The notes beneath the pieces were generated by a model that searched no databases, was not told where the DNA came from, and saw nothing but the letters and a program-made list of their open reading frames with translations. The position numbers were made by a program, and so were the translations under genes. Shown one piece after another: positions 1 to 32,000 of a stretch of DNA of 32,000 nucleotides. Numbering within the stretch: position 1 is the first letter of the stretch; every line of letters begins with the position of its first letter. Origin of the DNA: Acaryochloris marina MBIC11017 (GTDB lineage Bacteria; Cyanobacteriota; Cyanobacteriia; Thermosynechococcales; Thermosynechococcaceae). Location of the stretch: contig NC_009927.1 of assembly GCF_000018105.1 (NCBI RefSeq), positions 180,001-212,000 of the forward strand, given 5' to 3'.

Positions 1-101
1 CCTGTTAACTCCACTATTCCAAACCATAAAGGTGCCAGGTGATAGCCTAATACCACGCCACCAATGGAGTTAACCAATAGCCATACAATGATGCTGCTCA
101 T
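1..101 (-). CDS. partial small hydrophobic protein (N-terminal part only, runs off the window start)
   Basis: ATG at 101..99 opens a minus-strand frame MSSIIVWLLVNSIGGVVLGYHLAPLWFGIVELT with no stop before position 1. It starts 17 nt downstream of the stop of the 119..400 gene. Confidence 0.3.
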   Translation of the reverse strand, partial: MSSIIVWLLVNSIGGVVLGYHLAPLWFGIVELT

Positions 102-118
102 AGTCGATAATTTGAGCA

Positions 119-400
119 TCAAGACTTAGTAAGCAGCCCTTCATTTTCAGCCCCGATCCTCGCCTGTTGTCTCAACCAAGCTGTAAGCTCTCCTTTGCCT
201 GGATACTTGGTGGCAAGGGCTTCATATACTTCTTCTTCCAACCGAATACTCAGCGACTTAGCAAGCTTACCAGTCGTATTGTCTGCCCTTGGTAATGGTT
301 CCAGGTGGTCAAAAGTAGGGTTAGGATTTCTTCCCATATCTGAATACACATAGTTACGAGACAAGCCTAGCATAAGCATCAGATATATGCTTGCATTCAA
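119..400 (-). CDS. small DNA-binding protein, ribbon-helix-helix/CopG-like (true start probably the internal Met near 337)
   Basis: The C-terminal half KSLSIRLEEEVYEALATKYPGKGELTAWLRQQ has the beta-strand/helix/helix pattern of RHH repressors. The annotated first 20 codons overlap a palindromic operator-like site. The gene is divergent from 588..899. Confidence 0.45.
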   Translation of the reverse strand: MNASIYLMLMLGLSRNYVYSDMGRNPNPTFDHLEPLPRADNTTGKLAKSLSIRLEEEVYEALATKYPGKGELTAWLRQQARIGAENEGLLTKS

Positions 401-508
401 GCCTATATATCTATGGAAACTTAATGCTCAAAGTATACAGAAATAAGATATAAACAAGTGTAAACAATCTCTTTATATGCTTGAATGCAAGCATATAAGT
501 GTTATAAT
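384..508. promoter_or_regulatory. divergent promoter/operator region: two copies of a ~24-bp palindrome plus a sigma70-like promoter
   Basis: Site B at 474..497 is TATATGCTT-GAATGC-AAGCATATA (9-bp inverted arms). Site A at 384..409 is TATATGCTT-GCATTC-AAGC(C)TATATA, the same site with its centre inverted. TTGAAT (481..486), a 16-nt spacer and a perfect TATAAT (503..508) face the + strand gene at 588. Site B overlaps the -35. Confidence 0.5.
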
Positions 509-587
509 GCTTACATGCAAACAAAGGCACCGCGCTTCCGACCAAAGACTCGCGATGCCCTAGTTAAAACCCAACAAAGGATTAACT

Positions 588-899
588 ATGACCACTTTAC
601 TCAAAACTCCCACCACCGTCACTGAACTTCTTCAGCTTGTTGATGCTCAAGTCACTGATCCACTCCATCCAGAAGTCATTGCCGTTGAACTGCAAATCGA
701 GCAATACCCCGGTGTACGTGAGGGTGGCGACTTGTTTGAAGTCCTCGCTGCCGTCACCAGCAAGCCTGGTCTTCTCGGTGATCGTCTCCGGGCATGGGTT
801 CAGTCTGAGTATGGCAATGATTACCGCTTAGCAGATTGGCGCACCATCCCCACCACTCGCCAGATCGAAGCTGAGAAGAACTTTGAAGACGAATTCTAA
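588..899 (+). CDS. hypothetical protein (103 aa)
   Basis: Clean ORF downstream of the TTGAAT/TATAAT promoter, with AAGGA 8 nt before the ATG. No recognisable motif. Confidence 0.5.
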   Translation: MTTLLKTPTTVTELLQLVDAQVTDPLHPEVIAVELQIEQYPGVREGGDLFEVLAAVTSKPGLLGDRLRAWVQSEYGNDYRLADWRTIPTTRQIEAEKNFEDEF

Positions 900-966
900 G
901 CACATTCGGGGGGCAACACCGCCCCCCAAGGGATATTGCGCAATAATGATAATAAGGGAGAGACAA

Positions 967-1269
967 ATGAATTCATCAGACACAACTCAAATGCCCCAAT
1001 GGCTGGATGTCTTAGCAAAGCTTGCAACGATAGTCATCGCTATTGTCGCTCTGATTTCAGCTCTAGCTAGTGTCAATTTCTTCGTTGTTAGATCTGTTGT
1101 TGCAGAACAAATTACACCTCAATTCCAGCAAATAGATCAGCGATTTCAACAGGTCGATCAACGACTTCAGCAAATAGATCAGCGGTTCCAGCAGGTCGAT
1201 CAACGATTTCAGCAGATGGATCAACGACTAGAGCGGATTGAAATCAAGCTAGACAAAATCACGAATTAA
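967..1269 (+). CDS. N-terminally membrane-anchored coiled-coil protein with QxDQRFQ heptad repeats
   Basis: GGGAG lies 8 nt upstream of the ATG at 967. TM helix LAKLATIVIAIVALISALASVNFFVV is followed by QIDQRFQQVDQRLQQIDQRFQQVDQRFQQMDQRL. The longer 883 start overlaps the previous gene and is less likely. Confidence 0.55.
   Translation: MNSSDTTQMPQWLDVLAKLATIVIAIVALISALASVNFFVVRSVVAEQITPQFQQIDQRFQQVDQRLQQIDQRFQQVDQRFQQMDQRLERIEIKLDKITN
1124..1230 (+). repeat. tandem 21-nt (heptad-encoding) repeat, about 5 units
   Basis: CAAATAGATCAGCGATTTCAA / CAGGTCGATCAACGACTTCAG / CAAATAGATCAGCGGTTCCAG / CAGGTCGATCAACGATTTCAG / CAGATGGATCAACGACTA, read directly. Confidence 0.8.
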
Positions 1270-1352
1270 GTTTGATTTTCTCCAAGTACCTTAGTTTGAA
1301 GCCAAGGTACTTGGAGATTGTTTGTTTATCCCATCTCGTTAAGCTTAGTTAC

Positions 1353-1721
1353 CTAGGTAACATAAATCCCCTGAAGAATCTGAGATTTCATAGCTTCAAA
1401 ATCATTCAACGGTATTTCATAGGAAGGATTGCAGAGCCTTCTAAGCAGCATTTCAAGCATGGGATTATCGTTGTTGAACTCAACTTCAGCCAGTAGATTA
1501 GAGGCCGAGAAATTGTACATAACAACCCTAGTTTTTTCAGGCCACTCTTGAATCAGAAACCCCATATTTTTAGCTTGATTGCTAAACAATGATTCATTCA
1601 GGGCACCAACACTATTTTTGCTAGGAGTATCAGAGTAAGAAGCCAGCTCAAACCCTGAGAAATCACCGTTAATTATGGTGTTGGCAACATTGAGTGACCC
1701 GAAGAGTCGATCCAAGTTCAT
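1353..1721 (-). CDS. hypothetical protein (122 aa)
   Basis: Uninterrupted ORF with ordinary soluble-protein composition. No motif recognised. Confidence 0.45.
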   Translation of the reverse strand: MNLDRLFGSLNVANTIINGDFSGFELASYSDTPSKNSVGALNESLFSNQAKNMGFLIQEWPEKTRVVMYNFSASNLLAEVEFNNDNPMLEMLLRRLCNPSYEIPLNDFEAMKSQILQGIYVT

Positions 1722-1777
1722 CGTTTTGATTCATCTTCAATAAATAGGTAATACAGATTCTCTACAGAAATTGAAAT

Positions 1778-1987
1778 CTAGGAAGATTTCTGAGTTTTCA
1801 AATCATTGATGGTTTCTCGAATGCGATCGCGGCATTCCAACATCCCCGCCAGCGCTGTAAGTGCTTTTTCCTCCGCATTGCCCCCCTGAGCGGAATCCTC
1901 AGCAGGGCCTGAATCAACGGGGTTCGGTGGGTTATCTGTCATGGAAAAACTCTCATTTTCTCTACTTGAGAAGCAAAATCCAGGCAA
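1778..1987 (-). CDS. small acidic hypothetical protein (probably starts at the internal Met, MTDNPPNP, near 1942)
   Basis: ORF only. Its 5' end overlaps the stop of the 36-aa peptide ORF in another frame. Confidence 0.3.
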   Translation of the reverse strand: MPGFCFSSRENESFSMTDNPPNPVDSGPAEDSAQGGNAEEKALTALAGMLECRDRIRETINDLKTQKSS

Positions 1988-2072
1988 TAATCCCTAAGAC
2001 CCAACCAATGGGGCCTGCGAGGAGCAATAAGGGGGTAATCAGGATCAGGAGAACGATCAGGCAACCTTTCAT
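1962..2072 (-). CDS. 36-aa hydrophobic peptide (below the ORF-track length cutoff)
   Basis: ATG at 2072..2070 is preceded by GGAG 9 nt upstream (gtGGAGaaaaactaATG). It translates to MKGCLIVLLILITPLLLLAGPIGWVLGIIAWILLLK with TAG at 1964..1962. This is essentially one or two TM helices. Confidence 0.35.
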   Translation of the reverse strand: MKGCLIVLLILITPLLLLAGPIGWVLGIIAWILLLK

Positions 2073-2336
2073 TAGTTTTTCTCCACAAAATAGTTTTCTT
2101 CCAATAATCGGGCGATGGTTTTAAGATCTTGTTCTGGTTAATCTAGGGTTACTCTCATGGTCAAGCCTCTGTAGATTAGGTAATACAGAATCCAGCAAGA
2201 ATCTAAGTTATTCCATCTATCCTCAAAGCTGCTCGTCATCTGATGAACAAGCTTTCCTTGAGGCTTCCAAAGTCTGACCGCCGACCCAAAAACATAGCAA
2301 AACAGAGGACTAGACGGCGGTAACCATTCCTCGTTT

Positions 2337-2591
2337 TTACTTTTGGTTGATTTGTACCACTGGGGCAGGGGTGTCGCTAGGTTTATTAAGGGACACCCCG
2401 TAAAGAGTGGCCCATACACCGATAGCAAGGCCAAGCGCTATATGTGCAGCCCTAAACAGGTAACCTTCTTTTCGGATATCGCTATTAACTCGTTTAATCC
2501 TTTGGGCACGTTCGGCCTGGTCTTGCTCCTTTTCGATCATTTTCCAATGTGCATATCGTTGCTGAATGGCAGCATCATTATCAGCAAGCAA
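2337..2591 (-). CDS. small membrane protein (84 aa)
   Basis: Charged N-terminal helix followed by TM segment AAHIALGLAIGVWATLYGV. It starts 18 nt after the stop of the upstream 2609..3316 gene. Confidence 0.4.
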   Translation of the reverse strand: MLADNDAAIQQRYAHWKMIEKEQDQAERAQRIKRVNSDIRKEGYLFRAAHIALGLAIGVWATLYGVSLNKPSDTPAPVVQINQK

Positions 2592-2608
2592 GCTCTCCAG
2601 TCGGGCTA

Positions 2609-3316
2609 TCAGCTGGTGCTCGATAATAGCGGTATAGTCGTCGCCGCTCCAGAAATTTCGTTCGCCGGGGGCTTTTTTCCCTCCATACTCCGCTGCAATC
2701 TCAAGGTGAATTGTGCTTTAAATTCTGGATCACGTAGGCTTTTGGCAATTTCTTGGCGGTAGCAATATAAGAAAGCCTGCTCCAATCTTTCCTGTTCCTC
2801 TGCGGCCTTATCGGCAAAGCCTTGCATTCTAGAAAGGGTAATGGTTGCCGCTGTTTTCCCCCCTTCATTAATGAATGTCAGTTCTTCAGGGCTAAGGCCT
2901 GCTAGGGGGTTGTCCTCGCCATCGGCAGGCGGTAGATCATATGCCTCTGTGAGCTTCACCGGCTTATCTGCGGGGGGTAATACTGCCTCTTCCGCACTTG
3001 CACCGCCTTTAAATCGCTGGCAAATATCCGCGAAGGTCTCGCGGTACTCTCCGAGAGTCGCACCGGCTTGAGTGATTGCTGAGGCCAATCTATCGTACTC
3101 CTCCGGTCCTAAGCCTTGCTGATCGGCTACCTTTCTTAGATAACTTTCTACGTAGCTCCAGCCGTTCGCGTTATGGCCCTCGTTAATGGCAATCAGTATT
3201 TCTGACTGCTCATCATCAAACTGTGTAAGGCCTTCCCAGCCGCAAGCTTTTAGAATTTTGCCTAGGGTTTCTTCTGAGACTTCTAACAGTTGGAGGATAT
3301 CGTCTAGATTGTGCAT
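2609..3316 (-). CDS. hypothetical protein (235 aa)
   Basis: Long clean ORF with acidic helical composition. No catalytic motif recognised. Confidence 0.5.
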   Translation of the reverse strand: MHNLDDILQLLEVSEETLGKILKACGWEGLTQFDDEQSEILIAINEGHNANGWSYVESYLRKVADQQGLGPEEYDRLASAITQAGATLGEYRETFADICQRFKGGASAEEAVLPPADKPVKLTEAYDLPPADGEDNPLAGLSPEELTFINEGGKTAATITLSRMQGFADKAAEEQERLEQAFLYCYRQEIAKSLRDPEFKAQFTLRLQRSMEGKKPPANEISGAATTIPLLSSTS

Positions 3317-3467
3317 GGCTTGGTTTACCTTTTAGCTAATCGCGGGGAAGCCCCGCTTTGTACTGCAAGTGAAACGAAGCGGTCAACGTCGGGATGAGGA
3401 GCGGTGACCGCAGGGAACAATTCTAGGGACTACATAACACCTCCCTAGAAAAAGCTATAATAAGAAC

Positions 3468-4721
3468 ATGTTCACCATGACGTACCGCTACCGGATTTAC
3501 CCTAGCCTTGAGCAAGAGACACGGATGTTGTCTTGGCTTGAGACTTGTCGCTCTGTGTACAACTATGCGTTGAGAGAGCGAAAAGATTGGATCGGTAGCC
3601 GTAAGTGCCAGATAGACAGATGTTCTCTGCAGTCTGAGTACATCATTCCTGCAGATGCTCCCTATCCTGGCTATTACCCTCAAAAGAAAAACCTGACTCA
3701 GGCTAAGAAAGTCTTGCCACACCTGAAGGATGTGCATTCTCAAGTATTGCAAGATGTTTTGGGCAGGGTTGATGCGTCTTTTGAGGCCATGAGGCAAAGA
3801 GGTCACGGTTTTCCACGCTTTAAGAAGTTTGGACAATACCGTTCCTTCCTGTTCCCTCAGTTCAAGACCAGCCCAGTTCAGGGTAATCAAATTAAGTTGC
3901 CCAAGATTGGTTGGGTTCCGATTACCTTGCACAGACCCATACCCGATGATTTTGATATCAAGACAGTACGGGTTGTCCGCAAGCATTCGGGCTGGTACGT
4001 CGTGCTGTGTATCCAAGCTGATGTCTCTATCCCTGAAGTCCCACCTCATGGGCATTCGATTGGGATTGATGTTGGTTTGGAATATTTTCTGTCTACAAGT
4101 GATGGCGAGCAAATTGCTAGACCTCGCTTTTTCAACAAGCTCCACCGCAAGCTGGAATTGCTGCAACGGTGCTTGAAGCGAAAGCAAAAAAGGTCGAACC
4201 AACGCGCCAAGCTGATTCAGAGAATAGGGCGAGTGCATGAACAAATTGCGGCATCTCGACTGGACTGGCAATTTAAGCTGGCCCATCACCTGTGTGACCA
4301 AGCCCAAACCATCTTTGCTGAAGATTTGGACTTCCGAATCATGGCAAAAGGGATGCTGGGCAAACATACTCTTGATGCAGGGCTTGGGCAATTCCTGAAT
4401 GTTGTTCTGCCTTGGGTTTGCTTCAAGCGTGGAGTTTACTATGTCAAGGTTGACCCTAATGGCACGTCTCAAGAATGCCCTGACTGTGGAGCCAGGGTAA
4501 AGAAAGACTTGAGTGTTCGGATTCATGAGTGTCATGAGTGCGGGTCCGTAAAGCCGAGAGATGTTGCCAGTGGTCAAGTTATCAATGCCCGTGGTCTATC
4601 GGGTGTTCAAATTGCAAGTGGACGGGATCTATCGGGGTTTCAGGTGACTGATGCTAGACAAGACCGGACGAAGCTTGAATATTTCAAGAGCAATCTTGAG
4701 AAGCCCGCGTTGTATGCGTAG
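3468..4721 (+). CDS. tnpB: TnpB/OrfB RNA-guided endonuclease (IS200/IS605 accessory protein)
   Basis: N-terminal YRYRIYPSLEQE...L.....CRSVYNYAL signature. RuvC-I GIDVGL, RuvC-II IFAEDL, zinc ribbon CPDCG...CHECG, RuvC-III RDVASGQVI. Length is 417 aa. Confidence 0.9.
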   Translation: MFTMTYRYRIYPSLEQETRMLSWLETCRSVYNYALRERKDWIGSRKCQIDRCSLQSEYIIPADAPYPGYYPQKKNLTQAKKVLPHLKDVHSQVLQDVLGRVDASFEAMRQRGHGFPRFKKFGQYRSFLFPQFKTSPVQGNQIKLPKIGWVPITLHRPIPDDFDIKTVRVVRKHSGWYVVLCIQADVSIPEVPPHGHSIGIDVGLEYFLSTSDGEQIARPRFFNKLHRKLELLQRCLKRKQKRSNQRAKLIQRIGRVHEQIAASRLDWQFKLAHHLCDQAQTIFAEDLDFRIMAKGMLGKHTLDAGLGQFLNVVLPWVCFKRGVYYVKVDPNGTSQECPDCGARVKKDLSVRIHECHECGSVKPRDVASGQVINARGLSGVQIASGRDLSGFQVTDARQDRTKLEYFKSNLEKPALYA

Positions 4722-4760
4722 CATCAGCGTCGGGAGAAGTCACAGTGTGCTTACTTGTTG
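4560..4760 (+). ncRNA. candidate omega/reRNA scaffold of the TnpB element (position by analogy only)
   Basis: In characterised TnpB elements the guide RNA derives from the 3' end of tnpB plus the right end. Here the ORF has a long low-complexity tail after the zinc ribbon, overlapping partly self-complementary sequence (CCCGCG...CGTCGGG). Boundaries were not determined. Confidence 0.35.
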
Positions 4761-4788
4761 GATAGGGGAGTTTCAGCCGAGGCCAAAA

Positions 4789-5073
4789 TCAATTAGAGTT
4801 TGCCTGGATCGGAAGCTTGCGAAACTCGGCGAGGGGCCTCTCTCGGCCAATCAAATATTTTTGCTGAGCTTCCATCGTTTCGTTATCTTCGACAGGGATT
4901 TGTTGAACTGCTGCCAGCACTCCAAAAAGGGCAGTGCAGCTAAAGGAGAGGGCGAACCCTACCCCAAGAGCAACACTAGGCTTGTAATTTTTGCCGCTTT
5001 TGATGGCCCGTCGAAGGAAGGCTATTGAGAGCGCGAAGGAGCAGCCCGATCCTGCAATCAAATAAATGAACAT
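4789..5073 (-). CDS. small membrane protein (94 aa, about 3 TM)
   Basis: Hydrophobic segments MFIYLIAGSGCSFALSIAFL and VALGVGFALSFSCTALFGVLAAV. Confidence 0.4.
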   Translation of the reverse strand: MFIYLIAGSGCSFALSIAFLRRAIKSGKNYKPSVALGVGFALSFSCTALFGVLAAVQQIPVEDNETMEAQQKYLIGRERPLAEFRKLPIQANSN

Positions 5074-5200
5074 GTTTGAGTCCTTATCAATGCACCTACT
5101 TTTTTAATAGGTGGGTTTTGGCTTGGGTCAAAATCCTGTATCGACATTGCGATGCTCTCCGAGCGGCCTTAGGCTATCGCATCGCTGTATCTCGAAATAA

Positions 5201-5623
5201 TTAACCGAATGGATCACCAGCAATAGGTGCTGATGGTAAATCGTCGTCATCGTTATCGCTGTCGGCTTCCCAGGTATCTAAATCTGGGGTTCCTTCGTCA
5301 AGCTGAGCTGTGAGACCTCCGGGAACTGGACCCGCCGCAAAGTTCCCGCTTTCATCACCACTTGCAAGGGTTAGTGCTTCGGCTTCAAGGGCAAGTTTAA
5401 AATGTTTGCCAACCGTAGAAAGCCGTTGAACCTCGTCGAAAGAGGCACCATCTAGTGCGCTCCCCACTGGACCCAATACCGCCCATGCAGCCTGAAAGAA
5501 CACCTCGCTAAAGTCAGCTCCGTAGTATCTCCTCAAGGCATGATACTGACGAGTGTGAATAGAGTCATGAGGGTATCGCCTGCCGACTCTAATTAATTCT
5601 TGATCCGTTTGATTAGCTTTCAT
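5201..5623 (-). CDS. hypothetical protein in the ParR-equivalent position (acidic C-terminus)
   Basis: Overlaps the 3' end of the ParM-like gene by 11 nt, suggesting translational coupling. C-terminal tail is DTWEADSDNDDDDLPSAPIAGDPFG. The adaptor role is inferred from gene order only. Confidence 0.4.
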   Translation of the reverse strand: MKANQTDQELIRVGRRYPHDSIHTRQYHALRRYYGADFSEVFFQAAWAVLGPVGSALDGASFDEVQRLSTVGKHFKLALEAEALTLASGDESGNFAAGPVPGGLTAQLDEGTPDLDTWEADSDNDDDDLPSAPIAGDPFG

Positions 5624-6620
5624 AGGTGCCCCCTTTGATTAGTAGATAGCTATCGGTAAACCGATTCTTGTAGCCGCTAAATTCAGGCGCACTCAGATCG
5701 GGGAAGGCCGCTGACATTTCCTCTAATTCAGTTTTTAGGTATCGCAGCTTCGGCCCGAACTTGGCCTTAAGCTCTGGACCCCAGACCGGATGGCTACCCC
5801 CAGTCACATAAATCTTGGTTGCAGTGGTGAGCGGGCGAAAGCGATCAAACCTCTCGGAAATCTTAGGCCAAACCTTAGCCTTAGCGCTTTTTAGGATCCG
5901 CCTTGCTGATTGCAATTCTTCCTTGTCCGAGAAGGCAAGCTTGAGACCGTTCTTGTTTCGCACTTCACGACAAATCAGCGTAGCCAAAATCAGCTCATCG
6001 GAAACATGGATGCCGCATTCGTTAATCAATGCAATCATGCCCATTCCCGTGAGAGTCAAACTCTGCTTGGTGATAACGCGACCCTCTCGAACATAAAGAA
6101 TCGAGATGTCTTTGTGACCAAACATGATTGCAATGGCTTCGGCATCTTGAATCTGAGATGCAATCCCCGAACCTTCAGGCAGTACCCGGACCCGTCGAAC
6201 TTTCACGTTTGGCTTAAGACCGTTGAACGTGGATCCATAAATACCTTTCTCTAAGTTCGCTTCCAAGGTCTTGAAATACCGTCCTTCTCCTTGAGGAAGC
6301 AGCACCGTTAGATCTACATAGCCCTCAGTAAAGTTCTCAGTCTCGATTGCTTTGCCCAGCATCCCTAATGCTCTTAAGCTTGCTTGTTCGGCTTTTTGTT
6401 GATGGATATTGGTCTCATAAATCCCATTCCCCGCACTAGCCCCCACGGTCCAGGCTCGATCCTTGTACTCAATCACGCAACTATCCGCTGTCAAGTCTCG
6501 GATCTTCTCTTCCTCAACCGCATTATCTTGAGCGATCCAATGCAAATTATTGTCGATGTAGTAGCATCCCTTCCCCAGGCTTGAACCCAAGTCAGTGCAT
6601 ATCGTCAAATCTCGATCCAT
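5613..6620 (-). CDS. actin-fold ATPase, ParM/StbA-like plasmid segregation protein
   Basis: Phosphate-1-like ICTDLGSSLGKG at the N-terminus, LPEGSGIA, and late VTGGS. Size is 335 aa. An iteron array lies immediately upstream. Confidence 0.55.
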   Translation of the reverse strand: MDRDLTICTDLGSSLGKGCYYIDNNLHWIAQDNAVEEEKIRDLTADSCVIEYKDRAWTVGASAGNGIYETNIHQQKAEQASLRALGMLGKAIETENFTEGYVDLTVLLPQGEGRYFKTLEANLEKGIYGSTFNGLKPNVKVRRVRVLPEGSGIASQIQDAEAIAIMFGHKDISILYVREGRVITKQSLTLTGMGMIALINECGIHVSDELILATLICREVRNKNGLKLAFSDKEELQSARRILKSAKAKVWPKISERFDRFRPLTTATKIYVTGGSHPVWGPELKAKFGPKLRYLKTELEEMSAAFPDLSAPEFSGYKNRFTDSYLLIKGGTYES

Positions 6621-6695
6621 GTATCGAAGCTCCTATGTTTGTTGTTCTTACCTATGTAATAGGGGGCTTCTTCAACACACCAAAATGCTATTTTT

Positions 6696-6780
6696 GTGCA
6701 ATCTTATGTAGTGCATCTGTAGTTTTTATGTAGTACTTCAGTGCAATTTTATGTAGCATACTTGCCACCTAGCTGTAGTA
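6696..6780. repeat. five direct (T/C)TGTAG(T/C) iterons, centromere (parC)-like or replication iterons
   Basis: TGTAG core at 6707, 6718, 6729, 6752 and 6774, giving spacings of 11, 11, 23 and 22 bp. Interleaved GTGCA at 6696, 6711 and 6741. Confidence 0.6.
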
Positions 6781-6890
6781 TTTCCCCAAAACCGCTCAAA
6801 AAGGGCAAAAATCGAAGTCAAAACCACCTTAAAACCTTTGTGTGTCTACGTTTCAGGCTCCAGAAACACCCGATTTCTCGAAAAAGTGAT

Positions 6891-6956
6891 ACCACGACAC
6901 GCCACACTGAGCCACACCGATTGATTTTGTGCCACATCTAGCGACTTTGTACCACG
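6891..6956. repeat. five RCCAC motifs on an exact 10-bp register
   Basis: ACCACG at 6891, GCCACA at 6901, 6911 and 6931, ACCACG at 6951. Offsets are 10, 10, 20 and 20 bp. Confidence 0.55.
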
Positions 6957-7129
6957 GACCTGCTCACCAATCTCTATAACCCTTGCGTGGTCACGGTTTC
7001 AGAGGCCGAAAATCTTTCTGTGGAGAGAAGCCCCCCAATATACGCCTAATCGCCATTACATGGGCCTGGATCGGTTGGAGGCGAAAATTGCGTTTTTCAG
7101 GATTTTTTGTCACACGTTTGAAACTTTTG

Positions 7130-7170
7130 CACTACAGAAATGTAGTGTTTTTGAAATATTTATGCTACAT
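7130..7170. repeat. inverted pair of the TGTAGT iteron (hairpin CACTACA-GAAA-TGTAGTG followed by T5) plus one more inverted copy
   Basis: Hairpin at 7130..7147, TTTTT at 7148..7152, and GCTACAT at 7164..7170 (reverse complement of ATGTAGC at 6751..6757). Confidence 0.5.
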
Positions 7171-7221
7171 ACTTCAGCAGTAAATTTGAAAAATGTGGCA
7201 AGAGGGTAAAAGGGTAAAGGG

Positions 7222-8004
7222 CTACTGAAGAGGCCTGGGCGCAGAACAAACGACTCGAAAACCGAGATTGCTGCTGAGGCTCTTGGGGCTGTCGTTGTTG
7301 CGGTAAGCAGAGCGGCAAATCCTCGGATAGTGTTTCCAGGAGCCGCCGCGACGAATCCGACCAGCGCTTTCATTCTTAGACAACCAAGCACTCCCATCTG
7401 TGGGGGCACCTTTGTAACTGTCATGCCAATGGTCTTGGCACCATTCAAAAACATTTCCATACATATCACTCAGACCAAAAGCATTGGCTATGCCGAAGTG
7501 ATCGACAGGGGTTGTTTCTTCGCCCACATAATTAGCGACATCATTAGTGATGGTTTCCCCAAAATAGTAAGGAGTGGTGGTGCCTGCTCGACAAGCATAT
7601 TCCCACTCTGCTTCACTAGGTAATCGATATGGACGCTTCGTTAGGCTATCTAGTCGATTGCAGAATTCAACAGCCTCATACCAAGAAACTTGTTCAACGG
7701 GACGATTTTCGCCTTTAAAGTAAGAAGGTTCTGATTTTAAAGAACGCTCTACTGTTTCTAATTCAGCTACCACTTTCCACTGAGCTTGAGTGACGGGATA
7801 ACGTGACATAAAAAACGCCGGAACCGTCACCTCATGTTGTGGATCTTCGCGGCCCAATCGATCAGGCTCATCTTCTGGAGAACCCATCATAAAGGTGCCG
7901 CCCGGTACGAGAACCATATGGAGAGGCAAAGCATTGGGAATCTCTAACAGGGGTTCAATATATCCACTGCCAGTACGAGGGGTGCGTCGAAGGGTAGGGG
8001 CCAT
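7222..8004 (-). CDS. stand-alone FGE-sulfatase-fold (FGS/C-type-lectin-fold) protein, DGR target 1
   Basis: Family signatures [54 protein letters not shown] and RRGGSW...CRSAYR...[10 protein letters not shown]. No signal peptide or TM. Confidence 0.9.
7235..7355 (-). repeat. DGR variable repeat VR1 (3' end of 7222..8004)
   Basis: Aligns base-for-base with the TR at offset -951. Encodes [37 protein letters not shown]. Confidence 0.75.
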
Positions 8005-8177
8005 AGCAGTTTTTTGTAGGAGGGCCAGCTAAGTTTTCGGTTTCCCTACCAAAGTAGCCAGCCCAGGTTTATTTTTGGACAGCCCAACGGACCATCACTG
8101 GAATAGGCTCTGGACTCTTCTGGGGCACACCCGACAGATTCCCATCTGCCAGTTCTGGCCTGCTATTGCTAGCGGTA

Positions 8178-8306
8178 GAAGAGTGCTGGGCGCAGAACAA
8201 ACGACTCGAAAACCGATATTGTTGTTGCGGTTCTCGGGGTTGTTGTTGTTGCGGTAAGCAGAGCGGCAATTCCTCGGATTGTTGTTCCAGGAGCCGCTGC
8301 TTTGCG
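8178..8306 (-). other. DGR template repeat (TR), non-coding copy of the FGS C-terminus
   Basis: The minus strand reads ...[38 protein letters not shown] with 12 AAC/AAT codons. There is no upstream FGS domain, no start codon and no stop-flank element. Mismatches to the four VRs are almost all at TR adenines. Confidence 0.8.
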
Positions 8307-8407
8307 GCCTACCCCAGAAATTAGCATAACTGGACTGACCTTATTGATGGCAAGGATACTGAGTTTCTTTATGCTGAATGGCGTCCTTTCTTTGATCACA
8401 TCTAACG

Positions 8408-8545
8408 ATGAATACTGAATTGCCCATCATCCAGAAAACCTACGACCTGATTAAATGGTATGTCCCGATCATCAATCGATTGCCCGGAGTTCATCGGTTT
8501 CAACTGGGAGAAAAGAGCAGACCATTAAAATTCGTAAAAGGGTAA
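8408..8545 (+). pseudogene. avd: truncated avd (DGR accessory variability determinant), 45 codons
   Basis: [36 protein letters not shown] matches my recollection of the N-terminus of cyanobacterial four-helix-bundle Avd proteins (about 115-130 aa). The frame degenerates and stops where the conserved 3' flank of the 8558..9394 gene begins. Confidence 0.55.
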
Positions 8546-8557
8546 GAGGGTATAGGA

Positions 8558-9394
8558 CTACGGAAGAGACCTGGGCGCAGAACACACTACACGAAAACCG
8601 ATACTGTTGTCGCGGAACTTGGGGTTGTCGTAGTAGCGGTAAGCAGAGCGGCAATACCTCGGATTGAAGTCCCAGGAGCCGCCGCGACGAACTCGATATG
8701 CACTGTCATTCTCAGATATCCAAGCACTTCCATCTGTGGGGCCACCATCATAATCATGCCAATGGTCTTGGCACCATTCCCAGACATTCCCATGCAGATC
8801 ACTCAGACCAAACGCATTGCCTCCACCAAAGTGATCTACGGGAGTCGTTTGTTGGCGGTATTCTCCTTTGGGGCCACCACCATAGGACCCTGACAAGCCG
8901 ATAGATTCATCACCAATTCCATCGTAATTTGCTAGGTCAGTGGTAATCGTTTCTCCAAAGTGAAATGGGGTTGTGGTGTCCGCTCGACAGGCATATTCCC
9001 ACTCTGCTTCCGTGGGTAAACGATATTGTCGATTTGTGAGGTTGGTGATGCGATCGCAAAACTCAACTGCGTCATACCAAGACACTTTCTCAACTGGGTT
9101 GAGGTCACCTTTGAAATTCGATGGTTCAGAATCTAGCTCCCGATTAACTTGTTCCATCGCTGCTACCACCCGCCATTGGGCTTGGGTGACGGGGTATTGA
9201 GCCATAAAAAACCGAGAAAGGGTTACCTCATGCTGCGGTCCTTCAAAGTCTGAGCGGTCAACTTCCTCATTCGGAGAACCCATCAGAAAAGTTCCAGCAG
9301 GTATCTGCATCATCCGCAAAGGCAGCACGCCCTCAGCAAGAATCTCGTCGTAGAACTGGAGTGGGGCTTTGGTTTTGGTTATCGTATAACTCAC
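8558..9394 (-). CDS. stand-alone FGE-sulfatase-fold protein, DGR target 2
   Basis: Same signatures: [52 protein letters not shown] and RRGGSW...CRSAYR...[10 protein letters not shown]. Confidence 0.9.
   Translation of the reverse strand: MSYTITKTKAPLQFYDEILAEGVLPLRMMQIPAGTFLMGSPNEEVDRSDFEGPQHEVTLSRFFMAQYPVTQAQWRVVAAMEQVNRELDSEPSNFKGDLNPVEKVSWYDAVEFCDRITNLTNRQYRLPTEAEWEYACRADTTTPFHFGETITTDLANYDGIGDESIGLSGSYGGGPKGEYRQQTTPVDHFGGGNAFGLSDLHGNVWEWCQDHWHDYDGGPTDGSAWISENDSAYRVRRGGSWDFNPRYCRSAYRYYDNPKFRDNSIGFRVVCSAPRSLP
8571..8691 (-). repeat. DGR variable repeat VR2
   Basis: Aligns with the TR. Encodes [37 protein letters not shown]. Confidence 0.75.
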
Positions 9395-9436
9395 TGGAAA
9401 ATTCTTAAGAAAGTAATAGGGTAAAAGGGTAAAGGG

Positions 9437-12400
9437 CTACGGAAGAGACCTGGGCGCGGAACAAACGACTCGAAAACCGATAAGGTTGTCGCGGCCACCG
9501 GGGCCGTCGTTGAGGCGGGAAGCAGAGCGGCAATTCCTCGGAGGGCCGAGCCAGGAGCCGCCGCGACGCATCCGACGAGTGCTTTCATTCTCAGACAACC
9601 AAGCACTCCCATCCGTGGGTGCATCATAGTAATTGACATGCCAATAGTCTTGGCACCATTCCCAAACATTTCCATGCATGTCACTGAGACCAAACGCATT
9701 GGCAAAACTAAAATAATCTATAGGTGTTGTTTCTCCTCTTCTTTCACCTTTTGGACCATCTACAAAAGCACTTCCGCTGTAGTTAGCGACATCAGTAGTG
9801 ATCATGTCACCAAAGTGGAACGGGGTAGTGGTGCCCGCTCGACAGGCATATTCCCATTCGGCCTCCGTGGGTAATCGGTATTCACGGCCCGTGTATCTAG
9901 AAAGACGGTCACAAAACTCTATCGCGTCGAACCAGGATACTTTTTCTATTGGCCTATTATCCCCTTTGAATCTAGCTGGATCAGTCTCTAGTTCACGCTC
10001 AATCTGAGGTTGATTTGCAACGACTCGCCACTGAGCCTGGGTAATCGGGTAACGGCCTATAAAAAAGGACTCAACTGTAACTTGATGCTGAGGACCTTCA
10101 CGAACAAGCCTCTCAGGTTCAGTGTTTGGTGAACCCATCATAAAGGTACCAGCAGGTATTGATACCATTTCTAAATCTATTTTATCTAGTAGCCGCTCTA
10201 TATATCTATTTGCTGACTGTTGGTGTTGTTCCGTTTCCCATTTTTTCTGGCTCAAAATCAACTTAGCAACTGTAAAATCAAAGGATTCCACATTGATCGC
10301 ATCAGATATAGATTCCTCTGGCTGCAACCTTAAAATCGTGAAATCTCCTGTTTGCAACGGTGGCGGAAAGATATCTTGTTGAGAAGGCGGTACAAGGAGT
10401 GGATCATCCCAAAGGAAGGCTAGATCCCTAGCCCAATGGAATAATGGATTATCCTCTGTTGCTGCAAGACGAACGGCGAACACCTTCATGGGAATCTGCT
10501 CCATTGTTCCGTTGAGGATGTTCTCATTAAGAAACTGTTGCCAATTATCAGTGATTTTTTCTTTACGACTCCACAATACAATTGGAGTACCATTTTCAAG
10601 TACTCCTCTAACTTCTGCACTTTGGAAACCAGAGCCAAGGGTCAAGCCTAATCGAGAGCCTTGACTTAACGAGATCAGATCTTCAGGTTGACCAAAGGGC
10701 CAATTATCAAATGCATCGTTGGAATTATCGTTCCAACGTTCTTGCAACTGTGCCCACTGTAATTGCAATTTTTGGGTATATTGAAGACTCTCAACGCGCT
10801 CTTTTAAGCGCAACACTACAAAATTACAGTCCCTGCCAATCCCTATAGGATCATCGGTATTTGATAGAGAGGGGATGCCCATCTGTTCTATCGGTAAATC
10901 TAGTAAACTCTGGGGAAGAAACAGATGGATAGTGAAAACAGTCTTTTCAGTTTGGGTACGGGCTTGCTCTAATAAGCTGGCTAAAACACTTGGAATATCT
11001 TGAAAGGTAATCCCCTCAGATAATCTAGAGTCGCTACTACCATTTCCGTATCGATTGATATCCAAGGTAGATAAATACTGAACACCTTCTCCTGTCTGGG
11101 CATTGTAATTCTTGGGATTTGGCACCAACCAAGCGTCGACAAAGTACTGATCGGCCTTGGGACTACGTTCATCAAACGAGATAAGTAAAGTAGTGAGGGG
11201 CACTTTCGGAAGAATTTCTATGTCATTGGCAAGTACCCCTTCATCAAACTCGAATGCTTCGAGTTCAGGGAAGTTGATATATTCTGAAACTTGGTAGGTT
11301 AGGGTCTCATGGGTGAAACCTTCCAACCAAGCCACTTCATTTTGACGATTTTCTAAGCCTGAATCGTCTTGCCTCTGTTGACTCTCTAATTGGCGCACGA
11401 TTTCAGCAAAATCTGACCCAGCTGTACGTAAAATCTGAGCCGTCACTTTGGCAAAGGCTTTTAATCCATATTGGTCTACCTCATCTTTCAGATCAGGAGA
11501 TAGTAAGAGAGCTTGGAAATCAGCCAGTGTACAATTCAATCGTTCTGCGACATGTTGAGATACTTTTTCGATCACCTCAAGCTTGTCTACATTGGGTAGA
11601 ACATCCAGCAGGCGGTTGCGTACCGTCTCTGGAAAAAGATATTGTACGACTTCAGACTCTAACTCTGGTGGTTGTTCAGGTGCTTTGGTTAGTAGCCCTC
11701 CCAAAAACACCTCGGCCACAGGTAGGGGGGATGAACCAGGTAAGAACTCATCTGAAGCACGGATAAGTCGCATTACAGGCAGAGTTATAACAGGTGCTGC
11801 GGATAACAACGCAGCTAATCGCCGAGCTTCTGGCGTTGCCCTTAACCGAAAGTCTTCTAGCAAGCCATCAACAATTTCTTCTGACTCCAATTCGCTGGAT
11901 GTTGGGGTTGCGGACCATCCTGTTGAAGGCAACATAAAGCCTGGAGCTGAGTAGCGTCGATCTCCCGCTAACATTCGGCTCCAAGCACCAAGATATTCAC
12001 TATCACTCGTGATGATAGGAATACAGACTGGTGATGAGGATTGGGTTTCCTGGGTTTGGTCTGGTTCTTGATCACTCCGACGGCGACCACGATTCACAGT
12101 TGATCGCAAAGACATATAAATTGGGGTTAGTTTGGTGTTTTTTGCTCCCGGTGTTCGACTACGAACAGCCACATACTCTCCAATCCCTAATGCAGTTCGT
12201 TTCCACATCCAATCGGGTAACACTTGCCAGATCGCCGTGGGTGTTGAATCTCCCCAAAGGGACAATATTGGCTGCAACGAACCATCCCACCAGTAGTTGG
12301 CTGTGCAATCACTAAAGACTAAGATCAATCGCCGAGCATCGGGAGTTAAAAGTGCGTTAGGAGAGCGTAGTACTGGATCTGGGGCAGCACAGATGCCCAC

Positions 12401-13042
12401 TTCCCCCTGCTTCACATTGAGTTGCCAAACTCGAAAATCACGAAAAGAGCCATAACAGCGTAGCAACCTCCTTATATCTTGGATTAACCTCTGCCAAAGA
12501 TCCATCGCTGGGCTGCTATCAATGACCAAGGCCACTTCATACCACGGTTCTTGGTCCGGTTCTAGGATCGGGGACCAGATATCAGTTTCAGCAATGCGCT
12601 CAACTGTCTCAGCTTCATTCACTGAACTGCAAAACTGGGAATCAATTTGCTTCAAGATAGGCTTCAGTGCCCTGACTAGGGGTAAGGTTTCATCCAGAAT
12701 GTCAGGGTCAGGAATAGAGATGGGTAAAGCTTTTTGGGGAAGTTTCCCCGAAGGCAACTCCGGTGCAACGCCAAAGTCCGGTTCGTCTACCTCGTCATTC
12801 TGGTTATCATTGTCGTCATCCTCTTCGTTTCCTGCATCCTCTTCGTTTCCATTTTCCAAGTCGAGATTGTCATCATCAACATCCTCAAGCTCCAGGTTGT
12901 CATCAGGATCTTTGTTCTCTTGATCGACATCACTAACATCAAATTTCTCTGGTTCGCGCAATGCCAGCCATAGGATTTCAGCTATTTCAGTAGGGTCTAG
13001 CTTATATTCAGTCAGAGCGGACACAAATTGCTCAGTACTCAT
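9437..13042 (-). CDS. large multidomain protein: short N-terminal helical module, acidic linker, vWA-like domain, long middle region, C-terminal FGE-sulfatase-fold sensor (DGR target 3)
   Basis: vWA-like strand/MIDAS region YEVALVIDSSPAMDLW with a later LILVFSDCTANYW. D/E/N-rich linker at aa 36-90. The C-terminal 270 aa carry all FGS signatures ([10 protein letters not shown] ... RRGGSW...CRSASR...[10 protein letters not shown]). The start lies 14 nt after the MoxR stop. Confidence 0.85.
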   Translation of the reverse strand: MSTEQFVSALTEYKLDPTEIAEILWLALREPEKFDVSDVDQENKDPDDNLELEDVDDDNLDLENGNEEDAGNEEDDDNDNQNDEVDEPDFGVAPELPSGKLPQKALPISIPDPDILDETLPLVRALKPILKQIDSQFCSSVNEAETVERIAETDIWSPILEPDQEPWYEVALVIDSSPAMDLWQRLIQDIRRLLRCYGSFRDFRVWQLNVKQGEVGICAAPDPVLRSPNALLTPDARRLILVFSDCTANYWWDGSLQPILSLWGDSTPTAIWQVLPDWMWKRTALGIGEYVAVRSRTPGAKNTKLTPIYMSLRSTVNRGRRRSDQEPDQTQETQSSSPVCIPIITSDSEYLGAWSRMLAGDRRYSAPGFMLPSTGWSATPTSSELESEEIVDGLLEDFRLRATPEARRLAALLSAAPVITLPVMRLIRASDEFLPGSSPLPVAEVFLGGLLTKAPEQPPELESEVVQYLFPETVRNRLLDVLPNVDKLEVIEKVSQHVAERLNCTLADFQALLLSPDLKDEVDQYGLKAFAKVTAQILRTAGSDFAEIVRQLESQQRQDDSGLENRQNEVAWLEGFTHETLTYQVSEYINFPELEAFEFDEGVLANDIEILPKVPLTTLLISFDERSPKADQYFVDAWLVPNPKNYNAQTGEGVQYLSTLDINRYGNGSSDSRLSEGITFQDIPSVLASLLEQARTQTEKTVFTIHLFLPQSLLDLPIEQMGIPSLSNTDDPIGIGRDCNFVVLRLKERVESLQYTQKLQLQWAQLQERWNDNSNDAFDNWPFGQPEDLISLSQGSRLGLTLGSGFQSAEVRGVLENGTPIVLWSRKEKITDNWQQFLNENILNGTMEQIPMKVFAVRLAATEDNPLFHWARDLAFLWDDPLLVPPSQQDIFPPPLQTGDFTILRLQPEESISDAINVESFDFTVAKLILSQKKWETEQHQQSANRYIERLLDKIDLEMVSIPAGTFMMGSPNTEPERLVREGPQHQVTVESFFIGRYPITQAQWRVVANQPQIERELETDPARFKGDNRPIEKVSWFDAIEFCDRLSRYTGREYRLPTEAEWEYACRAGTTTPFHFGDMITTDVANYSGSAFVDGPKGERRGETTPIDYFSFANAFGLSDMHGNVWEWCQDYWHVNYYDAPTDGSAWLSENESTRRMRRGGSWLGPPRNCRSASRLNDGPGGRDNLIGFRVVCSAPRSLP
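9450..9570 (-). repeat. DGR variable repeat VR3
   Basis: Aligns with the TR. Encodes [37 protein letters not shown]. Confidence 0.75.
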
Positions 13043-13056
13043 TTACAGCCAGCCTC

Positions 13057-14238
13057 TCAGGTCAAACGCCTTAGCAAAATCTGTTTGAGCATTTCAAGTT
13101 CAGTTTCTTTATCCTCTTCACTCAAACCCGAACCCGATAGCTGAGACTGGCGAACCATGTAAATTAAATTGAGGAGCTGATCCGTTGCCAAAGAAGACTG
13201 TTTACGCTGAAGATCCTTGGCAAAGTTCTCAATCAATTGTGCAACTTTTGGTTCTAATTCTGACCAGGGCAGTTCTGTCTTAGGGCGGTCTTTCCGCTCA
13301 AAATGAGCACCTACTATATGGGTTAAAACGGCACTGTCAGAAGGATCTGGCATCGTGATTCGCAGACAGCGGCGCAAAAAGGCGGGGGGAAAGTCACGTT
13401 CTCCGTTACTAGTCATAATCACCAAGGGGAACTCATAACAAGTAACCTTGCCTTGCTCAATGTCAGCAGGGAGACCTTCATCCTCTGTACGGACTGGAAC
13501 AGGCACATCCGTTTTGTAGCGGACGAGTTCAGGTATCTCAAAACTACCTTCTTCAAAGAGGTTGAGAAGATCATTCGGTAAATTCAGCTCGCTTTTATCA
13601 ATTTCATCTATCAGCAATACTCGGGGTAAATGGGAAGGTAAAAAAGCGGTACCTACCGGGCCAAGTTGGATATAATCGCCAAGATTTCTACCTTGTTTTA
13701 ATTCATCAATTTTGTTGTGATCTAATGGCTGATCGTCCGACTTTGCCAGCAGCAACTGGAGTTCAAGTTCCGATTTATCAAATTGGGTGTCCTGCAAACG
13801 GGCAATCGCATCATAGCGATACTGGGCATCAGAAAGCTTGGAACGAGTGGTAATGGGCCAGAGCAAAACTGGCCCCAGTTGTAATTCATAGGCGATCGCA
13901 TAGGCTAAAGAGGTCTTACCTGAACCTGGATTTCCCGTGATAAGTAGTGGACGTCGCAATGCCAAGGCTGAGTTTATAGCTGAAATAATTTCAGATTGCC
14001 TACCTTCAGATTGACGGATACGAAAGCTTTCGCCACGTTCTTTTGAACGAGTATCAAGACGATTTGAGTCTCGCAATTGCTTCCAGCGAGTTTTACTAGC
14101 ACCAGCCCACTTATCCTCAAAGATTGCTTGTGACATAAACTGCCGCCATGCGGGTCGCTCCTGAATAGGTTTCAGGGCGGCTTGGCGGGGTGTCCTATCT
14201 TCATTGGGTTGGGCTGTAAAAAATTTCCAGTCAGTCAT
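13057..14238 (-). CDS. MoxR-like AAA+ ATPase
   Basis: Walker A LLITGNPGSGKTSLA, Walker B VLLIDEIDKS, sensor-1 VIMTSN, Arg-finger region PPAFLRRC. Single AAA+ module of 393 aa. Operonic with the vWA gene, which is the classic MoxR-vWA pairing. Confidence 0.85.
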   Translation of the reverse strand: MTDWKFFTAQPNEDRTPRQAALKPIQERPAWRQFMSQAIFEDKWAGASKTRWKQLRDSNRLDTRSKERGESFRIRQSEGRQSEIISAINSALALRRPLLITGNPGSGKTSLAYAIAYELQLGPVLLWPITTRSKLSDAQYRYDAIARLQDTQFDKSELELQLLLAKSDDQPLDHNKIDELKQGRNLGDYIQLGPVGTAFLPSHLPRVLLIDEIDKSELNLPNDLLNLFEEGSFEIPELVRYKTDVPVPVRTEDEGLPADIEQGKVTCYEFPLVIMTSNGERDFPPAFLRRCLRITMPDPSDSAVLTHIVGAHFERKDRPKTELPWSELEPKVAQLIENFAKDLQRKQSSLATDQLLNLIYMVRQSQLSGSGLSEEDKETELEMLKQILLRRLT

Positions 14239-14264
14239 AGTGGAATCACCAATCTTTTGGGCTT

Positions 14265-16211
14265 TTAAGTCGGTTGCGTCAACCGACCGGATTCATTGAC
14301 AGCTAATGTAGGTAAGCACGGTATCCGGGTGCAATTATCAAATAAAAACCCCAGTTCTTGAATCTTTTTTCGGTGGGTCAAAATTGACTCTCCCAAGGCA
14401 GCAGATTCCGTAAAATTCTCGGGTTTCAACACTTTATCCACAGTCTTTTTGAATTCATCCCCATTTACAGGAGTTTCATAAGTCCACAACCAAAGTGGCA
14501 CTTTCTCTTCAATCACTCCTGAAATTAAGCTTCTTAATTCATCTATATCTTCTGGCAATGTCTCCCAAAGTTTAAAGACCAGTTTCTCCGGTAATTCGTC
14601 TTCAAATATTTCATCCGTGAAACACTCTACGCAACAGGTATGTTGATCTAGAGGTTGTTGCATAGTTTTTAACTGCTGCATTCTAACCTTTAAATCTTTA
14701 ATCCATAATTCAGACCAAAGTGGATCTAATAATCGATCTAATGAGCGAACAACAGTGTTGTATGGAAATCGCCAAAGTGGCTTACGACGTGTTTTTCCTA
14801 AACTCGTCCAAATTTTCCATTTGTGAACAGGCTGCCCAAAATGTTGCCAAGACAAGAAAATCTCAACCGCTCTCACTTCCCCCGCATTGGGAATTACTTC
14901 TGATAAGTGCTCCCATACTTGTTCAATCGAGCATTTAGGATAATCGGTTAATAAACTTGTTCTTGTTTGTTCTCCGCAAACATAGAGTTCCGCCAAAATT
15001 CGAACGGTATCTACCGTAGCACTTGCATCACCAGGTTCCGTATCTACAACAGGCTCTAATGTGACCAGAAGATATTTCTGACTCGGTTCTTGCTTTGGGT
15101 CAACTTCAAGCTCGGTGGGTGCGTTAGCGTCATACCATACCTGCCATTCAGGTTTTATTTCACATTCATTCTCATTGTTAGGAAAGTCTTGTAACTTTTT
15201 GATCAGATGACCGACCCAAGACACTGCCAACACCTGATCGTCCAACCGAATAAGGGCCTGCTTCAACGCGGCGAAGGTTTCAATCGAGCCTAGTAAATCG
15301 TCTTTACGATTGTCTAAAACCTCCCTCAGTGCAGCTTCAAGAAAATCTAGATCATAATCTCCCAAGCATATAAATAAATCGTCCCAAAACTTAGTCTCAA
15401 CCTTATAAGAAGTTTTCCCTACTCCAGGAATTCTGGGTTTAGGGTCATAATTTGCCAACAGGTGAAAAGCTAAAGCACTGGCATGATGAGAAGCCTTTTG
15501 CTGACGCTTATCTTCAGATTTTTGCCCCTTGCCATCATTCTTATGATCAATCAAGTCTGAGATGCCCCGAATCACAATAGCGGATAGTGGTTTGTCACGG
15601 GCATTGACAGCCTCAAGGAATCCATATCCTTCCATCTCCACGGCCAAAGCATCACTATAATTTTTTCGCAGCAATTTATAAACGTTCGACTCTTTTGAAG
15701 CCACTACCTTTTCGCCAACAGCGATTGGCCCCACCCTAAGGCGAGGGGTTGTATTATAAGGCTGTTTAACTCTTGCCAACCAATTTGGTGCTTCACTTCG
15801 GGCTTCTGCCTTGGCTTCCTCTACCAGGCTGAAGCCACTCAAGCCAATGTGAGGTCGTGGTTTGAATTCTTCCTCAGCCTTACCGGATTCATAGCCATAG
15901 ATTTTTGTAGACGCAACGACATCACCTATATCTACATCTTTTAGACCTCCCGCTACACCGACAAAGAAAACAACATCAGGATCAAAATATGTAATGGCCC
16001 GTTCTGTTTGTAGGGCAGATCTTGAGTCACCAGCTCCAGTCTGCACGATGCCTACTGTCCATATGCGACCATTCGCTTTAAATGTCCCCTTCTCATATCG
16101 ATTTCCTTCAGGATGAATAATGCGCGTGGGATCGGCGACAAACTTTCTTACTTCTTTAAATTCAACGGGTAATGCTGTCAGAATGACGGCTTTCAAGGAA
16201 TCCTGAACCAT
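14265..16211 (-). CDS. nucleoside phosphorylase/nucleosidase-fold (PNP_UDP_1-like) effector fused to a ~400-aa C-terminal region (vWA-MoxR-associated, VMAP-like)
   Basis: N-terminal 250 aa: AVILTALPVEF, VQTGAGDSRSAL, FFVGVAGGL, AVEMEGYGF and VIRGISDL. These are the conserved strands and loops of the MTA/SAH-nucleosidase / PNP fold. The stop lies 26 nt upstream of the MoxR start. Confidence 0.8.
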   Translation of the reverse strand: MVQDSLKAVILTALPVEFKEVRKFVADPTRIIHPEGNRYEKGTFKANGRIWTVGIVQTGAGDSRSALQTERAITYFDPDVVFFVGVAGGLKDVDIGDVVASTKIYGYESGKAEEEFKPRPHIGLSGFSLVEEAKAEARSEAPNWLARVKQPYNTTPRLRVGPIAVGEKVVASKESNVYKLLRKNYSDALAVEMEGYGFLEAVNARDKPLSAIVIRGISDLIDHKNDGKGQKSEDKRQQKASHHASALAFHLLANYDPKPRIPGVGKTSYKVETKFWDDLFICLGDYDLDFLEAALREVLDNRKDDLLGSIETFAALKQALIRLDDQVLAVSWVGHLIKKLQDFPNNENECEIKPEWQVWYDANAPTELEVDPKQEPSQKYLLVTLEPVVDTEPGDASATVDTVRILAELYVCGEQTRTSLLTDYPKCSIEQVWEHLSEVIPNAGEVRAVEIFLSWQHFGQPVHKWKIWTSLGKTRRKPLWRFPYNTVVRSLDRLLDPLWSELWIKDLKVRMQQLKTMQQPLDQHTCCVECFTDEIFEDELPEKLVFKLWETLPEDIDELRSLISGVIEEKVPLWLWTYETPVNGDEFKKTVDKVLKPENFTESAALGESILTHRKKIQELGFLFDNCTRIPCLPTLAVNESGRLTQPT

Positions 16212-16298
16212 TCAAATTTGTGATTTTTTTAGGGTTTCTAGTCTAATGCTCAGTAGAAAATACAAGTATAGTGATTAGGTAATACCATATTTAGAATA

Positions 16299-16853
16299 AT
16301 GGATCGAACTGAGAAAACATTACAAATATTTTTGGAAGAATATCGTGTCCTCAAAGCTGAACAAAATAGTCGAATCGGATTTCGAGACAATCTACTCTAT
16401 GTCACATTAGGTCTTTTTGGTGGAATCCTTTCTTTTGCCCTAACAAACGATAACGGGACAAACGCATTACTTGTTGTTCCTTGGGTCTGTATAGTTATGG
16501 GCTGGACCTATGTAGTCAATGATGAAAAGATTTCAGCGATAGGTCGCTATATTAGACACAATCTTGAAAAAAGGATTTCTAATCTCATTGAAGGGTCTGC
16601 AGATTCCGAATCTTTGTTTGGTTGGGAAAAAGCTCATCGCAGCGATTCTAAACGAACAAGTCGCAAATACTTACAGCTATTAGTAGACGAAGTTGCTTTT
16701 GTTTTTTCAGGCTTAGCAGCAATAGTTCTATTCTGCTTATCCAGTACTAATTGCCCAACCCCAATCATCATTTTAATAGCCTTTGAATCTTTCTTCCTCA
16801 TTAGTTTAGGAATCACAATTGCTATCTATGCTGATTTAGCAAAAGGACGCTGA
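16299..16853 (+). CDS. integral membrane protein (184 aa, about 4 TM), function unknown
   Basis: Hydrophobic segments LLYVTLGLFGGILSFAL, ALLVVPWVCIVMGWTYV, VAFVFSGLAAIVLFCL and IIILIAFESFFLISLGITIAIY. Divergent from the PNP-MoxR-vWA operon. Confidence 0.5.
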   Translation: MDRTEKTLQIFLEEYRVLKAEQNSRIGFRDNLLYVTLGLFGGILSFALTNDNGTNALLVVPWVCIVMGWTYVVNDEKISAIGRYIRHNLEKRISNLIEGSADSESLFGWEKAHRSDSKRTSRKYLQLLVDEVAFVFSGLAAIVLFCLSSTNCPTPIIILIAFESFFLISLGITIAIYADLAKGR

Positions 16854-16908
16854 ACTAGCCAGATTTCCAGTCATTATAAAAATTGCAAGAGGGAAAAAGG
16901 GTAAAGGG

Positions 16909-17709
16909 CTACTGAAGAGGCCTGGGCGCTGAACAAACTACTCGAAAACCGATATGGCTGAGGCGGCTCTCGGGGGAGTTGTAGGAGCGGCAAGCAGAGC
17001 GGCAATCCCACGGATAGCTGTACCAGGAGCCGCCGCGAATAACGCTAGAGTCATCAATTCTATCCCCCTCCCAAAAGGGGCTACCATCTGATGGCACGTC
17101 AAGGTAATCAGAGCCGTAGTAGTCTTGGCACCATTCCCAGACATTGCCATGCATATCATATAACCCCCAACGATTAGGGGAATAACTTTCAACAGCACTT
17201 GTTTGGCCTATCATTTCATCTTCTAAGTAATTTGCCAGTTTGGGAGTGATTTTTTGCCCAAAATGATATGCAGTCTGAGTTTCAGCTCTACAGGCATATT
17301 CCCACTGGGTTTCACTAGGTAAGTGAAAATTTTTTCCAGTCTTTGATGACAGGCGCTTGCAAAATTCTACTGCTTCATACCAACTTACCGACTCTACAGG
17401 GAAGTCATCACTTTCGAATGCTGAAGGTGATAGATCTACAGTTCCATCTTGTTCTTCATACCCGGCTACTACCCGCCACTGTTCCTGAGTAACAGGTGTA
17501 GTTCCCATCAAAAATTGAGGTAATTGGATACATTTTTGGCGTTGTTTATCTTGGGTGTCACCTGATTCATTTTCATCATTACTAATCCACAATTCCCCTG
17601 CAGGAATAAGCATTAATGTCAGTGGCACATCATCACCGAGATCTATGGTGTAGCTCTCATTCGTACACTCATATTCAAAGAGGGTGAGGGAATCAACAGT
17701 ATTAGCCAC
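16909..17709 (-). CDS. stand-alone FGE-sulfatase-fold protein, DGR target 4
   Basis: [42 protein letters not shown] and IRGGSW...CRSACR...[10 protein letters not shown]. More diverged in its N-terminal half than the other paralogues. Confidence 0.9.
   Translation of the reverse strand: MANTVDSLTLFEYECTNESYTIDLGDDVPLTLMLIPAGELWISNDENESGDTQDKQRQKCIQLPQFLMGTTPVTQEQWRVVAGYEEQDGTVDLSPSAFESDDFPVESVSWYEAVEFCKRLSSKTGKNFHLPSETQWEYACRAETQTAYHFGQKITPKLANYLEDEMIGQTSAVESYSPNRWGLYDMHGNVWEWCQDYYGSDYLDVPSDGSPFWEGDRIDDSSVIRGGSWYSYPWDCRSACRSYNSPESRLSHIGFRVVCSAPRPLQ
16922..17042 (-). repeat. DGR variable repeat VR4
   Basis: Encodes [37 protein letters not shown]. In the 81-nt variable core, all 16 mismatches to the TR are at TR adenines (hand alignment). 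Confidence 0.8.
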
Positions 17710-17855
17710 TGACCTAGAGAGAAGATGTTAGTGATTTTTAAGCAGATACATAATTTGATATTTGATCATTGTTGCACCATCTACTATATTTTTGGCCTTT
17801 CATAAGAATTTGCCTATCTATATAAATATAGGCCAACAATTTTTTGAGCTAGTCT
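17710..17855 (+). promoter_or_regulatory. candidate oriT / relaxase promoter region
   Basis: AT-rich intergenic segment directly upstream of the relaxase. It contains the inverted repeat TTGGCCT..(28 nt)..AGGCCAA enclosing GCCTAT-CTATATAA-ATAGGC (about 17793..17841). No nic site could be identified by eye. Confidence 0.3.
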
Positions 17856-20800
17856 ATGCTAAACATTACCACCATCAACTCAAATATCAAGGATGGGGCC
17901 AAGTACTACACCAAAGAAGAGAGTTACTACAGCCAAAACAAAGAAATTCAGAGCATGACTCAAACAGAATGGTTTGGCAGCATGGCACCGGATGAGCATT
18001 ACTCTGCCGAGCTTTTCACGGAGATGTTTTACGGCAACCTTCCCAACGGCGGGCGTATGCGAAATGAGGTCAAGGGAAAGGGCCAAGAACGCTTAGCTTA
18101 CGACCTTACATTCTCTGTTCCTGGTAAATCTCTCAGCATGTCTATCCACGGACCTAACGGAGATAAGCGACTCTGGAATGCCCACGTTGAGACTATCAAG
18201 GAAGTGCTGGCCATCGTAGAAGAACGCTACGCCGCCGCTAGAATTCAGGCCAACAATGATCGCCAAGTTGTGAAGACAAGCAGCATCGCCGCTGCCCTCG
18301 TCCACCACCATGAAACCAGAGCTGGGGATCCGCATGTACATACCCATGTCGTTCTTTTCAACGGCACCCTATGCCCGGACGGTGAATATAGGGCTATGTA
18401 TATCGAGCCTCTCATTAGAAGCGGTATTTTAGGCGATCTGTACGACCAGAAGATGGCCCTCAAAGTCCAAGAGCTGGGCTATGAAATCCGAGAGACAAAA
18501 ACAGGCTTTGACCTTGCCGGGGCTACAGATGAGCAGATTAAAAAATTCAGTAAGCGCTCAACGGAAATCGAGGATTATTTAAAAGAGAAAGGTTGGAGCA
18601 ACACCCCAAAAAATCGACAGAAGGCAACCTTTGAGACTCGAATCGGCAAGGATATTACGGAGTCATTAGAGCAGAAGCAGGAAAGATGGGGAGAAGAGAT
18701 GGCCTCAGTCGGTTTCCATGGCCTAACTCCTTCCGATCAACCTATCAAGCCTGAAAGCCAAGAGACACCCAGAGAGCTTTTAGACGCTGCTATCGAACAT
18801 CTAACAGAACATCAATCCTCGTTCAATGCCGAGGACATACAGCGGTTTGTGTTCTCTCACCTCCGAAGTTTTGATGAGAAGCCCTTGAACACCGAGATAT
18901 CCAAGCACCCGGACTTGCTAACTGCCTGGGATGGCCGACTGACTACACAGACCGCTGTCGATAGAGACCAACGAATTCTAGATATCGTCCTGTTTAAGGA
19001 TAGTAAGGTTGAACCGCTGAACCCAACCGCTGACTTTAGCGACACGATGTTAAACAGTGGTCAGGCCGAAGCCATGAAACGCTTACTCAGCTTTTCAGAT
19101 CAGTACCAAATCCTAAAGGGACTAGCAGGCACGGGGAAGACAACTGCTCTCGGCCTTGCAAGAGAGCAGTTACCCCCGGATGTCGATATCAAAGTTTTTG
19201 CACCTACCCACAACGCCAAACATCAAATCAGTGAGGCCTTTGGACTTAAGGGGGCAACCATAGCCAGCTTTGTTGTCAGCCCACCCCCAGAAGGGGCTAA
19301 CCAGCTTTGGATATTTGATGAAGCGGGCATGTTTGGCAGCGCAGACATGGAGAAGATACTTCAGAAAGCCGAACAGGTGGGGGCTAGGTGTTGGTTTGTC
19401 GGCGACACGGGTCAGAATGCCTCTATCTCTGCTGGTGCGCCTGTACGAATGCTGATGAATAGAGGGGTCACAGTTCACCGCCTTGACCAGATCATTAGAC
19501 AGCAAAACAAAGAACAGCTTAGGGCCGTTGAGCTTATCGCCGATGGTCACGGGGTTGAGGCTCTCAGAGCCTTAGAAAAAAATGGAAATATCAGAGAAGT
19601 CGAGGACTCGGAAACCAAGCTCACAAGTGCCGTTGCCTATTACATGGAGAAGCCTAAACATCGCCGAGACAAAACTCTCGTTGTGGTGGGGACCAATGCT
19701 GAGCGGTTTGGTTTTACCAAACTCCTAAGAGCCGAGCTTATCAAGGAAGGCCAGCTTACCAAGAATACAGAATTCACCCAGCTCCAGCGAAGAAACCTAT
19801 CTAAGGCCCAAAAGAAACGGGCCGAGAACTATAACAAGGGCGATTTACTGGTACTGCACAAGAAGCACCGACTCTATACCCAATTGCAGACCCATGTCCC
19901 TTATAAAGTCCTCGCCGTGGAGGGCAAAAAACTCAAGGTCCAATCACTGGGCGGTCGGAATTTCACCATCAATCCTGCAGAACATGAGTTAACCCAGGCT
20001 TATACGACAAGGCGCAATCAAATTGCTGTTGGTGATAAGCTCCGGTTCACTTCAACCAACATGAAAAAGGATATTCACAATAATGCTTTTTTGACCTGCA
20101 CCGATATCAAAGATCAGATTGCAACGGTCAAAGACAAACACGGTCGAGTGCATCACTTAGACCTCACCAAGCCCCTACAGATAGATCATGACTGGGCCAC
20201 TACCACTTATAGATCACAAGGTAGTACCAACTCAGAAACCCTCTATATTGCTAGCCTTAACCCTACCTCAGCTAGAGAATCCTTTTATGTTGGCATCTCC
20301 CGAAACAAGACTAAATACCTGACCGTATTTACGGAGGACCTGAGTAAGCTCCAAGAGTGGGTTGCACAGTCCAATGCTCAAGAGAACGCACTAGAGATAC
20401 TATTTGACCCCCATGCGGGCTGGAGTCCAACCTATGACAAGGAAGAACGGCCCTTTGGCTTGGATGAGGACACATGGACCGAGATGAAAGGTAGCGGTAT
20501 TCACCCCAACCTATTGACCTCGAACCATCTCCGAAGTGAAGCCCCCGATCCTTATGGATCTATCCGTGATAACCCACTAGTTGCAGCCCTCTTGGAGGCT
20601 GAGTTTACCAAGTCCAAATACGGCAAAGGCCAGGAAGTTACTGGCAAAATGAAACAATATCTACACGGTGCTTCGACAGTGGAAGGCCATACCGTCTATG
20701 ACCATGAAAAAGAATATGGTCGGATTGCTCAAGGTGGGGGTTGGATTGGTTATGGTGGCGTTGATTTGCTTTCAGTCATTGAGGGCAATCCTCAACCATC

Positions 20801-21809
20801 CCAGTATTGCCAGGTCAAACCTAAAACCCCCCGCATCTTTGACGGCAAAGAGAATAAGTATGAAACGCCGAAAGGGGTAGATCAACAAGTCTTCTTACCT
20901 CATATTCCCCATGAGATTGAGGAACGGATTTATCAGCGTAACGGTATCAGTCCCACCGCAGAGGAGCGGACTAAAGGTATCTGGTCTGTCGCGGACAAAT
21001 ACAATCTGCCCCTTGTCATCACAGAAGGCCTGAAAAAGACATGGGCATCCCTCAGCCAAGGTCACCTAACCGTAGGCTTGCCCGGTGTGACTGCCTTGTA
21101 CCGGGCTAAGAATGAACATGACGAGCGACTACCCCAGCGAGAGCTTACGGAATACGGCAAGGCCTTGGCTAAACCTGGCAGGCAAATCACGTTGGCCTTT
21201 GATCAAGACACGAAAGTATCGAGCATCCTAAATGTGCGCCGAGATTTGGTGAGAACAATCGAGCTAATGCAGACTAGGGGAGTTGTCTGCAAGATTGCCC
21301 AATGGAAGCCAGAGCTAGGTAAAGGCCTGGACGATCTAATTGTGAAAGCTGGCCCGAAAGCCTATAACCTTGCGATCGCAAATGCTGTTAGGCCTGATGC
21401 TGAAATTAAGCGTCACTATAGAACCCAGTACAACGCCATCACCAAGCGGGCTATAAAACGCTTCGGCGACATACCTAAAGAACGGCTGGACATGGAAGTT
21501 TACAGCTATTGCCTATCACCGGATAACGGCGCAACCATCAATGATGCCCATCGGTTCTTGTCCGCTTCGGATCACATGCGATCGGCTGAACCTGGGGACT
21601 ATAAGCGCTATATGCTGGCTATCCACAAAACCCATGGGATCTATCAGGATATTTTGGCCTCTGGTAAGCCACCTAATGAATTGGTGACAAAGCTGGTCGA
21701 GCATTCGGTTTATGAACAGCTAGCCGAAGAACTCAAAGAGAAAGACCTACTCTATCCAGAGCAGACCCTTTCAGATAATCAATCTCAGGGTTATTCAGTT
21801 GGGTTCTAG
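17856..21809 (+). CDS. MobF-type (TrwC/TraI-like) relaxase fused to a RecD-like helicase and a C-terminal Toprim (DUF3854-like) domain
   Basis: N-terminal Tyr pairs (AKYYTKEESYY). His-triad motif HHHETRAGDPHVHTHVVLFN. Helicase Walker A GLAGTGKTTAL, Walker B LWIFDEAGM and TTYRSQGST. C-terminal Toprim Glu VITEG and acidic AFDQDT. Confidence 0.9.
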   Translation: MLNITTINSNIKDGAKYYTKEESYYSQNKEIQSMTQTEWFGSMAPDEHYSAELFTEMFYGNLPNGGRMRNEVKGKGQERLAYDLTFSVPGKSLSMSIHGPNGDKRLWNAHVETIKEVLAIVEERYAAARIQANNDRQVVKTSSIAAALVHHHETRAGDPHVHTHVVLFNGTLCPDGEYRAMYIEPLIRSGILGDLYDQKMALKVQELGYEIRETKTGFDLAGATDEQIKKFSKRSTEIEDYLKEKGWSNTPKNRQKATFETRIGKDITESLEQKQERWGEEMASVGFHGLTPSDQPIKPESQETPRELLDAAIEHLTEHQSSFNAEDIQRFVFSHLRSFDEKPLNTEISKHPDLLTAWDGRLTTQTAVDRDQRILDIVLFKDSKVEPLNPTADFSDTMLNSGQAEAMKRLLSFSDQYQILKGLAGTGKTTALGLAREQLPPDVDIKVFAPTHNAKHQISEAFGLKGATIASFVVSPPPEGANQLWIFDEAGMFGSADMEKILQKAEQVGARCWFVGDTGQNASISAGAPVRMLMNRGVTVHRLDQIIRQQNKEQLRAVELIADGHGVEALRALEKNGNIREVEDSETKLTSAVAYYMEKPKHRRDKTLVVVGTNAERFGFTKLLRAELIKEGQLTKNTEFTQLQRRNLSKAQKKRAENYNKGDLLVLHKKHRLYTQLQTHVPYKVLAVEGKKLKVQSLGGRNFTINPAEHELTQAYTTRRNQIAVGDKLRFTSTNMKKDIHNNAFLTCTDIKDQIATVKDKHGRVHHLDLTKPLQIDHDWATTTYRSQGSTNSETLYIASLNPTSARESFYVGISRNKTKYLTVFTEDLSKLQEWVAQSNAQENALEILFDPHAGWSPTYDKEERPFGLDEDTWTEMKGSGIHPNLLTSNHLRSEAPDPYGSIRDNPLVAALLEAEFTKSKYGKGQEVTGKMKQYLHGASTVEGHTVYDHEKEYGRIAQGGGWIGYGGVDLLSVIEGNPQPSQYCQVKPKTPRIFDGKENKYETPKGVDQQVFLPHIPHEIEERIYQRNGISPTAEERTKGIWSVADKYNLPLVITEGLKKTWASLSQGHLTVGLPGVTALYRAKNEHDERLPQRELTEYGKALAKPGRQITLAFDQDTKVSSILNVRRDLVRTIELMQTRGVVCKIAQWKPELGKGLDDLIVKAGPKAYNLAIANAVRPDAEIKRHYRTQYNAITKRAIKRFGDIPKERLDMEVYSYCLSPDNGATINDAHRFLSASDHMRSAEPGDYKRYMLAIHKTHGIYQDILASGKPPNELVTKLVEHSVYEQLAEELKEKDLLYPEQTLSDNQSQGYSVGF

Positions 21810-22225
21810 GCCGGTTCTTGTTCCTTAGCTTTGGCCTTAGCCCGCACAAGGTTCCTCACCTTCAAGCCAACAAGACCCATGCCAACAATCACAAACGCAA
21901 TCCCCACAACGGGAATCAAAGGAAAGGAAGGACCGGCGACAGCGACAGGCGCACTAACTGGGCTGGCTGGCTCTTCCACGGGTATATAAGCGGGGGAAGA
22001 TTTATCTCTGGTCTCCCCTGGCACCGGTCCCTTGTTGATGGCTTCTAGGTCCACTTTTCGGTCAAATCTGAAAGCGACATCAAAGGAGGTAATTTCAACG
22101 CCGCATTCTCGGAAATCTGCAAAGGGAATCCTTAGTCGAGTGGAGTTTTTCGCGAAATCTTCCTTTGTCCATTCGCACATTGGTTTTGGCCTCGCTGGAT
22201 GTTGGCTAGCGAAAAGGGGCGACAC
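21806..22225 (-). CDS. tail-anchored membrane protein (139 aa)
   Basis: C-terminal TM LIPVVGIAFVIVGMGLVGL followed by a Lys-rich tail. Convergent with the relaxase and overlaps its stop by 4 nt. Confidence 0.4.
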   Translation of the reverse strand: MSPLFASQHPARPKPMCEWTKEDFAKNSTRLRIPFADFRECGVEITSFDVAFRFDRKVDLEAINKGPVPGETRDKSSPAYIPVEEPASPVSAPVAVAGPSFPLIPVVGIAFVIVGMGLVGLKVRNLVRAKAKAKEQEPA

Positions 22226-22266
22226 ACCTTATCACCCCTTTTTTACCATTAGTCTACGTTTTCTTG

Positions 22267-23802
22267 CTAGAAACTTTGAGAGACTGTCTGATCTTGTTGC
22301 TGGCTGTGTTCTTGCCGTTGAGCTTGATCCTGCTGAATATCAGGCCTAGCCATCAGCAGCTCATCAGACGCCGATTGAATAAGGTCATGTGCTGTATCAC
22401 GGGCCATATCTGGGCCATGTTTGCTCTCGATCGCTTTAATGTGTGGGTTGTTCTCCAGCAACATCGAGGTAATTTCAGCCTGTGAATGCCCGTTATTTAT
22501 GGCATTCTTAGCGATATCAACCACCTCATCAATGCCCGTAGATTGTACGCCCTCAGAGGCCTTCTGATAAAACCCTTGTGTTGTAGTCTCTGGGATGGTT
22601 TCAGCCGGTGCCGTCATCTTAATTTGCAACAAGTCTTGAACTTTTTGCATTGGATCGAAAACTTGGCCGTCTATAATCGACAGCAACAGCCTATTGCCCT
22701 GTCTAATCTCAAGAGTGCCTTTGAAGTTAGCAGGATCCTCTAGTGCTGCCTTGAACGCCGCCATCTGTTCATTAGAGACGCTGGTATGGTTTAGGTCTGG
22801 CTGACCATCTGACAGTCTGAATACCTCCTGATTATTAAAGAAGAACCGCATTCCATCAGCATTCATACCCTTGCCGGCTATCTCTGAGGCCAGGGCCTGA
22901 AAATAGTCTTGGGCGATTTTGTCTGGTTCTTGCTTGGATTTTGTTAAGAACTCTGGGATGCCATCGTCTAGATATTCTGGGGTTTCCTGTAGATCTGCAT
23001 CAGGTGCCTGTTTCTGGGGTTCATCCCTTAAGGTTTGCTCTGGTTTTTTCTCCTGTTTGGCCTGGGTCGTCTCCGGTTCGATCTGGGTTTCACTATTACT
23101 TAGTACCGTTGCCGGTGCATCTACCTTGTGACCGTTTTGGGTTTGAGGTTCCTGGGAGACGTTCTGCTGATTAGCTTGCTTAGGATCTTGATTATTACTC
23201 AACTTATTAAGCTCCTTTTGGACAAATTTTTCTGCATGAATCCCATACTCTCTAATGTTTTGATAGGAGCTGTGGATCCAATCTTGGACGTTTGAGAATA
23301 TGGCCTGGGTTTGGTCAATCGTTCGACCGATGGCCGTAGAGATTGGTAGTTGGGTCACATATTTAGCCACCATTGGCCCAGCGTCCATCATTGCCTTACC
23401 TACAGCCGTAGGGGCGAGATAACCCGCTAATGGCCGGGTCAGCATGTCCGACTTGCCTAACAAGTCAGCACTTCGGAGTGTCGCCCAATCATCAAAAGCC
23501 CGTTGCCGTGCCCAGTAAGCAAAACCGGGCTGTATGTTTTGACGCATTTCTGCAAAGTGCTTTGTGAGCTGAGCCTCCCTAAGACCATGCAGATTGTTTT
23601 GGATAAAATCAGTCCCCTGGCCGATGGCACCGGCTACCGCTGGACCGGCTAAAGGTAAGTGAGTGGCAGCACCAGCAACCAAGGCAGGCATGGCTAAAGT
23701 CTGAATCAACGGCTTACCCACCTTTAACAGGGGGTACTCGTCAAAAATCTCTTGCTCTGTTCGCCTGAGTTCCTGGTATTTATCGTTTATAGGATTTGCC
23801 AT
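22267..23802 (-). CDS. hypothetical conjugation-cluster protein (511 aa)
   Basis: Long ORF with a Gln/Pro/Glu-rich central linker. No motif recognised. Confidence 0.5.
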   Translation of the reverse strand: MANPINDKYQELRRTEQEIFDEYPLLKVGKPLIQTLAMPALVAGAATHLPLAGPAVAGAIGQGTDFIQNNLHGLREAQLTKHFAEMRQNIQPGFAYWARQRAFDDWATLRSADLLGKSDMLTRPLAGYLAPTAVGKAMMDAGPMVAKYVTQLPISTAIGRTIDQTQAIFSNVQDWIHSSYQNIREYGIHAEKFVQKELNKLSNNQDPKQANQQNVSQEPQTQNGHKVDAPATVLSNSETQIEPETTQAKQEKKPEQTLRDEPQKQAPDADLQETPEYLDDGIPEFLTKSKQEPDKIAQDYFQALASEIAGKGMNADGMRFFFNNQEVFRLSDGQPDLNHTSVSNEQMAAFKAALEDPANFKGTLEIRQGNRLLLSIIDGQVFDPMQKVQDLLQIKMTAPAETIPETTTQGFYQKASEGVQSTGIDEVVDIAKNAINNGHSQAEITSMLLENNPHIKAIESKHGPDMARDTAHDLIQSASDELLMARPDIQQDQAQRQEHSQQQDQTVSQSF

Positions 23803-23853
23803 TGCAGATCCTCATAGGTGTACACGTATTTGATAGGGGCCAAACCTCAAACA

Positions 23854-24297
23854 TCAAAAACTCTGGCCTTGGGATTGAGCTGGGGCCTGCTGTTGTTTTT
23901 GCATTAAATCCAACGCCTGCTTAAACTCTGGGGTATTCTTCTGCTGTTCGACTAATAGATCCTGTTTAGCGTCGGCAATAACATCTTGTTTTAGGCCTTC
24001 CACGTTTTCCGGGTACTGTTGGGCCGTCATCTGCACAGCTTGATGTTGATCCATAAAGACGCTTAGGGTCTTGTCGTCAGTACCAACGGCTAAAGCATCT
24101 CTGACGTTGTTAAATAAATCATCCGGTGACGTGTACGAAATTTTCACCTGTTGCTGTCGTTGTTGGTACAGGAAATAGATCCCTTCCACCAGCAATCTAA
24201 GTGAATCTTCTACCGCCTTTTCGCTTACCTGGCCTGCCTTATGACCGTCCTGGCTTAGGCTGTGGTCGTCCACGTATCTTTGTGATAAGTTGTCCAT
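23854..24297 (-). CDS. hypothetical protein (147 aa), Gln-rich
   Basis: ORF only. Lies in the same operon-like string as its neighbours. Confidence 0.45.
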   Translation of the reverse strand: MDNLSQRYVDDHSLSQDGHKAGQVSEKAVEDSLRLLVEGIYFLYQQRQQQVKISYTSPDDLFNNVRDALAVGTDDKTLSVFMDQHQAVQMTAQQYPENVEGLKQDVIADAKQDLLVEQQKNTPEFKQALDLMQKQQQAPAQSQGQSF

Positions 24298-24329
24298 ATT
24301 TTTCTGCCTTCCTTTGCTACTTTCTTGCT

Positions 24330-26183
24330 TTATAGAGGCAGTACAGTAACGGGCTTATCGTCACCCTGTGCTTGGGCCTGTGCCTCTTTCTCGGCCTTCT
24401 CCTTGGCTTTCTTAGCGGCTAACTCCCTAGCTCTTACTACGTCGGGGTGTGGTAGCAGGGAATTGGCTACTCGCTCTCTTAAGGCGATCTCATCTTCAAT
24501 GGTGACGGTGGTTACTTTCCCGGTTTCGGGATCTGTAAAAGAGGTTTGATTGCTTGCGTGTTCTTCCTGCAAAGCTGGTAACAGTTTTTCTTCCCAAGCC
24601 TTTACGCATTGTTTCTCCATTTTGGCCGTCTTGGAATTTGGATCGTAAGGAATCGGCTTATCTAGAAAGCTAATTGGGTGAGGGTATGAAGCGCTTGATA
24701 TCACGCAACGTCCCGCTAATTTCTGCTCGTCCAGCTTTTCAGCGGGAACTAATGGAACCTCTTTAAGCTGATCACTTGATCCGGTAGTCCTATTATTCGA
24801 GCTGTGAGACGAGTTGGCCGTATTGATAACGATGGTCTTCTTACCTAAGCTCTCAGAAACGATTTTGTGATAATCGTGTTCACCCGTATTGAAATAGGCT
24901 TTGTTCTTCAGGTTCGCCTCAATTCCCTTCCATTGAGCTTTGCCGTAGGCCTCTTCCATAGCGCTGTTTTGCTGGTAGGCAAGCCAGAACGTACCGCCTT
25001 TCTTCCGAGCCAATTTAGCGAGTGCGCTTAAGTCAGGCAGAATGAAAAAGTTAGCCTCATCGCTAATCAGGGTAAGGTTTCTGTCTCTGTTTCTTTGAGG
25101 GTCAAGATTGTAGTTGAGCCATAAGTGCAAGGCTGTAGCAACTAGCGGGGAAGTAGCTTTAAGCTGAGTCCGATCGAGCCGACAATAGACGATCGACGGT
25201 CCCGAATGCTCAAGGGGAATTGTCGAGGGCAGGAAGGCCTTAGCTACTTCAGGATCAATGAACTTTGAGAACATATTAAACGCGCTCGACTGGATCGAGG
25301 CTGAGGGGCTGTCTCCTTTGCCCTTACCTTGGCTTGCAACCGCTCTTAAGCCAGCGCTGGACTGTTTAGCGTAGAACGAAAGCTCTTTGCCAAGCCGCCC
25401 TGTTTTAGCTGCGATGTCCAACCTTTCGGCTAAGTCCGGTAGCGTAATGATGGCCCAAACCATGAGCATGTCAGGGTATCTGGATCCTTTAGCCAACATC
25501 AGGGCCGTTTCCATCAGTGCATCACTCTGTGGCCCAAAATAGGCATGGCGTTTTTGCGTGTCCTCTTGGGTATTGACGTTGAGGCCTCTGCTAATCTCTT
25601 GGGCCTTCGCTTTGTCGTTTGGATGCCTCATCACTTCCAGGAAGTTAAACGATCCGCCAAACTGTACAAGCTTGCCAAGGGGTGATAGGGACTGAACGCC
25701 AGGGGCATAGGCGTAGATTCGACCTTTGTAACCGTTAGCGTGAGCGTATGCCGCTGTTGCTTTAATCAGCTCTCCTTCAACGTCAGTGACAAAAATTGAA
25801 TGCTTTTGCTTGATTGCCGATCTGAGTGTTGGGATTATAAAATTCTTTGATTTACCCGTACCCGATAGACCAGGGAAAACGCCGCCTGGATTACTGAAAG
25901 CAAATGTGATGCCGGTTTCTGGGTTCAGCTCAAATGCTGTTTCTGTTAATTCTCCTTTGGCAATTTGCCGCCGTGCCTCTCGGTTCCCTGCTCTGATCTC
26001 ATCCTTGGTTGAGAAACGAGCATTAGGCATTCCGTCAGGGATCTCAGTCTTAGGCTTGCCGTTCAGGATAAACACACAAACGACAAGGATCACGACTGCG
26101 ATTATCGGACCAACGAAAGTCCCTAAGCCTTGCTGTTGTCCTGGCTGTGGTGGCCTTGGTGGTGGCTGGGTAGAAGATTGCAC
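24330..26183 (-). CDS. type IV secretion coupling protein (VirD4/TraG/TraD-like ATPase)
   Basis: N-terminal TM FVGPIIAVVILVVCVFIL. Walker A FPGLSGTGKSKNFIIPT. Walker B-like LTLISDEANFF. Size and position next to relaxase/T4SS genes fit. Confidence 0.75.
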   Translation of the reverse strand: MQSSTQPPPRPPQPGQQQGLGTFVGPIIAVVILVVCVFILNGKPKTEIPDGMPNARFSTKDEIRAGNREARRQIAKGELTETAFELNPETGITFAFSNPGGVFPGLSGTGKSKNFIIPTLRSAIKQKHSIFVTDVEGELIKATAAYAHANGYKGRIYAYAPGVQSLSPLGKLVQFGGSFNFLEVMRHPNDKAKAQEISRGLNVNTQEDTQKRHAYFGPQSDALMETALMLAKGSRYPDMLMVWAIITLPDLAERLDIAAKTGRLGKELSFYAKQSSAGLRAVASQGKGKGDSPSASIQSSAFNMFSKFIDPEVAKAFLPSTIPLEHSGPSIVYCRLDRTQLKATSPLVATALHLWLNYNLDPQRNRDRNLTLISDEANFFILPDLSALAKLARKKGGTFWLAYQQNSAMEEAYGKAQWKGIEANLKNKAYFNTGEHDYHKIVSESLGKKTIVINTANSSHSSNNRTTGSSDQLKEVPLVPAEKLDEQKLAGRCVISSASYPHPISFLDKPIPYDPNSKTAKMEKQCVKAWEEKLLPALQEEHASNQTSFTDPETGKVTTVTIEDEIALRERVANSLLPHPDVVRARELAAKKAKEKAEKEAQAQAQGDDKPVTVLPL

Positions 26184-26310
26184 AAAATTACCCCATATAG
26201 ATTGTCTCTACTAGGGGTATAGGGGCTTGTTGTGGTGGGCCAAAATTAGGGAGCTGAATTGCCTTGAGCTGTTGGCCTAGGGTTGCCTCGTCGCGACACT
26301 ACTAGGCTTA

Positions 26311-26757
26311 TCAATTGCCCTTTCGTCTTCTGTACTCTTCGGTAATCTCGCGCTCAAGGGCCTGATTTTGTTTGGCCCGTTCATTATTTCGAGCTGTTGC
26401 CGCTGGCACTAAAGCTTTGAAGACAGGGCCAGGTAAGACTTCCTCAGCATCTCGCCCGCCCCCCGTAGGGTTGTAGTAAGCAGCTTCACAGACAGATGAA
26501 TTTTCCTTTATGACTACGGTTGTTTCCCGGCCTGCCTCATCTATCAGGTAAATAAGATGGTACGTTGCGCCGTTGTATTCGGTCTTTGCAACATGATCGC
26601 CGCCCGTGAATGCCCACGGGCTGAACACTATCCTTTCTTTAATTAGCTTCTGAGTGCAGCTATTAACGTCAGCTCTGGCCGACAAAGGGATGGACACAAA
26701 CAGCAAGACAAGGGGTAAAAGCAGTTTGTATTTCATGGAGTCAAATATCCTTATCAA
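26311..26757 (-). CDS. secreted/periplasmic small protein (signal peptide)
   Basis: MKYKLLLPLVLLFVSIPLSARA signal-like N-terminus (likely start at the second Met, near 26736). There is a 4-nt ATGA-type overlap with the upstream gene. Confidence 0.5.
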   Translation of the reverse strand: MIRIFDSMKYKLLLPLVLLFVSIPLSARADVNSCTQKLIKERIVFSPWAFTGGDHVAKTEYNGATYHLIYLIDEAGRETTVVIKENSSVCEAAYYNPTGGGRDAEEVLPGPVFKALVPAATARNNERAKQNQALEREITEEYRRRKGN

Positions 26758-29700
26758 TTAAAGTTAACTAAAAATTCAGGATTGATTGTGCTTCCTTTAC
26801 GGGGTGTAACACCATTGACTGTCCTAATGATTTCAAAGTGCAAATGAGGGCCAGTGCTTCGGCCAGTGTTGCCACTGAGGGCGATTGGTGTGTTTTTAGT
26901 GACCTTTTGATTTACTCTAACTTGAGCCTCGCTCAGGTGAGCGTAGAGGGTGGAATAGCCGTTTTTGTGGTTGATAATGACATAATTTCCGTATCCACCC
27001 GCTTGGTATCCGATTTCCTCAACGATACCACCGTCAGAAGCATTTACAGGGGTGCCAACAGGTGTACCGAGATCGATGCCGCCATGCCAACCTAAGCTCC
27101 TGTGACCAAAGCGACTAGTGACCGGATAGCCAGGGTTAGGATTACCAAAGTCACCCGTAGCAATGCCGTTACCCTCTGGTTGAATAATCCCAGTAGGCAC
27201 GCCCTGAGAACTGGCTAACGCGCCAATTTGACTGCAATAAGCCGCTCTATTCGCCACCGTTTGAACCGCCGCCGCTTCAATAGCTGCGATATCTGCGGCG
27301 GTGGTCTCAATCCCTAAGACCCCTAGGGTTGTTGCTGCAACACTGGCGTCCCTCGACTCCTGCAGATACCAGTTAGCCCCGACATTCCCGCGATATGGAT
27401 CACCGGGTTTGCTGTTGTGTAGTAACTTTTGGCCTCTAAAATCCGTTGCACCGCCTAAAAATATCTGAGATGCTTTAATCTGATTTGGGTCATTGAGGGC
27501 AGCTTCAAGGGTCTCATACTCAGAAATCGCACTTTGGATGCTGCCAGTCTTGAGGGCAATCCGGGCGATCGCTTCTTCTTTGGTGTTTACAGGGCTAAAC
27601 CCGAAATTAGGTTGATACTGTTTAGGCTGATAAACAACGTCTGTAATCGTATTGGGATGCTTCGGTGATACAACCCTATTCATGATCGCCACCGCGACAT
27701 CAACTTGGTTTTGAGTCCCGGTACTTTCTAGAGCCGAAGTCAAAATTAGATTGTGGATATCCTTACTGCTGCCCCATGCGGACTGTCCCACCGTCTGAGC
27801 CTGTTTCCCTTGGGTTGATGCCTGGTTTGATGTCTGGCTAGGGACTTGAGCGCTAGCAACAGGGCCAAGGTCTGGTCGTCCGGGTATCCCGGATAAAGTA
27901 GGGGCTAAAGTCTCACCAGGTTTAGAGGCGCTTGAGAACCCATCATTGCTTAGCGTTTGACTAGCCGCAGGGGATGGGTGCGTTATACCCGTGTAATTGA
28001 ATGTGATTGAATTTCCTTCCTCTTGGACCTGGAAGCCGTAAGTACCTGCCTCTTGCTTAACCCAGGATATGGTGGCTAATTCATTGTTTTGGTCAATCAA
28101 CAACCTCCCTTGGGGGTCTCGGTCAATTTCAATACCTATCGCTGAGGATGCTTGTTTGAATTGATCGAAGGCCTCTTTCTCTCCTTTTGGCGGGCTACTA
28201 CCGGCATTTGCAGTTTGAGGGCTGTCGCTGGTCAAAAAGGTTGGAACCTGACAGAAATCTACTGTTCTGCTCGTTGTATCAACACCGGGGAAGTAATCTT
28301 GAATTCGCCGCCGTGCCAGGACAGGGAACAAGCTACCGTTCTTTACTTTCCAGGGCGTCTTGAAACTAATAATGTGCGCGGTGCAGTGCTTGGTGAAGAA
28401 CACAACGATACACTTCTGGAAATCAACCCAGACCCTAGATGTAGAGGGACCGTTGGCGTTTTCTTCTAGCTCTCCAAGACTAAATTTAACAGGTGCGCTT
28501 TTCACCGGCTTAATACCGGCTGATTCCCACTTACCAAAAATGCAGAGGATTCCTTTGCATCCTGGCACTTTTTGAGTTCGGCCCATCCATTCCTTACCAA
28601 GGATCGGCTCACCTCCAAGCAGGCCCCCAGGCACAGCGGGCCGCATTTCCCATCTAGGAAAACCTTTCTTAGGATCCTTGCTTTTGCTATCGGTGCTTTT
28701 GATACCAGGGATAACTTTAAACTTATTGTCTGGAGTGCCGCCGCTCAAAGGCCTTCCAAGAAACTCTTCTGGGCCTTGCTGACCACTATGCAAAATATCG
28801 AACTTAGCGAACACGTCACCCGCAATAAAGGCCGTAATTACATCACCCAGTAATGCCCCCACCGGGCTATCACCTAATCCAGGGACTGCAGAGAGAAACT
28901 TATCTTCAACTCCTGGTATATTCTCAATCGCTAAATCGGCAATCTGAGGCAACGACTGATCTAAGGGCTGATTAGCAATGCTAGCAATAGAGCCTACAGG
29001 GACTTTCTGAAGGTCTGGAAATCGCTGTAAGGCTTCATCCAGCGTCAGATCGTAAATCTCATTTACAGCGTAGTCCTGAGCCTGTTGACGGACTGCTGCA
29101 AAATCCCCCTCAATCACAGAAATGGTCAAGCTTCCAATGGGTAACCGCTGAATATGTTCGGGGAGATCGTCTTTGAGTTCCTTTAACAACAGCGCTTCGC
29201 CCTCTGTGATCGTGCCTCGCCAATCTCCATCCAAGATTTTCTCAAGGGGAACGTCTTTAAGGGACTTCTCTTTTCTTAGGCGATTGAGCAACGCTTTTTT
29301 AGCCGTAGACAAAGCGTTTTTTTGCAACTGCTTTTGTGCGCCTTGAGGGTCAAAAACTACACCTACCAAGGCTTGCACGACGGGAAGGCTGTCTTTAATC
29401 TTAATGTTGCCGTTGTTATAAATGGTCTTGAGCTGCTGAAGGTTCAACCCATTGACCAGCTGAACGTCTTTAAGCGGGACGCCACCGATATCAGCCCCAA
29501 CATTCTGATTAAAATCTCGCAACGTGTACTTTGTGAACCCTGCAAATTGAGGGTTTACCTTTGGATCTAAATCTCTGAATTTAACGACATCCGTGATGGG
29601 TGCCCCTGTTTTCCATGCTCTGGACTCCCCCGGATTAGGTGAAATGATATTACCCGGTGCCGTTGCCCCTGGAATGCTATTAAATGTAGGGCTATACGCC

Positions 29701-29855
29701 TCAGCCGGGGGGTCATAAATTAGCCCTGGTATATTCCGAAGCTCATGAGCTGGGTAGTATCCTACAGTCTGCTGAGTCTGGGCTAAGACTGGGAAGGACT
29801 GAGATAGGGCTATCAATACAGAAGCCATCACCCCCGTTGCTCGTTTGGTTTTCAC
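26754..29855 (-). CDS. large secreted protein with SleB/CwlJ-like cell-wall hydrolase and C-terminal M23 peptidase domains (T4SS peptidoglycan hydrolase)
   Basis: Signal peptide MKTKRATGVMASVLIALSQSFPVLAQ. Hydrolase_2-like VAVAIMNRVVSPKHPNTITDVVYQPKQYQP. M23 motifs HGGIDLG and GPHLHFEI. Confidence 0.8.
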   Translation of the reverse strand: MKTKRATGVMASVLIALSQSFPVLAQTQQTVGYYPAHELRNIPGLIYDPPAEAYSPTFNSIPGATAPGNIISPNPGESRAWKTGAPITDVVKFRDLDPKVNPQFAGFTKYTLRDFNQNVGADIGGVPLKDVQLVNGLNLQQLKTIYNNGNIKIKDSLPVVQALVGVVFDPQGAQKQLQKNALSTAKKALLNRLRKEKSLKDVPLEKILDGDWRGTITEGEALLLKELKDDLPEHIQRLPIGSLTISVIEGDFAAVRQQAQDYAVNEIYDLTLDEALQRFPDLQKVPVGSIASIANQPLDQSLPQIADLAIENIPGVEDKFLSAVPGLGDSPVGALLGDVITAFIAGDVFAKFDILHSGQQGPEEFLGRPLSGGTPDNKFKVIPGIKSTDSKSKDPKKGFPRWEMRPAVPGGLLGGEPILGKEWMGRTQKVPGCKGILCIFGKWESAGIKPVKSAPVKFSLGELEENANGPSTSRVWVDFQKCIVVFFTKHCTAHIISFKTPWKVKNGSLFPVLARRRIQDYFPGVDTTSRTVDFCQVPTFLTSDSPQTANAGSSPPKGEKEAFDQFKQASSAIGIEIDRDPQGRLLIDQNNELATISWVKQEAGTYGFQVQEEGNSITFNYTGITHPSPAASQTLSNDGFSSASKPGETLAPTLSGIPGRPDLGPVASAQVPSQTSNQASTQGKQAQTVGQSAWGSSKDIHNLILTSALESTGTQNQVDVAVAIMNRVVSPKHPNTITDVVYQPKQYQPNFGFSPVNTKEEAIARIALKTGSIQSAISEYETLEAALNDPNQIKASQIFLGGATDFRGQKLLHNSKPGDPYRGNVGANWYLQESRDASVAATTLGVLGIETTAADIAAIEAAAVQTVANRAAYCSQIGALASSQGVPTGIIQPEGNGIATGDFGNPNPGYPVTSRFGHRSLGWHGGIDLGTPVGTPVNASDGGIVEEIGYQAGGYGNYVIINHKNGYSTLYAHLSEAQVRVNQKVTKNTPIALSGNTGRSTGPHLHFEIIRTVNGVTPRKGSTINPEFLVNFN

Positions 29856-29885
29856 AAAAAAAGATCCCTGTATCGCTACAAGGAT
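29856..29885 (-). terminator. intrinsic-terminator-like hairpin plus U7 between two co-oriented conjugation genes
   Basis: The minus strand reads ATCCTTGTA-GCGA-TACAGGGAT (9-bp stem with one G-U) followed by CTTTTTTT, which abuts the GTG start at 29855. Confidence 0.45.
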
Positions 29886-29915
29886 TAGATAGGGGCTTTT
29901 TTCAGAGGATCAAAA

Positions 29916-31352
29916 TCAGGATTTTGCAACAATATCGACATTGCCCGAAAACTTCCAGTATTGGCCGGTCGGCCCTCGCTGCTGCCCTCTAGGCACCAAG
30001 TTAGAAATGTGACTGCCGCCCCGGACATTGCCTAACTGATCTGACGCTACTTCGCCGCCAACGGCCAACGCAGCTCCCAGGATTCGATTGCCAAAGCTAG
30101 TACCGCCTTGGGTCTTGTACTGGGCCAAAAGATAGGTGGTGTTCTTCTGCTCGATCATGTATTGACCTGGCCCAACTGGCTGATTGTTGAGCTTTGTCAG
30201 CTCTGCGGTGAACTGAGTTCCATTGAGAGATGTAATCTTGGCCTCTGCTGACTGCCCCTTGTGCGGCCCACTAGTGATCGTCAGTGGAATAATGACCCTC
30301 TGAGCCTCATCCTGTGATCTCCATTCCACATGTCTGACAACCTTAGCGGACATTTTAGAAACTGTAGGCGTATTGGATGAGGTAGGCGAATTAGAGCCGC
30401 TAAATTCCTGATCGTATTGATCCATCGTTTGGATCTCACCGGCCAAGAAGTTGACCTGATGACTTGGCTTAGCTTTGACTACTGAGGGCCTAGCGTAAGC
30501 AGTTTTAATGGGTCGCTTATAAGGCGTCAACTTAACGGGTTTAATGGGCTTGGGAGTGGTGGGCGTTGGTGTTGTCTGACCGAGTGTGATCGGCTTGGTT
30601 GGGGCTTGAGTCTTGATACTAATCCGATGTTTTGCACAAGCAGGGACATTGATACCGCCTTGCAAAAACTCGACACAGTTTTCTAACGTTGGCTTAGGCT
30701 CAGCTTTGAGCGCTGTCCTAGGCTTAGCCGGTGCAACAGCCGGTCTATATGCTCTCACTGGAGCTGGGGCTGTATAGCGAGGTCTGTTAAGGCGAACTGT
30801 GTTTCGAGGTGTCACCGTCCTTCTAGCGGGCACTCTCGCCGGTCCTCTGGGGGGTGTCTGGGGTGCTGTCGTTGTCGTCCCTGGTCTAGCCGCTGGATTT
30901 GTTGCTATTCCTGGCTGTTGAGCCGTTGGCTTACCCGTGGCATTGGGGTTTTGCTGACCTTCTAAAGGTATCGACTCAAATTGCGCCCCTTGGGTCAACG
31001 ATGAATTATCCCCCAACTGCTGGGACTTCTCGCTCTCTAACTGGCTTATCTTTGCCTTTAAACCTGCAATTTGTTCAGTTTCACCAGCCACCACAATCTT
31101 AGGCTTACGATTGCCGGTAAATACCCGATGAACCCCAATAGCCGAAACGCCGACAAAAACTAGGATCACAGCTCCATAAAAGTAGGTACTCTTAAACCAT
31201 TCATGGGTCTTTCGGCCTTCTGGAGCAATACCCGTCTCAATTGTCGAGATAGGCCTATCATCCTCTATCGGCTGGGCCAAGGTTTCGATAACGCTATCTT
31301 GCTCCTGGGTAGTGAAAATCTCTCTCCCTTCTTGTGCTTCAACTTGGCTCAT
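29916..31352 (-). CDS. bitopic membrane protein with Pro-rich linker, VirB10/TrbI-like architecture
   Basis: N-terminal cytoplasmic part, one TM (YFYGAVILVFVGVSAIGV), coiled segment, an approximately 200-aa Pro/Thr/Ala/Arg-rich region, then a C-terminal globular domain. The assignment rests on architecture only. Confidence 0.4.
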   Translation of the reverse strand: MSQVEAQEGREIFTTQEQDSVIETLAQPIEDDRPISTIETGIAPEGRKTHEWFKSTYFYGAVILVFVGVSAIGVHRVFTGNRKPKIVVAGETEQIAGLKAKISQLESEKSQQLGDNSSLTQGAQFESIPLEGQQNPNATGKPTAQQPGIATNPAARPGTTTTAPQTPPRGPARVPARRTVTPRNTVRLNRPRYTAPAPVRAYRPAVAPAKPRTALKAEPKPTLENCVEFLQGGINVPACAKHRISIKTQAPTKPITLGQTTPTPTTPKPIKPVKLTPYKRPIKTAYARPSVVKAKPSHQVNFLAGEIQTMDQYDQEFSGSNSPTSSNTPTVSKMSAKVVRHVEWRSQDEAQRVIIPLTITSGPHKGQSAEAKITSLNGTQFTAELTKLNNQPVGPGQYMIEQKNTTYLLAQYKTQGGTSFGNRILGAALAVGGEVASDQLGNVRGGSHISNLVPRGQQRGPTGQYWKFSGNVDIVAKS

Positions 31353-32000
31353 CGAACTTCCTCTCTGTATTCAATAATTTTCAAACCGTCTGTTTGGAAT
31401 TTGTTCAAGGCTTGGGTTAGGGTTGATTGCTCTAGACCCCACTCATGGCCTGTTCTAGGCTGTTGCTCTTGGATACGAAAAGTAAAACTGAGCTTTTCTT
31501 TGAATGCTGCCCCTTTGGCGTTTTTATCAGTAGCTACCGCCACCCGGACCCCCCTCACATCGACTTGCCATTGGGACTTTGAAAGCTTTTTGACCTGGGG
31601 ATTACCGCTTAGCTCAACCGTTGACAGGTATTTACCCTTGAGGAACTTATCGAAGCTAAATCCTTGACGCTCATAGCTTCTGGCCCTCGTTAACAGCCAG
31701 TTTTGGCGTAAATCTGACTCCATATCGAAGTAGAGCGAGGCTAAATAGAAGTTTCGAGGATAGATCTCTTGGCCTTCCTGTACCATTTGCCCTGGTTGCC
31801 AGTCGTACCCCGACTTAATGAGATTTGCAGCAAATGAGGCAATGCGGGCTTGGGCTTCATTCGGATCAATCTGCTGAGCTTCGGCACCGTTACGCGCCCC
31901 TTGAGATTGACTAAAGGCTTGATAATCGCCGACATCCGGGTTAGAGACTCGTTGAAGAATTAGGAACTGTAAAAGCACCACCACGAAAAGAAACGCCCGC
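31349..32000 (-). CDS. conjugation-cluster membrane protein, partial (5' end beyond window)
   Basis: The frame stays open upstream of the GTG at 31984 to the window edge (..RAFLFVVVLLQFLIL, a TM helix). It overlaps the downstream gene by 4 nt. The VirB8-like topology is a guess. Confidence 0.4.
   Translation of the reverse strand, partial: RAFLFVVVLLQFLILQRVSNPDVGDYQAFSQSQGARNGAEAQQIDPNEAQARIASFAANLIKSGYDWQPGQMVQEGQEIYPRNFYLASLYFDMESDLRQNWLLTRARSYERQGFSFDKFLKGKYLSTVELSGNPQVKKLSKSQWQVDVRGVRVAVATDKNAKGAAFKEKLSFTFRIQEQQPRTGHEWGLEQSTLTQALNKFQTDGLKIIEYREEVR

Follow-up and report, generated by a model that had tools for sequence, protein, structure and literature searches.

The TTTACCC repeats that follow the FGE-sulfatase (FGS) genes in this 32,000-nt stretch of DNA (hereafter the window, which is an Acaryochloris-like conjugative plasmid) are, on balance, probably this plasmid's version of a tandem array. 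In a large DGR lineage, such an array stands directly after the recipient copy of the TR/VR homology, where it would serve as a recipient-specific distal target signal. The position of the array, its restriction to VRs, its periodicity and its conservation both within and across DGRs are direct observations. Because such arrays follow nearly all recipient sites and never the template across a large DGR clade, they probably contribute to the signal that designates a site for mutagenesis, most likely as the distal portion of an extended IMH. From these sequence patterns, we infer that homing needs the array.

Arrays after the four FGS targets of the window

Four FGS genes were identified by Pfam on the minus strand of the window, at 7222-8004, 8558-9394, 9437-13042 and 16909-17709. 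The third encodes a VMAP-C + FGS protein, and the fourth lies 7.5 kb away from the other targets. All four share the 3′ end ...GTTTGTTC(T/C/A)GCGCCCAGG(C/T)CTCTTC(A/C)G TAG, and their alignment shows two to three units of CCCTTTA/CCCTTTTA/CCCTCTTG after the TAG. Ends of the GCGCCCAGNNCTCTTC type occur five times in the window (0.00 expected). TTTACCC itself is found 13 times (3.9 expected), with tandem pairs confined to VR ends.

The VRs, given here with their TAG stops and likewise on the minus strand, occupy 7222..7349 (VR1, with its stop at 7222-7224 and the proximal IMH GCGCCCAGGCCTCTTC at 7227-7242), 8558..8685 (VR2, proximal IMH GCGCCCAGGTCTCTTC), 9437..9564 (VR3, also with a proximal IMH) and 16909..17036 (VR4, proximal IMH GCGCCCAGGCCTCTTC). 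Their mismatches to the template repeat (TR) fall mostly at TR adenines: 10/14 in VR1, 13/17 in VR2, 19/22 in VR3 and 17/20 in VR4.

Each VR is followed by an array on the same strand. The array of target 1 (7197..7221), composed of CCCTTTA CCCTTTTA CCCTCTTG CC and reading CCCTTTACCCTTTTACCCTCTTGCC from 7221 to 7197, is 100% identical to its orthologue on pREC1 of A. marina MBIC10699, while the next ~55 nt differ at ~10 positions. Target 3 carries CCCTTTA CCCTTTTA CCCTATTAC at 9413..9436 (reading CCCTTTACCCTTTTACCCTATTAC from 9436 to 9413), and the remote target 4 carries CCCTTTA CCCTTTTT CCCTCTTGC at 16885..16908 (reading CCCTTTACCCTTTTTCCCTCTTGC from 16908 to 16885). The latter array is 78-96% identical to those of the other targets, compared with only ~60% identity over the 90 nt upstream of the VR. 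At target 2, a degenerate array of TCCTATA CCCTCTTA CCCTTTTAC (8534..8557, reading TCCTATACCCTCTTACCCTTTTAC from 8557 to 8534) adjoins the scar of the avd/RT deletion. The first-pass annotation had described this copy as the consensus with an inserted TATAGGA; it is instead an array that has degenerated and has one unit fewer than the A. marina orthologue CCCTTTAC TCTTTTAC CCTCTTAC CCTTTTG. The pREC1 DGR shows the same arrays after its three VRs, with varying numbers of units.

The TR lies on the minus strand at 8178-8300, with its IMH* GCGCCCAGCACTCTTC at 8178-8193 and TACCGCTAGCAATAGC beyond. Alignment of the TR and VR 3′ flanks bears out two earlier statements, that the repeats follow all four VRs with none after the TR, and that the TR shares the VR end only up to CTCTTC before diverging. 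The GC-rich proximal segment GCGCCCAG (8 nt) is common to the TR and all four VRs. Distally, only GG(C/T)CTCTTC and GCACTCTTC match up, leaving the TTTACCC array without a TR counterpart, and none was found after 44 related TRs either. The last adenine-type mismatch falls at the CA/GY dinucleotide 6 nt before the end of homology, and the array begins 5 nt later, past the TAG. As a refinement of the first-pass annotation, VRs and TR part 2 nt ahead of the homology end, with GC or GT in the VRs against CA in the TR.

The first-pass annotation had equated this asymmetry with that between IMH and IMH*. In its favor, the array is restricted to VRs, sits where a recipient signal is expected and recurs across the RT clade. 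The classical pair, however, is the GC-rich imperfect TR-VR repeat, here GCGCCCAGG(C/T)CTCTTC versus GCGCCCAGCACTCTTC, and it lies upstream of the stop. Since the TTTACCC array lies beyond this pair, it would at most extend the IMH distally.

The TR is followed on the minus strand by a conserved structured RNA (8005..8177), the equivalent of the BPP-1 spacer, in which ACUCUU, at the end of IMH*, pairs with an AAGAGU further downstream. Across 22 sequences, 27 of 30 predicted pairs stay paired despite changes on both sides. An Rfam search across the window returned no family match anywhere, this RNA included. We also considered RNA-guided recognition of the array, as a hairpin loop downstream of the TR, AGGGAAA / AGGGUAAAA, seemed complementary to TTTACCCT. 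This was rejected: the loop is not kept in three loci that all carry the motif (L030, L037 and L006), and RNAduplex paired arrays with their own DGR RNA no better than with those of other loci (mean rank 0.53, 0.43).

The window retains the adenine-biased TR and all four VRs of a DGR that has lost its RT. Alignment to pREC1, whose orthologous DGR is annotated with avd and RT intact, places here a ~1.4 kb deletion that removed all of the RT and most of avd. What is left of avd (8411..8533, plus strand) is about its first 35 codons joined to the final few RT bases, recognizable by a weak bAvd match and by alignment to the intact avd/RT end of pREC1. With these genes deleted, the system is no longer autonomous, and its RT may be supplied in trans; because the RT is gone, array conservation in the window may be residual. 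IS200/IS605 elements lie near the dispersed FGS targets.

Periodic arrays in related DGRs

To look beyond the window, we used a sample anchored on the RT (48-72% identical; L100-L179), in whose selection the motif played no part. The best autocorrelation lag is 7 or 8 in 55 of 58 distinct VR 3′ flanks, with a mean autocorrelation of 0.42 compared to 0.30 in shuffles (z 14.5-17). No lag 7/8 signal appears in 44 TR flanks, where the profile is flat, and no periodic signal in 558 other gene ends. At least three identical trinucleotides at 7-8 nt spacing are found in 90% of VRs, compared with 23% of TRs, 13% of shuffles and 14% of the 558 other ORF ends, though the loci are related by phylogeny and all of these counts overstate independent support.

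Across the clade, the array consists of three to six pyrimidine-rich units of 7-8 nt each. The unit sequence drifts among lineages (CTT, CTG, TTG, ATT, CATGA) while the period is kept; the defining property is thus the 7-8-nt periodic array rather than the word TTTACCC. The targets in this lineage are of FGE/CLec type, many of them in MoxR-VMAP conflict loci. Arrays are not universal among DGRs, since Bacteroides-type systems with internal VRs show none. Avd-bearing DGRs without arrays also exist. In phage-type DGRs, flanks tested one by one over 48 nt gave weak significance (9/91 at p ≤ 0.01) because arrays are short there, and the trinucleotide-chain test is the more informative for them.

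In multi-target DGRs, the best-conserved segment among paralogous targets is the first 27 nt past the TR/VR homology, with an identity of 0.88. Identity is 0.68 upstream of the VR, and further downstream it is 0.62 and then 0.32 at +61..110. The flank is therefore conserved beyond what paralogy gives, as the first-pass annotation had held from the four window copies, and TR-templated homing cannot homogenise these 27 nt.

An exact 19-mer from the array gave 100 matches in a genome-wide scan, with ~9 estimated by chance. Of these, 22 lie no more than 35 nt past the stop of an FGS gene, so that the motif recurs after FGS genes across genomes, not only in many cyanobacteria but in Chthoniobacter, Sedimenticola and Methylococcaceae as well. 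The array is absent after the verified TRs of L006, L030, L037 and L054. At L047, L010, L071 and several other genome loci, no TR was found in the stretches examined, and their targets are therefore putative DGR targets.

Alternative explanations

The array could be a generic host repeat or 3′-UTR/terminator element (REP/STRR-like, or a U/C-rich terminator leader) with no role in homing, an explanation that we consider unlikely. The first-pass annotation had itself named a generic repeat found after unrelated genes as the outcome that would speak against a role in homing. The exact word goes some way in that direction, as it is not DGR-specific: 78 of the 100 19-mer matches lie elsewhere, with 30 in inverted-repeat arms and 24 in long C-rich tandem arrays, these two kinds in other phyla as well as some cyanobacteria, and 24 in other contexts. 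The arrays behave differently from the word, following 90% of VRs versus 14% of other ORF ends at the same loci, and tandem copies in the window are restricted to VR ends. Furthermore, the 19-mer's occurrence at FGS targets of Cyanobacteria, Gammaproteobacteria and Verrucomicrobia fits a DGR lineage better than a host-specific repeat. Cyanobacteria are known for short tandemly repeated heptamers (STRRs), which the array resembles in its tandem ~7-nt units, intergenic position and cyanobacterial hosts. It differs from them in its unit, its tie to VR ends, its mixture of 7- and 8-nt units and its presence in non-cyanobacterial DGRs.

A terminator would be consistent with what follows the array in many relatives. 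A GC hairpin with a GAA, GTA, GCA or GGA loop is present in 26 of 58 flanks, at a median distance of 58 nt past the homology, and in directly read examples it is followed by a T-run. By contrast, no terminator-like site follows any of the four window copies, and ssDNA folds of the four flanks contain no GC hairpin. The array is unpaired in all four folds, in agreement with the earlier failure to fold it into a hairpin, and for three of the four flanks, shuffled sequences fold better.

We find it improbable that the array works through non-B DNA that keeps the site open (an antisense G-quadruplex, a sense i-motif or slipped strands), replacing the BPP-1 hairpin/cruciform in a structural role instead of serving as a site for protein binding. 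In VR1, VR3 and VR4, the array holds three C3 runs at 7-8 nt spacing, and the CCC in GCGCCCAGG, 15-16 nt away, brings the number to four; several relatives have four or five, and the array sits in the hairpin's place in a window that lacks the hairpin. The arrays of the window by themselves, however, fall short of the four runs used to call a G4 or i-motif, and that of VR2 has only two. Many arrays of the clade, such as ACACTTTT, AATCTGAT, ATTTTGA and CATGAT, contain no C3 or G3 runs at all, so neither a G4 nor an i-motif can be the common principle, and both were rejected as a general mechanism. The co-occurrence of array and hairpin in 26 of 58 flanks likewise argues against one substituting for the other.

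Neutral hitch-hiking, in which duplicated genes bring ~25 nt of 3′ flanking sequence with them or gene conversion between VRs runs slightly past the VR, has a low probability in our estimate. The targets are indeed paralogous, and conservation decays gradually (0.88, 0.62, 0.32), as a conversion tract might produce. Even so, the flank exceeds the coding region upstream of the VR in conservation (0.88 versus 0.68), the same architecture accompanies RTs that are only ~50% identical and VRs of unrelated sequence, and units change in sequence without losing their period.

It is very improbable that the array is a cluster of host primase/replisome trinucleotides (CTG, TTA, CCC) on the lagging-strand template, providing an Okazaki start beside the site of cDNA annealing. 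DnaG has trinucleotide preferences, and CTG or TTG occurs in many units. The arrays are also always on the strand complementary to the cDNA, and DGR editing is favored when that strand is the lagging-strand template (PMC12875486). Yet the geometry would bring no obvious benefit, and the identical CCCTTTACCCTTTTTCCCT in hosts of three phyla argues against host-specific tuning.

Finally, we give hardly any credence to the suggestion of the first-pass annotation that entire FGS cassettes move by means of the flank as a recombination handle: dispersed targets (one 7.5 kb off) with IS200/IS605 elements nearby would suit it, but a one-sided 25-nt array makes a poor substrate for recombination, the FGS genes have no matching element at their 5′ ends, and a clade-wide period with drifting sequence is unlike a site-specific recombination site.

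The array as a probable part of an extended IMH

If the array forms the distal, recipient-specific portion of the target signal, as we favor, it would mark the VR as the acceptor of adenine-mutagenised cDNA and set it apart from the array-less TR, acting beside the site of 3′ cDNA junction formation with or without a downstream GC hairpin. The array would be recognized by an oligomeric repeat-reading factor, probably as single-stranded sense-strand DNA. The obvious candidate for this reader is the DGR's own pentameric Avd-RT complex, rather than base pairing by the DGR RNA.

DGR recipient choice and cDNA integration were still called incompletely understood in 2026 (PMC12875486), and only 34% of DGRs have been found to carry a GC hairpin (PMC5758913). 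Being specific to VRs and, in a large natural clade, commoner than the hairpin, the periodic array is a concrete, testable cis element, which could improve the prediction of remote DGR targets and help in engineering DGR-based mutagenesis beyond the BPP-1 system. Among the matches listed in a literature search for CCCTTTACCC, there were only unrelated papers, and the openly accessible literature yielded no prior description of such an array of direct or tandem repeats downstream of a VR, or of a periodic IMH.

The BPP-1 IMH consists of (GC)14 and a 21-bp directionality element (Doulatov 2004; Guo 2008, 2011; PMC3240598), and the 21-bp segment has been shown experimentally to set the direction of transfer (PMC3240598). 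Like it, the window element is found at the VR 3′ end just past the mutagenised zone, and comprises a GC-rich part shared with the TR (GCGCCCAG, 8 nt versus 14) followed by one in which VR and TR differ. The BPP-1 VR keeps its element after homing, a likeness that we extend to the window element. In contrast to BPP-1, the distinguishing part in the window is non-coding, past the stop and unalignable with the TR, and so is not the distal imperfect repeat of IMH* that BPP-1 displays. The array is also longer (3-6 units) and pyrimidine-rich.

The hairpin/cruciform of DGRs, a 7-10 bp GC stem with a 4-nt GRNA loop located 4-34 bp from the VR (PMC3240598), resembles the array in flanking the VR in cis, downstream of the IMH, and in being absent at the TR. 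The array differs in being a direct repeat that is predicted to be unpaired, at window targets without a GC hairpin. Where relatives do have hairpins, their median distance of 58 nt is farther than the published range (PMC3240598).

The 21-bp IMH of BPP-1 contains a periodicity of its own, TGA ×3 at spacings of 8 and 7 nt, which is lost in IMH*: four of the five IMH/IMH* mismatches strike TGAs, with loss of the third TGA occurring just past the 21 bp. This is a single case, and a chain of three arises in 5-13% of shuffled 75-nt windows. Only tentatively, then, do we raise the possibility that the recipient-defining part of the IMH is in general a 7-8-nt periodic sense-strand array read by an oligomeric DGR factor, with the TGA ×3 of BPP-1 and the CCCTTTA arrays being one signal. 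Five Avd protomers at 7-8 nt each would then span about 35-40 nt, and the five BPP-1 mismatches would act by destroying repeat units. Were the BPP-1 parallel true, the classical IMH would be reinterpreted; were the general reading true, a sequence rule would define which DNA can be a DGR target.

DGRs of cyanobacteria and other 'multicellular bacteria' diversify FGE/CLec sensors of MoxR-VMAP conflict systems (PMC10907252), and the window has the corresponding gene context, with a MoxR-like ATPase, VMAP-C proteins and both short and long FGS targets. The Trichodesmium DGR has 12 VRs with a 35-bp conserved 3′ stretch, which is also mutated in those VRs that carry non-adenine changes (PMC4143802); in the window, too, a 3′ sequence is conserved among all VRs. 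Neither report describes a periodic array or its absence from the TR, and the window copy is unlike both systems in lacking an RT. By analogy with the Trichodesmium TR-RNA (PMC4143802), the window TR, which lies on the other strand from avd/RT, may be transcribed separately.

Variable repeats and post-stop arrays in the window

The last ~123 nt of four FGE-sulfatase (FGS) genes and a non-coding fifth copy at 8178-8300 (minus strand) form one repeat family. The genes, all on the minus strand and with a C-terminal FGE-sulfatase domain, lie at 7222-8004 (target 1), 8558-9394 (target 2), 9437-13042 (target 3, a 1201-aa VMAP-C + FGS protein) and, remote from these, 16909-17709 (target 4). Aligned in coding orientation, the fifth copy is rich in AAC codons, and its adenines account for most mismatch positions (17/20, 19/22, 13/17 and 10/14 for the four gene copies); it is the template repeat (TR) of a diversity-generating retroelement (DGR), with the gene ends as variable repeats VR1 to VR4.

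All four VRs end in GCGCCCAGG(C/T)CTCTTC(A/C)G TAG, after which an array of short repeats begins: CCCTTTA CCCTTTTA CCCTCTTG at VR1, CCCTTTA CCCTTTTA CCCTATTAC at VR3, CCCTTTA CCCTTTTT CCCTCTTG at VR4 and a degenerate TCCTATA CCCTCTTA CCCTTTTAC at VR2. The first-pass annotation had placed these four post-stop copies correctly, and their occurrence is far from chance. It had also described the TR as lacking the repeat flank beyond the shared end, and indeed the TR ends in GCGCCCAGCACTCTTC and continues into TACCGCTAGCAATAGC, with no array. In single-stranded DNA folds of the four flanks, no array is paired; three of the flanks fold worse than shuffles, and none contains a GC hairpin, in agreement with the earlier failure to fold one.

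The shared GC-rich end also carries a fixed dinucleotide difference (TR 8183-8184; VRs 7232-7233, 8568-8569, 9447-9448 and 16919-16920), reading CAGCACT in the TR and CAGG(C/T)CT in the VRs. The corresponding sequence of related DGRs is AGCACT or AGTACT on the TR side and AGGACT on the VR side. This difference may be a second, conserved discriminator between the VR-side homing signal (IMH) and its TR counterpart (IMH*).

Periodicity and conservation of the array in related DGRs

For a sample independent of the motif, six reverse transcriptases (RTs) of the lineage were aligned, yielding 80 metagenomic loci whose RTs share 48-72% identity with the query. TR/VR pairs, defined by at least 80% of mismatches falling at adenines of one copy, were present in 43 of the 80. 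Almost without exception, three to six pyrimidine-rich units of 7-9 nt stand directly past the TR/VR homology, as in CCCTTTTG CTCTTTTG CCCTTTG, in ACACTTTT ACACTTTG and, with a more distant RT, in TTCTGATT GCTGATT CCTGATT. Sense-strand composition of the arrays is 40% T, 26% C, 19% G and 15.5% A.

We compared 58 distinct VR flanks with 44 TR flanks, shuffles and 558 other ORF ends of the same loci. Mean autocorrelation at lags 7 and 8 was 0.418 and 0.425 in VR flanks (z = 14.5 and 17; lag 15 shows a harmonic), against 0.258 and 0.264 in TR flanks, 0.296 ± 0.008 in shuffles and 0.278 and 0.267 at ORF ends. Within a range of 4-12, the best lag was 7 or 8 for 55/58 VR flanks and scattered for TR flanks. 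By a test independent of unit sequence, at least three identical trinucleotides spaced by 7-8 nt occur in 90% of VR flanks, 23% of TR flanks, 13% of shuffles and 14% of ORF ends, and at least four in 53%, 2%, 0.8% and 3.9%, respectively; the sampled loci are mutually related, so none of these counts is independent. The repeated trinucleotide varies by sub-lineage (CTT, CTG, TGC, TTG or CCC): the unit sequence drifts and the period is kept.

Paralogous targets of one DGR share their arrays closely. Across 20 pairs from 11 DGRs with at least two VRs, mean identity was 0.68 in the 90 nt upstream of the VR, 0.83 in the VR, 0.88 in the first 27 nt past the homology, 0.62 in the next 34 nt and 0.32 from +61 to +110; arrays of different loci average 0.52. 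Target 4 of the window is ~60% identical to the other targets upstream and 78-96% in the array. Homing is not the source of this homogeneity, because it copies TR sequence only and the TR has no array. The simplest explanation is selection for a DGR-specific flank.

The exact 19-mer CCCTTTACCCTTTTWCCCT was sought in one genome per prokaryotic species, giving 100 matches in 98 stretches against an estimated chance expectation of about 9. Twenty-two of the 100 lie at most 35 nt past the stop of an FGS-domain ORF, and the tie of the word to FGS gene ends is overwhelming. As the first-pass annotation had proposed to check, the motif recurs 3′ of FGS genes in many cyanobacteria (Pseudanabaena, Leptothoe, Nodosilinea, Moorena and others); it does so too in Chthoniobacter, Sedimenticola and a Methylococcaceae genome. 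The VRs of these loci are quite unlike those of the window. At the four loci with the TR in the retrieved stretch (L006, L030, L037 and L054), 100% of TR/VR mismatches fall at TR adenines, the homology stops 5-10 nt before the motif, and no motif follows the TR.

The remaining 78 matches comprise 30 arms of long inverted repeats (mostly Pyrinomonadaceae), 24 long C-rich tandem arrays and 24 others, so the word is not unique to DGRs. The concern that it might be a generic repeat is borne out as to its occurrence elsewhere (78/100); its strong association with FGS ends (22/100) speaks against it. In many Acidobacteriota genomes (L007, L012, L021, L025, L058 and other Pyrinomonadaceae/Acidobacteriota loci), words of the form CCCTTTACCC serve as 3′ arm in long, imperfect inverted repeats (GGGTAAAAGGG ... 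CCCTTTACCC). These repeats look like a dispersed hairpin family with no relation to DGRs.

Downstream structures and a candidate recipient signal

Perfect GC-rich hairpins occur in 26/58 VR flanks of the clade (1.2 expected), beginning a median of 58 nt past the homology and with GAA, GTA, GCA or GGA loops in 14/26. This is the classical DGR hairpin, placed behind the array. In the Bordetella phage BPP-1 the hairpin comes directly after the stop. Since only 26/58 flanks carry it, the array (90% of VR flanks) is the more prevalent element in this clade; in an earlier survey, just 34% of DGRs had hairpins (PMC5758913).

A conserved ~170-nt RNA lies 3′ of the TR, at 8005-8177 (minus strand) and in the TR flanks of L030, L037, L054, L006 and the RT-anchored loci L101-L179. 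Covariation is strong, with compensatory changes at 27/30 predicted pairs. In the predicted fold, ACUCUU at the end of IMH* pairs with AAGAGU further downstream, enclosing a UGGGAAU-loop hairpin, and a second long hairpin follows; Rfam gave no matching family. This RNA probably corresponds to the spacer with which BPP-1 recruits RT-Avd and primes cDNA synthesis.

The array is VR-specific, absent from the TR, periodic, conserved and predicted to be unstructured, and it adjoins the site of the 3′ cDNA junction. We infer that the array forms the part of the target signal specific to the recipient. Less well supported are a structural role as G4 or i-motif, a cluster of primase sites, a terminator or UTR role (the four window flanks contain no terminator-like site), hitch-hiking, and the recombination handle for moving FGS cassettes that the first-pass annotation had offered. 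Pairing of the array with the DGR's own RNA was considered and is not supported.

As a target signal, three to six units at 7-8 nt would suggest reading by an oligomeric factor. The pentameric Avd-RT complex would be the obvious DGR-encoded candidate, a speculation that fits the retention of the same 19-mer in different host phyla at an RT identity of only ~49% (L047 from Sedimenticola; L166, with a verified TR). BPP-1 reportedly needs a specific recipient sequence rather than mere non-homology, and an IMH placed on the TR is said to have made the TR a recipient in the 2004 work of Doulatov. Guo 2011 (PMC3240598) cites Doulatov 2004 only for the 21-bp element setting transfer direction. IMH, IMH* and the hairpin are already known; among the nearest published statements is the remark that recognition must reach further downstream in cases of identical IMH and IMH* (PMC5758913). 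The literature searched holds no description of a periodic direct-repeat array as a VR-specific flank, though one may exist elsewhere. With the array, the question of what makes DNA a DGR recipient becomes one for a simple experiment.

In a more distant sample of 80 viral loci (RTs 32-50% identical; 71 loci with TR/VR pairs), short arrays of other units (AATCTGAT, ATTTTGA, CATTCA, CATGAT) often stand 5′ of the hairpin in phage-type DGRs whose VRs are C-terminal. Chains of at least three were found in 33% of VR flanks, as against 3% of TR flanks and 5% of shuffles; in the same sample, no arrays were seen with the internal VRs of Bacteroides-type DGRs. The 21-bp BPP-1 segment, which reportedly has five mismatches to the TR and determines transfer direction (PMC3240598), reads TCTGTGACCACCTGATTCTTG(AG) in IMH, with three TGAs spaced by 8 and 7 nt, and TCTGTGCCCATCACCTTCTTG(CA) in IMH*. 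The first two TGAs contain four of these mismatches, the remaining one is 2 nt upstream of the second TGA, and IMH* loses the third TGA just beyond the 21 bp. With one case only, and chance chains of three in 5-13% of shuffled windows, the likeness is no more than suggestive; it would bring the cyanobacterial array together with the IMH defined by experiment.

Plasmid context and state of the DGR

The window encodes a MobF relaxase, a coupling protein and a ParM-like protein and is part of a conjugative plasmid, whose nearest PLSDB relative is Acaryochloris marina MBIC10699 pREC1 (83% identity). At the same locus, pREC1 has both avd and RT intact, encoded on the other strand from the TR and targets, and its VRs carry the same post-stop arrays, one with an extra unit (CCCTTTAC TCTTTTAC CCTCTTAC CCTTTTG). 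The pREC1 avd is split near its start by an IS200/IS605 insertion. In the window, most of avd and the whole of RT have been lost through a deletion of ~1.4 kb, with the TR and four VRs kept: the avd remnant (8411-8533, plus strand) ends after about 35 codons, joined to the last RT bases at about 8505-8520. The window DGR is therefore not autonomous, and an RT encoded elsewhere in the genome may act on it. L047 may be another DGR missing a component: 3′ of its RT, at the expected TR place, are long palindromic elements (4570-4645 and 5465-5755, reverse-complement coordinates) and no TR, and its target still has both an array and a GC hairpin.

The TR and all targets lie opposite avd/RT, both in the window (8178-8300, minus, vs 8411-8533, plus) and in locus L001 (9577-9699, minus, vs 11621-13059, plus), and TR RNA must therefore be a separate, divergent transcript; no promoter for it was identified. 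L054, unlike these two, has the same-strand order target-avd-RT-TR.

An operon-like set at 9437-16211 (minus strand) comprises a PNP_UDP_1 + VMAP-C protein (14265-16211), a MoxR-like AAA ATPase (13057-14238) and the VMAP-C + FGS target. The set is a conflict system of the MoxR-VMAP kind whose sensor is diversified by the DGR; the neighbourhood (MoxR-like ATPase, VMAP-C proteins, one short and one long FGS target) matches that of the DGR-diversified conflict systems of PMC10907252.

An IS200/IS605-type TnpB (OrfB_IS605, Cas12f-like TNB domain) lies at 3468-4721 (plus strand), with no adjoining tnpA ORF of at least 80 aa; an overlapping 384-aa ORF on the opposite strand is probably spurious. Four to five 21-nt tandem repeats at 1123-1241 (plus strand), in ORF 883-1269, encode QQ(I/V)DQRF heptads, probably a coiled coil. 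Finally, a 32-nt direct repeat (ATAGGGGCTT...GG.CAAAAT...GG) at three intergenic sites (5107-5138, 26219-26250 and 29889-29920) adjoins the starts of minus-strand genes and may be a shared regulatory or plasmid-specific site.

Follow-up and report, generated by a model that had tools for sequence, protein, structure and literature searches.

Results

The 32,000-nt stretch of DNA that was analysed (hereafter, the window) apparently belongs to plasmid pREB2 of Acaryochloris marina MBIC11017 and contains five copies of a repeat of ~125 nt, all on the minus strand and in ungapped register, comprising one TR and four VRs. The TR (8178-8302) is non-coding. VR1 (7227-7351), VR2 (8563-8687), VR3 (9442-9566) and VR4 (16914-17038), the last of which lies 8.7 kb from the TR, form the last ~39 codons of four intact open reading frames (ORFs), T1 to T4, on the same strand. 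All four products matched the Pfam FGE-sulfatase family PF03781, with E values of 1e-43 to 1e-55. Thus, five copies could be aligned and four intact target ORFs assigned, as expected from the original prediction of a single TR for four VRs in four genes. The position of the VRs, at the 3' ends of genes for a variation-tolerant fold (C-type lectin/FGE-sulfatase), is typical of DGR targets.

T1 (7222-8004, 260 aa; PF03781 E 1.7e-54) encodes a stand-alone protein of FGE-sulfatase/C-type-lectin fold, and T2 (8558-9394, 278 aa; E 1.7e-53) a stand-alone protein of FGE-sulfatase fold; they are 77% and 88% identical, respectively, to their orthologues on pREC1, a sibling plasmid. T4 (16909-17709, 266 aa) encodes a divergent stand-alone FGE-sulfatase paralogue without a counterpart on pREC1. 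T3 (9437-13042, 1201 aa) combines a SAV_2336 N-terminal domain, VMAP-C and FGE-sulfatase (PF20028, PF03781). The model SAV_2336_NTERM (NF041121) scored 347.6 bits against a cut-off of 200, and no Pfam vWA model matched T3 in the profile scan.

Between T3 and T4, the minus strand carries the genes for a MoxR-like AAA+ ATPase of a conflict system (13057-14238), assigned from profile scans and comparison with pREC1, and for an effector protein (14265-16211). The ATPase gave matches to AAA_5, AAA and MadB_ATPase, all below the curated cut-offs, and was 47% identical to a pREC1 protein annotated as a MoxR family ATPase. In the effector, PNP_UDP_1 (nucleoside phosphorylase, E 4.9e-24) is fused to VMAP-C (E 2.5e-17), both above the Pfam cut-offs, and PADLOC reported it as PDC-M60C, a PN-superfamily effector. 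A VMAP-C protein of this kind, with an effector, is a component of the MoxR-vWA-VMAP ternary conflict system (Kaur et al. 2020, PMC7159879), and T3 is the putative diversified sensor of this system. Cyanobacterial DGRs with MoxR/VMAP neighbours have been described already (PMC10907252), and the clade concerned diversifies putative immune sensors.

The mutagenised block of the TR (8186-8297, 112 nt) contains 30 adenines, mostly within AAC/AAT codons, and 26 of them were altered in at least one VR. Over this block, VR1 differed from the TR at 9 adenines and 3 other bases, VR2 at 12 and 3, VR3 at 18 and 2, and VR4 at 16 and 2, giving 55 adenine and 10 other mismatches in the four VRs (pooled Fisher p = 1.2e-26). 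For the 81-nt core (TR 8217-8297), exact alignment yielded 9 mismatches at TR adenines and 3 at other bases for VR1 (Fisher p 2.6e-3), 11 and 1 for VR2 (p 1.7e-5), 18 and 1 for VR3 (p 4.6e-10), and 16 and 0 for VR4 (p 9.1e-10), or 54 of 59 at adenines and 5 elsewhere. These are the numbers that had been counted by hand in the original prediction, and the enrichment at TR adenines that it had called upon a machine alignment with per-base statistics to verify was upheld. Its examples of VR codons and its invariant protein scaffold also agreed with our alignment, and the change of GAG to AAG that it had noted in both VR1 and VR2 is real (TR position 8235). As judged from the repeats themselves, the mismatch pattern is the signature of DGR mutagenic retrohoming.

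It might be argued that the repeats are merely paralogous gene ends, shaped by gene conversion and by positive selection on a few ligand-contact codons, and that no retrohoming took place. The target genes are indeed paralogues, and changes at 8235 and 8203 that are common to VR pairs would allow for some exchange between copies. However, selection on codons would not single out one base of a non-coding copy for change (p = 1e-26), the adenine-rich copy lies outside the target genes and is followed by DGR template-RNA structure, the sibling locus codes for Avd and RT, and the same TR/VR logic was found in about 50 related loci. Gene conversion is effectively refuted by the adenine statistics, and we consider it close to inconceivable as the source of the pattern. 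Furthermore, the body of T4 shares only 42-47% protein identity with T1-T3 while its VR scaffold is identical, which favours overwriting from the TR over common descent.

The 3' boundary of the TR is an IMH*-like end, GCGCCCAGCACTCTTC (8178-8193), and it differs from that of the recipients, which have GCGCCCAGG where the TR has GCGCCCAGC. The sequence GCGCCCAGG(C/T)CTCTTC was present in all four VRs of the window and all three VRs of pREC1, and GCGCCCAGCACTCTTC was present in both TRs. The window therefore appears, on its sequence, to have the differing VR (IMH) and TR (IMH*) boundaries of a DGR.

Directly 3' of the stop codon in each target gene of the window, we observed a pyrimidine-rich repeat of 7-8 nt, with the consensus TAG CCCTTT(G/A)CCCTTTT(G/A)CCCT(C/T)TT(G/A)CCC. 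On the minus strand, it occupies the 3' flanks of VR1 (7191-7226; TAG CCCTTTACCCTTTTACCCTCTTGCC), VR3 (9406-9441) and VR4 (16878-16913) and, in a more degenerate form, that of VR2 (8527-8562), which adjoins the remnant of the RT 3' end; the TR is without it. The repeat begins at the VR stop codon throughout this cyanobacterial DGR clade, and no TR of the clade has it. When a profile was built from half of the loci, 28 of its 28 matches in the other half (296 kb) were VR ends, although this held-out profile missed the VR2 flank. In the 32-kb window, the motif was found at the four VRs only. No description of the repeat was found in the papers covered by a limited literature search.

[quoted passage not shown] No GC hairpin was seen by eye in the VR flanks of the window, which have the pyrimidine repeat instead. 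We tentatively suggest that the repeat might be the target-recognition element of this clade, a counterpart of the GC hairpin/cruciform of phage DGRs. If so, this marking of recipients could explain how distant paralogues such as T4 were recruited. Alternatively, the repeat could be a 3' untranslated region or terminator element common to the target genes. A G-quadruplex or i-motif in the flank was considered and rejected: four C3 runs were present in only 7 of 79 flanks and three in 19 of 79, so that the conserved feature is the pyrimidine repeat and not a canonical quadruplex.

The TR lies within a non-coding template RNA gene of ~300 nt (8022-8317, minus strand). The upstream strand of a long-range duplex, CUGGGGUAGGCC (8306-8317), pairs with 8098-8109 and thereby brackets the TR (-22.6 kcal/mol, z = -2.5). 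This GGGGUAGGC/GCCUAUUCC pairing recurs elsewhere in the clade, where L133 and L163 show compensatory changes, and its counterpart in the work of Handa et al. (bioRxiv 10.1101/2023.10.23.563531) is the 'cPRT Stop duplex'. The structured 3' domain (8022-8177), as derived from an alignment of 45 sequences, contains stem P1 and, at 8131-8152, a 9-bp stem-loop that is capped by a GGGA tetraloop and is putatively of the Avd-binding type. Its other parts are the 3' strand of the stop duplex (8098-8109), a stem-loop at 8077-8098 with an A-rich run behind it (8067-8076) and, at 8022-8066, a long terminal hairpin. RNAalifold predicted 39 pairs for this alignment, 33 of which showed compensatory changes. 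In total, 96.1% of the alignment cells were paired, as compared to 30-46% with slid partners, and 0 of 500 shuffles reached the observed values. The covariation-supported structure is present in full in the template RNA of the window, and its elements match those of Handa et al. (bioRxiv 10.1101/2023.10.23.563531), as would be predicted for a DGR template RNA. Comparative analysis alone was decisive here: folding the TR 3' region as a single sequence gave no significant result (z = -1.4). Rfam matched no family in the window, and scans for sigma-70 promoters and terminators near the TR performed no better than on shuffled sequences.

pREC1 (A. marina MBIC10699, NZ_AP026076.1) has a backbone ~98% identical to that of the window plasmid and carries a DGR at the same place, at about 51.7-59.8 kb, between parM and the MobF relaxase gene. 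The gene order is the same, T1-T3 are orthologous, the VR flank motif is shared, and in both plasmids avd-RT runs opposite to the TR, which is located upstream of it. Over the 112-nt block, the two TRs match at every base; their one difference, at window position 8298, is a change private to the window TR. In contrast to the window, pREC1 keeps full avd and RT genes between the TR and T2, with an IS200/IS605 element after avd codon 4. It has three VRs instead of four, with 46 adenine mismatches and 0 others; a serine protease takes the place of the nucleoside phosphorylase as effector, and identity to the window proteins is only 47% for MoxR and only 28% for the N-terminal part of the sensor. 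Comparison with a sibling plasmid, which the original prediction had proposed, revealed that VR differences between these two strains were not spread evenly over adenine and non-adenine columns.

No DGR RT was detected in the 32-kb window by tblastn with the sibling RT (best E 3.6), and Pfam scans of the submitted window ORFs of at least 100 aa gave no RVT domain. On the plus strand, divergent from the TR, an avd remnant (8411-8511) retains the first ~34 codons and matched positions 3-34 of the 107 of the bAvd profile (E 0.008). Window positions 8420-8511 align to pREC1 avd, with 90.6% identity to Avd residues 1-32 by tblastn, and the frame continues into unrelated sequence up to a stop at 8546-8548. 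The deletion junction and a diverged RT remnant lie at 8512-8533 (plus strand); the remnant, of only ~20 nt, contains the last RT codons and stop. Relative to pREC1, ~1.33 kb is missing (~13642-14975 of locus L001), from avd codon ~35 to the last RT codons. With the RT absent and avd truncated to codons 1-34, the locus represents only the template and target part, rather than the whole, of a multi-target DGR. The original prediction of a multi-target DGR thus stands for the DGR signature and for one TR with four VRs, but not for a complete element.

Could the gap in avd-RT be an assembly error, created by five near-identical repeats in a plasmid that really carries a complete DGR? Such repeats do break short-read assemblies, and several Logan contigs end at or near repeat copies, as L003 does in the TR (8187) and L004 in VR3 (9544), or within T2, at 8981. 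However, contig L003 comes from a different run (DRR194263) and crosses the junction at 100% identity (8187-19132), reproducing it in an independent assembly. A diverged RT 3' remnant and a 34-codon avd stub are also what a real deletion would leave, not a collapsed repeat. We therefore regard an assembly error as very improbable.

The 10 non-adenine mismatches in the window VRs, as compared to 0 in the RT-bearing sibling, represent a significant difference (Fisher p = 0.005). Six of the ten are synonymous, of which five fall within the 3' scaffold: VR2, VR3 and VR4 each have at least one synonymous change there, and VR3 has one more inside the mutagenised zone. The 3' scaffold, where these five changes are located, is a region that homing should overwrite. 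Two of the non-adenine changes, at 8235 and 8203, are common to VR pairs, and the four VRs show four different combinations. The original prediction had offered two explanations for such changes, drift since last use or another TR as donor. Drift is favoured by the contrast with the sibling, while a second donor finds no support in the TR of the closest relative, which is identical over 112 nt, including all positions of non-adenine change. We also rejected a donor TR other than the present one that would have had adenines at positions 68, 100 and 109, as six of the seven non-adenine VR bases at these positions equalled the present TR base, against an expectation of about one third. Nevertheless, some DGRs with intact RTs have non-adenine differences (Wu et al. 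2018, PMC5758913), so that the ten changes do not prove the element to be inactive. In the consensus contigs of eight sequencing runs, in which low-frequency variants are invisible, VR2-VR4 were identical to the window over the parts covered.

The MBIC11017 genome, of ~8 Mb, includes nine plasmids, and the absence of RT described above covers 32 kb only. A single DGR RT has been reported from this genome, and it is 'split by IS4 element' (PMC3521204, Additional file 2). A homologue search with the N-terminal 160 aa of RT did not show this split RT among the 120 matches listed. The closest Logan RT homologues that were traced (P0001, P0002-P0004) all came from other samples and none from MBIC11017 runs. 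A contig scan for a second TR with the pattern TTGCCGCTCTGCTTNCCGC was too unspecific, with unrelated phyla among the matches listed.

Discussion

Our results suggest that this conjugative plasmid carries what is probably the cis-acting half of an Avd-type cyanobacterial DGR, decapitated by loss of its enzyme genes, with VRs that have drifted slightly since the last homing. By the known mechanism, an RT-Avd complex would have copied the template RNA with random incorporation opposite adenines, and the cDNA would have replaced the last ~110 nt of four FGE-sulfatase/C-type-lectin genes. Each recipient may have been marked by a boundary unlike that of the TR and by the pyrimidine repeat after the stop codon. 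One target, T3, would be the sensor of the MoxR ATPase/VMAP/nucleoside-phosphorylase-effector system, and the other three are stand-alone lectin-fold proteins. The avd-RT genes, divergent from the TR in this subclade, have lost 1.33 kb by internal deletion. The locus would then be unable to diversify by itself, with four VRs presumably frozen and starting to gain ordinary substitutions.

The TR, the RNA structure, the four ORFs and the VR flanks are all intact, and a long-dead element would be expected to be more decayed, which runs counter to a relic. The TR region differs from that of pREC1 at 7 of ~400 positions (99% identity), which fits either fairly recent loss or continued constraint.

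Another explanation is that the cassette is still active: an RT-Avd pair, supplied in trans from another part of the MBIC11017 genome, would go on diversifying the four VRs, and the non-adenine changes would represent rare RT errors or selected substitutions. All cis elements that this would need are intact (TR, RNA with its stem-loop of the Avd-binding type, boundaries and VR flanks), and the TR region shares 99% identity with its pREC1 counterpart. The RNA elements have been retained in loci whose RTs share only 64-80% identity, which makes their use by a related RT plausible, and activity in trans has already been proposed for incomplete loci in Thiohalocapsa (PMC10907252). On the other hand, the synonymous scaffold changes of VR2-VR4 should be reset by each homing, and no such change occurs in the three VRs of the sibling; the single RT on record for the genome is interrupted (PMC3521204); the VRs were the same in eight runs and the window (VR2-VR4, parts covered); and no close RT homologue was traced to MBIC11017 runs. 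On balance, we find continued activity in trans unlikely and favour the decapitated locus with drifting VRs.

These findings leave the understanding of DGRs unchanged. They do illustrate a natural endpoint of DGR evolution, in which a template RNA and four recipients outlast the deleted enzyme genes, in a strain that many laboratories use, and they provide a ready contrast between 0 non-adenine changes in an RT-bearing sibling and 10 in the RT-less window, which earlier surveys expected but did not observe. RT-anchored search programs would not detect this locus; surveys of that kind miss such loci, and DGR target counts are therefore underestimates. The locus might also serve as a test bed for the cis elements of homing, including the VR flank repeat.

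Comparison with known systems

Acaryochloris marina is usually described as unicellular. The cyanobacterial DGR clade '5E' (Dore et al. 2024, PMC10907252; Vallota-Eastman et al. 2020, PMC7517822), which the window locus resembles, is reported to be 98% multicellular (PMC10907252), and one example of it is Nostoc punctiforme Npun_F4889-F4892. Shared features include an avd gene, C-type-lectin/FGE-sulfatase targets that often number at least two, neighbours from a putative MoxR/vWA/VMAP system, and the conserved template-RNA structure and VR flank; the RT of the sibling pREC1 is 64-84% identical to RTs of the clade. Unlike these systems, the window locus lacks RT. In addition, most clade members have avd-RT-TR on one strand, whereas avd-RT is inverted in the window locus and its four or five closest relatives. 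This orientation is not a novelty, since both Wu et al. 2018 and Schillinger et al. 2012 (PMC3521204) had described a TR opposite to RT.

Similar to the BPP-1 DGR, the locus shows adenine-specific TR-to-VR transfer, Avd, a VR that ends a lectin-fold gene, a GC-rich boundary that differs between VR and TR, and a template RNA with a stem-loop just 3' of the TR and a bracketing duplex. In contrast, BPP-1 has a single target, a phage tail-fibre gene, and all of its parts lie on one strand. Four VRs are uncommon, as the original prediction had stated, yet documented, occurring in 3 of 155 DGRs (Schillinger et al. 2012, PMC3521204).

The closest parallel in condition is provided by inactivated or incomplete DGRs (PMC3521204; PMC10907252), in which, as here, TR/VR sets are intact and RT is truncated, interrupted or absent; one published example, with the IS4-split RT, is from the MBIC11017 genome itself (PMC3521204). 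The published inactivated DGRs have adenine-only differences and were read as very recent events, whereas in the window the RT is almost wholly deleted and non-adenine changes appear to have started accumulating.

One template repeat and four variable gene ends

A repeat search of the window recovered a repeat of ~160 nt in five copies, at 7191, 8142, 8527, 9406 and 16878, all in ungapped register. One copy, at 8178-8302, is abundant in AAC and AAT codons in its minus-strand reading and lies outside any FGE-sulfatase target gene, and the other four depart from it almost solely at its adenines. Judged from sequence, one adenine-rich copy with four variable gene ends is the template repeat (TR) and variable repeat (VR) arrangement of a diversity-generating retroelement (DGR). 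Exact machine alignment of the 81-nt core reproduced the hand counts of the original prediction, with 9/3, 11/1, 18/1 and 16/0 adenine/other mismatches for VR1 to VR4, respectively, placing 54 of the 59 mismatches at TR adenines. Over the full block (8186-8297; 112 nt, 30 adenines), the four VRs carry 55 adenine and 10 non-adenine mismatches (pooled Fisher p = 1.2e-26), and 26 of the 30 adenines are altered in at least one VR copy. Translation in the TR frame also bore out the claim that an invariant protein scaffold is retained in all copies.

Each VR forms the last ~39 codons of an intact minus-strand ORF, namely T1 (7222-8004), T2 (8558-9394), T3 (9437-13042; 1201 aa) and T4 (16909-17709) for VR1 to VR4, respectively, and all four ORFs match Pfam FGE-sulfatase (E 1e-43 to 1e-55). 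The T4 protein is only 42-47% identical to T1-T3, yet VR4 differs from the TR at just 2 of 82 non-adenine positions, a combination that is predicted by overwriting from the template and not by common descent. T3, a putative MoxR/VMAP sensor, has SAV_2336 N-terminal, VMAP-C and lectin-fold domains. Beyond it are encoded a MoxR-like ATPase and then a nucleoside-phosphorylase-VMAP-C protein. Such a MoxR/VMAP conflict-system setting has already been described for cyanobacterial DGRs (PMC7159879; PMC10907252).

Also encoded is a 184-aa membrane protein without a family match (16299-16853; ABW31988.1, A. marina MBIC11017). The remainder of the window is conjugative backbone, with a TrwC/MobF relaxase (ABW31991.1, A. 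marina MBIC11017), a coupling protein, an M23 peptidase and ParM; the replicon is presumably plasmid pREB2. Several other features were observed in passing. An IS605-family OrfB/TnpB gene (3468-4721, plus strand), with HTH_OrfB_IS605, OrfB_IS605 and Cas12f1-like TNB domains, is overlapped by a long antisense ORF (3423-4577), and no tnpA was seen adjoining it. ORF 883-1269 encodes a small protein predicted to contain a membrane segment; within it, four to five tandem 21-nt repeats (1123-1241, plus strand) specify QQ(I/V)DQRF heptads, a short coiled-coil-like repeat. For an 18-base pattern encoding C-R-S-A-x-R, genomes of many phyla were among the matches listed (L013-L130); some may derive from DGRs, as VRs or TRs of other lectin-fold targets that use the same scaffold codons, but chance probably accounts for most.

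Absence of the avd and reverse transcriptase genes

No reverse transcriptase (RT) domain was found in the window ORFs of at least 100 aa scanned against Pfam, and the RT of pREC1, the sibling plasmid of A. marina MBIC10699, gave no match as a tblastn query against the whole window (best E 3.6). The pREC1 accessory protein Avd matched in the same kind of search through residues 1-32 alone, and the sole trace of its gene is a plus-strand remnant ORF of 45 codons (8411-8548), the initial residues of which weakly match bAvd. In a locus alignment, window 8300-8419 corresponds to the pREC1 region upstream of avd, 8420-8511 to avd codons 4-34, and 8534 onward to the flank of the target gene that follows; between 8511 and 8534 are ~22 nt resembling the final RT codons. 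Thus, ~1.33 kb of the pREC1 locus (L001 ~13642-14975) is absent from the window. Assembly error was rejected as the cause of this deletion, as a Logan contig assembled independently from run DRR194263 (L003) spans the junction (window 8187-19132) at 100% identity.

The avd stub has no substitutions relative to pREC1 in its first 60 nt and five in the 32 nt adjoining the junction (window 8484-8511 versus L001 13614-13641). This clustering may stem from decay of the stub, or from a recombination tract associated with the deletion.

Putative template RNA and a repeat at VR ends

For comparison, we used 80 metagenomic loci with RTs 64-79% identical to that of pREC1; these, together with L001, L010 and L011, were subjected to a scripted search for adenine-biased repeat pairs, which yielded TR/VR sets in ~50. 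The sequence 3' of the TR is conserved at every TR. A 45-sequence alignment (A2) folds into four main helices and two 2-bp helices, with compensatory changes in 33 of 39 pairs and 96.1% of cells paired, versus 30-46% when the partners were slid; none of 500 shuffles attained the observed values. In the window, this corresponds to a putative template RNA of ~300 nt (8022-8317, minus strand), the structure of which covaries strongly around the TR. It includes a 9-bp stem with a GGGA tetraloop (8131-8152), a terminal hairpin (8022-8066) and a duplex of 8306-8317, just upstream of the TR, with 8098-8109, which covaries in other loci. Between P1 and the GGGA stem-loop, an additional small hairpin (8159-8174) is present in the window and its closest relatives.

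Handa et al. (bioRxiv 10.1101/2023.10.23.563531) described an Avd-binding stem-loop of 9 bp, with GNRA loops in Cyanobacteriota, and a 'cPRT Stop' consisting of a duplex, a stem-loop and adenosines; the window RNA elements correspond to both. Rfam 15 has no family for the template RNA.

A pyrimidine repeat of period 7-8 and form TAGCCCTTTGCCCTTTTGCCCTCTTGCCC, also written TAGCCCTTTRCCCTTTTRCCCTYTTRCCC, extends from the stop codon of each clade VR and was seen at VR flanks in L001 and L132-L210. In the window, it occupies 7191-7226, 8527-8562, 9406-9441 and 16878-16913, and the motif is confined to these four flanks (7 matches versus 0.44 expected). TR flanks, in contrast, lack the repeat, with a pyrimidine fraction of 0.43 versus 0.76 in VR flanks. 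When a flank profile built from 26 loci was applied to 29 further loci, all 28 matches in 296 kb fell at VR ends; 27 coincided with catalogued VR flanks, of which there were 44, and the 28th was a VR end truncated by a contig edge. Identity among the four window paralogues is 85% in the flank, versus 67% in the 300 nt upstream of the VR and 55% in the next 35 nt. The repeat is a putative functional mark of the recipient. In many relatives, but not in the window, the repeat precedes a GC-rich hairpin whose loop is 3-4 nt. As far as sequence can tell, the cis elements of the window are all intact.

Probable drift of the VRs and loss of activity

The original prediction attributed the non-adenine differences either to drift since last use or to another donor TR. 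The pREC1 TR is identical to that of the window across all 112 nt of the block, and the window TR has one private substitution, at 8298. The three pREC1 VRs carry 46 adenine and no other mismatches, compared with 10 others in the window (Fisher p = 0.005). Six of these 10 are synonymous, third-position changes, five of them at TR positions 100, 103 and 109, within the RVVCS scaffold that precedes the GC-rich boundary; the remaining one is at position 70 of VR3, within the mutagenised zone. By analogy with the Bordetella system, the RVVCS stretch would be expected to be reset at each homing event. The sibling contrast and the synonymous scaffold changes favor drift. A different donor TR is unlikely, because six of the seven non-adenine VR bases at positions 68, 100 and 109 are the present TR base, and because the four VRs have four different combinations of changes.

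Overall, little has changed. Third-position changes across the four VRs amount to 7 of 148, the TR-RNA region differs from that of pREC1 at 7 of ~400 positions, and the relaxase gene differs from its pREC1 counterpart at 12.4% of third positions. It thus seems that the last homing occurred after the split of the two plasmids, but not long after, the numbers being too small to say more.

The sequence, with VR2-VR4 where covered, was identical in eight runs (two accession series) and in the window. Furthermore, a single DGR RT has been reported from MBIC11017 (GI 158333546; PMC3521204, Additional file 2), and it is described as 'split by IS4 element'; its locus is probably separate and chromosomal. 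On the basis of the non-adenine changes, the identity across runs and the split RT, we consider the window locus likely to be a frozen relic. Its intact cis elements would also suit a locus served in trans, as proposed elsewhere for the diversification of incomplete loci (PMC10907252), but the same three observations make this reading improbable.

Comparison with pREC1 and published DGRs

The closest public relative of the window locus is on pREC1, which has the same order: parM, FGE gene, TR region, avd, RT, FGE gene, long FGE gene, MoxR ATPase, effector and MobF relaxase. In that plasmid, avd (110 aa) and RT (369 aa) are complete and are encoded on the other strand from the TR and targets. 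Identity across the two plasmid backbones is ~98%, and within the locus the TR region is conserved best, at 99%. In contrast, the conflict-system module is heavily reshuffled (window 9437-17709 versus L001 15907-21784): MoxR is 47% and the sensor N-terminus 28% identical, the effector is a phosphorylase in the window and a serine protease plus a CU044_2847 protein in pREC1, and T4 and the 184-aa membrane protein are found in the window but not in pREC1.

In pREC1, an IS200/IS605 element (tnpA and tnpB; L001 11748-13549) follows avd codon 4 (compare window 8419/8420), parting avd-RT from the TR and from its native promoter. Acaryochloris DGR enzyme genes have three distinct lesions, at the pREB2, pREC1 and separate MBIC11017 loci.

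In most clade relatives (L131-L210), avd, RT and TR share a strand and the TR sits 20-100 nt past the RT. The only exceptions are pREC1, the window and the closest metagenomic loci (L132-L135), in which the TR is located upstream of avd-RT and in the opposite orientation; in this subclade, the nearest to Acaryochloris, the enzyme genes would in effect be inverted relative to the TR and targets. Separate strands for TR and RT have been reported earlier (PMC5758913; PMC3521204). Also published are multi-target DGRs, some with four VRs, and inactivated RTs with intact repeats (both PMC3521204), incomplete DGR loci and the MoxR/VMAP association (PMC10907252), and structured template RNAs (bioRxiv 10.1101/2023.10.23.563531). 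Against this background, the window locus is a new, clean example of a kind that RT-anchored searches would miss, and the mildly new elements are the measured non-adenine contrast with an RT-bearing sibling, the VR flank repeat across the whole clade, and the location on a conjugative plasmid of a probably unicellular host.

Follow-up and report, generated by a model that had tools for sequence, protein, structure and literature searches.

Among diversity-generating retroelements (DGRs), a clade found in cyanobacteria and other multicellular bacteria is described by Dore et al. (2024, PMC10907252) as diversifying putative conflict-system sensors, and the concept of the vWA-MoxR-VMAP ternary conflict system is set out by Kaur et al. 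(2020) and Dore et al. (2024, PMC10907252). The cyanobacterial CLec/FGE-sulfatase DGRs (Vallota-Eastman et al. 2020, PMC7517822; clade 5E of Dore et al. 2024, PMC10907252) resemble the locus analysed here in the family of reverse transcriptase (RT) concerned, that of plasmid pREC1, in the position of variable repeats (VRs) at the 3' ends of CLec targets, in the presence of several targets per template repeat (TR), and in having MoxR and VMAP neighbours. In most cyanobacterial members of the clade the TR follows the RT on the same strand, whereas in our locus and its nearest subclade it is antisense and lies upstream of avd; the cassette architectures avd-TR-RT, avd-RT-TR and their variants have been catalogued (PMC5758913). 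The 2020 cyanobacterial survey makes no mention of Acaryochloris (Vallota-Eastman et al. 2020, PMC7517822).

Two further systems offer a comparison. 'Degenerate' RT-less DGR loci, and their possible activity in trans, are already described by Dore et al. (2024, PMC10907252). In the degenerate loci of Thiohalocapsa PB-PSB1 portrayed there, targets and in some cases TRs have outlived the RT or other parts of the machinery, as at our locus. MITE-like arrays or transposons took the place of the RT in Thiohalocapsa, whereas at our locus it was lost through a clean deletion flanked by microhomology; the two cases also differ in host phylum and in replicon type (here a conjugative plasmid). The DGR of Bordetella phage BPP-1 shares with our locus a TR/VR pair with adenine mutagenesis, Avd (here reduced to a stub), differing and here putative IMH/IMH* ends, and an RNA with a TR-bracketing duplex and an Avd-binding stem-loop, the latter a candidate in our case. 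It differs in its order (avd-TR-RT), in its single target as against four, and in what follows the VR, which is a GC-rich hairpin in BPP-1 and a set of pyrimidine-rich octamer repeats here. The sole close match in the plasmid collection is plasmid pREC1 of Acaryochloris marina MBIC10699. The locus that we describe is a plasmid-borne, degenerate cyanobacterial DGR, of a kind already known.

Adenine-biased template repeat and its four targets

The window is the whole 32,000-nucleotide stretch of Acaryochloris marina MBIC11017 DNA that was analysed, and all coordinates refer to it unless stated otherwise. The minus-strand sequence 8300..8178 gives a gap-free alignment with the 3' ends of the genes at 7222-8004, 8558-9394, 9437-13042 and 16909-17709, in agreement with the earlier note, which had read the segment as a copy of the last ~40 codons of four FGE-fold genes. 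The interval given there, 8178-8306, is essentially exact, and we refine the TR to 8178-8300. The in-frame minus-strand translation contains the 12 AAC/AAT (AAY) codons that had been counted. The TR is non-coding: there is no ORF of at least 60 aa in its frame, and the segment is crossed only by the off-frame ORFs 8169-8399 and 8069-8269, as the earlier reading had it. Its homology is to the gene 3' ends, and it lacks both a start codon and an upstream FGS domain, as had been noted. A full-length FGS ORF through the segment in a corrected assembly would have spoken against a TR; both the separate Logan assembly L003 (run DRR194263) and pREC1 have the same non-coding arrangement.

Differences between the TR and the VRs are concentrated at template adenines. 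Over a 121-nt core, 63 of the 77 mismatches to the four VRs (82%) fall at A, a base that occupies 32 of the 121 positions (26%; binomial P=5e-24), so that the tabulation by TR base proposed in the earlier note yields a spectrum that is far from even over the four bases. Counted by position, at least one VR departs from the TR at 28 of the 32 A positions and at 8 of the 89 others (Fisher P=3e-16), and 31 of the 32 TR adenines occupy codon positions 1 or 2. At base 8298 the TR carries a G-to-A change that is reflected in none of the four VRs. This mismatch bias, the 99.2% identity to the TR of pREC1 and the embedding in a covarying RNA (see below) uphold the identification made earlier, and we conclude that 8178-8300 (minus strand) is, by its sequence signature, a genuine DGR template repeat.

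All four target genes are FGE-sulfatase genes (PF03781; Pfam E-values 1e-43 to 1e-55), so that a minus-strand VR at the 3' end of a C-type-lectin-fold target of the FGE-sulfatase type is found four times. VR1 (7227..7349) ends the 260-aa FGE-sulfatase gene 7222-8004 and has 15 mismatches to the TR, 11 of them at A; VR2 (8563..8685), in the 278-aa FGE-sulfatase gene 8558-9394, has 18, with 14 at A. VR3 (9442..9564) lies at the end of a 1201-aa VMAP-C and FGE-sulfatase gene (9437-13042) with 23 mismatches (20 at A), and VR4 (16914..17036) ends the 266-aa FGE-sulfatase gene 16909-17709 with 21 (18 at A). The distance from the VR end to the gene end coordinate, stop codon included, is 5 nt in all four PF03781 genes. 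The VR1 gene begins 18 nt beyond the 3' end of the DGR RNA, and three of the targets adjoin the TR, the fourth VR being 8.6 kb away from it.

The repeat ends compare, by alignment only, with the IMH*/IMH pair: the TR ends in CAGCACTCTTC and the VRs in CAGG(C/T)CTCTTC, with complete divergence beyond. Past the common ...GCGCCCAG, the next letters of the gene copies are G(C/T)CTCTTC, then the stop codon and GCCCTTTACCCTTTTACCC, whereas those of the TR are CACTCTTCTACCGCTAGC...; the flank of the gene copies (stop codon, then GCCCTTTACCCTTTTACCC...) is missing 3' of the TR, as had been observed. This flank contains an octamer repeat. After VR1 (7197..7222, minus strand) it reads GCCCTTTA CCCTTTTA CCCTCTTG, and the same element is recognisable by sequence after VR2, VR3 and VR4 (8534-8558, 9413-9437 and 16885-16909, minus strand); the four VRs have it in common, and it is missing 3' of the TR. 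Within the clade, 77 of 112 VRs are followed by a comparable repeat, as against 0.5% of random windows. A G-quadruplex as a general feature of the VR flank was also considered and rejected, four CCC tracts being present in just 12 of 112 flanks.

The targets stand beside genes of a predicted conflict system. A MoxR-like AAA ATPase (13057-14238, minus strand; AAA_5/AAA Pfam matches) adjoins VMAP-domain proteins with an effector domain, namely the PNP_UDP_1 and VMAP-C protein at 14265-16211 (minus strand; Pfam) and the product of the VR3 gene, and judged by these domains the three form a conflict system of the vWA-MoxR-VMAP type. At E<=1 the 1201-aa protein had no Pfam match to vWA; its N-terminal half shows the sequence VIDSSPAM, which resembles a DxSxS motif.

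A complete structured RNA encloses the template repeat

In DGR RNAs, sequences on either side of the TR have been reported to pair into a duplex, and a 9-bp stem-loop that binds Avd to lie just 3' of the TR, often with a GNRA cap in Cyanobacteriota (Handa et al., bioRxiv 10.1101/2023.10.23.563531). The window has a complete DGR RNA gene of ~296 nt (8022..8317, minus strand), made up of a 5' duplex strand, the TR and a 3' structured domain, and 97.5% identical to that of pREC1. The 5' strand of the TR-bracketing duplex (CTGGGGTAGGC, 8307..8317, minus strand), just upstream of the TR, forms 11 bp with the 3' strand (GCCTATTCCAG, 8098..8108, minus strand). Of 49 relatives, 42 have a perfectly paired duplex of at least 8 bp at the same site, and 33 sequence variants of it were counted. 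This duplex resembles the 'cPRT Stop' duplex of DGR RNAs, a match made by description only.

We derived the consensus fold of the 3' domain from an alignment (A1) of 50 blocks of ~150 nt found after TRs in both TR arrangements. Of its 37 pairs, 26 show compensatory changes. Pairing is found in 96.7% of cells and drops to 33-46% once the partners are displaced by 1-3 columns; the observed covariation was reached in none of 500 shuffles. All 37 consensus pairs are kept in the window copy. Helix 1 is formed by ACTCTTC (8178..8184, minus strand), the final 7 nt of the TR and part of its IMH*-like end, together with GAAGAGT at 8114-8120 (95.4% of cells paired; compensatory changes in 2 of 7 pairs). 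Helix 3 (8131..8152, minus strand) is a 9-bp stem capped by a GGGA (GNRA) tetraloop, with 98.7% of cells paired and compensatory changes in 6 of 9 pairs, and we regard it, by analogy, as the candidate Avd-binding stem-loop. The 3' domain further contains a variable-length hairpin of the consensus fold, helix 4 (8077..8098, minus strand), and a long terminal hairpin comprising helices 5 and 6 (8022..8064, minus strand; compensatory changes in 9 of 10 pairs). Compared by description only, these features appear to match the published accounts of DGR RNAs.

Structured RNAs beside bacterial RT genes have been collected as the motifs RT-1 to RT-19, of which RT-10 was assigned to the Bordetella phage DGR and others are suspected to serve DGRs (Weinberg et al. 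2017, PMC5737381). Positions 8022-8168 align to the whole Rfam model of RT-14 (RF02921) with 34.4 bits (E=0.0067 in a 701-nt search). The gathering score of that model, 48.1 bits, is reached neither by the window nor by any of 12 relatives, and the cyanobacterial RNA is therefore at best a distant relative of RT-14 and no curated member of it. A simple scan for sigma-70 promoters gave no match around the RNA 5' end. In an alignment of the antisense subclade, a TATNNT-like box lies ~7 nt upstream of a GGGGTAGG motif; we do not claim it as a promoter.

A deletion has removed the RT and most of avd

No large ORF of the window has a Pfam match to RVT_1. The matches obtained include a TrwC relaxase, a coupling protein, an M23 peptidase, a TnpB-like protein, MoxR, VMAP and an actin-like partition protein (ALP_N), whose pREC1 counterpart is annotated ParM/StbA. 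With the pREC1 RT as tblastn query, the window gave zero matches, and no RT was found in the 10 kb past its right end, where conjugation genes and a sigma factor are encoded; this RT search covered the 32-kb window and ~10 kb on one side, part of a probably much larger plasmid and genome. The pREC1 Avd matched by tblastn only through its residues 1-32 (90.6% identity; plus strand, 8420-8515). What remains of avd is an ORF at 8407..8544 (plus strand), in which codons 1-34 (8407-8511) are homologous to Avd and are followed by an out-of-context tail and a stop. The stub aligns only to positions 3-34 of the 107-position bAvd profile PF22296 (E=0.0076), compared with 76 bits for the full pREC1 Avd, and its DNA is 95% identical to that of pREC1. 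The cassette thus has neither an RT nor an Avd gene beyond this stub, and since both are missing in this way the retroelement most likely cannot work from the window locus alone. The earlier note, which was made without database searches, had overlooked that the element is incomplete.

The plasmid pREC1 carries a complete DGR, with avd and RT, at the same position (NZ_AP026076.1, about 54.4-59.8 kb). Its gene order is ParM, FGE, TR (minus), IS200/IS605, avd (plus), RT (plus), two FGE genes, MoxR, a serine protease and MobF, and its TR stretch is annotated as a short 'hypothetical'. The two plasmids share ParM, the MobF relaxase, type IV secretion genes and gene order, as well as the antisense TR upstream of avd, FGE-sulfatase targets and a MoxR neighbour. 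They differ in that the full avd of pREC1 is reduced to a 34-codon stub in the window and its 369-aa RT is missing there, in the IS200/IS605 insertion after avd codon 4 of pREC1, which the window lacks, in the MoxR-adjacent effector (a serine protease in pREC1, the PNP_UDP_1 and VMAP-C protein in the window), and in the fourth target with VR4, which is found in the window and not in pREC1. As the RT is present in this syntenic relative and absent here, the locus is a derivative of a DGR and no complete DGR.

Comparison of the two sequences locates the break points. Positions 5630-8419 are collinear with pREC1 as far as avd codon 4, the site of the pREC1 insertion sequence; 8420-8511 correspond to 11621-11712 of the pREC1 sequence used (L001), the first 92 nt of the annotated avd, which starts at original codon 5; and from 8534 onward the window corresponds to L001 from 13072 onward, directly after the RT stop codon. 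The 22 nt between 8511 and 8534 (the junction, 8512..8533, plus strand) align to the last ~10 RT codons and the stop, and the break points share CAACTGGGAGA / CACTGAGGAAGA. This mapping shows a deletion of ~1.33 kb, with its end points at avd codon ~35 and RT codon ~358, between two short stretches of similar sequence. Assembly L003 from run DRR194263 spans 19132..8187, the junction included, at 100% identity, and five other runs agree with the window over the parts that they cover. The block 8022-8511, consisting of the RNA, the intergenic region and the avd stub, is 95-100% identical to pREC1, with a sharp identity boundary at 8021/8022, and the flanking genes are 76-81% identical. Given this identity of the DGR core block, the deletion is probably recent, although the high identity of 8022-8511 may reflect either a recent loss or an RNA that is still under selection.

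RT-bearing relatives and RT-less loci

We ran a simple TR/VR finder on 80 genomic loci encoding relatives of the pREC1 RT (the best 80 among species representatives). A TR could be detected at 67 of them. At 58, from the more distant relatives, it comes straight after the RT and on its strand; at the remaining nine, those of the closest RT relatives, it is antisense and ~120 nt upstream of avd, as in the window. The RTs of the relatives, from Leptolyngbya, Nostoc, Microcystis and others, are 61-80% identical to the pREC1 RT.

Metagenome contigs were scanned with an exact pattern for the RNA core, which gave 80 readable loci, 46 of them assessable. An RT is present at 34 of the 46, and 12 are RT-less despite at least 1.8 kb of sequence on the RT side. 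Four of the 12 contain full-length FGE ORFs whose diversified 3' end is continuous with the RNA 3' domain, the expected product of a VR x TR recombination that deletes avd-RT; one has an RT with an internal deletion; and three (L111, L152 and L162) are TR-RNA modules that stand alone, rich in AAY codons and differing from neighbouring VRs almost only at A sites. The variety of these 12 loci indicates that RT loss is frequent and occurs by several routes, the window representing a different kind of deletion. RNA pairing is 34.75 of 37 pairs at the RT-less loci and 35.0 at the RT-adjacent ones, figures that are biased by the search pattern.

Mismatches outside template adenines

In an active element the 3' part of the repeat should be overwritten at every homing event. 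The window VRs include synonymous third-position changes at 8203, 8200 and 8194, in this 3' part of the repeat. Each of them has 3-4 non-A mismatches. In 112 VRs beside intact RTs the median is 1 (one-sided Mann-Whitney P=0.0014), and 27 metagenomic VRs average 0.56 (P=0.0004); the comparison sets four related, non-independent VRs against a reference set filtered for at least 75% A-mismatches. Each pREC1 VR has a single non-A mismatch. The excess, which is modest, fits drift after RT loss, as does the G-to-A change of the TR at 8298; it is suggestive only, and the intact relatives L013, L020 and L023 have non-A counts similar to those of the window VRs. VR sequences are identical in six sequencing runs, as judged from consensus contigs in which minority variants are hidden, which may mean that one strain was sequenced repeatedly.

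Discussion

Taken together, our data very probably identify the TR of a conflict-system DGR whose RNA and targets are intact and whose avd and RT have been deleted, leaving a locus that is most likely unable to diversify itself. In an intact element, transcription and folding of the RNA, copying by RT-Avd and replacement of the VR constitute the established DGR mechanism. Applied to this locus, an RNA of ~296 nt (8317..8022) would be transcribed from the minus strand and would fold so that the long-range duplex brackets the TR, with the GNRA-capped stem-loop and further hairpins on its 3' side. An RT-Avd complex would bind this RNA and copy the TR into cDNA with misincorporation opposite adenines, and the cDNA would replace the homologous 123 nt at the 3' ends of the target genes. 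The four VRs can be read as a record of such past homing, as they differ from the TR almost solely at template adenines; the ~1.33-kb deletion has taken avd from codon ~35 and nearly all of the RT while sparing the RNA gene and the targets. The four targets are most likely frozen variants that undergo no diversification from this locus alone, and any residual activity would require RT and Avd to be supplied from another replicon.

Two other readings would deny that a DGR has lost its RT here, and both fail on several grounds. The segment could be the decayed 3' fragment of a fifth FGE-sulfatase paralogue, its richness in AAY codons being a coincidence, as its homology to gene 3' ends with no start codon or upstream domain might suggest. 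Decay predicts differences at all four bases, whereas their concentration at adenine and the synteny with pREC1, where the orthologous sequence is the TR of an intact DGR, refute this reading. A pseudogene would likewise not be flanked by a covarying RNA structure of the type that accompanies the TRs of more than 50 DGRs, nor would it be conserved at 99% amid real genes conserved at about 80%, and we attach practically no weight to the idea. An artefact of assembly, in which a collapsed repeat hid avd-RT between 8511 and 8534, is only slightly less improbable. Short-read contigs do break at repeats in this region, but the junction lies outside them, where unique sequence separates the avd stub from the 3' flank of VR2, and the separate assembly reads straight across it. 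The last ~10 RT codons, still recognisable at the junction and accompanied by microhomology, are the signature of a real deletion, and we reject the artefact on the independent assembly and this microhomology.

A less remote alternative to a locus silenced by the deletion, which we nevertheless consider unlikely, is that the RT-less TR-RNA module is still active as a stand-alone template used in trans by an RT-Avd encoded elsewhere in the cell, on the chromosome or another plasmid. The fully intact RNA gene, with every consensus pair kept, and a core block near-identical to that of an RT-bearing relative are also what continued use would predict. The RT-less metagenomic loci, with their well-paired RNAs, and the three stand-alone modules among them, whose mismatches to neighbouring VRs are almost purely at A sites, are likewise compatible with it, but the search pattern demanded a conserved RNA core and so favoured RT-less loci that look intact. 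Use in trans has also been proposed (PMC10907252) for DGR components of the degenerate Thiohalocapsa loci. Against it, no RT was found in any sequence attributable to the source of the window. The pREC1 RT was found only in GCA_024347835.1 (MBIC10699) and run DRR374621 and is absent from the runs that carry the window; its closest Logan homologues (P0002 and P0006) come from samples other than those of the window; no Acaryochloris genome is among the best 80 RT matches in species representatives; and no Acaryochloris plasmid in PLSDB except pREC1 has this RT. The VRs also have more non-A mismatches than is typical. A broader conjecture, to which we give somewhat less credence still, holds that RT-less TR-RNA modules are maintained as 'satellite' templates, each a structured RNA gene with its targets, here on a conjugative plasmid, that borrow the resident RT-Avd of a recipient cell, with the octamer repeats after the VRs serving as a DNA-side recognition element in place of the phage-type hairpin. 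If this were true, the plasmid would carry a transferable set of targets and template that is diversified by the resident machinery of the recipient.

Under the preferred reading, that of a DGR that has lost its RT, the locus adds a case on an Acaryochloris conjugative plasmid to the cyanobacterial DGRs that diversify putative MoxR-VMAP sensors. It also demonstrates that a DGR template repeat reported by no ORF caller is recognisable from the raw sequence. The metagenome counts suggest that roughly a quarter of loci with the DGR RNA have no adjacent RT, which matters for DGR finders that start from the RT. The window and pREC1, with TRs 99% identical on the same backbone, form a natural pair of RT-minus and RT-plus elements, and this pair could be used to test whether RT-less templates are serviced in trans and how fast VRs drift once homing stops.

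Conservation and context of the DGR core

The DGR core block of the window (8022-8511) is 95-100% identical to the syntenic DGR on plasmid pREC1 of Acaryochloris marina MBIC10699, whereas the adjacent genes are only 76-81% identical, and the step in identity at the core edge (8021/8022) is sharp. This abrupt transition between a nearly identical core and more divergent flanks suggests either that related plasmids have recently exchanged the core or that it is under strong selection. The two loci differ at the start of avd, the accessory variability determinant gene, which is uninterrupted in the window (ATGAATACTGAATTGCCC), whereas in pREC1 it is split by an IS200/IS605 element (tnpA and tnpB; positions 9819-11620 of the pREC1 locus, L001) inserted between codons 4 and 5, parting avd-RT from its presumed promoter.

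On the other side of the DGR RNA, the VR1 target gene (7222-8004, minus strand) begins only 18 nt past the last RNA hairpin, on the same strand and with no terminator-like site in the intervening segment (8005-8021). In many relatives, too, a target gene lies directly behind the DGR RNA, which may double as the leader of the target mRNA.

Elsewhere in the window, a TnpB-like protein matching OrfB_IS605, HTH_OrfB_IS605 and Cas12f1-like TNB is encoded on the plus strand (3468-4721); no tnpA was identified beside it, and the 384-aa antisense ORF overlapping it (3423-4577) is probably spurious. A conjugative plasmid backbone spans 17856-31984, comprising a TrwC/MobF relaxase with DUF3854, a TraG/TrwB coupling protein, and an M23 peptidase plus cell-wall hydrolase; one 478-aa protein (29916-31352) is identical to the pREC1 homologue.

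Cassette variants and RT-less loci

Among the metagenome contigs, L128, L154 and L159 show a third cassette order: TR-RNA and avd-RT share a strand, the TR-RNA comes first, and the RT follows the RNA core by 480-700 nt. In a cyanobacterial MAG, the DGR locus (L029) is adjoined by a group II intron domain (RF00029, 8374-8451, minus strand; 44.4 bits).

Three further contigs (L111, L152 and L162) carry AAY-rich TR and RNA modules standing alone; the 8-11 kb upstream of them contain no RT. Adenines account for 14/14, 16/18, 14/14 and 15/16 of the mismatches between these TRs and neighbouring VRs, and the modules are candidates for templates served in trans or for very recent RT loss. In L130, L150, L165 and L172, full-length FGE/CLec ORFs (270-356 codons open), diversified and non-AAY at their 3' end, continue straight into the 3' domain of the DGR RNA, again with no RT nearby on the contigs. 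This arrangement looks like the product of homologous recombination between VR and TR that removed avd-RT.

Octamer repeats behind the variable repeats

Directly past the stop codon behind each VR of the window lie three to four tandem pyrimidine-rich octamers with the consensus RCCCTYTT (7197-7222, 8534-8558, 9413-9437 and 16885-16909, minus strand), which also flank VRs in pREC1 and in the loci encoding relatives of its RT (L011-L088). Taking the RT clade as a whole, 77 of 112 VRs have a comparable repeat behind them, compared with 0.5% of random 75-nt windows, and the repeat is absent behind the TRs. A strict four-tract G4/i-motif pattern fits only 12/112 VR flanks, and we found no description of the repeat in the literature. 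Whereas phage DGRs carry a GC hairpin, in this RT clade the octamer repeat may serve in its place as the target-side recognition element.

Follow-up and report, generated by a model that had tools for sequence, protein, structure and literature searches.

A probable VMAP-type vWA-MoxR conflict cassette with a putative ATP nucleosidase effector and a DGR without reverse transcriptase on a conjugative megaplasmid of Acaryochloris marina MBIC11017

VMAP-type ternary systems were defined as a class by Kaur et al. 2020 (PMC7159879), who included MBIC11017 among their genomes and drew on several lines of comparative evidence to count the class as conflict systems. The class encompasses PNPase VMAPs as well as vWA-fused FGS domains diversified by a DGR, the TR of which may sit elsewhere in the genome. 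In the scheme of these authors, the VMAP is the sensor and the vWA-fused domains are the effectors, while the PNPase has been suggested to make a second messenger. A model leading from a sensor through MoxR to a VMAP effector is found in Doré et al. 2024 (PMC10907252). Members of the Cap17/DtcC clade of PNPs have been shown to be ATP nucleosidases by Rousset et al. 2023 (bioRxiv 10.1101/2023.01.24.525353). No experimental test of VMAP-type vWA-MoxR systems was found in the literature searched, as an original prediction on the locus described below, made from the DNA letters, had already stated.

This locus lies within a 32-kb window, the whole stretch of DNA analysed, of the 356-kb conjugative megaplasmid of Acaryochloris marina MBIC11017. 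It is probably a VMAP-type vWA-MoxR "ternary" conflict system, carried as an exchangeable cassette. Its membership in the family follows from the presence of the family-defining domains, the matching N-terminal motifs of its MoxR protein, and the conservation of both MIDAS aspartates. The original prediction had described three minus-strand genes, 26 and 14 nt apart, encoding PNP, MoxR-type AAA+, and vWA-like plus FGS proteins, and had tied them to the ternary systems of the Aravind group. The ORFs (14265-16211, 13057-14238, and 9437-13042) are found as claimed, the domain calls are borne out by profile matches to PF01048, AAA_5, SAV_2336_NTERM, and FGE-sulfatase, and the class and its variants are indeed those of Kaur et al. 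2020 (PMC7159879). The implied novelty, however, was set too high: that work already has the class, its PNPase-VMAP variant, the fusion of FGS to vWA, and the link to DGRs, and the working model is known from Doré et al. 2024. Modestly new are a VMAP-C inside the vWA sensor, a divergent 4-TM gene, and the loss of the DGR RT. The three-gene unit also proved too small, since the conserved cassette includes the divergent 4-TM gene and three standalone FGS targets.

The effector candidate is encoded by the PNP-VMAP gene (14265..16211, minus strand; 648 residues, ABW31987), with matches to PF01048 and PF20028. Its N-terminal PNP/nucleosidase domain (nt 15456-16190, minus strand) matches PNP_UDP_1 (PF01048) over residues 8-252 (E-value 4.9e-24), and its C-terminal VMAP-C (nt 14337-14966, minus strand) matches PF20028 over residues 416-625 (E-value 2.5e-17), with a helical VMAP-M region in between. 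The fusion of a PNP domain to ~400 residues had been correctly seen, but the latter are not "uncharacterised", as they form the family-defining VMAP-M/VMAP-C module. The equivalents of the PNP catalytic residues (E17, M193/E194, and S218/D219) are invariant in 25 orthologues. In a tree, the domain clusters with CBASS Cap17-like, SAVED-PNP, and Detocs DtcC-like PNPs, and each of 100 bootstraps sets it apart from four MtnN proteins. This places it in the Cap17/DtcC clade, that of the immune ATP nucleosidases, ATP/dATP being the most likely substrate.

The MoxR-type AAA+ ATPase (13057..14238, minus strand; 393 residues) matches AAA_5 with 32.5 bits (cut-off 22), and 10/10 orthologues also score above the Pfam cut-off. 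Walker A (GNPGSGKT, residues 102-109, nt 13912-13935), Walker B (LLIDE, residues 208-212, nt 13594-13617), sensor-1 (TSN, residues 276-278, nt 13405-13416), and an Arg pair (RR, residues 289-290, nt 13366-13380), all on the minus strand, are conserved in the orthologue alignment and, as originally claimed for Walker A/B, sensor-1, and the Arg finger, are intact. The N-terminus harbors WxFFT[GA] and PAWRQF (nt 14212-14229 and 14137-14154, minus strand), in agreement with the VMAP-system motifs of Kaur et al. (PMC7159879). Searches of PDB sequences returned P-loop matches only. The putative assignment to the MoxR clade rests on AAA_5, these motifs, and the MoxR family annotation carried by homologues on plasmids.

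The third core gene (9437..13042, minus strand) encodes the vWA-VMAP-C-FGS protein (1201 residues, ABW31985). Three domains are recognized on the minus strand: SAV_2336_NTERM/vWA (nt 11537-12994; NCBIfam, residues 17-502, E-value 1.2e-103), a VMAP-C insert (nt 10400-11029; residues 672-881, E-value 1.8e-30), and an FGS/C-type-lectin-fold domain (nt 9464-10171; FGE-sulfatase, residues 958-1193, E-value 7.8e-55). The description of a vWA-like protein ending in a DGR-diversified FGS therefore stands, based on SAV_2336_NTERM, the FGS domain, and VR3 (see below), although the internal VMAP-C had been overlooked. The MIDAS residues Asp175 and Asp245 are conserved. The AF2 model has a pLDDT of 74.5, and its top Foldseek match is chain 9qhe_G of a NorQD complex, which we take to be NorD; the match is weak (E-value 1.5e-3) and mixed with other Rossmann-like folds. 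A VMAP-C within the vWA component is found in 2 of the 120 best homologues, and among 1.84 billion representatives no more than three protein clusters combine a vWA with its own VMAP-C. No description of this arrangement was found in the text of Kaur et al. (PMC7159879).

An 87-nt gap separates the PNP gene from a divergently transcribed gene (16299..16853, plus strand) for a 184-residue protein with four predicted TM helices, which the original prediction had passed over. Domain and family searches gave no match for this 4-TM protein, and neither SLATT nor other known messenger-gated effector models matched it. A 4-TM homologue is located upstream of 39 of 88 PNP genes (78 genome loci), divergently in 37 cases and with a median gap of 160 nt. 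Reciprocally, a PNP gene occurs within 2.5 kb upstream in 31/58 metagenome loci, and anywhere in the retrieved locus (up to 6 kb on either side) in 45/58. The 4-TM gene occurs together with this PNP clade in many architectures, and its product may be a partner of the PNP domain.

The DGR elements all lie on the minus strand, except an avd remnant. The AAC-rich TR core (8186..8297; 112 nt with 30 adenines) was delineated by its repeat family and by alignment, and it is identical to that of plasmid pREC1 (NZ_AP026076.1) of Acaryochloris marina MBIC10699 except for one base at the 5' edge. It corresponds to four VR cores: VR1 (7235-7346), VR2 (8571-8682), and VR4 (16922-17033) in standalone FGS targets 1, 2, and 4, and VR3 (9450-9561) in the FGS end of the vWA protein. 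These targets are encoded at 7222..8004 (260 residues, PF03781 1.7e-54), 8558..9394 (278 residues, 1.7e-53), and 16909..17709 (266 residues, 1.4e-43), respectively. Changes hit 9/30, 12/30, and 16/30 A sites in VR1, VR2, and VR4, against 3/82, 3/82, and 2/82 non-A sites, and VR3 is likewise A-biased relative to TR; across the four VRs, 9-18 of the 30 TR adenines are changed as compared to 2-3 of the 82 other positions (Fisher p 3e-4 to 4e-11). Read in the frame of the targets, 29/30 TR adenines occupy codon positions 1-2, and the 16 variable codons allow about 10^16 protein variants. The four FGS domains were thus diversified adenine-specifically from one TR in the past. A comparison of the window with pREC1 gives 3.7% divergence at non-A VR sites and 9.5-19% in the bodies of two target genes, which indicates that homing took place later than target-gene divergence.

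The claim that the sensor "is hypermutated" by a DGR holds for the past, as the A-biased VRs attest, but is unproven for present-day MBIC11017. The avd remnant (8408..8545, plus strand; about 35 codons, delimited by an alignment breakpoint) has four extra N-terminal residues followed by ~31 that match pREC1 Avd with two substitutions, after which the frame diverges and stops. Comparison with the Avd and RT of locus L001 reveals that the rest of avd and the entire RT gene are deleted; L001 and L091 both possess an intact RT and bAvd at the equivalent position. The 32-kb window encodes no reverse transcriptase, and the sole DGR RT listed in DiGReF for MBIC11017 is split by an IS4 element. Furthermore, the VRs are identical in five independent assemblies. 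The DGR is not autonomous in MBIC11017 and, being unable to make cDNA by itself, probably leaves the sensor repertoire frozen.

The gene order FGS / 4-TM / PNP-VMAP / MoxR / vWA-FGS / FGS is kept in loci L007-L019 and L022, and is conserved in 13 cyanobacterial genomes; the standalone FGS upstream is also conserved in related loci. The original prediction had made co-occurrence of its three genes across genomes a check on itself, and this co-occurrence is observed. Computed against 80-96% identical orthologues in L090, dN/dS is 0.12-0.32 across all four genes (MoxR 0.12, 4-TM 0.31, PNP-VMAP 0.32), the VMAP-C insert (0.24) included, and purifying selection acts on every part of the cassette. 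The conjugative context is also confirmed, with a MOBF (TrwC) relaxase-helicase (17856..21809, plus strand; Pfam TrwC 3.1e-69, AAA_30) at the right-hand edge of the exchangeable cassette, a TraG/TraD-like type IV coupling protein (24330..26183, minus strand; TraG-D_C, T4SS-DNA_transf, TrwB_AAD_bind), and a ParM-like protein in the window. An IS605-family TnpB is found near the cassette.

We infer the defence function of the cassette, its ligand, the direction of signalling, and the PNP substrate. In the preferred reading, the variable FGS tip of the 1201-residue vWA protein, of C-type-lectin fold, would bind an invader molecule, as may the three small FGS proteins. The MIDAS vWA and the MoxR AAA+ ring would turn binding into ATP-driven remodelling, by analogy with NorQ-NorD, RavA-ViaA, and midasin. 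The signal would then pass through VMAP-C docking domains, one on the effector and a second, unusual one within the sensor, to release or activate the N-terminal PNP domain of the VMAP. The latter would most likely split ATP/dATP into adenine and (deoxy)ribose-5'-triphosphate, leading to growth arrest or abortive infection, and the 4-TM protein would probably work with it as a membrane co-effector or regulator.

The wiring might run the opposite way, as published by Kaur et al. (PMC7159879): VMAP-M would sense, MoxR transduce, and the vWA-fused FGS "effector" neutralise, with the PNP making a base- or sugar-phosphate-derived second messenger that gates the 4-TM protein as membrane effector. 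The VMAP middle region does have the top dN/dS among the regions compared (0.55), and the tight linkage of the 4-TM gene to this PNP clade is what is expected of a signal producer and its receiver. Yet tested members of the clade are ATP-depleting effectors, the DGR diversifies a lectin-fold domain, a binding module better suited to a sensor, and the 4-TM protein matches none of the known messenger-gated effector models, so that we consider this wiring unlikely. It is quite improbable that the cassette is not directed against invaders at all, serving instead as a tunable signalling or cell-fate module (regulation, kin/self recognition, programmed cell death in aggregates) or the plasmid itself (addiction, competition with rival plasmids). 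It adjoins the relaxase of a conjugative plasmid and is exchanged between sister plasmids, and its vWA component matches no PADLOC phage-defence model, but immune systems are the typical setting of the effector clade and of its fusion partners (TIR, STAND/NLR-like, SAVED, EAD), and Kaur et al. count the class as conflict systems. A decaying relic, heading for loss and devoid of current function, is very improbable: none of the seven protein genes in the cassette is disrupted, the dN/dS values given above point the other way, and most related loci keep the cassette with no RT within 10 kb, the TR being possibly located elsewhere in the genome (Kaur et al.). Decay is nevertheless suggested by the deleted RT and truncated avd, the 2-3 non-A mismatches per VR (some drift after the last homing), the nearby TnpB, and L008, another locus, where no more than an RT fragment is left.

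Compared to the cyanobacterial DGR-linked subtype of the VMAP-type systems of Kaur et al. (PMC7159879), the MBIC11017 locus has in common all three core components, the MoxR N-terminal motifs, the vWA MIDAS aspartates and helical extensions, the N-terminal PNPase on the VMAP, and a vWA-fused FGS domain with a TR as the source of its diversity. It differs by the VMAP-C in its vWA component, the PNP-linked divergent 4-TM gene, and a DGR without RT. Cap17 (CBASS) and DtcC (Detocs) fall in the same PNP_UDP_1 clade in the tree, with conserved catalytic residues, and in these multi-part immune-type systems, too, the PNP serves as N-terminal or effector module, although identity to these effectors is only about 25-33%. 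The upstream activator is a cyclic oligonucleotide in CBASS and a phosphorelay in Detocs, whereas MBIC11017 would use a MoxR/vWA switch. Plasmid pREC1 has the same backbone (97.6% identity from the relaxase, position 17856, onwards), and the same TR, FGS targets, and C-terminal FGS portion of the vWA gene. In contrast, its core cassette is of a different lineage, with a trypsin-VMAP and a CU044_2847 protein, 28% identity in the vWA N-terminal region, 47% in MoxR, neither VMAP-C in the sensor nor 4-TM gene, and RT and avd present, an IS200/IS605 element being inserted at the avd start. The clade 5E cyanobacterial loci of Doré et al. 2024 (PMC10907252), putative antigen sensors of multicellular bacteria, display the same architectural theme: a MoxR ATPase, a vWA target whose C-terminus holds a CLec/FGS VR, additional short targets made of CLec alone, and a VMAP effector. 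Unlike those examples, which have peptidase or TIR effectors, active DGRs, and population-level VR diversity, MBIC11017 has a PNP nucleosidase effector, a deleted RT, and VRs that do not vary between assemblies; the signalling direction proposed for both is the same.

The locus is very likely a VMAP-type vWA-MoxR ternary system. Its core is composed of three minus-strand genes, encoding a PNP-VMAP protein (14265-16211, 648 aa, ABW31987), a MoxR-type AAA+ ATPase (13057-14238, 393 aa) and a vWA-VMAP-C-FGS protein, the "sensor" (9437-13042, 1201 aa, ABW31985). These ORFs lie where the original prediction placed them, with the tight spacing it reported (gaps of 26 and 14 nt). Its tie to the ternary systems of the Aravind group is also borne out, the locus matching the VMAP class defined by Kaur et al. 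2020 (PMC7159879) in domains, motifs, and gene order. In that survey, PNPase is among the VMAP N-terminal domains, the FGS-vWA fusion is almost exclusively cyanobacterial, diversity-generating retroelements (DGRs) are associated with ~80% of the cyanobacterial and gammaproteobacterial systems, and MBIC11017 is included in the genome list. No experimental test of the VMAP ternary class was found in the literature searched, in agreement with the earlier statement that defence has not been demonstrated experimentally for such systems.

The PNP-VMAP orthologue alignment was used to fetch 78 genome loci, and gene order was counted in 14 loci (L007-L019 and L022) carrying a full-length or contig-truncated PNP-VMAP gene. 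PNP-VMAP is followed by MoxR and then by a vWA homologue, on one strand, in every one of the 14 loci with sufficient contig, and the order is identical in L090, a locus with 80-96% identical orthologues; the three genes, whose co-occurrence across genomes had been proposed as a check, are thus neighbours throughout. Across the 14 loci, MoxR is 59-79% and the vWA N-terminal region 42-70% identical to its window counterpart, and in most loci the three genes are preceded by a standalone FGS gene and followed by one to three others. Compared with the L090 orthologues, dN/dS amounts to 0.32 for PNP-VMAP, 0.12 for MoxR, 0.23 for the sensor, and 0.31 for a divergent gene coding for a four-transmembrane-helix (4-TM) protein.

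ABW31985 and ABW31987 are carried on a 356,087-bp plasmid of Acaryochloris marina MBIC11017, and the closest record in the plasmid collection is pREC1 of A. marina MBIC10699, a plasmid assigned to the conjugative type (MOBF, MPF_T). The window also encodes a TrwC relaxase, a type IV coupling protein, an M23 peptidase, and a ParM-like protein, so that the conjugative-element setting proposed earlier holds. The MOBF relaxase (17856-21809, plus strand) is a 1317 residues-long protein with a DUF3854 at its C-terminus, beyond the TrwC and helicase domains. An IS605-family TnpB (3468-4721, plus strand), 398 or 417 residues long according to gene calls on two assemblies of the region, harbors OrfB_IS605, HTH, and Cas12f1-like TNB domains, with no tnpA adjoining. 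A 384-residue ORF opposite to it (3423-4577), devoid of family match, is probably spurious. Promoter and terminator scans returned no more matches than expected by chance.

The PNP-VMAP protein displays a PNP_UDP_1 domain (PF01048) at residues 8-252 (Pfam, E 4.9e-24), as expected from the nucleoside-phosphorylase fold assigned to it. The ~400 residues that follow had been called uncharacterised; they form the family-defining VMAP module, with VMAP-C (PF20028) at residues 416-625 (Pfam, E 2.5e-17). An AlphaFold2 (AF2) model of residues 261-648 (nt 14265-15431; pLDDT 80.9) reveals a bundle of helices leading into an alpha/beta domain. This VMAP-M/VMAP-C region may possibly consist of a helical repeat and a caspase-like alpha/beta domain. 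Caspase-like homology was not retained: Foldseek matches to TPR-CHAT (Craspase) and separase are weak (E 6e-3 to 0.1; TM 0.26-0.32), and no His/Cys dyad with caspase-like spacing is found in the region. At the extreme C-terminus (nt 14265-14300), the motif GRLRQPAA is strongly conserved in the orthologues and reads GRLTQPT in the window; this tail might act as a peptide handle, either for the vWA MIDAS site or for MoxR.

The window PNP domain retains counterparts of E. coli MtnN E12, M173/E174, and S196/D197; these residues are invariant in the orthologues and occur in all references. A neighbor-joining tree was built from 16 PNP domains. The defence references, taken from plasmids and chosen by architecture, comprise a type III CBASS "phosphorylase" of Cap17 size and context, a SAVED-PNP protein adjoining a CD-NTase, and the receiver-PNP proteins of two Detocs-like operons; four MtnN genes represent housekeeping enzymes. 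In this small sample, assembled without DeoD or Udp outgroups, the window PNP and the other cyanobacterial PNPs, fused to TIR, STAND, FGS, GUN4, or EAD domains, cluster with the Cap17-like, SAVED-PNP, and two DtcC-like domains, with MtnN set apart in 100/100 bootstraps. The defence PNPs obtain HMM scores of 119, 68, 59, and 59, versus 24-47 for MtnN. Members of the Cap17/DtcC clade cleave ATP and dATP, and mutation of the catalytic site abolishes defence (Rousset et al. 2023, bioRxiv 10.1101/2023.01.24.525353). In the supplements of that study, Acaryochloris, FGE, MoxR, and vWA are nowhere mentioned.

The second gene matches AAA-type P-loop families, the best being AAA_5 (32.5 bits versus a Pfam cut-off of 22), a family found above cut-off in 10/10 orthologues. 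The orthologue alignment shows no variation in Walker A, Walker B, sensor 1, or the Arg pair, and the homologues carry a MoxR-family annotation, in keeping with the MoxR-type AAA+ ATPase with intact motifs that had been predicted. Two N-terminal motifs, WxhapG and PsWRxa, are unique to the MoxRs of VMAP systems (Kaur et al. 2020, PMC7159879). Their counterparts in the window protein are WKFFTA, whose last residue is G in the alignment consensus, and PAWRQF, with W4, P29, W31, and R32 invariant or nearly so. Single-sequence and profile searches of the PDB were uninformative on the MoxR clade, yielding only P-loop matches of the RuvBL, p97, and ClpB type.

The sensor matches SAV_2336_NTERM at residues 17-502 (NCBIfam, E 1.2e-103) and the FGE-sulfatase/FGS family at residues 958-1193 (Pfam, E 7.8e-55). 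The vWA-like and FGS parts of the original description are hence both found; missing from it was a second VMAP-C domain of the locus, lying between them at residues 672-881 (Pfam, E 1.8e-30). An AF2 model of residues 1-560, built from 47 sequences (pLDDT 74.5), starts with an N-terminal helical pair, continues through a disordered acidic linker (residues 30-113) and an alpha/beta core, and ends in a C-terminal helical domain. Strands of the model end at D175 and at residue 244, directly before D245; D175 is kept in at least 90% of the 47 homologues and D245 is invariant. The top PDB match returned by Foldseek (E 1.5e-3, probability 0.99) is a chain of the NorQD complex, which we take to be NorD, a vWA protein that partners a MoxR-type ATPase. 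Lower matches include the MIDAS domains of CMG2, CLCA1, ITIH1, Rpn10, and midasin, interspersed with phosphoribosyltransferases. The modelled structure thus gives real but weak support to a vWA fold in the N-terminal region. The linker itself (nt 12703-12955) is of low complexity, rich in D/E/N, and predicted as disordered (pLDDT below 50); such an acidic linker has been described for the family by Kaur et al. 2020 (PMC7159879).

Typical sensor orthologues are ~840-980 residues long, and their vWA C-terminal extension is directly joined to the FGS domain. PF20028 is present in only two of the 120 top-ranking vWA-protein homologues, the window protein and its 88% identical orthologue. An exhaustive HMMER search with residues 560-940 against 1.84 billion representatives retrieved vWA fusions only from this orthologue and one further protein (P0241). 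The next relatives of the inserted VMAP-C are the C-termini of trypsin-VMAP-M1-VMAP-C proteins, at ~30% identity, and identity to the VMAP of pREC1 is just 24%. The insert is under purifying selection, since its dN/dS is 0.24. Recent duplication was rejected as the origin of the two VMAP-C domains of the locus, which share 22% identity over 77 residues (E 0.038).

Divergent from the PNP gene, the conserved 4-TM gene (16299-16853, plus strand) codes for a 184-residue protein with four predicted transmembrane helices. Full-length homologues with 50-71% identity are located upstream of 39/88 PNP genes in the fetched genomes, 37 of the 39 in divergent orientation, with a median gap of 160 nt. They adjoin not only PNP-VMAP genes, and also occur next to PNP domains with quite different fusion partners. 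Reciprocally, in metagenomes, a PNP gene lies at most 2.5 kb upstream in 31/58 4-TM loci, and anywhere in the retrieved locus, which extends up to 6 kb in each direction, in 45/58. Invariant motifs of the family include RIGFRDN, GWTYxVNDEKIS, and GWExAHRxD. The protein has no Pfam, NCBIfam, PADLOC, or PDB sequence match. A SLATT identity was not supported, 0/24 family members matching a Pfam SLATT model at E <= 5.

A non-coding DGR template repeat (TR) has its core at 8186-8297, in minus-strand sense; it is AAC-rich and contains 30 adenines. This single TR corresponds to four variable regions (VRs), the cores of which, at 7235-7346, 8571-8682, 9450-9561 (the sensor), and 16922-17033, lie at the 3' ends of FGS domains, all four targets matching PF03781. 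The VRs are changed at 9-18 of the 30 TR adenine sites versus 2-3 of the 82 other sites (p 3e-4 to 4e-11). Codon positions 1-2 take up 29/30 of the TR adenines, and ~10^16 protein variants could be specified by the TR. The VRs were written by a DGR. Each VR has 2-3 non-A mismatches, consistent with a degree of drift after the most recent homing. Relative to pREC1, the window differs at 3.7% of non-A VR sites, versus 9.5-19% in the bodies of the two target genes common to both; homing therefore went on after these genes had diverged. In five separately sequenced assemblies, the VRs are 100.000% identical to those of the window where covered, although consensus sequences hide minority variants and the assemblies possibly all derive from one laboratory strain.

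The machinery, in contrast, is incomplete in the window. In pREC1, avd and a 369-residue reverse transcriptase (RT) sit between the TR and target 2; the window interval there measures ~230 nt, and the RT of pREC1 and of L091, a metagenomic relative, has no counterpart in it (8298-8557). An avd remnant subsists at 8408-8545 (plus strand), with ~35 N-terminal codons (8408-8512), after which the sequence no longer resembles the family and runs to a stop; these codons match the first ~31 residues of pREC1 Avd save two substitutions. No RT-like ORF is found in the window, [YF]xDD occurring in two long ORFs outside any RT context, nor is an RT encoded in the ~10 kb past its right end, which holds type IV secretion and sigma-factor genes; the contigs recovered with the left-end gene all fall within the window and do not extend it leftwards. 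A clean deletion has removed the RT gene between the TR and target 2. The original claim of a sensor hypermutated by a DGR is therefore sustained as to the writing of its A-biased VR; present activity is unsupported, the RT being absent and avd truncated. In the DiGReF survey, a single DGR RT is listed for MBIC11017, "split by IS4 element".

L091, which displays the same sensor architecture, has an intact RT and bAvd at the equivalent position. In pREC1 both genes are kept, but an IS200/IS605 element is inserted at the start of avd. Among the 14 loci, RT and avd are found within 10 kb in L015 alone, and a fragment of RT in L008; this scarcity agrees with the remark that the TR may lie elsewhere in the genome (Kaur et al. 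2020, PMC7159879). In L008, just the last ~76 RT codons are left (16993-17220), and in L091 the vWA-VMAP-C-FGS gene (2029-5880) is split into several called ORFs on a contig of 1.2x coverage; these breaks reflect either decay or assembly damage. The TR sense strand, on which the variable positions are adenines, is the strand of the target genes, opposite to that of avd/RT; a spacer of ~110 nt separates the TR from avd-RT, and divergent transcription of both would start from it. The same layout is observed in pREC1 and L091; in L015, avd/RT are co-oriented with the targets.

The comparison with pREC1 further delineates the cassette. Backbone identity is 80-95% in the left part and 97.6% beginning with the relaxase; the backbone, like the TR, the FGS targets, and the FGS portion of the sensor gene, is common to both plasmids. 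The cores, from ~nt 10352 to 17856, belong to different lineages, with 28% identity for the vWA N-terminal region and 47% for MoxR, and the effector is PNP-VMAP in the window, whereas pREC1 has a trypsin-VMAP and CU044_2847. The exchange junction (~10352) falls inside the 1201-residue gene, at the N-terminal edge of its FGS domain. This segment is a recombination-bounded, exchangeable cassette. Within genes, dS between the window and L090 is 1.18 for the FGS domain and 0.13 for the vWA region of the sensor, and 0.69 for VMAP-C and 0.14 for VMAP-M of the PNP protein; given such unevenness, both genes are mosaics.

Functionally, the FGS domain would bind a ligand, MoxR/vWA would act as a switch, docking would take place through VMAP-C, and the output would be the ATP-nucleosidase activity of the PNP domain, predicted to split ATP or dATP into adenine and (deoxy)ribose-5'-triphosphate, with the 4-TM protein as a possible co-effector. 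Homology and analogy make this chain reasonably probable. Its main rival assembles the same parts with the wiring reversed, or with PNP as a messenger generator and the 4-TM protein as its receiver. The tight PNP/4-TM linkage lends some weight to this rival; for the nucleosidase output, the clustering of the PNP domain with Cap17 and DtcC-like enzymes is the pertinent observation.

A further, improbable reading gives the two unusual components more specific roles in an undescribed ternary sub-architecture. VMAP-C, present on both sensor and effector, would be a docking handle, the MoxR ring engaging two VMAP-C clients at once or VMAP-C pairing sensor and effector; if true, this would provide a first handle on the role of VMAP-C. 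PNP and the divergent 4-TM gene may form a mobile two-gene module in which the nucleosidase product, or the loss of ATP, gates the membrane protein; if true, it would be a new Cap17-clade output branch across many cyanobacterial conflict systems. The second VMAP-C and the PNP-linked 4-TM gene offer concrete, testable hypotheses on docking and output.

VMAP systems with diversified sensors offer the best bacterial candidates for anticipatory, antibody-like recognition coupled to a cell-suicide effector. MBIC11017 is a cultured strain, and the sister plasmid pREC1 shares the backbone, TR, and targets, has kept its RT, and carries another core cassette; the two plasmids constitute a natural swap experiment separating specificity-setting from output-setting parts. 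The RT-deleted copy is ill-suited to showing ongoing hypermutation and provides a good "frozen" background for RT-avd restoration.

In the model of Doré et al. 2024 (PMC10907252), a DGR-diversified vWA-CLec senses, MoxR relays, and the VMAP N-terminal domain executes. The working model of the original prediction coincides with it and is, to that extent, not new. The finding rightly recognizes a known class, predicted to act against invading genetic elements, and its new content is confined to the variant features. Compared with the important class to which it is assigned, the window instance is as expected, with a defective DGR and modest new architectural details.

Follow-up and report, generated by a model that had tools for sequence, protein, structure and literature searches.

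We find that a gene on a conjugative plasmid of the cyanobacterium Acaryochloris marina encodes the VMAP component of a VMAP–MoxR–vWA ternary conflict system. The product, referred to here as PNP–VMAP, is a protein of 648 amino acids from strain MBIC11017 (ABW31987.1, identical to UniProt A8ZLG0; ‘nucleoside phosphorylase, putative (plasmid)’), the N-terminal domain of which is predicted from its sequence to be a catalytically competent PNP nucleosidase of the Cap17 type. We propose, with a probability of roughly 60%, that the protein is an ATP/dATP nucleosidase effector that is held off until the MoxR–vWA pair remodels the complex. The system is of a kind that is already known—a cyanobacterial VMAP–MoxR–vWA conflict system with a retroelement-hypermutated sensor; new here is a conserved membrane protein of 184 amino acids encoded next to the PNP domain, which was previously unremarked. 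Of the immune-like systems predicted in multicellular bacteria, VMAP ternary systems belong to the most widespread. As a test case this locus is unusually simple: its single enzymatic output has an established assay (adenine from ATP), and there is just one ATPase and one sensor that is hypervariable. It could therefore decide between the two published models, one with VMAP as signal generator and the other with VMAP as effector.

The PNP–VMAP gene is the first of its operon and occupies positions 14265..16211 (minus strand) of the window, by which we mean the whole 32-kb stretch of DNA that was analysed. It was delimited from its open reading frame, which has an ATG start and runs from 16211 to 14265, and from Pfam matches to PNP_UDP_1 and VMAP-C; a plus-strand reading of the same interval was ruled out, as it gave stop codons only. 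The full-length AlphaFold model has a pLDDT of 80.6 and a pTM of 0.46, so that the arrangement of the domains relative to one another is uncertain. The operon DNA matched no plasmid in PLSDB, an Rfam scan of the window returned no RNA families, and a promoter and terminator scan of the 13–18-kb region yielded nothing usable, with promoter-like sites rarer than in shuffled sequences.

The PNP/MTAN-fold nucleosidase domain (amino acids 8–252; 15456..16190, minus strand) was defined by Pfam, Foldseek, conservation and alignment to Cap17, DtcC, DDAN and MtnN. It matches Pfam PNP_UDP_1 (PF01048) over profile positions 2–232 of 233, with E 4.9e-24 and a score of 85.4 bits (cut-off, 25.1), and contains all four fold landmarks that an earlier note on this DNA had picked out (TGAGDSRSAL, amino acids 58–67; VGVAGGL, 84–90; VEMEGYGF, 191–198; IRGISDL, 214–220). 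The observation in that note is thereby confirmed, and those parts of its interpretation that are open to a computational check are upheld. The AlphaFold model, with pLDDT mostly 80–94 across amino acids 10–250, retrieved MTA/SAH nucleosidases from the PDB (Foldseek; E about 1e-15, target TM-score about 0.8), and at least 50 MTAN chains were matched at target TM-scores of 0.72–0.83. Residues E17, E167, M193–E194 and R215-G-I-S-D219 are invariant or nearly so across 42 relatives; the catalytic triad of E17, E194 and D219 is intact, which answers the question of Asp/Glu conservation that the same note had raised. The position of D219 is that of the catalytic Asp of Cap17 (D472) and DtcC (D353, with which it was aligned), and mutation of D353 in DtcC abolished defence (Rousset et al. 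2023, bioRxiv 10.1101/2023.01.24.525353).

Alignment and conservation indicate that MTAN-type adenine-recognition and catalytic residues are retained in the domain. The active site of MTA nucleosidases is completed by a loop (102–113) that the neighbouring subunit contributes. In PNP–VMAP the corresponding loop (Y105–P120) is of the clade type, with invariant K111 and R119, and the pattern that contains these two residues (YYES..GKFAPRP) is common to PNP–VMAP and Cap17. The 5′-alkylthio pocket of E. coli MtnN, which we take to consist of V102, F105, Y107 and P113, aligns to K111, to E113/E114 or a gap, and to E114/F116, with only the Pro kept. K111 and R119, both invariant and in a loop common to Cap17, suit a phosphorylated 5′ end. 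A substrate other than ATP or dATP—AMP, NAD+, a nucleoside, or a signalling or other nucleotide—with the same role in the system seems to us improbable. In its favour, the domain is only about 24–32% identical to the ATP nucleosidases that have been assayed, the PNP superfamily spans many substrates, and among solved structures MTA/SAH and futalosine nucleosidases come nearest. However, the retained adenine-recognition and catalytic residues and the exchange of V102/F105 for K111 and acidic residues speak against it, and Cap17-clade members of very distant organisms all prefer ATP (Rousset et al. 2023). For the ‘NAD-type’ activity that had been offered as an alternative in the earlier note, we found no specific support.

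In pairwise alignments the PNP domain scores nearer to Cap17, DtcC and DDAN, which are experimentally proven ATP nucleosidases, than it does to MtnN of E. coli. BLAST gave E 2.9e-13 against Cap17, of which half the PNP domain was compared (32% identity, 52 bits over 123 amino acids), 4.9e-10 against DtcC, 1.7e-9 against DDAN and 1.3e-7 against whole MtnN (37 bits over 184 amino acids). It has 55% identity to a cyanobacterial TPALS–PNP protein, which has the Cap17 architecture, and matches the CBASS ‘PN-superfamily effector’ of PADLOC (E 2.4e-15). The probable affinity to the Cap17 clade is thus based on pairwise scores and architecture, with Cap17 represented in part. All four tested members of this clade, from bacteria to sponge, cleave ATP; its PNP domains, when isolated, need no partner to be toxic and to deplete ATP; and the clade includes NLR-like PNPs of cyanobacteria as well as genes from Leptolyngbya PCC 7375 and PCC 6406 (Rousset et al. 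2023, with which the statements of the earlier note on Cap17, Detocs and fungal NLRs agree). Both Leptolyngbya strains also carry PNP–VMAP orthologues, a correspondence with the Cap17-clade entries at the level of the strain; there are no Acaryochloris genes in Table S4 of that study.

The same comparisons bear on whether the protein could be no more than a housekeeping enzyme, an MTA/SAH nucleosidase or a futalosine hydrolase, that was joined by chance to an unrelated domain. Some orthologues have the RefSeq name ‘5′-methylthioadenosine/S-adenosylhomocysteine nucleosidase’, and the best NCBIfam and PDB matches are to MtnN. The scores, however, are far below the NCBIfam equivalog cut-offs (PRK05584, 71.6 against 169; TIGR01704, 35 against 73.8; TIGR03664, 56.2 against 124.7), on which ground we rejected the MtnN reading. 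In addition, the alkylthio pocket is not kept, about 40 orthologues share both the fusion to VMAP-C and the setting in a MoxR–vWA operon, and each of the closest PNP relatives is a fusion with a STAND, TIR, SEFIR, EAD or FGE-sulfatase domain. A metabolic role is therefore extremely improbable.

The remainder of the protein, in which no motif had been recognised in the earlier note, is the published VMAP-M plus VMAP-C module (Pfam PF20028), by which the third component of the ternary systems of Kaur et al. 2020 is defined. Its description there as rich in Trp and acidic residues holds for the C-terminal 389 amino acids (Trp, 3.6% against 0.8% in the N-terminal part; acidic residues, 17.0% against 13.1%). 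A VMAP-M-like, variable, all-alpha middle region spans amino acids ~271–365 (15117..15401, minus strand) and was delimited by its helices in the AlphaFold model (273–283, 288–299, 313–323, 326–342 and 354–363) and by its variability; it is the most variable folded segment of the protein (entropy 1.83, 36% identity) and matched none of the Pfam VMAP-M models. The VMAP-C domain follows at amino acids ~379–648 (14268..15077, minus strand), with a mixed alpha/beta model and a Pfam match over amino acids 416–625 (E 2.5e-17; score 64 bits, cut-off 27), and is present in all of the approximately 40 full-length orthologues. Modelled alone with AlphaFold from a 16-sequence alignment, the C-terminal 387 amino acids gave a poor structure (pLDDT 57.5), for which Foldseek found nothing below E 0.039 in the PDB and only scattered RNase-H/PIWI-like noise. 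VMAP-C is the predicted MoxR/vWA docking module; docking of the VMAP C-terminal region to these partners, which the earlier note had also presumed, was predicted by Kaur et al. 2020 (PMC7159879).

Both partners named in the earlier note are encoded directly downstream on the same strand, in the order VMAP, MoxR and vWA (16211–14265, 14238–13057 and 13042–9437, with gaps of 26 and 14 nt), an order that also occurs in the four orthologous loci that we sampled (L001–L004). The MoxR-type AAA+ ATPase (393 amino acids; 13057..14238, minus strand; Pfam AAA_5/AAA) begins 26 nt past the VMAP stop and has Walker A (GNPGSGKT) and Walker B (LLIDEID) motifs, preceded by the N-terminal extension of VMAP systems, the motifs of which (W4KFFT[A/G] and P29AWRQF) are kept in five loci. 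The vWA component (1,201 amino acids; 9437..13042, minus strand) combines an N-terminal vWA module of the SAV_2336 type (NCBIfam SAV_2336_NTERM, 347.6 bits against a cut-off of 200) with a VMAP-C domain (Pfam, amino acids 672–881) and a C-terminal FGE-sulfatase/C-type-lectin domain (amino acids 958–1193). This second VMAP-C is an insertion relative to the orthologues; a word-index homology search with the inserted segment gave no match, probably owing to the sensitivity limit of the method. According to Pfam and NCBIfam, PNP is the sole recognisable enzymatic output domain in the operon. In the literature that we searched we found no experimental test of a VMAP system; experimental support for a related beta-propeller–MoxR–vWA pathway was reported in 2026.

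The putative sensor end of the vWA protein has the signature of a diversity-generating retroelement (DGR). One template repeat, which is non-coding and adenine-rich (repeat family D1; 8178..8300, minus strand), and four variable repeats were found by alignment in the window, and the variable repeats differ from the template at 11–20 of the 32 adenines but at only 2–4 of the 91 other bases. In the variable repeat at the 3′ terminus of the vWA gene (9442..9564, minus strand), 20 of the 32 template adenines are changed but just 3 of the 91 other bases. The remaining three lie in genes for stand-alone FGE-sulfatase/C-type-lectin proteins (Pfam), all on the minus strand: a protein of 266 amino acids (16909..17709; variable repeat 16914–17036), one of 278 (8558..9394; 8563–8685) and one of 260 (7222..8004; 7227–7349). 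The gene for the 266-amino-acid protein lies upstream of the membrane-protein gene, a position that is conserved in synteny. DGR targets are thus the vWA partner and three lectin proteins, not the PNP protein. No reverse transcriptase or Avd gene was detected among the tested open reading frames of the window, whereas both are present in the orthologous locus L004; because the window holds no reverse transcriptase, present-day diversification of the sensor is putative.

As its lectin domain is a DGR target, the vWA protein fits the sensor-to-MoxR-to-VMAP-effector model of Dore et al. 2024 (PMC10907252). The data above directly support the fold and its catalytic residues, the architecture of the domains and of the operon, the DGR signature and the synteny; the substrate, the direction of signalling, the activation mechanism and the role in defence are what we infer. 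The VMAP-M/VMAP-C part would tether the nucleosidase both to MoxR, the AAA+ ATPase, and to the vWA protein. The DGR-hypervariable C-type-lectin domain of the vWA protein, perhaps together with the three free lectin proteins, would bind an invader-derived ligand, after which the MoxR–vWA chaperone pair would remodel the complex at the expense of ATP. This may free the PNP domain or allow it to oligomerise; the loop that completes the neighbour's active site in MTA nucleosidases here bears K111 and R119. Destruction of adenine nucleotides would then arrest or kill the infected cell. The opposite logic was proposed by Kaur et al. 2020 (PMC7159879), in which the N-terminal enzyme of VMAP generates a signal and the C-terminal domains of the vWA protein are the effectors.

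On the other side of the PNP–VMAP gene, divergent from it across an 87-nt spacer, is the gene for the conserved four-helix membrane protein (184 amino acids, ABW31988.1; 16299..16853, plus strand), which we define by synteny, family-wide linkage to PNP and topology. It adjoins PNP–VMAP in three of the four sampled orthologous loci (L001, L002 and L004). Across its family, a PNP domain is encoded within 1.5 kb in 52 of 64 sampled loci (81%), and in these linked loci the membrane-protein gene always sits at the PNP-encoding end of its neighbour; a minimal pair also exists, in which a 264-amino-acid PNP gene is followed by the membrane-protein gene. The predicted topology places about 20 invariant polar residues in a cytosolic N-terminal helix and a 50-residue loop. 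We found no described pair of PNP and membrane protein in the literature searched, and simple ATP depletion does not account for this linkage.

PNP could be a signal generator, as Kaur et al. 2020 (PMC7159879) proposed for PNPase domains while noting 2TM SLATT partners in related systems with nucleotide-related domains such as PNPase and TIR: once activated, it would release a base or sugar-phosphate as second messenger, and the membrane protein would be the executioner (a pore), or an exporter through which an alarm passes from cell to cell. The linkage, the minimal pair and the invariant polar residues speak for this reading, which we nonetheless hold to be unlikely. Isolated Cap17-clade PNP domains are toxic and ATP-depleting with no partner, the membrane-protein gene lies near only 12–16 of 64 close PNP relatives, and locus L003 is without it. 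Nor does the membrane protein belong to a known effector family: it has no match in Pfam (E up to 10), NCBIfam or PADLOC other than S_4TM at E 0.37, and none to SLATT. Both readings could also be true at once, if the membrane protein senses a product of ATP cleavage.

A broader and equally tentative version, which we think doubtful, is that PNP and the 184-amino-acid membrane protein form a mobile two-part effector cassette in cyanobacteria, with the membrane protein encoded at the PNP end whichever sensor PNP is fused to (VMAP, STAND, TIR, FGE-sulfatase or TPR). Either the PNP domain itself or its product, adenine or ribose-5′-triphosphate, would be sensed by the membrane protein, which would then make the membrane permeable or send the product out as an alarm to other cells, in which case ‘ATP depletion’ becomes a signalling step. 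The family-wide linkage was unexpected and suggests that cyanobacterial ATP-nucleosidase effectors may not act alone; if so, this bears on the interpretation of the homologous PNP domains in NLR-like proteins of fungi and animals.

The locus has the main features of the VMAP ternary systems described by Kaur, Burroughs, Iyer & Aravind (eLife 2020, PMC7159879), who listed PNPase as a possible N-terminal domain of VMAP. Shared features are the strict gene order, a tripartite VMAP (N-terminal enzyme, variable all-alpha middle and VMAP-C), the aromatic/Arg motifs at the N terminus of MoxR (WxhapG and PsWRxa) and a vWA protein with variable C-terminal domains, which in cyanobacterial versions include DGR-diversified FGS domains. 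It differs from them in the second VMAP-C inserted into the vWA protein and absent from its orthologues, in a middle region outside the Pfam VMAP-M models, in the conserved four-helix membrane-protein gene that flanks the operon, and in a template repeat with no reverse transcriptase in the window.

The closest DGR counterparts are the conflict systems with C-type-lectin ‘antigen sensors’ that Dore et al. (PNAS 2024, PMC10907252) described in multicellular bacteria, which likewise place a variable-repeat lectin on a vWA protein beside MoxR and a VMAP effector and show adenine-specific mutagenesis with several targets per template. There the effectors are trypsin-like peptidase or TIR domains, whereas here the effector domain is PNP, and the RT and Avd genes are found in orthologous locus L004 rather than in the window. 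With E. coli MtnN (PDB 1JYS and 1NC1), PNP–VMAP has in common the fold (TM about 0.77), the catalytic residues (Glu12, Glu174 and Asp197 in MtnN) and the Met-Glu and Arg-x-x-Ser-Asp motifs. Identity is about 21–26%, charged residues replace the hydrophobic 5′-alkylthio pocket, and PNP–VMAP is a fusion protein under the equivalog cut-offs in a non-metabolic context. Cap17 of type III CBASS and DtcC of Detocs resemble PNP–VMAP in the PNP_UDP_1 fold, in the location of the catalytic Asp and in the joining of an effector domain to a sensing or regulatory module, and Cap17 also in the N-terminal ILTALPVE motif and the Y-x-Y-E-S...K-F-x-P-R-P loop. Identity to these two proteins is only 24–32%, and ATP cleavage by PNP–VMAP is predicted; the controller is a cyclic-oligonucleotide-binding TPALS domain in Cap17 and a phosphoreceiver in DtcC, whereas in PNP–VMAP it is VMAP-C with the MoxR–vWA pair.

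The open reading frame at 14265..16211 runs on the minus strand from an ATG at 16211 and encodes 648 amino acids; translation of the opposite (plus) strand of this interval yields nothing but stop codons. Both the frame and four motifs named in the earlier note are present: TGAGDSRSAL (aa 58–67), VGVAGGL (aa 84–90), VEMEGYGF (aa 191–198) and IRGISDL (aa 214–220). The encoded protein, ABW31987.1 (A8ZLG0) from Acaryochloris marina MBIC11017, is annotated as ‘nucleoside phosphorylase, putative (plasmid)’, and its gene lies on a 356,087-bp replicon. Pfam recovers the proposed PNP_UDP_1 fold in the N-terminal 250 residues (E = 4.9e-24; 85 bits versus a cut-off of 25), and many solved MTA/SAH nucleosidases match this PNP domain in sequence (best E = 1.7e-8). 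An AlphaFold model based on 42 relatives (mean pLDDT of 80.6) superposes on MTA/SAH nucleosidases (Foldseek E ~1e-15, target TM ~0.8), a comparison that the note had proposed. The observation is real, far beyond chance. Around 40 full-length orthologues are 40–80% identical to the protein, and those with a named source come from Leptolyngbya-like and other cyanobacteria.

The catalytic residues are also retained: the set in E. coli MtnN comprises Glu12, Met173–Glu174, Arg193, Ser196 and Asp197, and the equivalent E17, M193–E194, R215, S218 and D219 are invariant or nearly so in 42 relatives. D219 aligns with D353 of DtcC, the change of which to alanine abolishes Detocs defence (Rousset et al. 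2023). E. coli MtnN itself, compared as a sequence whose residue numbers agree with the literature, matches the domain at E = 1.3e-7. Judged against NCBIfam equivalog cut-offs, the housekeeping assignments all score too low: 71.6 versus 169 (MtnN, PRK05584), 35 versus 73.8 (MtnN, TIGR01704) and 56.2 versus 124.7 (futalosine hydrolase, TIGR03664). On these scores and the gene context we reject a housekeeping MtnN, a reading to which we give almost no weight.

One loop differs from its aligned counterpart in MtnN, which contributes the hydrophobic 5'-alkylthio pocket (V102, F105 and Y107); in the window domain it contains acidic residues together with K111 and R119, both invariant. This loop, YGYESGKAE-EEFKPRP, corresponds to YYESAAALEGGKFAPRP of Cap17, which also has the N-terminal motif ILTALPVE in common with our domain. 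The K111/R119 loop would suit a phosphorylated 5' end. That the domain has the same role in the system and acts on a different substrate seems improbable. Among the supplementary sequences of Rousset et al. 2023, Cap17 matches the window domain at E = 2.9e-13 (32% identity, compared over only its first ~150 PNP residues), DtcC at 4.9e-10, sponge DDAN at 1.7e-9 and the fungal NLRN at 0.02. Cap17, DtcC, and the PNP domains of a fungal NLR and a sponge Death-domain protein convert ATP (and dATP) to adenine and a sugar triphosphate, and their isolated PNP domains are toxic (Rousset et al. 2023), in agreement with the earlier note, which describes the fold as an immune ATP-cleaving effector in Cap17 and Detocs and as an N-terminal domain of many fungal NLRs. 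The PADLOC model for the CBASS ‘PN-superfamily effector’ matches the domain (E = 2.4e-15). In its nearest relatives (55–60% identity) the fusion partners are STAND NTPases, TIR, SEFIR, EADs, FGE-sulfatase or GUN4, and one relative (P0079) joins PNP to a TPALS domain, the Cap17 architecture. Of the entries in the Cap17 clade, 42 are cyanobacterial, Leptolyngbya PCC 7375 and PCC 6406 included (Rousset et al. 2023), and both of these strains also have PNP-VMAP orthologues. Sequence comparison supports membership of the Cap17 clade but does not prove it.

The C-terminal region, in which the earlier note had recognized no motif, contains the Pfam ‘vWA-MoxR associated protein C-terminal domain’ (VMAP-C, PF20028; aa 416–625; E = 2.5e-17, 64 bits versus a cut-off of 27). 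In the AlphaFold model, the PNP domain is followed by five helices (aa 273–363) and then by a mixed alpha/beta domain starting at around aa 379. The protein matches the tripartite plan of VMAPs, in which an enzyme or adaptor at the N-terminus precedes an all-alpha VMAP-M of variable sequence and a VMAP-C that is conserved; the N-terminal domains explicitly include the nucleoside phosphorylase (PNPase) superfamily (Kaur, Burroughs, Iyer, Aravind, eLife 2020, PMC7159879). Across 40 orthologues, entropy and identity to the window protein are 1.04 and 64% for the PNP domain, 1.83 and 36% for VMAP-M, and 1.53 and 42% for VMAP-C.

The vWA and MoxR partners that the earlier note named lie directly downstream on the minus strand: a 26-nt spacer separates the PNP-VMAP gene from that of a 393-aa AAA+ ATPase (13057..14238), and 14 nt separate the latter from the gene for a 1,201-aa protein (9437..13042). 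Besides its Walker A (GNPGSGKT) and Walker B (LLIDEID) motifs, the ATPase carries, conserved in five loci, W4KFFT[A/G] and P29AWRQF, equivalents of the N-terminal motifs WxhapG and PsWRxa that are unique to MoxR proteins of VMAP systems (Kaur et al., PMC7159879). The 1,201-aa protein matches NCBIfam SAV_2336_NTERM, the vWA module of VMAP systems, with 347.6 bits and ends in an FGE-sulfatase/C-type-lectin domain. The strict order VMAP, MoxR, vWA, which defines the family (Kaur et al., PMC7159879), recurs in four orthologous loci of Leptolyngbya-like cyanobacteria (L001–L004). The vWA protein is around 220 aa longer than its orthologues and has an insertion (10382–11206, minus strand, aa 613–887) carrying a second VMAP-C domain, the Pfam match of which (107 bits) is stronger than that in the VMAP itself. 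Its orthologues in L001, L003 and L004 lack this second domain, and a word-index search returned no close relatives of the segment. In Leptolyngbya PCC 7375 (L002:13137-16212), a CRISPR-associated Csx3 domain takes the place of the lectin domain at the end of the vWA protein, and the gene that follows encodes a second Csx3 protein, which matches iSTAND/AAA weakly; this difference shows effector or sensor swapping among close relatives.

The lectin-encoding end of the vWA gene belongs to a family of 161-nt repeats with five copies in the window. Four copies form the 3' ends of FGE-sulfatase-domain genes, namely that for the vWA protein and three that stand alone (7222..8004, 8558..9394 and 16909..17709), with variable repeats at 7227–7349, 8563–8685, 9442–9564 and 16914–17036; the fifth, at 8178–8300, is non-coding and adenine-rich (all on the minus strand). 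Relative to this template, the coding copies are changed at 11–20 of the 32 adenines and at only 2–4 of the 91 other bases. Such adenine-biased change is characteristic of a diversity-generating retroelement (DGR) with one template and four variable repeats. Neither a reverse transcriptase nor an Avd gene was found within the 32-kb window; in L004, RVT_1 and bAvd genes directly follow the vWA gene. Two independent read-set assemblies (SRR29694091 and DRR194263) encode the exact 1,201-aa protein, variable repeat included, so there is no detectable diversification between those two samples. A DGR accompanies approximately 80% of VMAP systems in cyanobacteria (Kaur et al., PMC7159879), and it has been argued that antigen is sensed by the hypervariable lectin domain, with the N-terminal domain of the VMAP acting as effector (Dore et al., PNAS 2024, PMC10907252). 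Because the PNP domain is the sole recognizable enzymatic output in the operon, this direction of signalling is favoured here.

The most likely mechanism (a probability of roughly 60%) is an ATP/dATP nucleosidase effector restrained in a VMAP–MoxR–vWA complex. Going beyond the observed fold, catalytic residues, architecture, operon and DGR signature, we infer that the diversified lectin domain of the vWA protein would recognize an invader ligand and that the MoxR–vWA pair would then remodel the ternary complex, spending ATP. The PNP domain, previously held back through VMAP-M and VMAP-C, would be switched on, destroy ATP and dATP and abort the infection. Activation may proceed through dimerization, because the active site of MTA nucleosidases is lined in part by the 102–113 loop from the adjacent subunit. 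The literature searched contains no experimental test of any VMAP system; a 2026 preprint shows that a related beta-propeller–MoxR–vWA pathway serves as a threat sensor in Actinobacteria.

Divergent from the PNP-VMAP gene, and 87 nt upstream of it, lies the gene for a 184-aa membrane protein (ABW31988.1; 16299..16853, plus strand). This gene occupies the same position, with 65–68% identity, in three of the four orthologous loci (L001:9306-9857, L002:9097-9651 and L004:9303-9857), and further copies occur in the genomic loci L005–L009, L010–L089 and L174. No Pfam, NCBIfam or PADLOC model covers the protein, which has at least 1,468 relatives at 90% clustering and 1,450 clusters at 50% identity (227 at E ≤ 1e-30), nearly all stand-alone and 140–240 aa in length. 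Four helices are predicted, with both termini inside, and most of around 20 invariant polar residues fall in the cytosolic N-terminal helix and a 50-residue K/R-rich loop. Three randomly sampled contexts had PNP + FGE-sulfatase, PNP + TIR and PNP + TPR neighbours, respectively. Among 64 loci with enough flank, 52 (81%) encode a PNP domain within 1.5 kb (33 divergent, 8 upstream co-directional, 9 downstream co-directional and 2 convergent). The membrane-protein gene always adjoins the PNP-encoding end of its neighbour, being divergent or just upstream for N-terminal and just downstream for C-terminal PNP domains; in a minimal pair, it follows a stand-alone gene for a 264-aa PNP protein after 18 nt. 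Where no PNP domain is nearby, the neighbours are mostly other parts of conflict systems (EAD8 adaptors, STAND NTPases or TPR proteins); a few neighbours are unrelated or lack a Pfam match. The reverse link is weaker (a membrane-protein gene within 4 kb in only 12–16 of 64 close PNP relatives), as would be expected if several PNP effectors shared a single membrane protein. A Nostoc sp. locus (L008:1454-14529) has five PNP-domain genes, including fusions with TPR/PIN-TPR-GreABC and bDLD1, around a single copy, suggesting a common membrane partner. The protein may be a pore, exporter, anchor or safeguard, and no paper describing the pair was found in the literature searched. The linkage lends some weight to the PNP domain being a signal generator, in line with the proposal that a base freed by PNPase domains serves as second messenger (Kaur et al., PMC7159879); we regard this as unlikely, although less so than an altered substrate.

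The surrounding genes include those for a TrwC relaxase–helicase with DUF3854 (17856–21809, plus strand), a TraG/TraD-type (type IV) coupling protein (24330–26183, minus), a 1,033-aa cell-wall hydrolase with an M23 peptidase domain (26754–29855, minus), a ParM-like actin (5613–6620, minus) and an IS605-family OrfB/TnpB (3468–4721, plus). The relaxase, coupling protein, hydrolase and ParM-like gene fit a conjugative plasmid that carries a conflict system.

Overall, the observation in the earlier note is confirmed and its interpretation supported. The locus is valuable as a simple experimental entry into VMAP systems and for a previously unreported linkage of PNP domains to a membrane protein. 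It belongs to a kind already described computationally in 2020, VMAP ternary systems with a PNPase VMAP, and the biochemistry of the effector domain was established in relatives in 2023.

Follow-up and report, generated by a model that had tools for sequence, protein, structure and literature searches.

Stand-alone FGS genes beside a vWA-MoxR-VMAP operon on an Acaryochloris plasmid are probably targets of a shared DGR that has lost its RT

Three stand-alone FGS genes on an Acaryochloris conjugative plasmid, together with the FGS domain fused to a nearby vWA-component protein, are probably the four target genes of one DGR, which would be integrated in a ternary conflict system of the VMAP-type vWA-MoxR class. 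The short proteins would serve this system as unattached sensors, and the diversifier itself appears to have been lost, leaving the variable regions (VRs) fixed. We place the probability of this combined reading at roughly 0.7. The initial annotation of the window (the whole stretch of DNA analyzed, 32 kb in length) recognized the linked, VR-bearing FGS paralogues, and this part of it stands. It missed the non-coding repeat copy that serves as template repeat (TR) and a deletion that affects avd and RT.

The three short genes lie on the minus strand as intact, complete ORFs with start codons, and no frameshift was seen in them. They are here called dn2 (7222 to 8004, 260 aa), dn1 (8558 to 9394, 278 aa), and up (16909 to 17709, 266 aa). 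By Pfam, PF03781 (FGE-sulfatase) spans residues 29 to 252 of dn2 (E = 1.7e-54), 28 to 270 of dn1 (E = 1.7e-53), and 33 to 258 of up (E = 1.4e-43), which bears out the earlier description of three proteins of ~260 to 280 aa that are nearly all FGS domain. The same model matches residues 958 to 1193 of the 1201-aa vWA-component protein (9437 to 13042, minus strand), and all four FGS-bearing genes therefore share one orientation, as had been noted. The dn1 gene starts 42 nt past the stop codon of the fusion gene, the TR lies 179 nt upstream of dn2 on the same strand, and the operon lies downstream of up, the fourth DGR target. Promoter and terminator scans around the three short genes returned sites no more frequent than in shuffled sequence.

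No signal peptide or transmembrane segment was found in the stand-alone FGS proteins, nor any hydrophobic segment in the up protein. All NCBIfam matches to the enzyme families FGE, EgtB, PvdO, and GldK fall far under their curated cut-offs (for example, 110 to 159 bits against 500 for PvdO, and 84 to 115 bits against 350 for GldK). The best PDB match of the up protein by sequence is the DGR variable protein TvpA of Treponema denticola (2Y3C, E = 6e-25). This is also the best match by structure, with a TM score of 0.68 for an AF2 model of moderate quality (pLDDT 70.8). TvpA has the same FGE-type C-type-lectin fold with a C-terminal VR, and its DGR, which has several remote targets, likewise serves multiple target genes from one TR. 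Unlike TvpA, which is a surface lipoprotein, the window proteins are without signal peptides and belong to an intracellular conflict system.

The segments that contain the VRs and their flanks form a family of 161-nt direct repeats, all in one orientation, just as the initial annotation proposed. Relative to the copy at 7191 to 7351, which lies in and at the end of dn2, the copies at 8527 to 8687, 9406 to 9566, and 16878 to 17038 are 80 to 84% identical. A fifth copy, at 8142 to 8302, is non-coding and had been overlooked. The 3′ ends were originally described as near-identical over 120 to 170 nt. Some 160 nt are indeed common to the copies, but near-identity is confined to the final ~45 nt of coding sequence and the ~35 nt beyond the stop codon, and the differences in the remainder of the repeat fall at template-adenine positions.

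The TR (8183 to 8302, minus strand) is AAC-rich, carries 12 AAY codons, and has a 112-nt core identical to that of the TR of pREC1, a plasmid of Acaryochloris MBIC10699. The VR of up (16922 to 17033, minus strand) is a 112-nt homolog of the TR that differs from it at 16 of 30 adenines and at 2 of 82 other positions, both of these changes being synonymous. The corresponding mismatches are 18/30 and 2/82 for the fusion gene (VR at 9450 to 9561), 12/30 and 3/82 for dn1 (8571 to 8682), and 9/30 and 3/82 for dn2 (7235 to 7346). Because the four gene copies differ from the TR mainly at adenines, it follows that four VRs were written from one template. Their organization as direct repeats is explained by the fact that every target must fit this template and bear identical homing signals. 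The claim that each copy has a VR of its own holds as well, with 11 to 15 amino acid differences over 38 codons in any pair, and the theoretical coding capacity of the TR is ~10^17 variants. Where relatives retain the RT, their TR/VR mismatches are adenine-biased as well, and this extends to the up orthologue of locus L013, which lies ~9 kb from its TR.

The sequence 3′ of the TR (8105 to 8182, minus strand; GGCAGATGGGAATCTGTC...GAAGAGTCCAG) contains a motif that recurs in Acaryochloris pREC1, Nostoc, Anabaena, Microcystis, and L013. From published DGR biology, this conserved sequence is presumed to be a structured spacer part of the DGR RNA. The VRs end with GCGCCCAGG(C/T)CTCTTC and the TR ends with GCGCCCAGCACTCTTC, beyond which the sequences diverge. 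This GC-rich 3′ end of the VRs resembles an IMH (initiation of mutagenic homing) element, and its TR counterpart resembles IMH*. Adenine-confined VR/TR mismatch, an IMH-like versus IMH*-like difference, and a C-type-lectin/FGE-type fold, by which DGR targets are recognized, are thus all found here.

Immediately after the stop codon of up is a polypyrimidine flank (16870 to 16908, minus strand; CCCTTTACCCTTTTTCCCTCTTGC), which each of the four VR copies has and the TR lacks. Inspection by eye revealed no evident hairpin or cruciform of the Bordetella phage type after the VR, and the polypyrimidine tract occupies this place instead. Across the clade, C+T content averages 78% in the 40 nt that follow the stop codons of FGS genes and 47% in the same interval of other ORFs (p ~ 1e-63). 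Such a tract follows DGR targets throughout the clade and is not the mark of a local duplication. The common 3′ segment reads 5′ to 3′ as the 112-nt VR, the IMH-like GC-rich end, the stop codon, and the polypyrimidine tract, the last of which may mark genes as targets in this DGR clade. The tract is a candidate homing signal that could sharpen DGR target prediction.

By their sequences, the four FGS genes are old paralogues, each with a positional orthologue in other cyanobacterial loci. Phylogenetic analysis recovers four ancient positional orthologue groups that are conserved across genera, with NJ support in 199 (up), 151 (dn1), 153 (dn2), and 135 (fused domain) of 200 bootstraps. Positional orthologues of up are present in L013, L019, and L026. 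Clustering by genome was obtained in 0 of 200 bootstraps, and there is therefore no sign in the tree of homogenization among FGS copies. The FGS scaffolds are under purifying selection, with pre-VR dN/dS values of 0.16 (dn1), 0.16 (dn2), and 0.27; the up lineage is left out of these values, its dS being saturated. The dn1 protein is 90% identical to its pREC1 orthologue and the dn2 protein 80% identical to its own, each pair giving the dN/dS of 0.16. Within the VRs, dS is only 0.03 to 0.15.

These data weigh on another proposal made initially, namely that the stand-alone copies are a silent cassette archive recombining into the expressed vWA-FGS fusion gene. They would then be donors without expression of their own, comparable to those of pilS/pilE or vls antigenic variation. 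Several same-orientation variable copies with conserved flanks are a feature shared with Neisseria pilE/pilS and Borrelia vlsE, and the arrangement as direct repeats in a single orientation would suit an archive. Furthermore, in MBIC10699 (pREC1) the fusion gene and its stand-alone neighbor share 100% identity over at least 120 nt immediately 5′ of the VR (-236 to -117 nt), with flanks at ~60%. This indicates that gene conversion between paralogues does occur, if only in this one tract of a relative. In the window, however, no conversion tract was found, and the copies are complete genes under selection. Their variation is adenine-templated and RT-derived, with no shuffling between copies, and the TR fully accounts for both the common 3′ sequence and its variation. 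L013 even holds stand-alone copies without a fusion gene to receive them. Given the adenine-specific mismatch to a single TR, the complete ORFs, the dN/dS of 0.16 to 0.27, the separate orthologue groups, and the clade-wide polypyrimidine flank, we have abandoned the archive proposal as extremely improbable. Instead of silent spares, the stand-alone FGS genes look like a source of variable binding proteins that are soluble, are expressed on their own, and belong with the vWA-MoxR-VMAP system.

The operon, on the minus strand, would encode all three components of this system. The VMAP component (14265 to 16211) combines an N-terminal PNP_UDP nucleosidase-type effector domain (PF01048, E = 4.9e-24, 85 bits; PADLOC PN-superfamily effector, E = 2.4e-15) with VMAP-C (PF20028, E = 2.5e-17, 64 bits). 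The MoxR-like AAA+ ATPase (13057 to 14238) matches PF07728 AAA_5 at 32.5 bits (cut-off 22); it matched no MoxR-specific model, and the syntenic pREC1 gene is annotated as a MoxR family ATPase. The vWA-component protein carries a SAV_2336 N-terminal domain (NCBIfam NF041121, 347.6 bits, cut-off 200) and VMAP-C (PF20028) ahead of its C-terminal FGS domain, and no Pfam vWA model scored. Between the operon and up is a 184-aa gene with four hydrophobic segments (16299 to 16853, plus strand), the 4-TM gene that had been described as divergent. The divergence holds with respect to the operon; with up, the gene is convergent. This gene has no match in Pfam, NCBIfam, or PADLOC, the last of which has no model for FGS, vWA, or 4-TM proteins. 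L013/L014 have an orthologue that matches it in position and relative strand, and their gene order is FGS, 184-aa gene, PNP-VMAP, MoxR, vWA, FGS, [RT-Avd], TR, FGS.

Linkage between short FGS genes and such operons extends well beyond this plasmid. Stand-alone FGS genes are present in 23 of 25 MoxR-linked DGR loci versus 2 of 18 loci without MoxR (Fisher p = 7.6e-8, a value that ignores phylogeny), and this association may stem from shared descent within the RT subclade. L019 and L026 each have three short FGS genes and one fused FGS domain, and in both the VMAP-MoxR-vWA operon opens with the up copy, which runs in the direction of the other genes. A complement of three short targets and one fusion is the largest observed and occurs in 2 of the 25 surveyed loci. 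Some relatives carry the domain as part of the vWA protein, and others have it only in stand-alone form. For example, the L013 vWA protein shares 62% identity with that of the window over residues 1 to 628 and lacks an FGS domain, the C-terminal parts being swapped between the two, and pREC4 carries a stand-alone FGS gene and a short vWA protein. The association with MoxR and the alternation of fused and free domains agree with the earlier suggestion of free receptors that feed the vWA system.

It might be argued that the stand-alone FGS genes are instead the ancestral targets of the DGR, function independently of the ternary system (perhaps as decoys for invader proteins), and are linked to it only through proximity to the TR and RT. 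Cassettes of this RT clade canonically run target, avd, RT, TR, target, and DGRs commonly have remote and multiple CLec-only targets (Wu 2018; Schillinger 2012). Moreover, the in-trans role with the vWA protein is one that we infer from co-occurrence and from fusion and fission. Nevertheless, the near confinement of short FGS genes to MoxR-linked DGR loci, the leading position of up in the operons of L019 and L026, and the many loci in which the FGS domain is covalently fused to the vWA protein make such independence unlikely.

The reading that we favor treats the short CLec-only targets as conserved positional lineages that are nearly confined to MoxR-linked DGRs and alternate with vWA-fused FGS domains. 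These three properties together yield a concrete, testable model of unattached sensors. Each stand-alone gene would produce a soluble, cytoplasmic protein of C-type-lectin fold with its own hypervariable binding surface. These proteins, as extra sensor subunits separate from the vWA protein, would widen the recognition repertoire of the vWA-MoxR-VMAP system, whose output would be the PNP-type nucleosidase effector, after the antigen-sensor model (Doré 2024). A bolder version holds that the sensors are interchangeable and dock in trans to form a split multi-receptor immune complex, with a single effector served by four binding modules that diversified separately and stem from ancient, distinct lineages, that the polypyrimidine tract is a new cis signal, and that RT loss fixed a useful repertoire. 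We regard this combination as doubtful.

The overall architecture of cyanobacterial DGRs joined to ternary systems has already been described (Kaur 2020; Doré 2024). The closest known systems are the multi-target cyanobacterial DGRs with VMAP-type vWA-MoxR components (Kaur et al. 2020 eLife; Doré et al. 2024 PNAS clades 5A/5E; Vallota-Eastman et al. 2020). As in these, the putative vWA component of the window ends in an FGS/CLec domain that is diversified from a nearby TR, and further short targets consist of CLec alone. A MoxR-like ATPase accompanies a VMAP protein whose effector is N-terminal, the proteins are predicted to be cytoplasmic, and the setting is a plasmid or defense island. Unlike them, the window has a truncated avd and a deleted RT. 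In addition, the group comprising Acaryochloris, L013, L019, and L026 has Avd-RT in the orientation opposite to that of the TR and targets, and the window effector is a PNP_UDP nucleosidase, whereas trypsin or TIR is commoner.

What is left of avd is a 45-codon remnant on the plus strand (8408 to 8545) that runs into a deletion junction at ~8512 to 8533. Positions 8420 to 8511 are 94.6% identical to positions 13550 to 13641 of pREC1, within its avd gene, and homology picks up again at pREC1 position 15001. Thus, relative to pREC1, ~1.35 to 1.36 kb comprising most of avd and the whole RT is gone. The junction is 100% identical in an independent assembly (L002). Because the RT is deleted, the variable ends now appear fixed, and the four VRs would represent "germline" specificities. 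Other DGRs are known to have kept TR and VRs while losing the RT by rearrangement, with IS200/IS605-family elements nearby as is also the case here (Thiohalocapsa PB-PSB1 DGR 4, 5, and 7 variants; A. marina MBIC11017; Schillinger et al. 2012). Unlike those examples, the window lost avd and RT by a clean microhomology deletion with no IS/MITE replacement. The window VRs also already bear non-adenine changes, unlike the cases that Schillinger et al. judged very recent. A second DGR locus of A. marina is reported in that work as well.

Perhaps RT and Avd are encoded elsewhere in the genome and act in trans, such that the TR and four VRs are still diversifying. The 112-nt TR core shares 100% identity with its pREC1 counterpart even though the flanking DNA is at ~80%, and the conserved sequence 3′ of the TR has been kept. 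Trans-acting RTs and RT-less DGR loci are also documented (Doré 2024; Wu 2018). Several observations speak against ongoing diversification. An ORF scan of the window, which covers 32 kb of the ~356-kb plasmid, identified no RT among the ORFs of sufficient size. No close RT was detected in any Acaryochloris species-representative genome by a scan that detects close relatives only, and Acaryochloris is absent from surveys of complete DGRs. The one RT reported for A. marina MBIC11017 is disrupted by insertion elements (Schillinger 2012). A protein-database search with an approximate RT N-terminal query, which gave nothing beyond generic RT fragments of cyanobacteria that could not be assigned to Acaryochloris, is given no weight.

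The VRs themselves likewise argue against diversification in trans. They are 100% identical, where covered, in six assemblies from six sequencing runs, all of which may go back to one laboratory strain. Non-adenine changes, mostly synonymous, have accumulated in all four window VRs (2 to 3 each), compared with none in 20 of 31 VRs from loci that keep the RT; such mismatches are present too in some RT-keeping loci (L026, L019, and L054). We therefore consider diversification in trans distinctly unlikely and retain the view that the VRs are probably fixed. The RT-less plasmid and the RT-intact pREC1 are a natural pair for studying whether the VRs are frozen and whether avd-RT supplied in trans restarts diversification.

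The up copy deserves separate mention because it had been singled out as the most diverged, and indeed its pre-VR amino acid identity to the other three is 38 to 43%, against 61 to 64% among those three. One might speculate that this copy alone is a decaying relic, freed from selection and heading toward a pseudogene. Since dS is saturated and dN/dS for this lineage is not estimable, a Tajima relative-rate test was used instead. It assigns 36 lineage-specific changes to up versus 13 to its L013 orthologue (p about 0.001 to 0.002), and the other three window copies show no acceleration. Furthermore, of the 116 positions with at least 90% conservation in the family, up departs from the family residue at 14, the highest count among 40 members (mean 3.9), so that this copy may be in decay and no longer functional. 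Changes also affect F-M-G-S, P-Q-H, and W-H, all of them conserved motifs. These findings suggest relaxed or altered constraint on up. Outright decay seems improbable, however, because the ORF has neither frameshift nor stop codon, both core motifs (WEYACRA and HGNVWEWC) persist along with the VR scaffold, and its two non-adenine VR changes are silent. Finally, the exact up protein is preserved in all assemblies.

Four FGE-sulfatase (FGS; PF03781) domains are encoded on the minus strand of the window. Three occur in stand-alone genes, here called dn2 (7222-8004, 260 aa), dn1 (8558-9394, 278 aa) and up (16909-17709, 266 aa), whose Pfam domain fills almost the entire protein, and the fourth (fus) is the C-terminus of a 1201-aa protein encoded at 9437-13042. 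ORF and Pfam spans thus bear out the initial annotation, as they do its observation that the 3′ ends and post-stop flanks of all four form direct repeats, which constitute a 161-nt family with 80-84% identity. A fifth member, absent from that annotation, lies at 8142-8302 between dn1 and dn2; it is non-coding and AAC-rich, with AAY at 12 of 38 codons. Across a 112-nt core, the four genic copies depart from this fifth copy at 9, 12, 16 and 18 of 30 adenines, while just 2-3 of the other 82 bases differ per copy. Because adenine-specific mismatches between a non-coding template and 3′-terminal targets are the signature of a DGR, the family is one DGR template repeat (TR) and four variable regions (VRs). 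At their 3′ ends the VRs read GCGCCCAGG(C/T)CTCTTC and the TR reads GCGCCCAGCACTCTTC, beyond which it diverges, in agreement with the published distinction between IMH (initiation of mutagenic homing) in VRs and IMH* in TRs. A conserved motif, GGCAGATGGGAATCTGTC...GAAGAGTCCAG, lies 3′ of the TR and recurs behind the TRs in Nostoc, Anabaena, Microcystis and metagenomic relatives. Pairwise, the VRs differ at 11-15 of 38 codons, and the theoretical coding capacity of the TR is ~10^17 variants. Furthermore, among solved structures the Treponema DGR variable protein TvpA is nearest to the 16909 protein, both by sequence (E=6e-25) and by fold (TM 0.68, from a moderate AF2 model with pLDDT 70.8).

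The arrangement belongs to an already described kind of system, since its features are covered by Kaur et al. (2020), Doré, Wu (2018), Schillinger (2012) and Vallota-Eastman (2020). Kaur et al. (2020) reported that ~80% of cyanobacterial VMAP ternary systems have FGS fused to their vWA component and linked these domains to DGRs, and multiple and remote DGR targets are documented (Wu 2018; Schillinger 2012; Vallota-Eastman 2020). What we add are four positional lineages of FGS targets, the concentration of short FGS genes in MoxR-linked loci, an avd-RT deletion with signs of frozen VRs, and a polypyrimidine tract 3′ of DGR targets.

Among public sequences, plasmid pREC1 of A. marina MBIC10699 (locus L007) comes closest to the window. 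The two conjugation backbones (window 17856-32000) share 98.4% identity, and seven backbone proteins are identical, five of them annotated in pREC1 as WP_0121671xx. The DGR/defence region (7191-17856) is only 70-85% identical or non-homologous, a disparity indicating that the defence cargo has been replaced at a single site of the plasmid, which lies between parM and the relaxase gene. At the syntenic site, pREC1 carries dn2 and the TR, then an IS200/605 element, followed by avd and RT (both on the opposite strand), and finally dn1, fus, MoxR and a trypsin-VMAP gene. Window positions 8420-8511 correspond to the first 92 nt of avd (94.6% identity), and homology restarts ~20 nt ahead of the RT stop codon. 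Relative to pREC1, ~1.35 kb are absent, comprising the remainder of avd and essentially the entire RT. What is left is a truncated avd of 45 codons that runs directly into the final ~20 nt of the RT reading frame (8408-8545, plus strand), with a GGnGA microhomology at the junction (~8512-8533). An independent assembly of this DNA carries an identical junction. IS200/IS605-type elements may drive rearrangements of the locus, given the element between TR and avd in pREC1 and a TnpB/IS605-family ORF (OrfB_IS605, Cas12f1-like TNB) in the window at 3468-4721 (plus strand). The avd-RT strand is opposite to the TR and every target in L007, in three other RT-seeded relative loci (L013, L019 and L026) and in the window remnant; in Nostoc, Microcystis, Anabaena and Leptolyngbya relatives all elements share one strand, arranged as target, avd, RT, TR, target.

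A Pfam scan of 20 RT-sized window ORFs revealed no RT, and the remaining ORFs (a few of 94-154 aa and those <140 aa at the far left) are all too short for a full RT. A DGR RT disrupted by insertion elements has been reported in A. marina MBIC11017 (Schillinger 2012), but it must represent a different locus because the window locus retains no RT fragment. The window VRs are most likely now frozen. An RT elsewhere in the genome could act on them in trans, as the 112-nt TR core still matches its pREC1 counterpart exactly even though its flanks are only ~80% identical. However, six independently assembled contigs, one from each of six public sequencing runs, match the window at 100% identity, including the junction and every VR reached, and no close relative of the pREC1 RT was found in the Acaryochloris species-representative genomes searched. 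Moreover, each of the four window VRs carries its 2-3 non-adenine changes, 6 of 10 being synonymous; the pREC1 VRs carry 0, 0 and 0, and none is present in 20 of the 31 VRs from eleven loci with a retained RT gene.

The FGS paralogues had been regarded as possible spare copies. A VR-free phylogeny, the check proposed with that idea, speaks against it. Synonymous sites between the window paralogues are saturated, and when the pre-VR domain is placed in a neighbour-joining tree together with those of relatives (200 bootstrap replicates), copies cluster by position rather than by genome. The up group unites the window, L013, L019 and L026 (199/200), the dn1 and dn2 groups each unite the window, L007, L013, L019 and L026 (151/200 and 153/200), and the fus group unites the window, L007, L019 and L026 (135/200), whereas window dn1, dn2 and fus never group together (0/200). 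The paralogues therefore appear to be neither recent nor spare. Scaffold dN/dS against pREC1 orthologues is 0.16 in both dn2 and dn1 and 0.27 in fus; the VRs themselves show a dS of just 0.03-0.15 and high dN. As anticipated in the initial annotation, the FGS genes of these relatives stay linked to the operon. Two metagenomic contigs, L013 and L014, hold the entire window gene order with avd and RT intact, adjoining BREX genes (FGS, a 184-aa membrane gene on the opposite strand, PNP-VMAP, MoxR, vWA, FGS, RT-Avd, TR, FGS). The L013 up orthologue has VR mismatches at adenines only, with its TR ~9 kb off. In L019 and L026, the VMAP-MoxR-vWA operon opens with up, on the same strand.

The post-stop flank of the window VR copies, CCCTTTACCCTTTTACCCT, is not templated by the TR, and therefore retrohoming cannot hold it uniform. 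Polypyrimidine tracts with CCCTTT-type motifs follow all four FGS genes (16870-16908, 9400-9436, 8520-8557 and 7185-7221). The shared flank noted initially is thus real, but it is a clade-wide trait rather than a product of local duplication. Among 132 FGS genes from RT-related loci (L007-L095), mean C+T in the 40 coding-strand nt after the stop is 78%, versus 47% for 533 other ORFs, and 88% versus 3% reach at least 70% pyrimidine (p~1e-63). The tract does not follow the TRs compared in the window and relatives, and none of the DGR literature that could be searched mentions it. It is perhaps a cis element for recognition of DGR targets, and not a recombination substrate. An alternative raised earlier, that silent cassettes recombine into the expressed fusion gene, is rejected, as the TR explains the shared 3′ variation, the flank is clade-wide, and the paralogues are old positional lineages under constraint. 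Exchange has left one trace in pREC1, where dn1 and fus are 100% identical over nt -236 to -117 relative to the stop (L007 15907-16150 versus 15025-15270), immediately 5′ of the VR, with ~60% identity on either side. This tract is a gene-conversion footprint, but the window has no such tract.

The stand-alone proteins had also been proposed to be free receptors or decoys that compete with or feed the vWA protein. Among 43 RT-seeded loci with enough flanking sequence in the genome collection, 23 of 25 MoxR-adjacent loci have at least one short FGS gene (stand-alone, 200-350 aa), versus 2 of 18 without MoxR (Fisher p=7.6e-8, uncorrected for phylogeny). One long fusion with one or two short FGS genes is the commonest layout; three short genes and one fusion occur at two loci. 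The window, pREC1, L019 and L026 all have FGS fused to the vWA protein. A comparison of the vWA proteins of the window (9437-13042), L013 (12561-14936) and L007 (15907-18561) reveals a conserved N-terminal 628 aa; the L013 protein shares 62% identity across residues 1-628, after which an unrelated ~170 aa replaces VMAP-C and FGS. The VMAP effector also varies between near-identical backbones (PNP nucleosidase in the window, trypsin and CU044_2847 in pREC1), and the operon is thus modular. No hydrophobic segments were found in the stand-alone FGS proteins. From the evolutionary alternation between fused and separate forms and the co-occurrence with MoxR loci, we infer that these soluble proteins might serve the vWA-MoxR-VMAP machine as extra sensors, a reading in line with the proposed receptors that feed the vWA protein. 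On pREC4 of MBIC10699 (L011), a stand-alone FGS gene (7920-8672) lies upstream of bpMoxR and short vWA genes with no RT nearby. Its VR-like, decayed end resembles the pREC1 TR with many non-adenine changes, and the gene could be a remote target that has decayed or one whose template was lost.

The 16909 copy is indeed the most diverged, with 38-43% pre-VR identity to the other three versus 61-64% among them, and its membership in the deep up lineage accounts for most of this. It has also evolved faster than its L013 orthologue, with 36 lineage-specific changes versus 13 (p~0.001-0.002); the other window copies exhibit no acceleration against pREC1 orthologues. At 14 of 116 strongly conserved family positions it is off-consensus, the maximum among 40 members. 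Its ORF is intact, as initially read, and core motifs are retained. Relaxed constraint and functional change are both possible. Next to it, a 184-aa protein (16299-16853, plus strand) has four hydrophobic segments and no family match. Because its position and relative orientation are conserved only in the PNP-VMAP module variant (L013/L014), that variant may use it as a membrane partner or effector.
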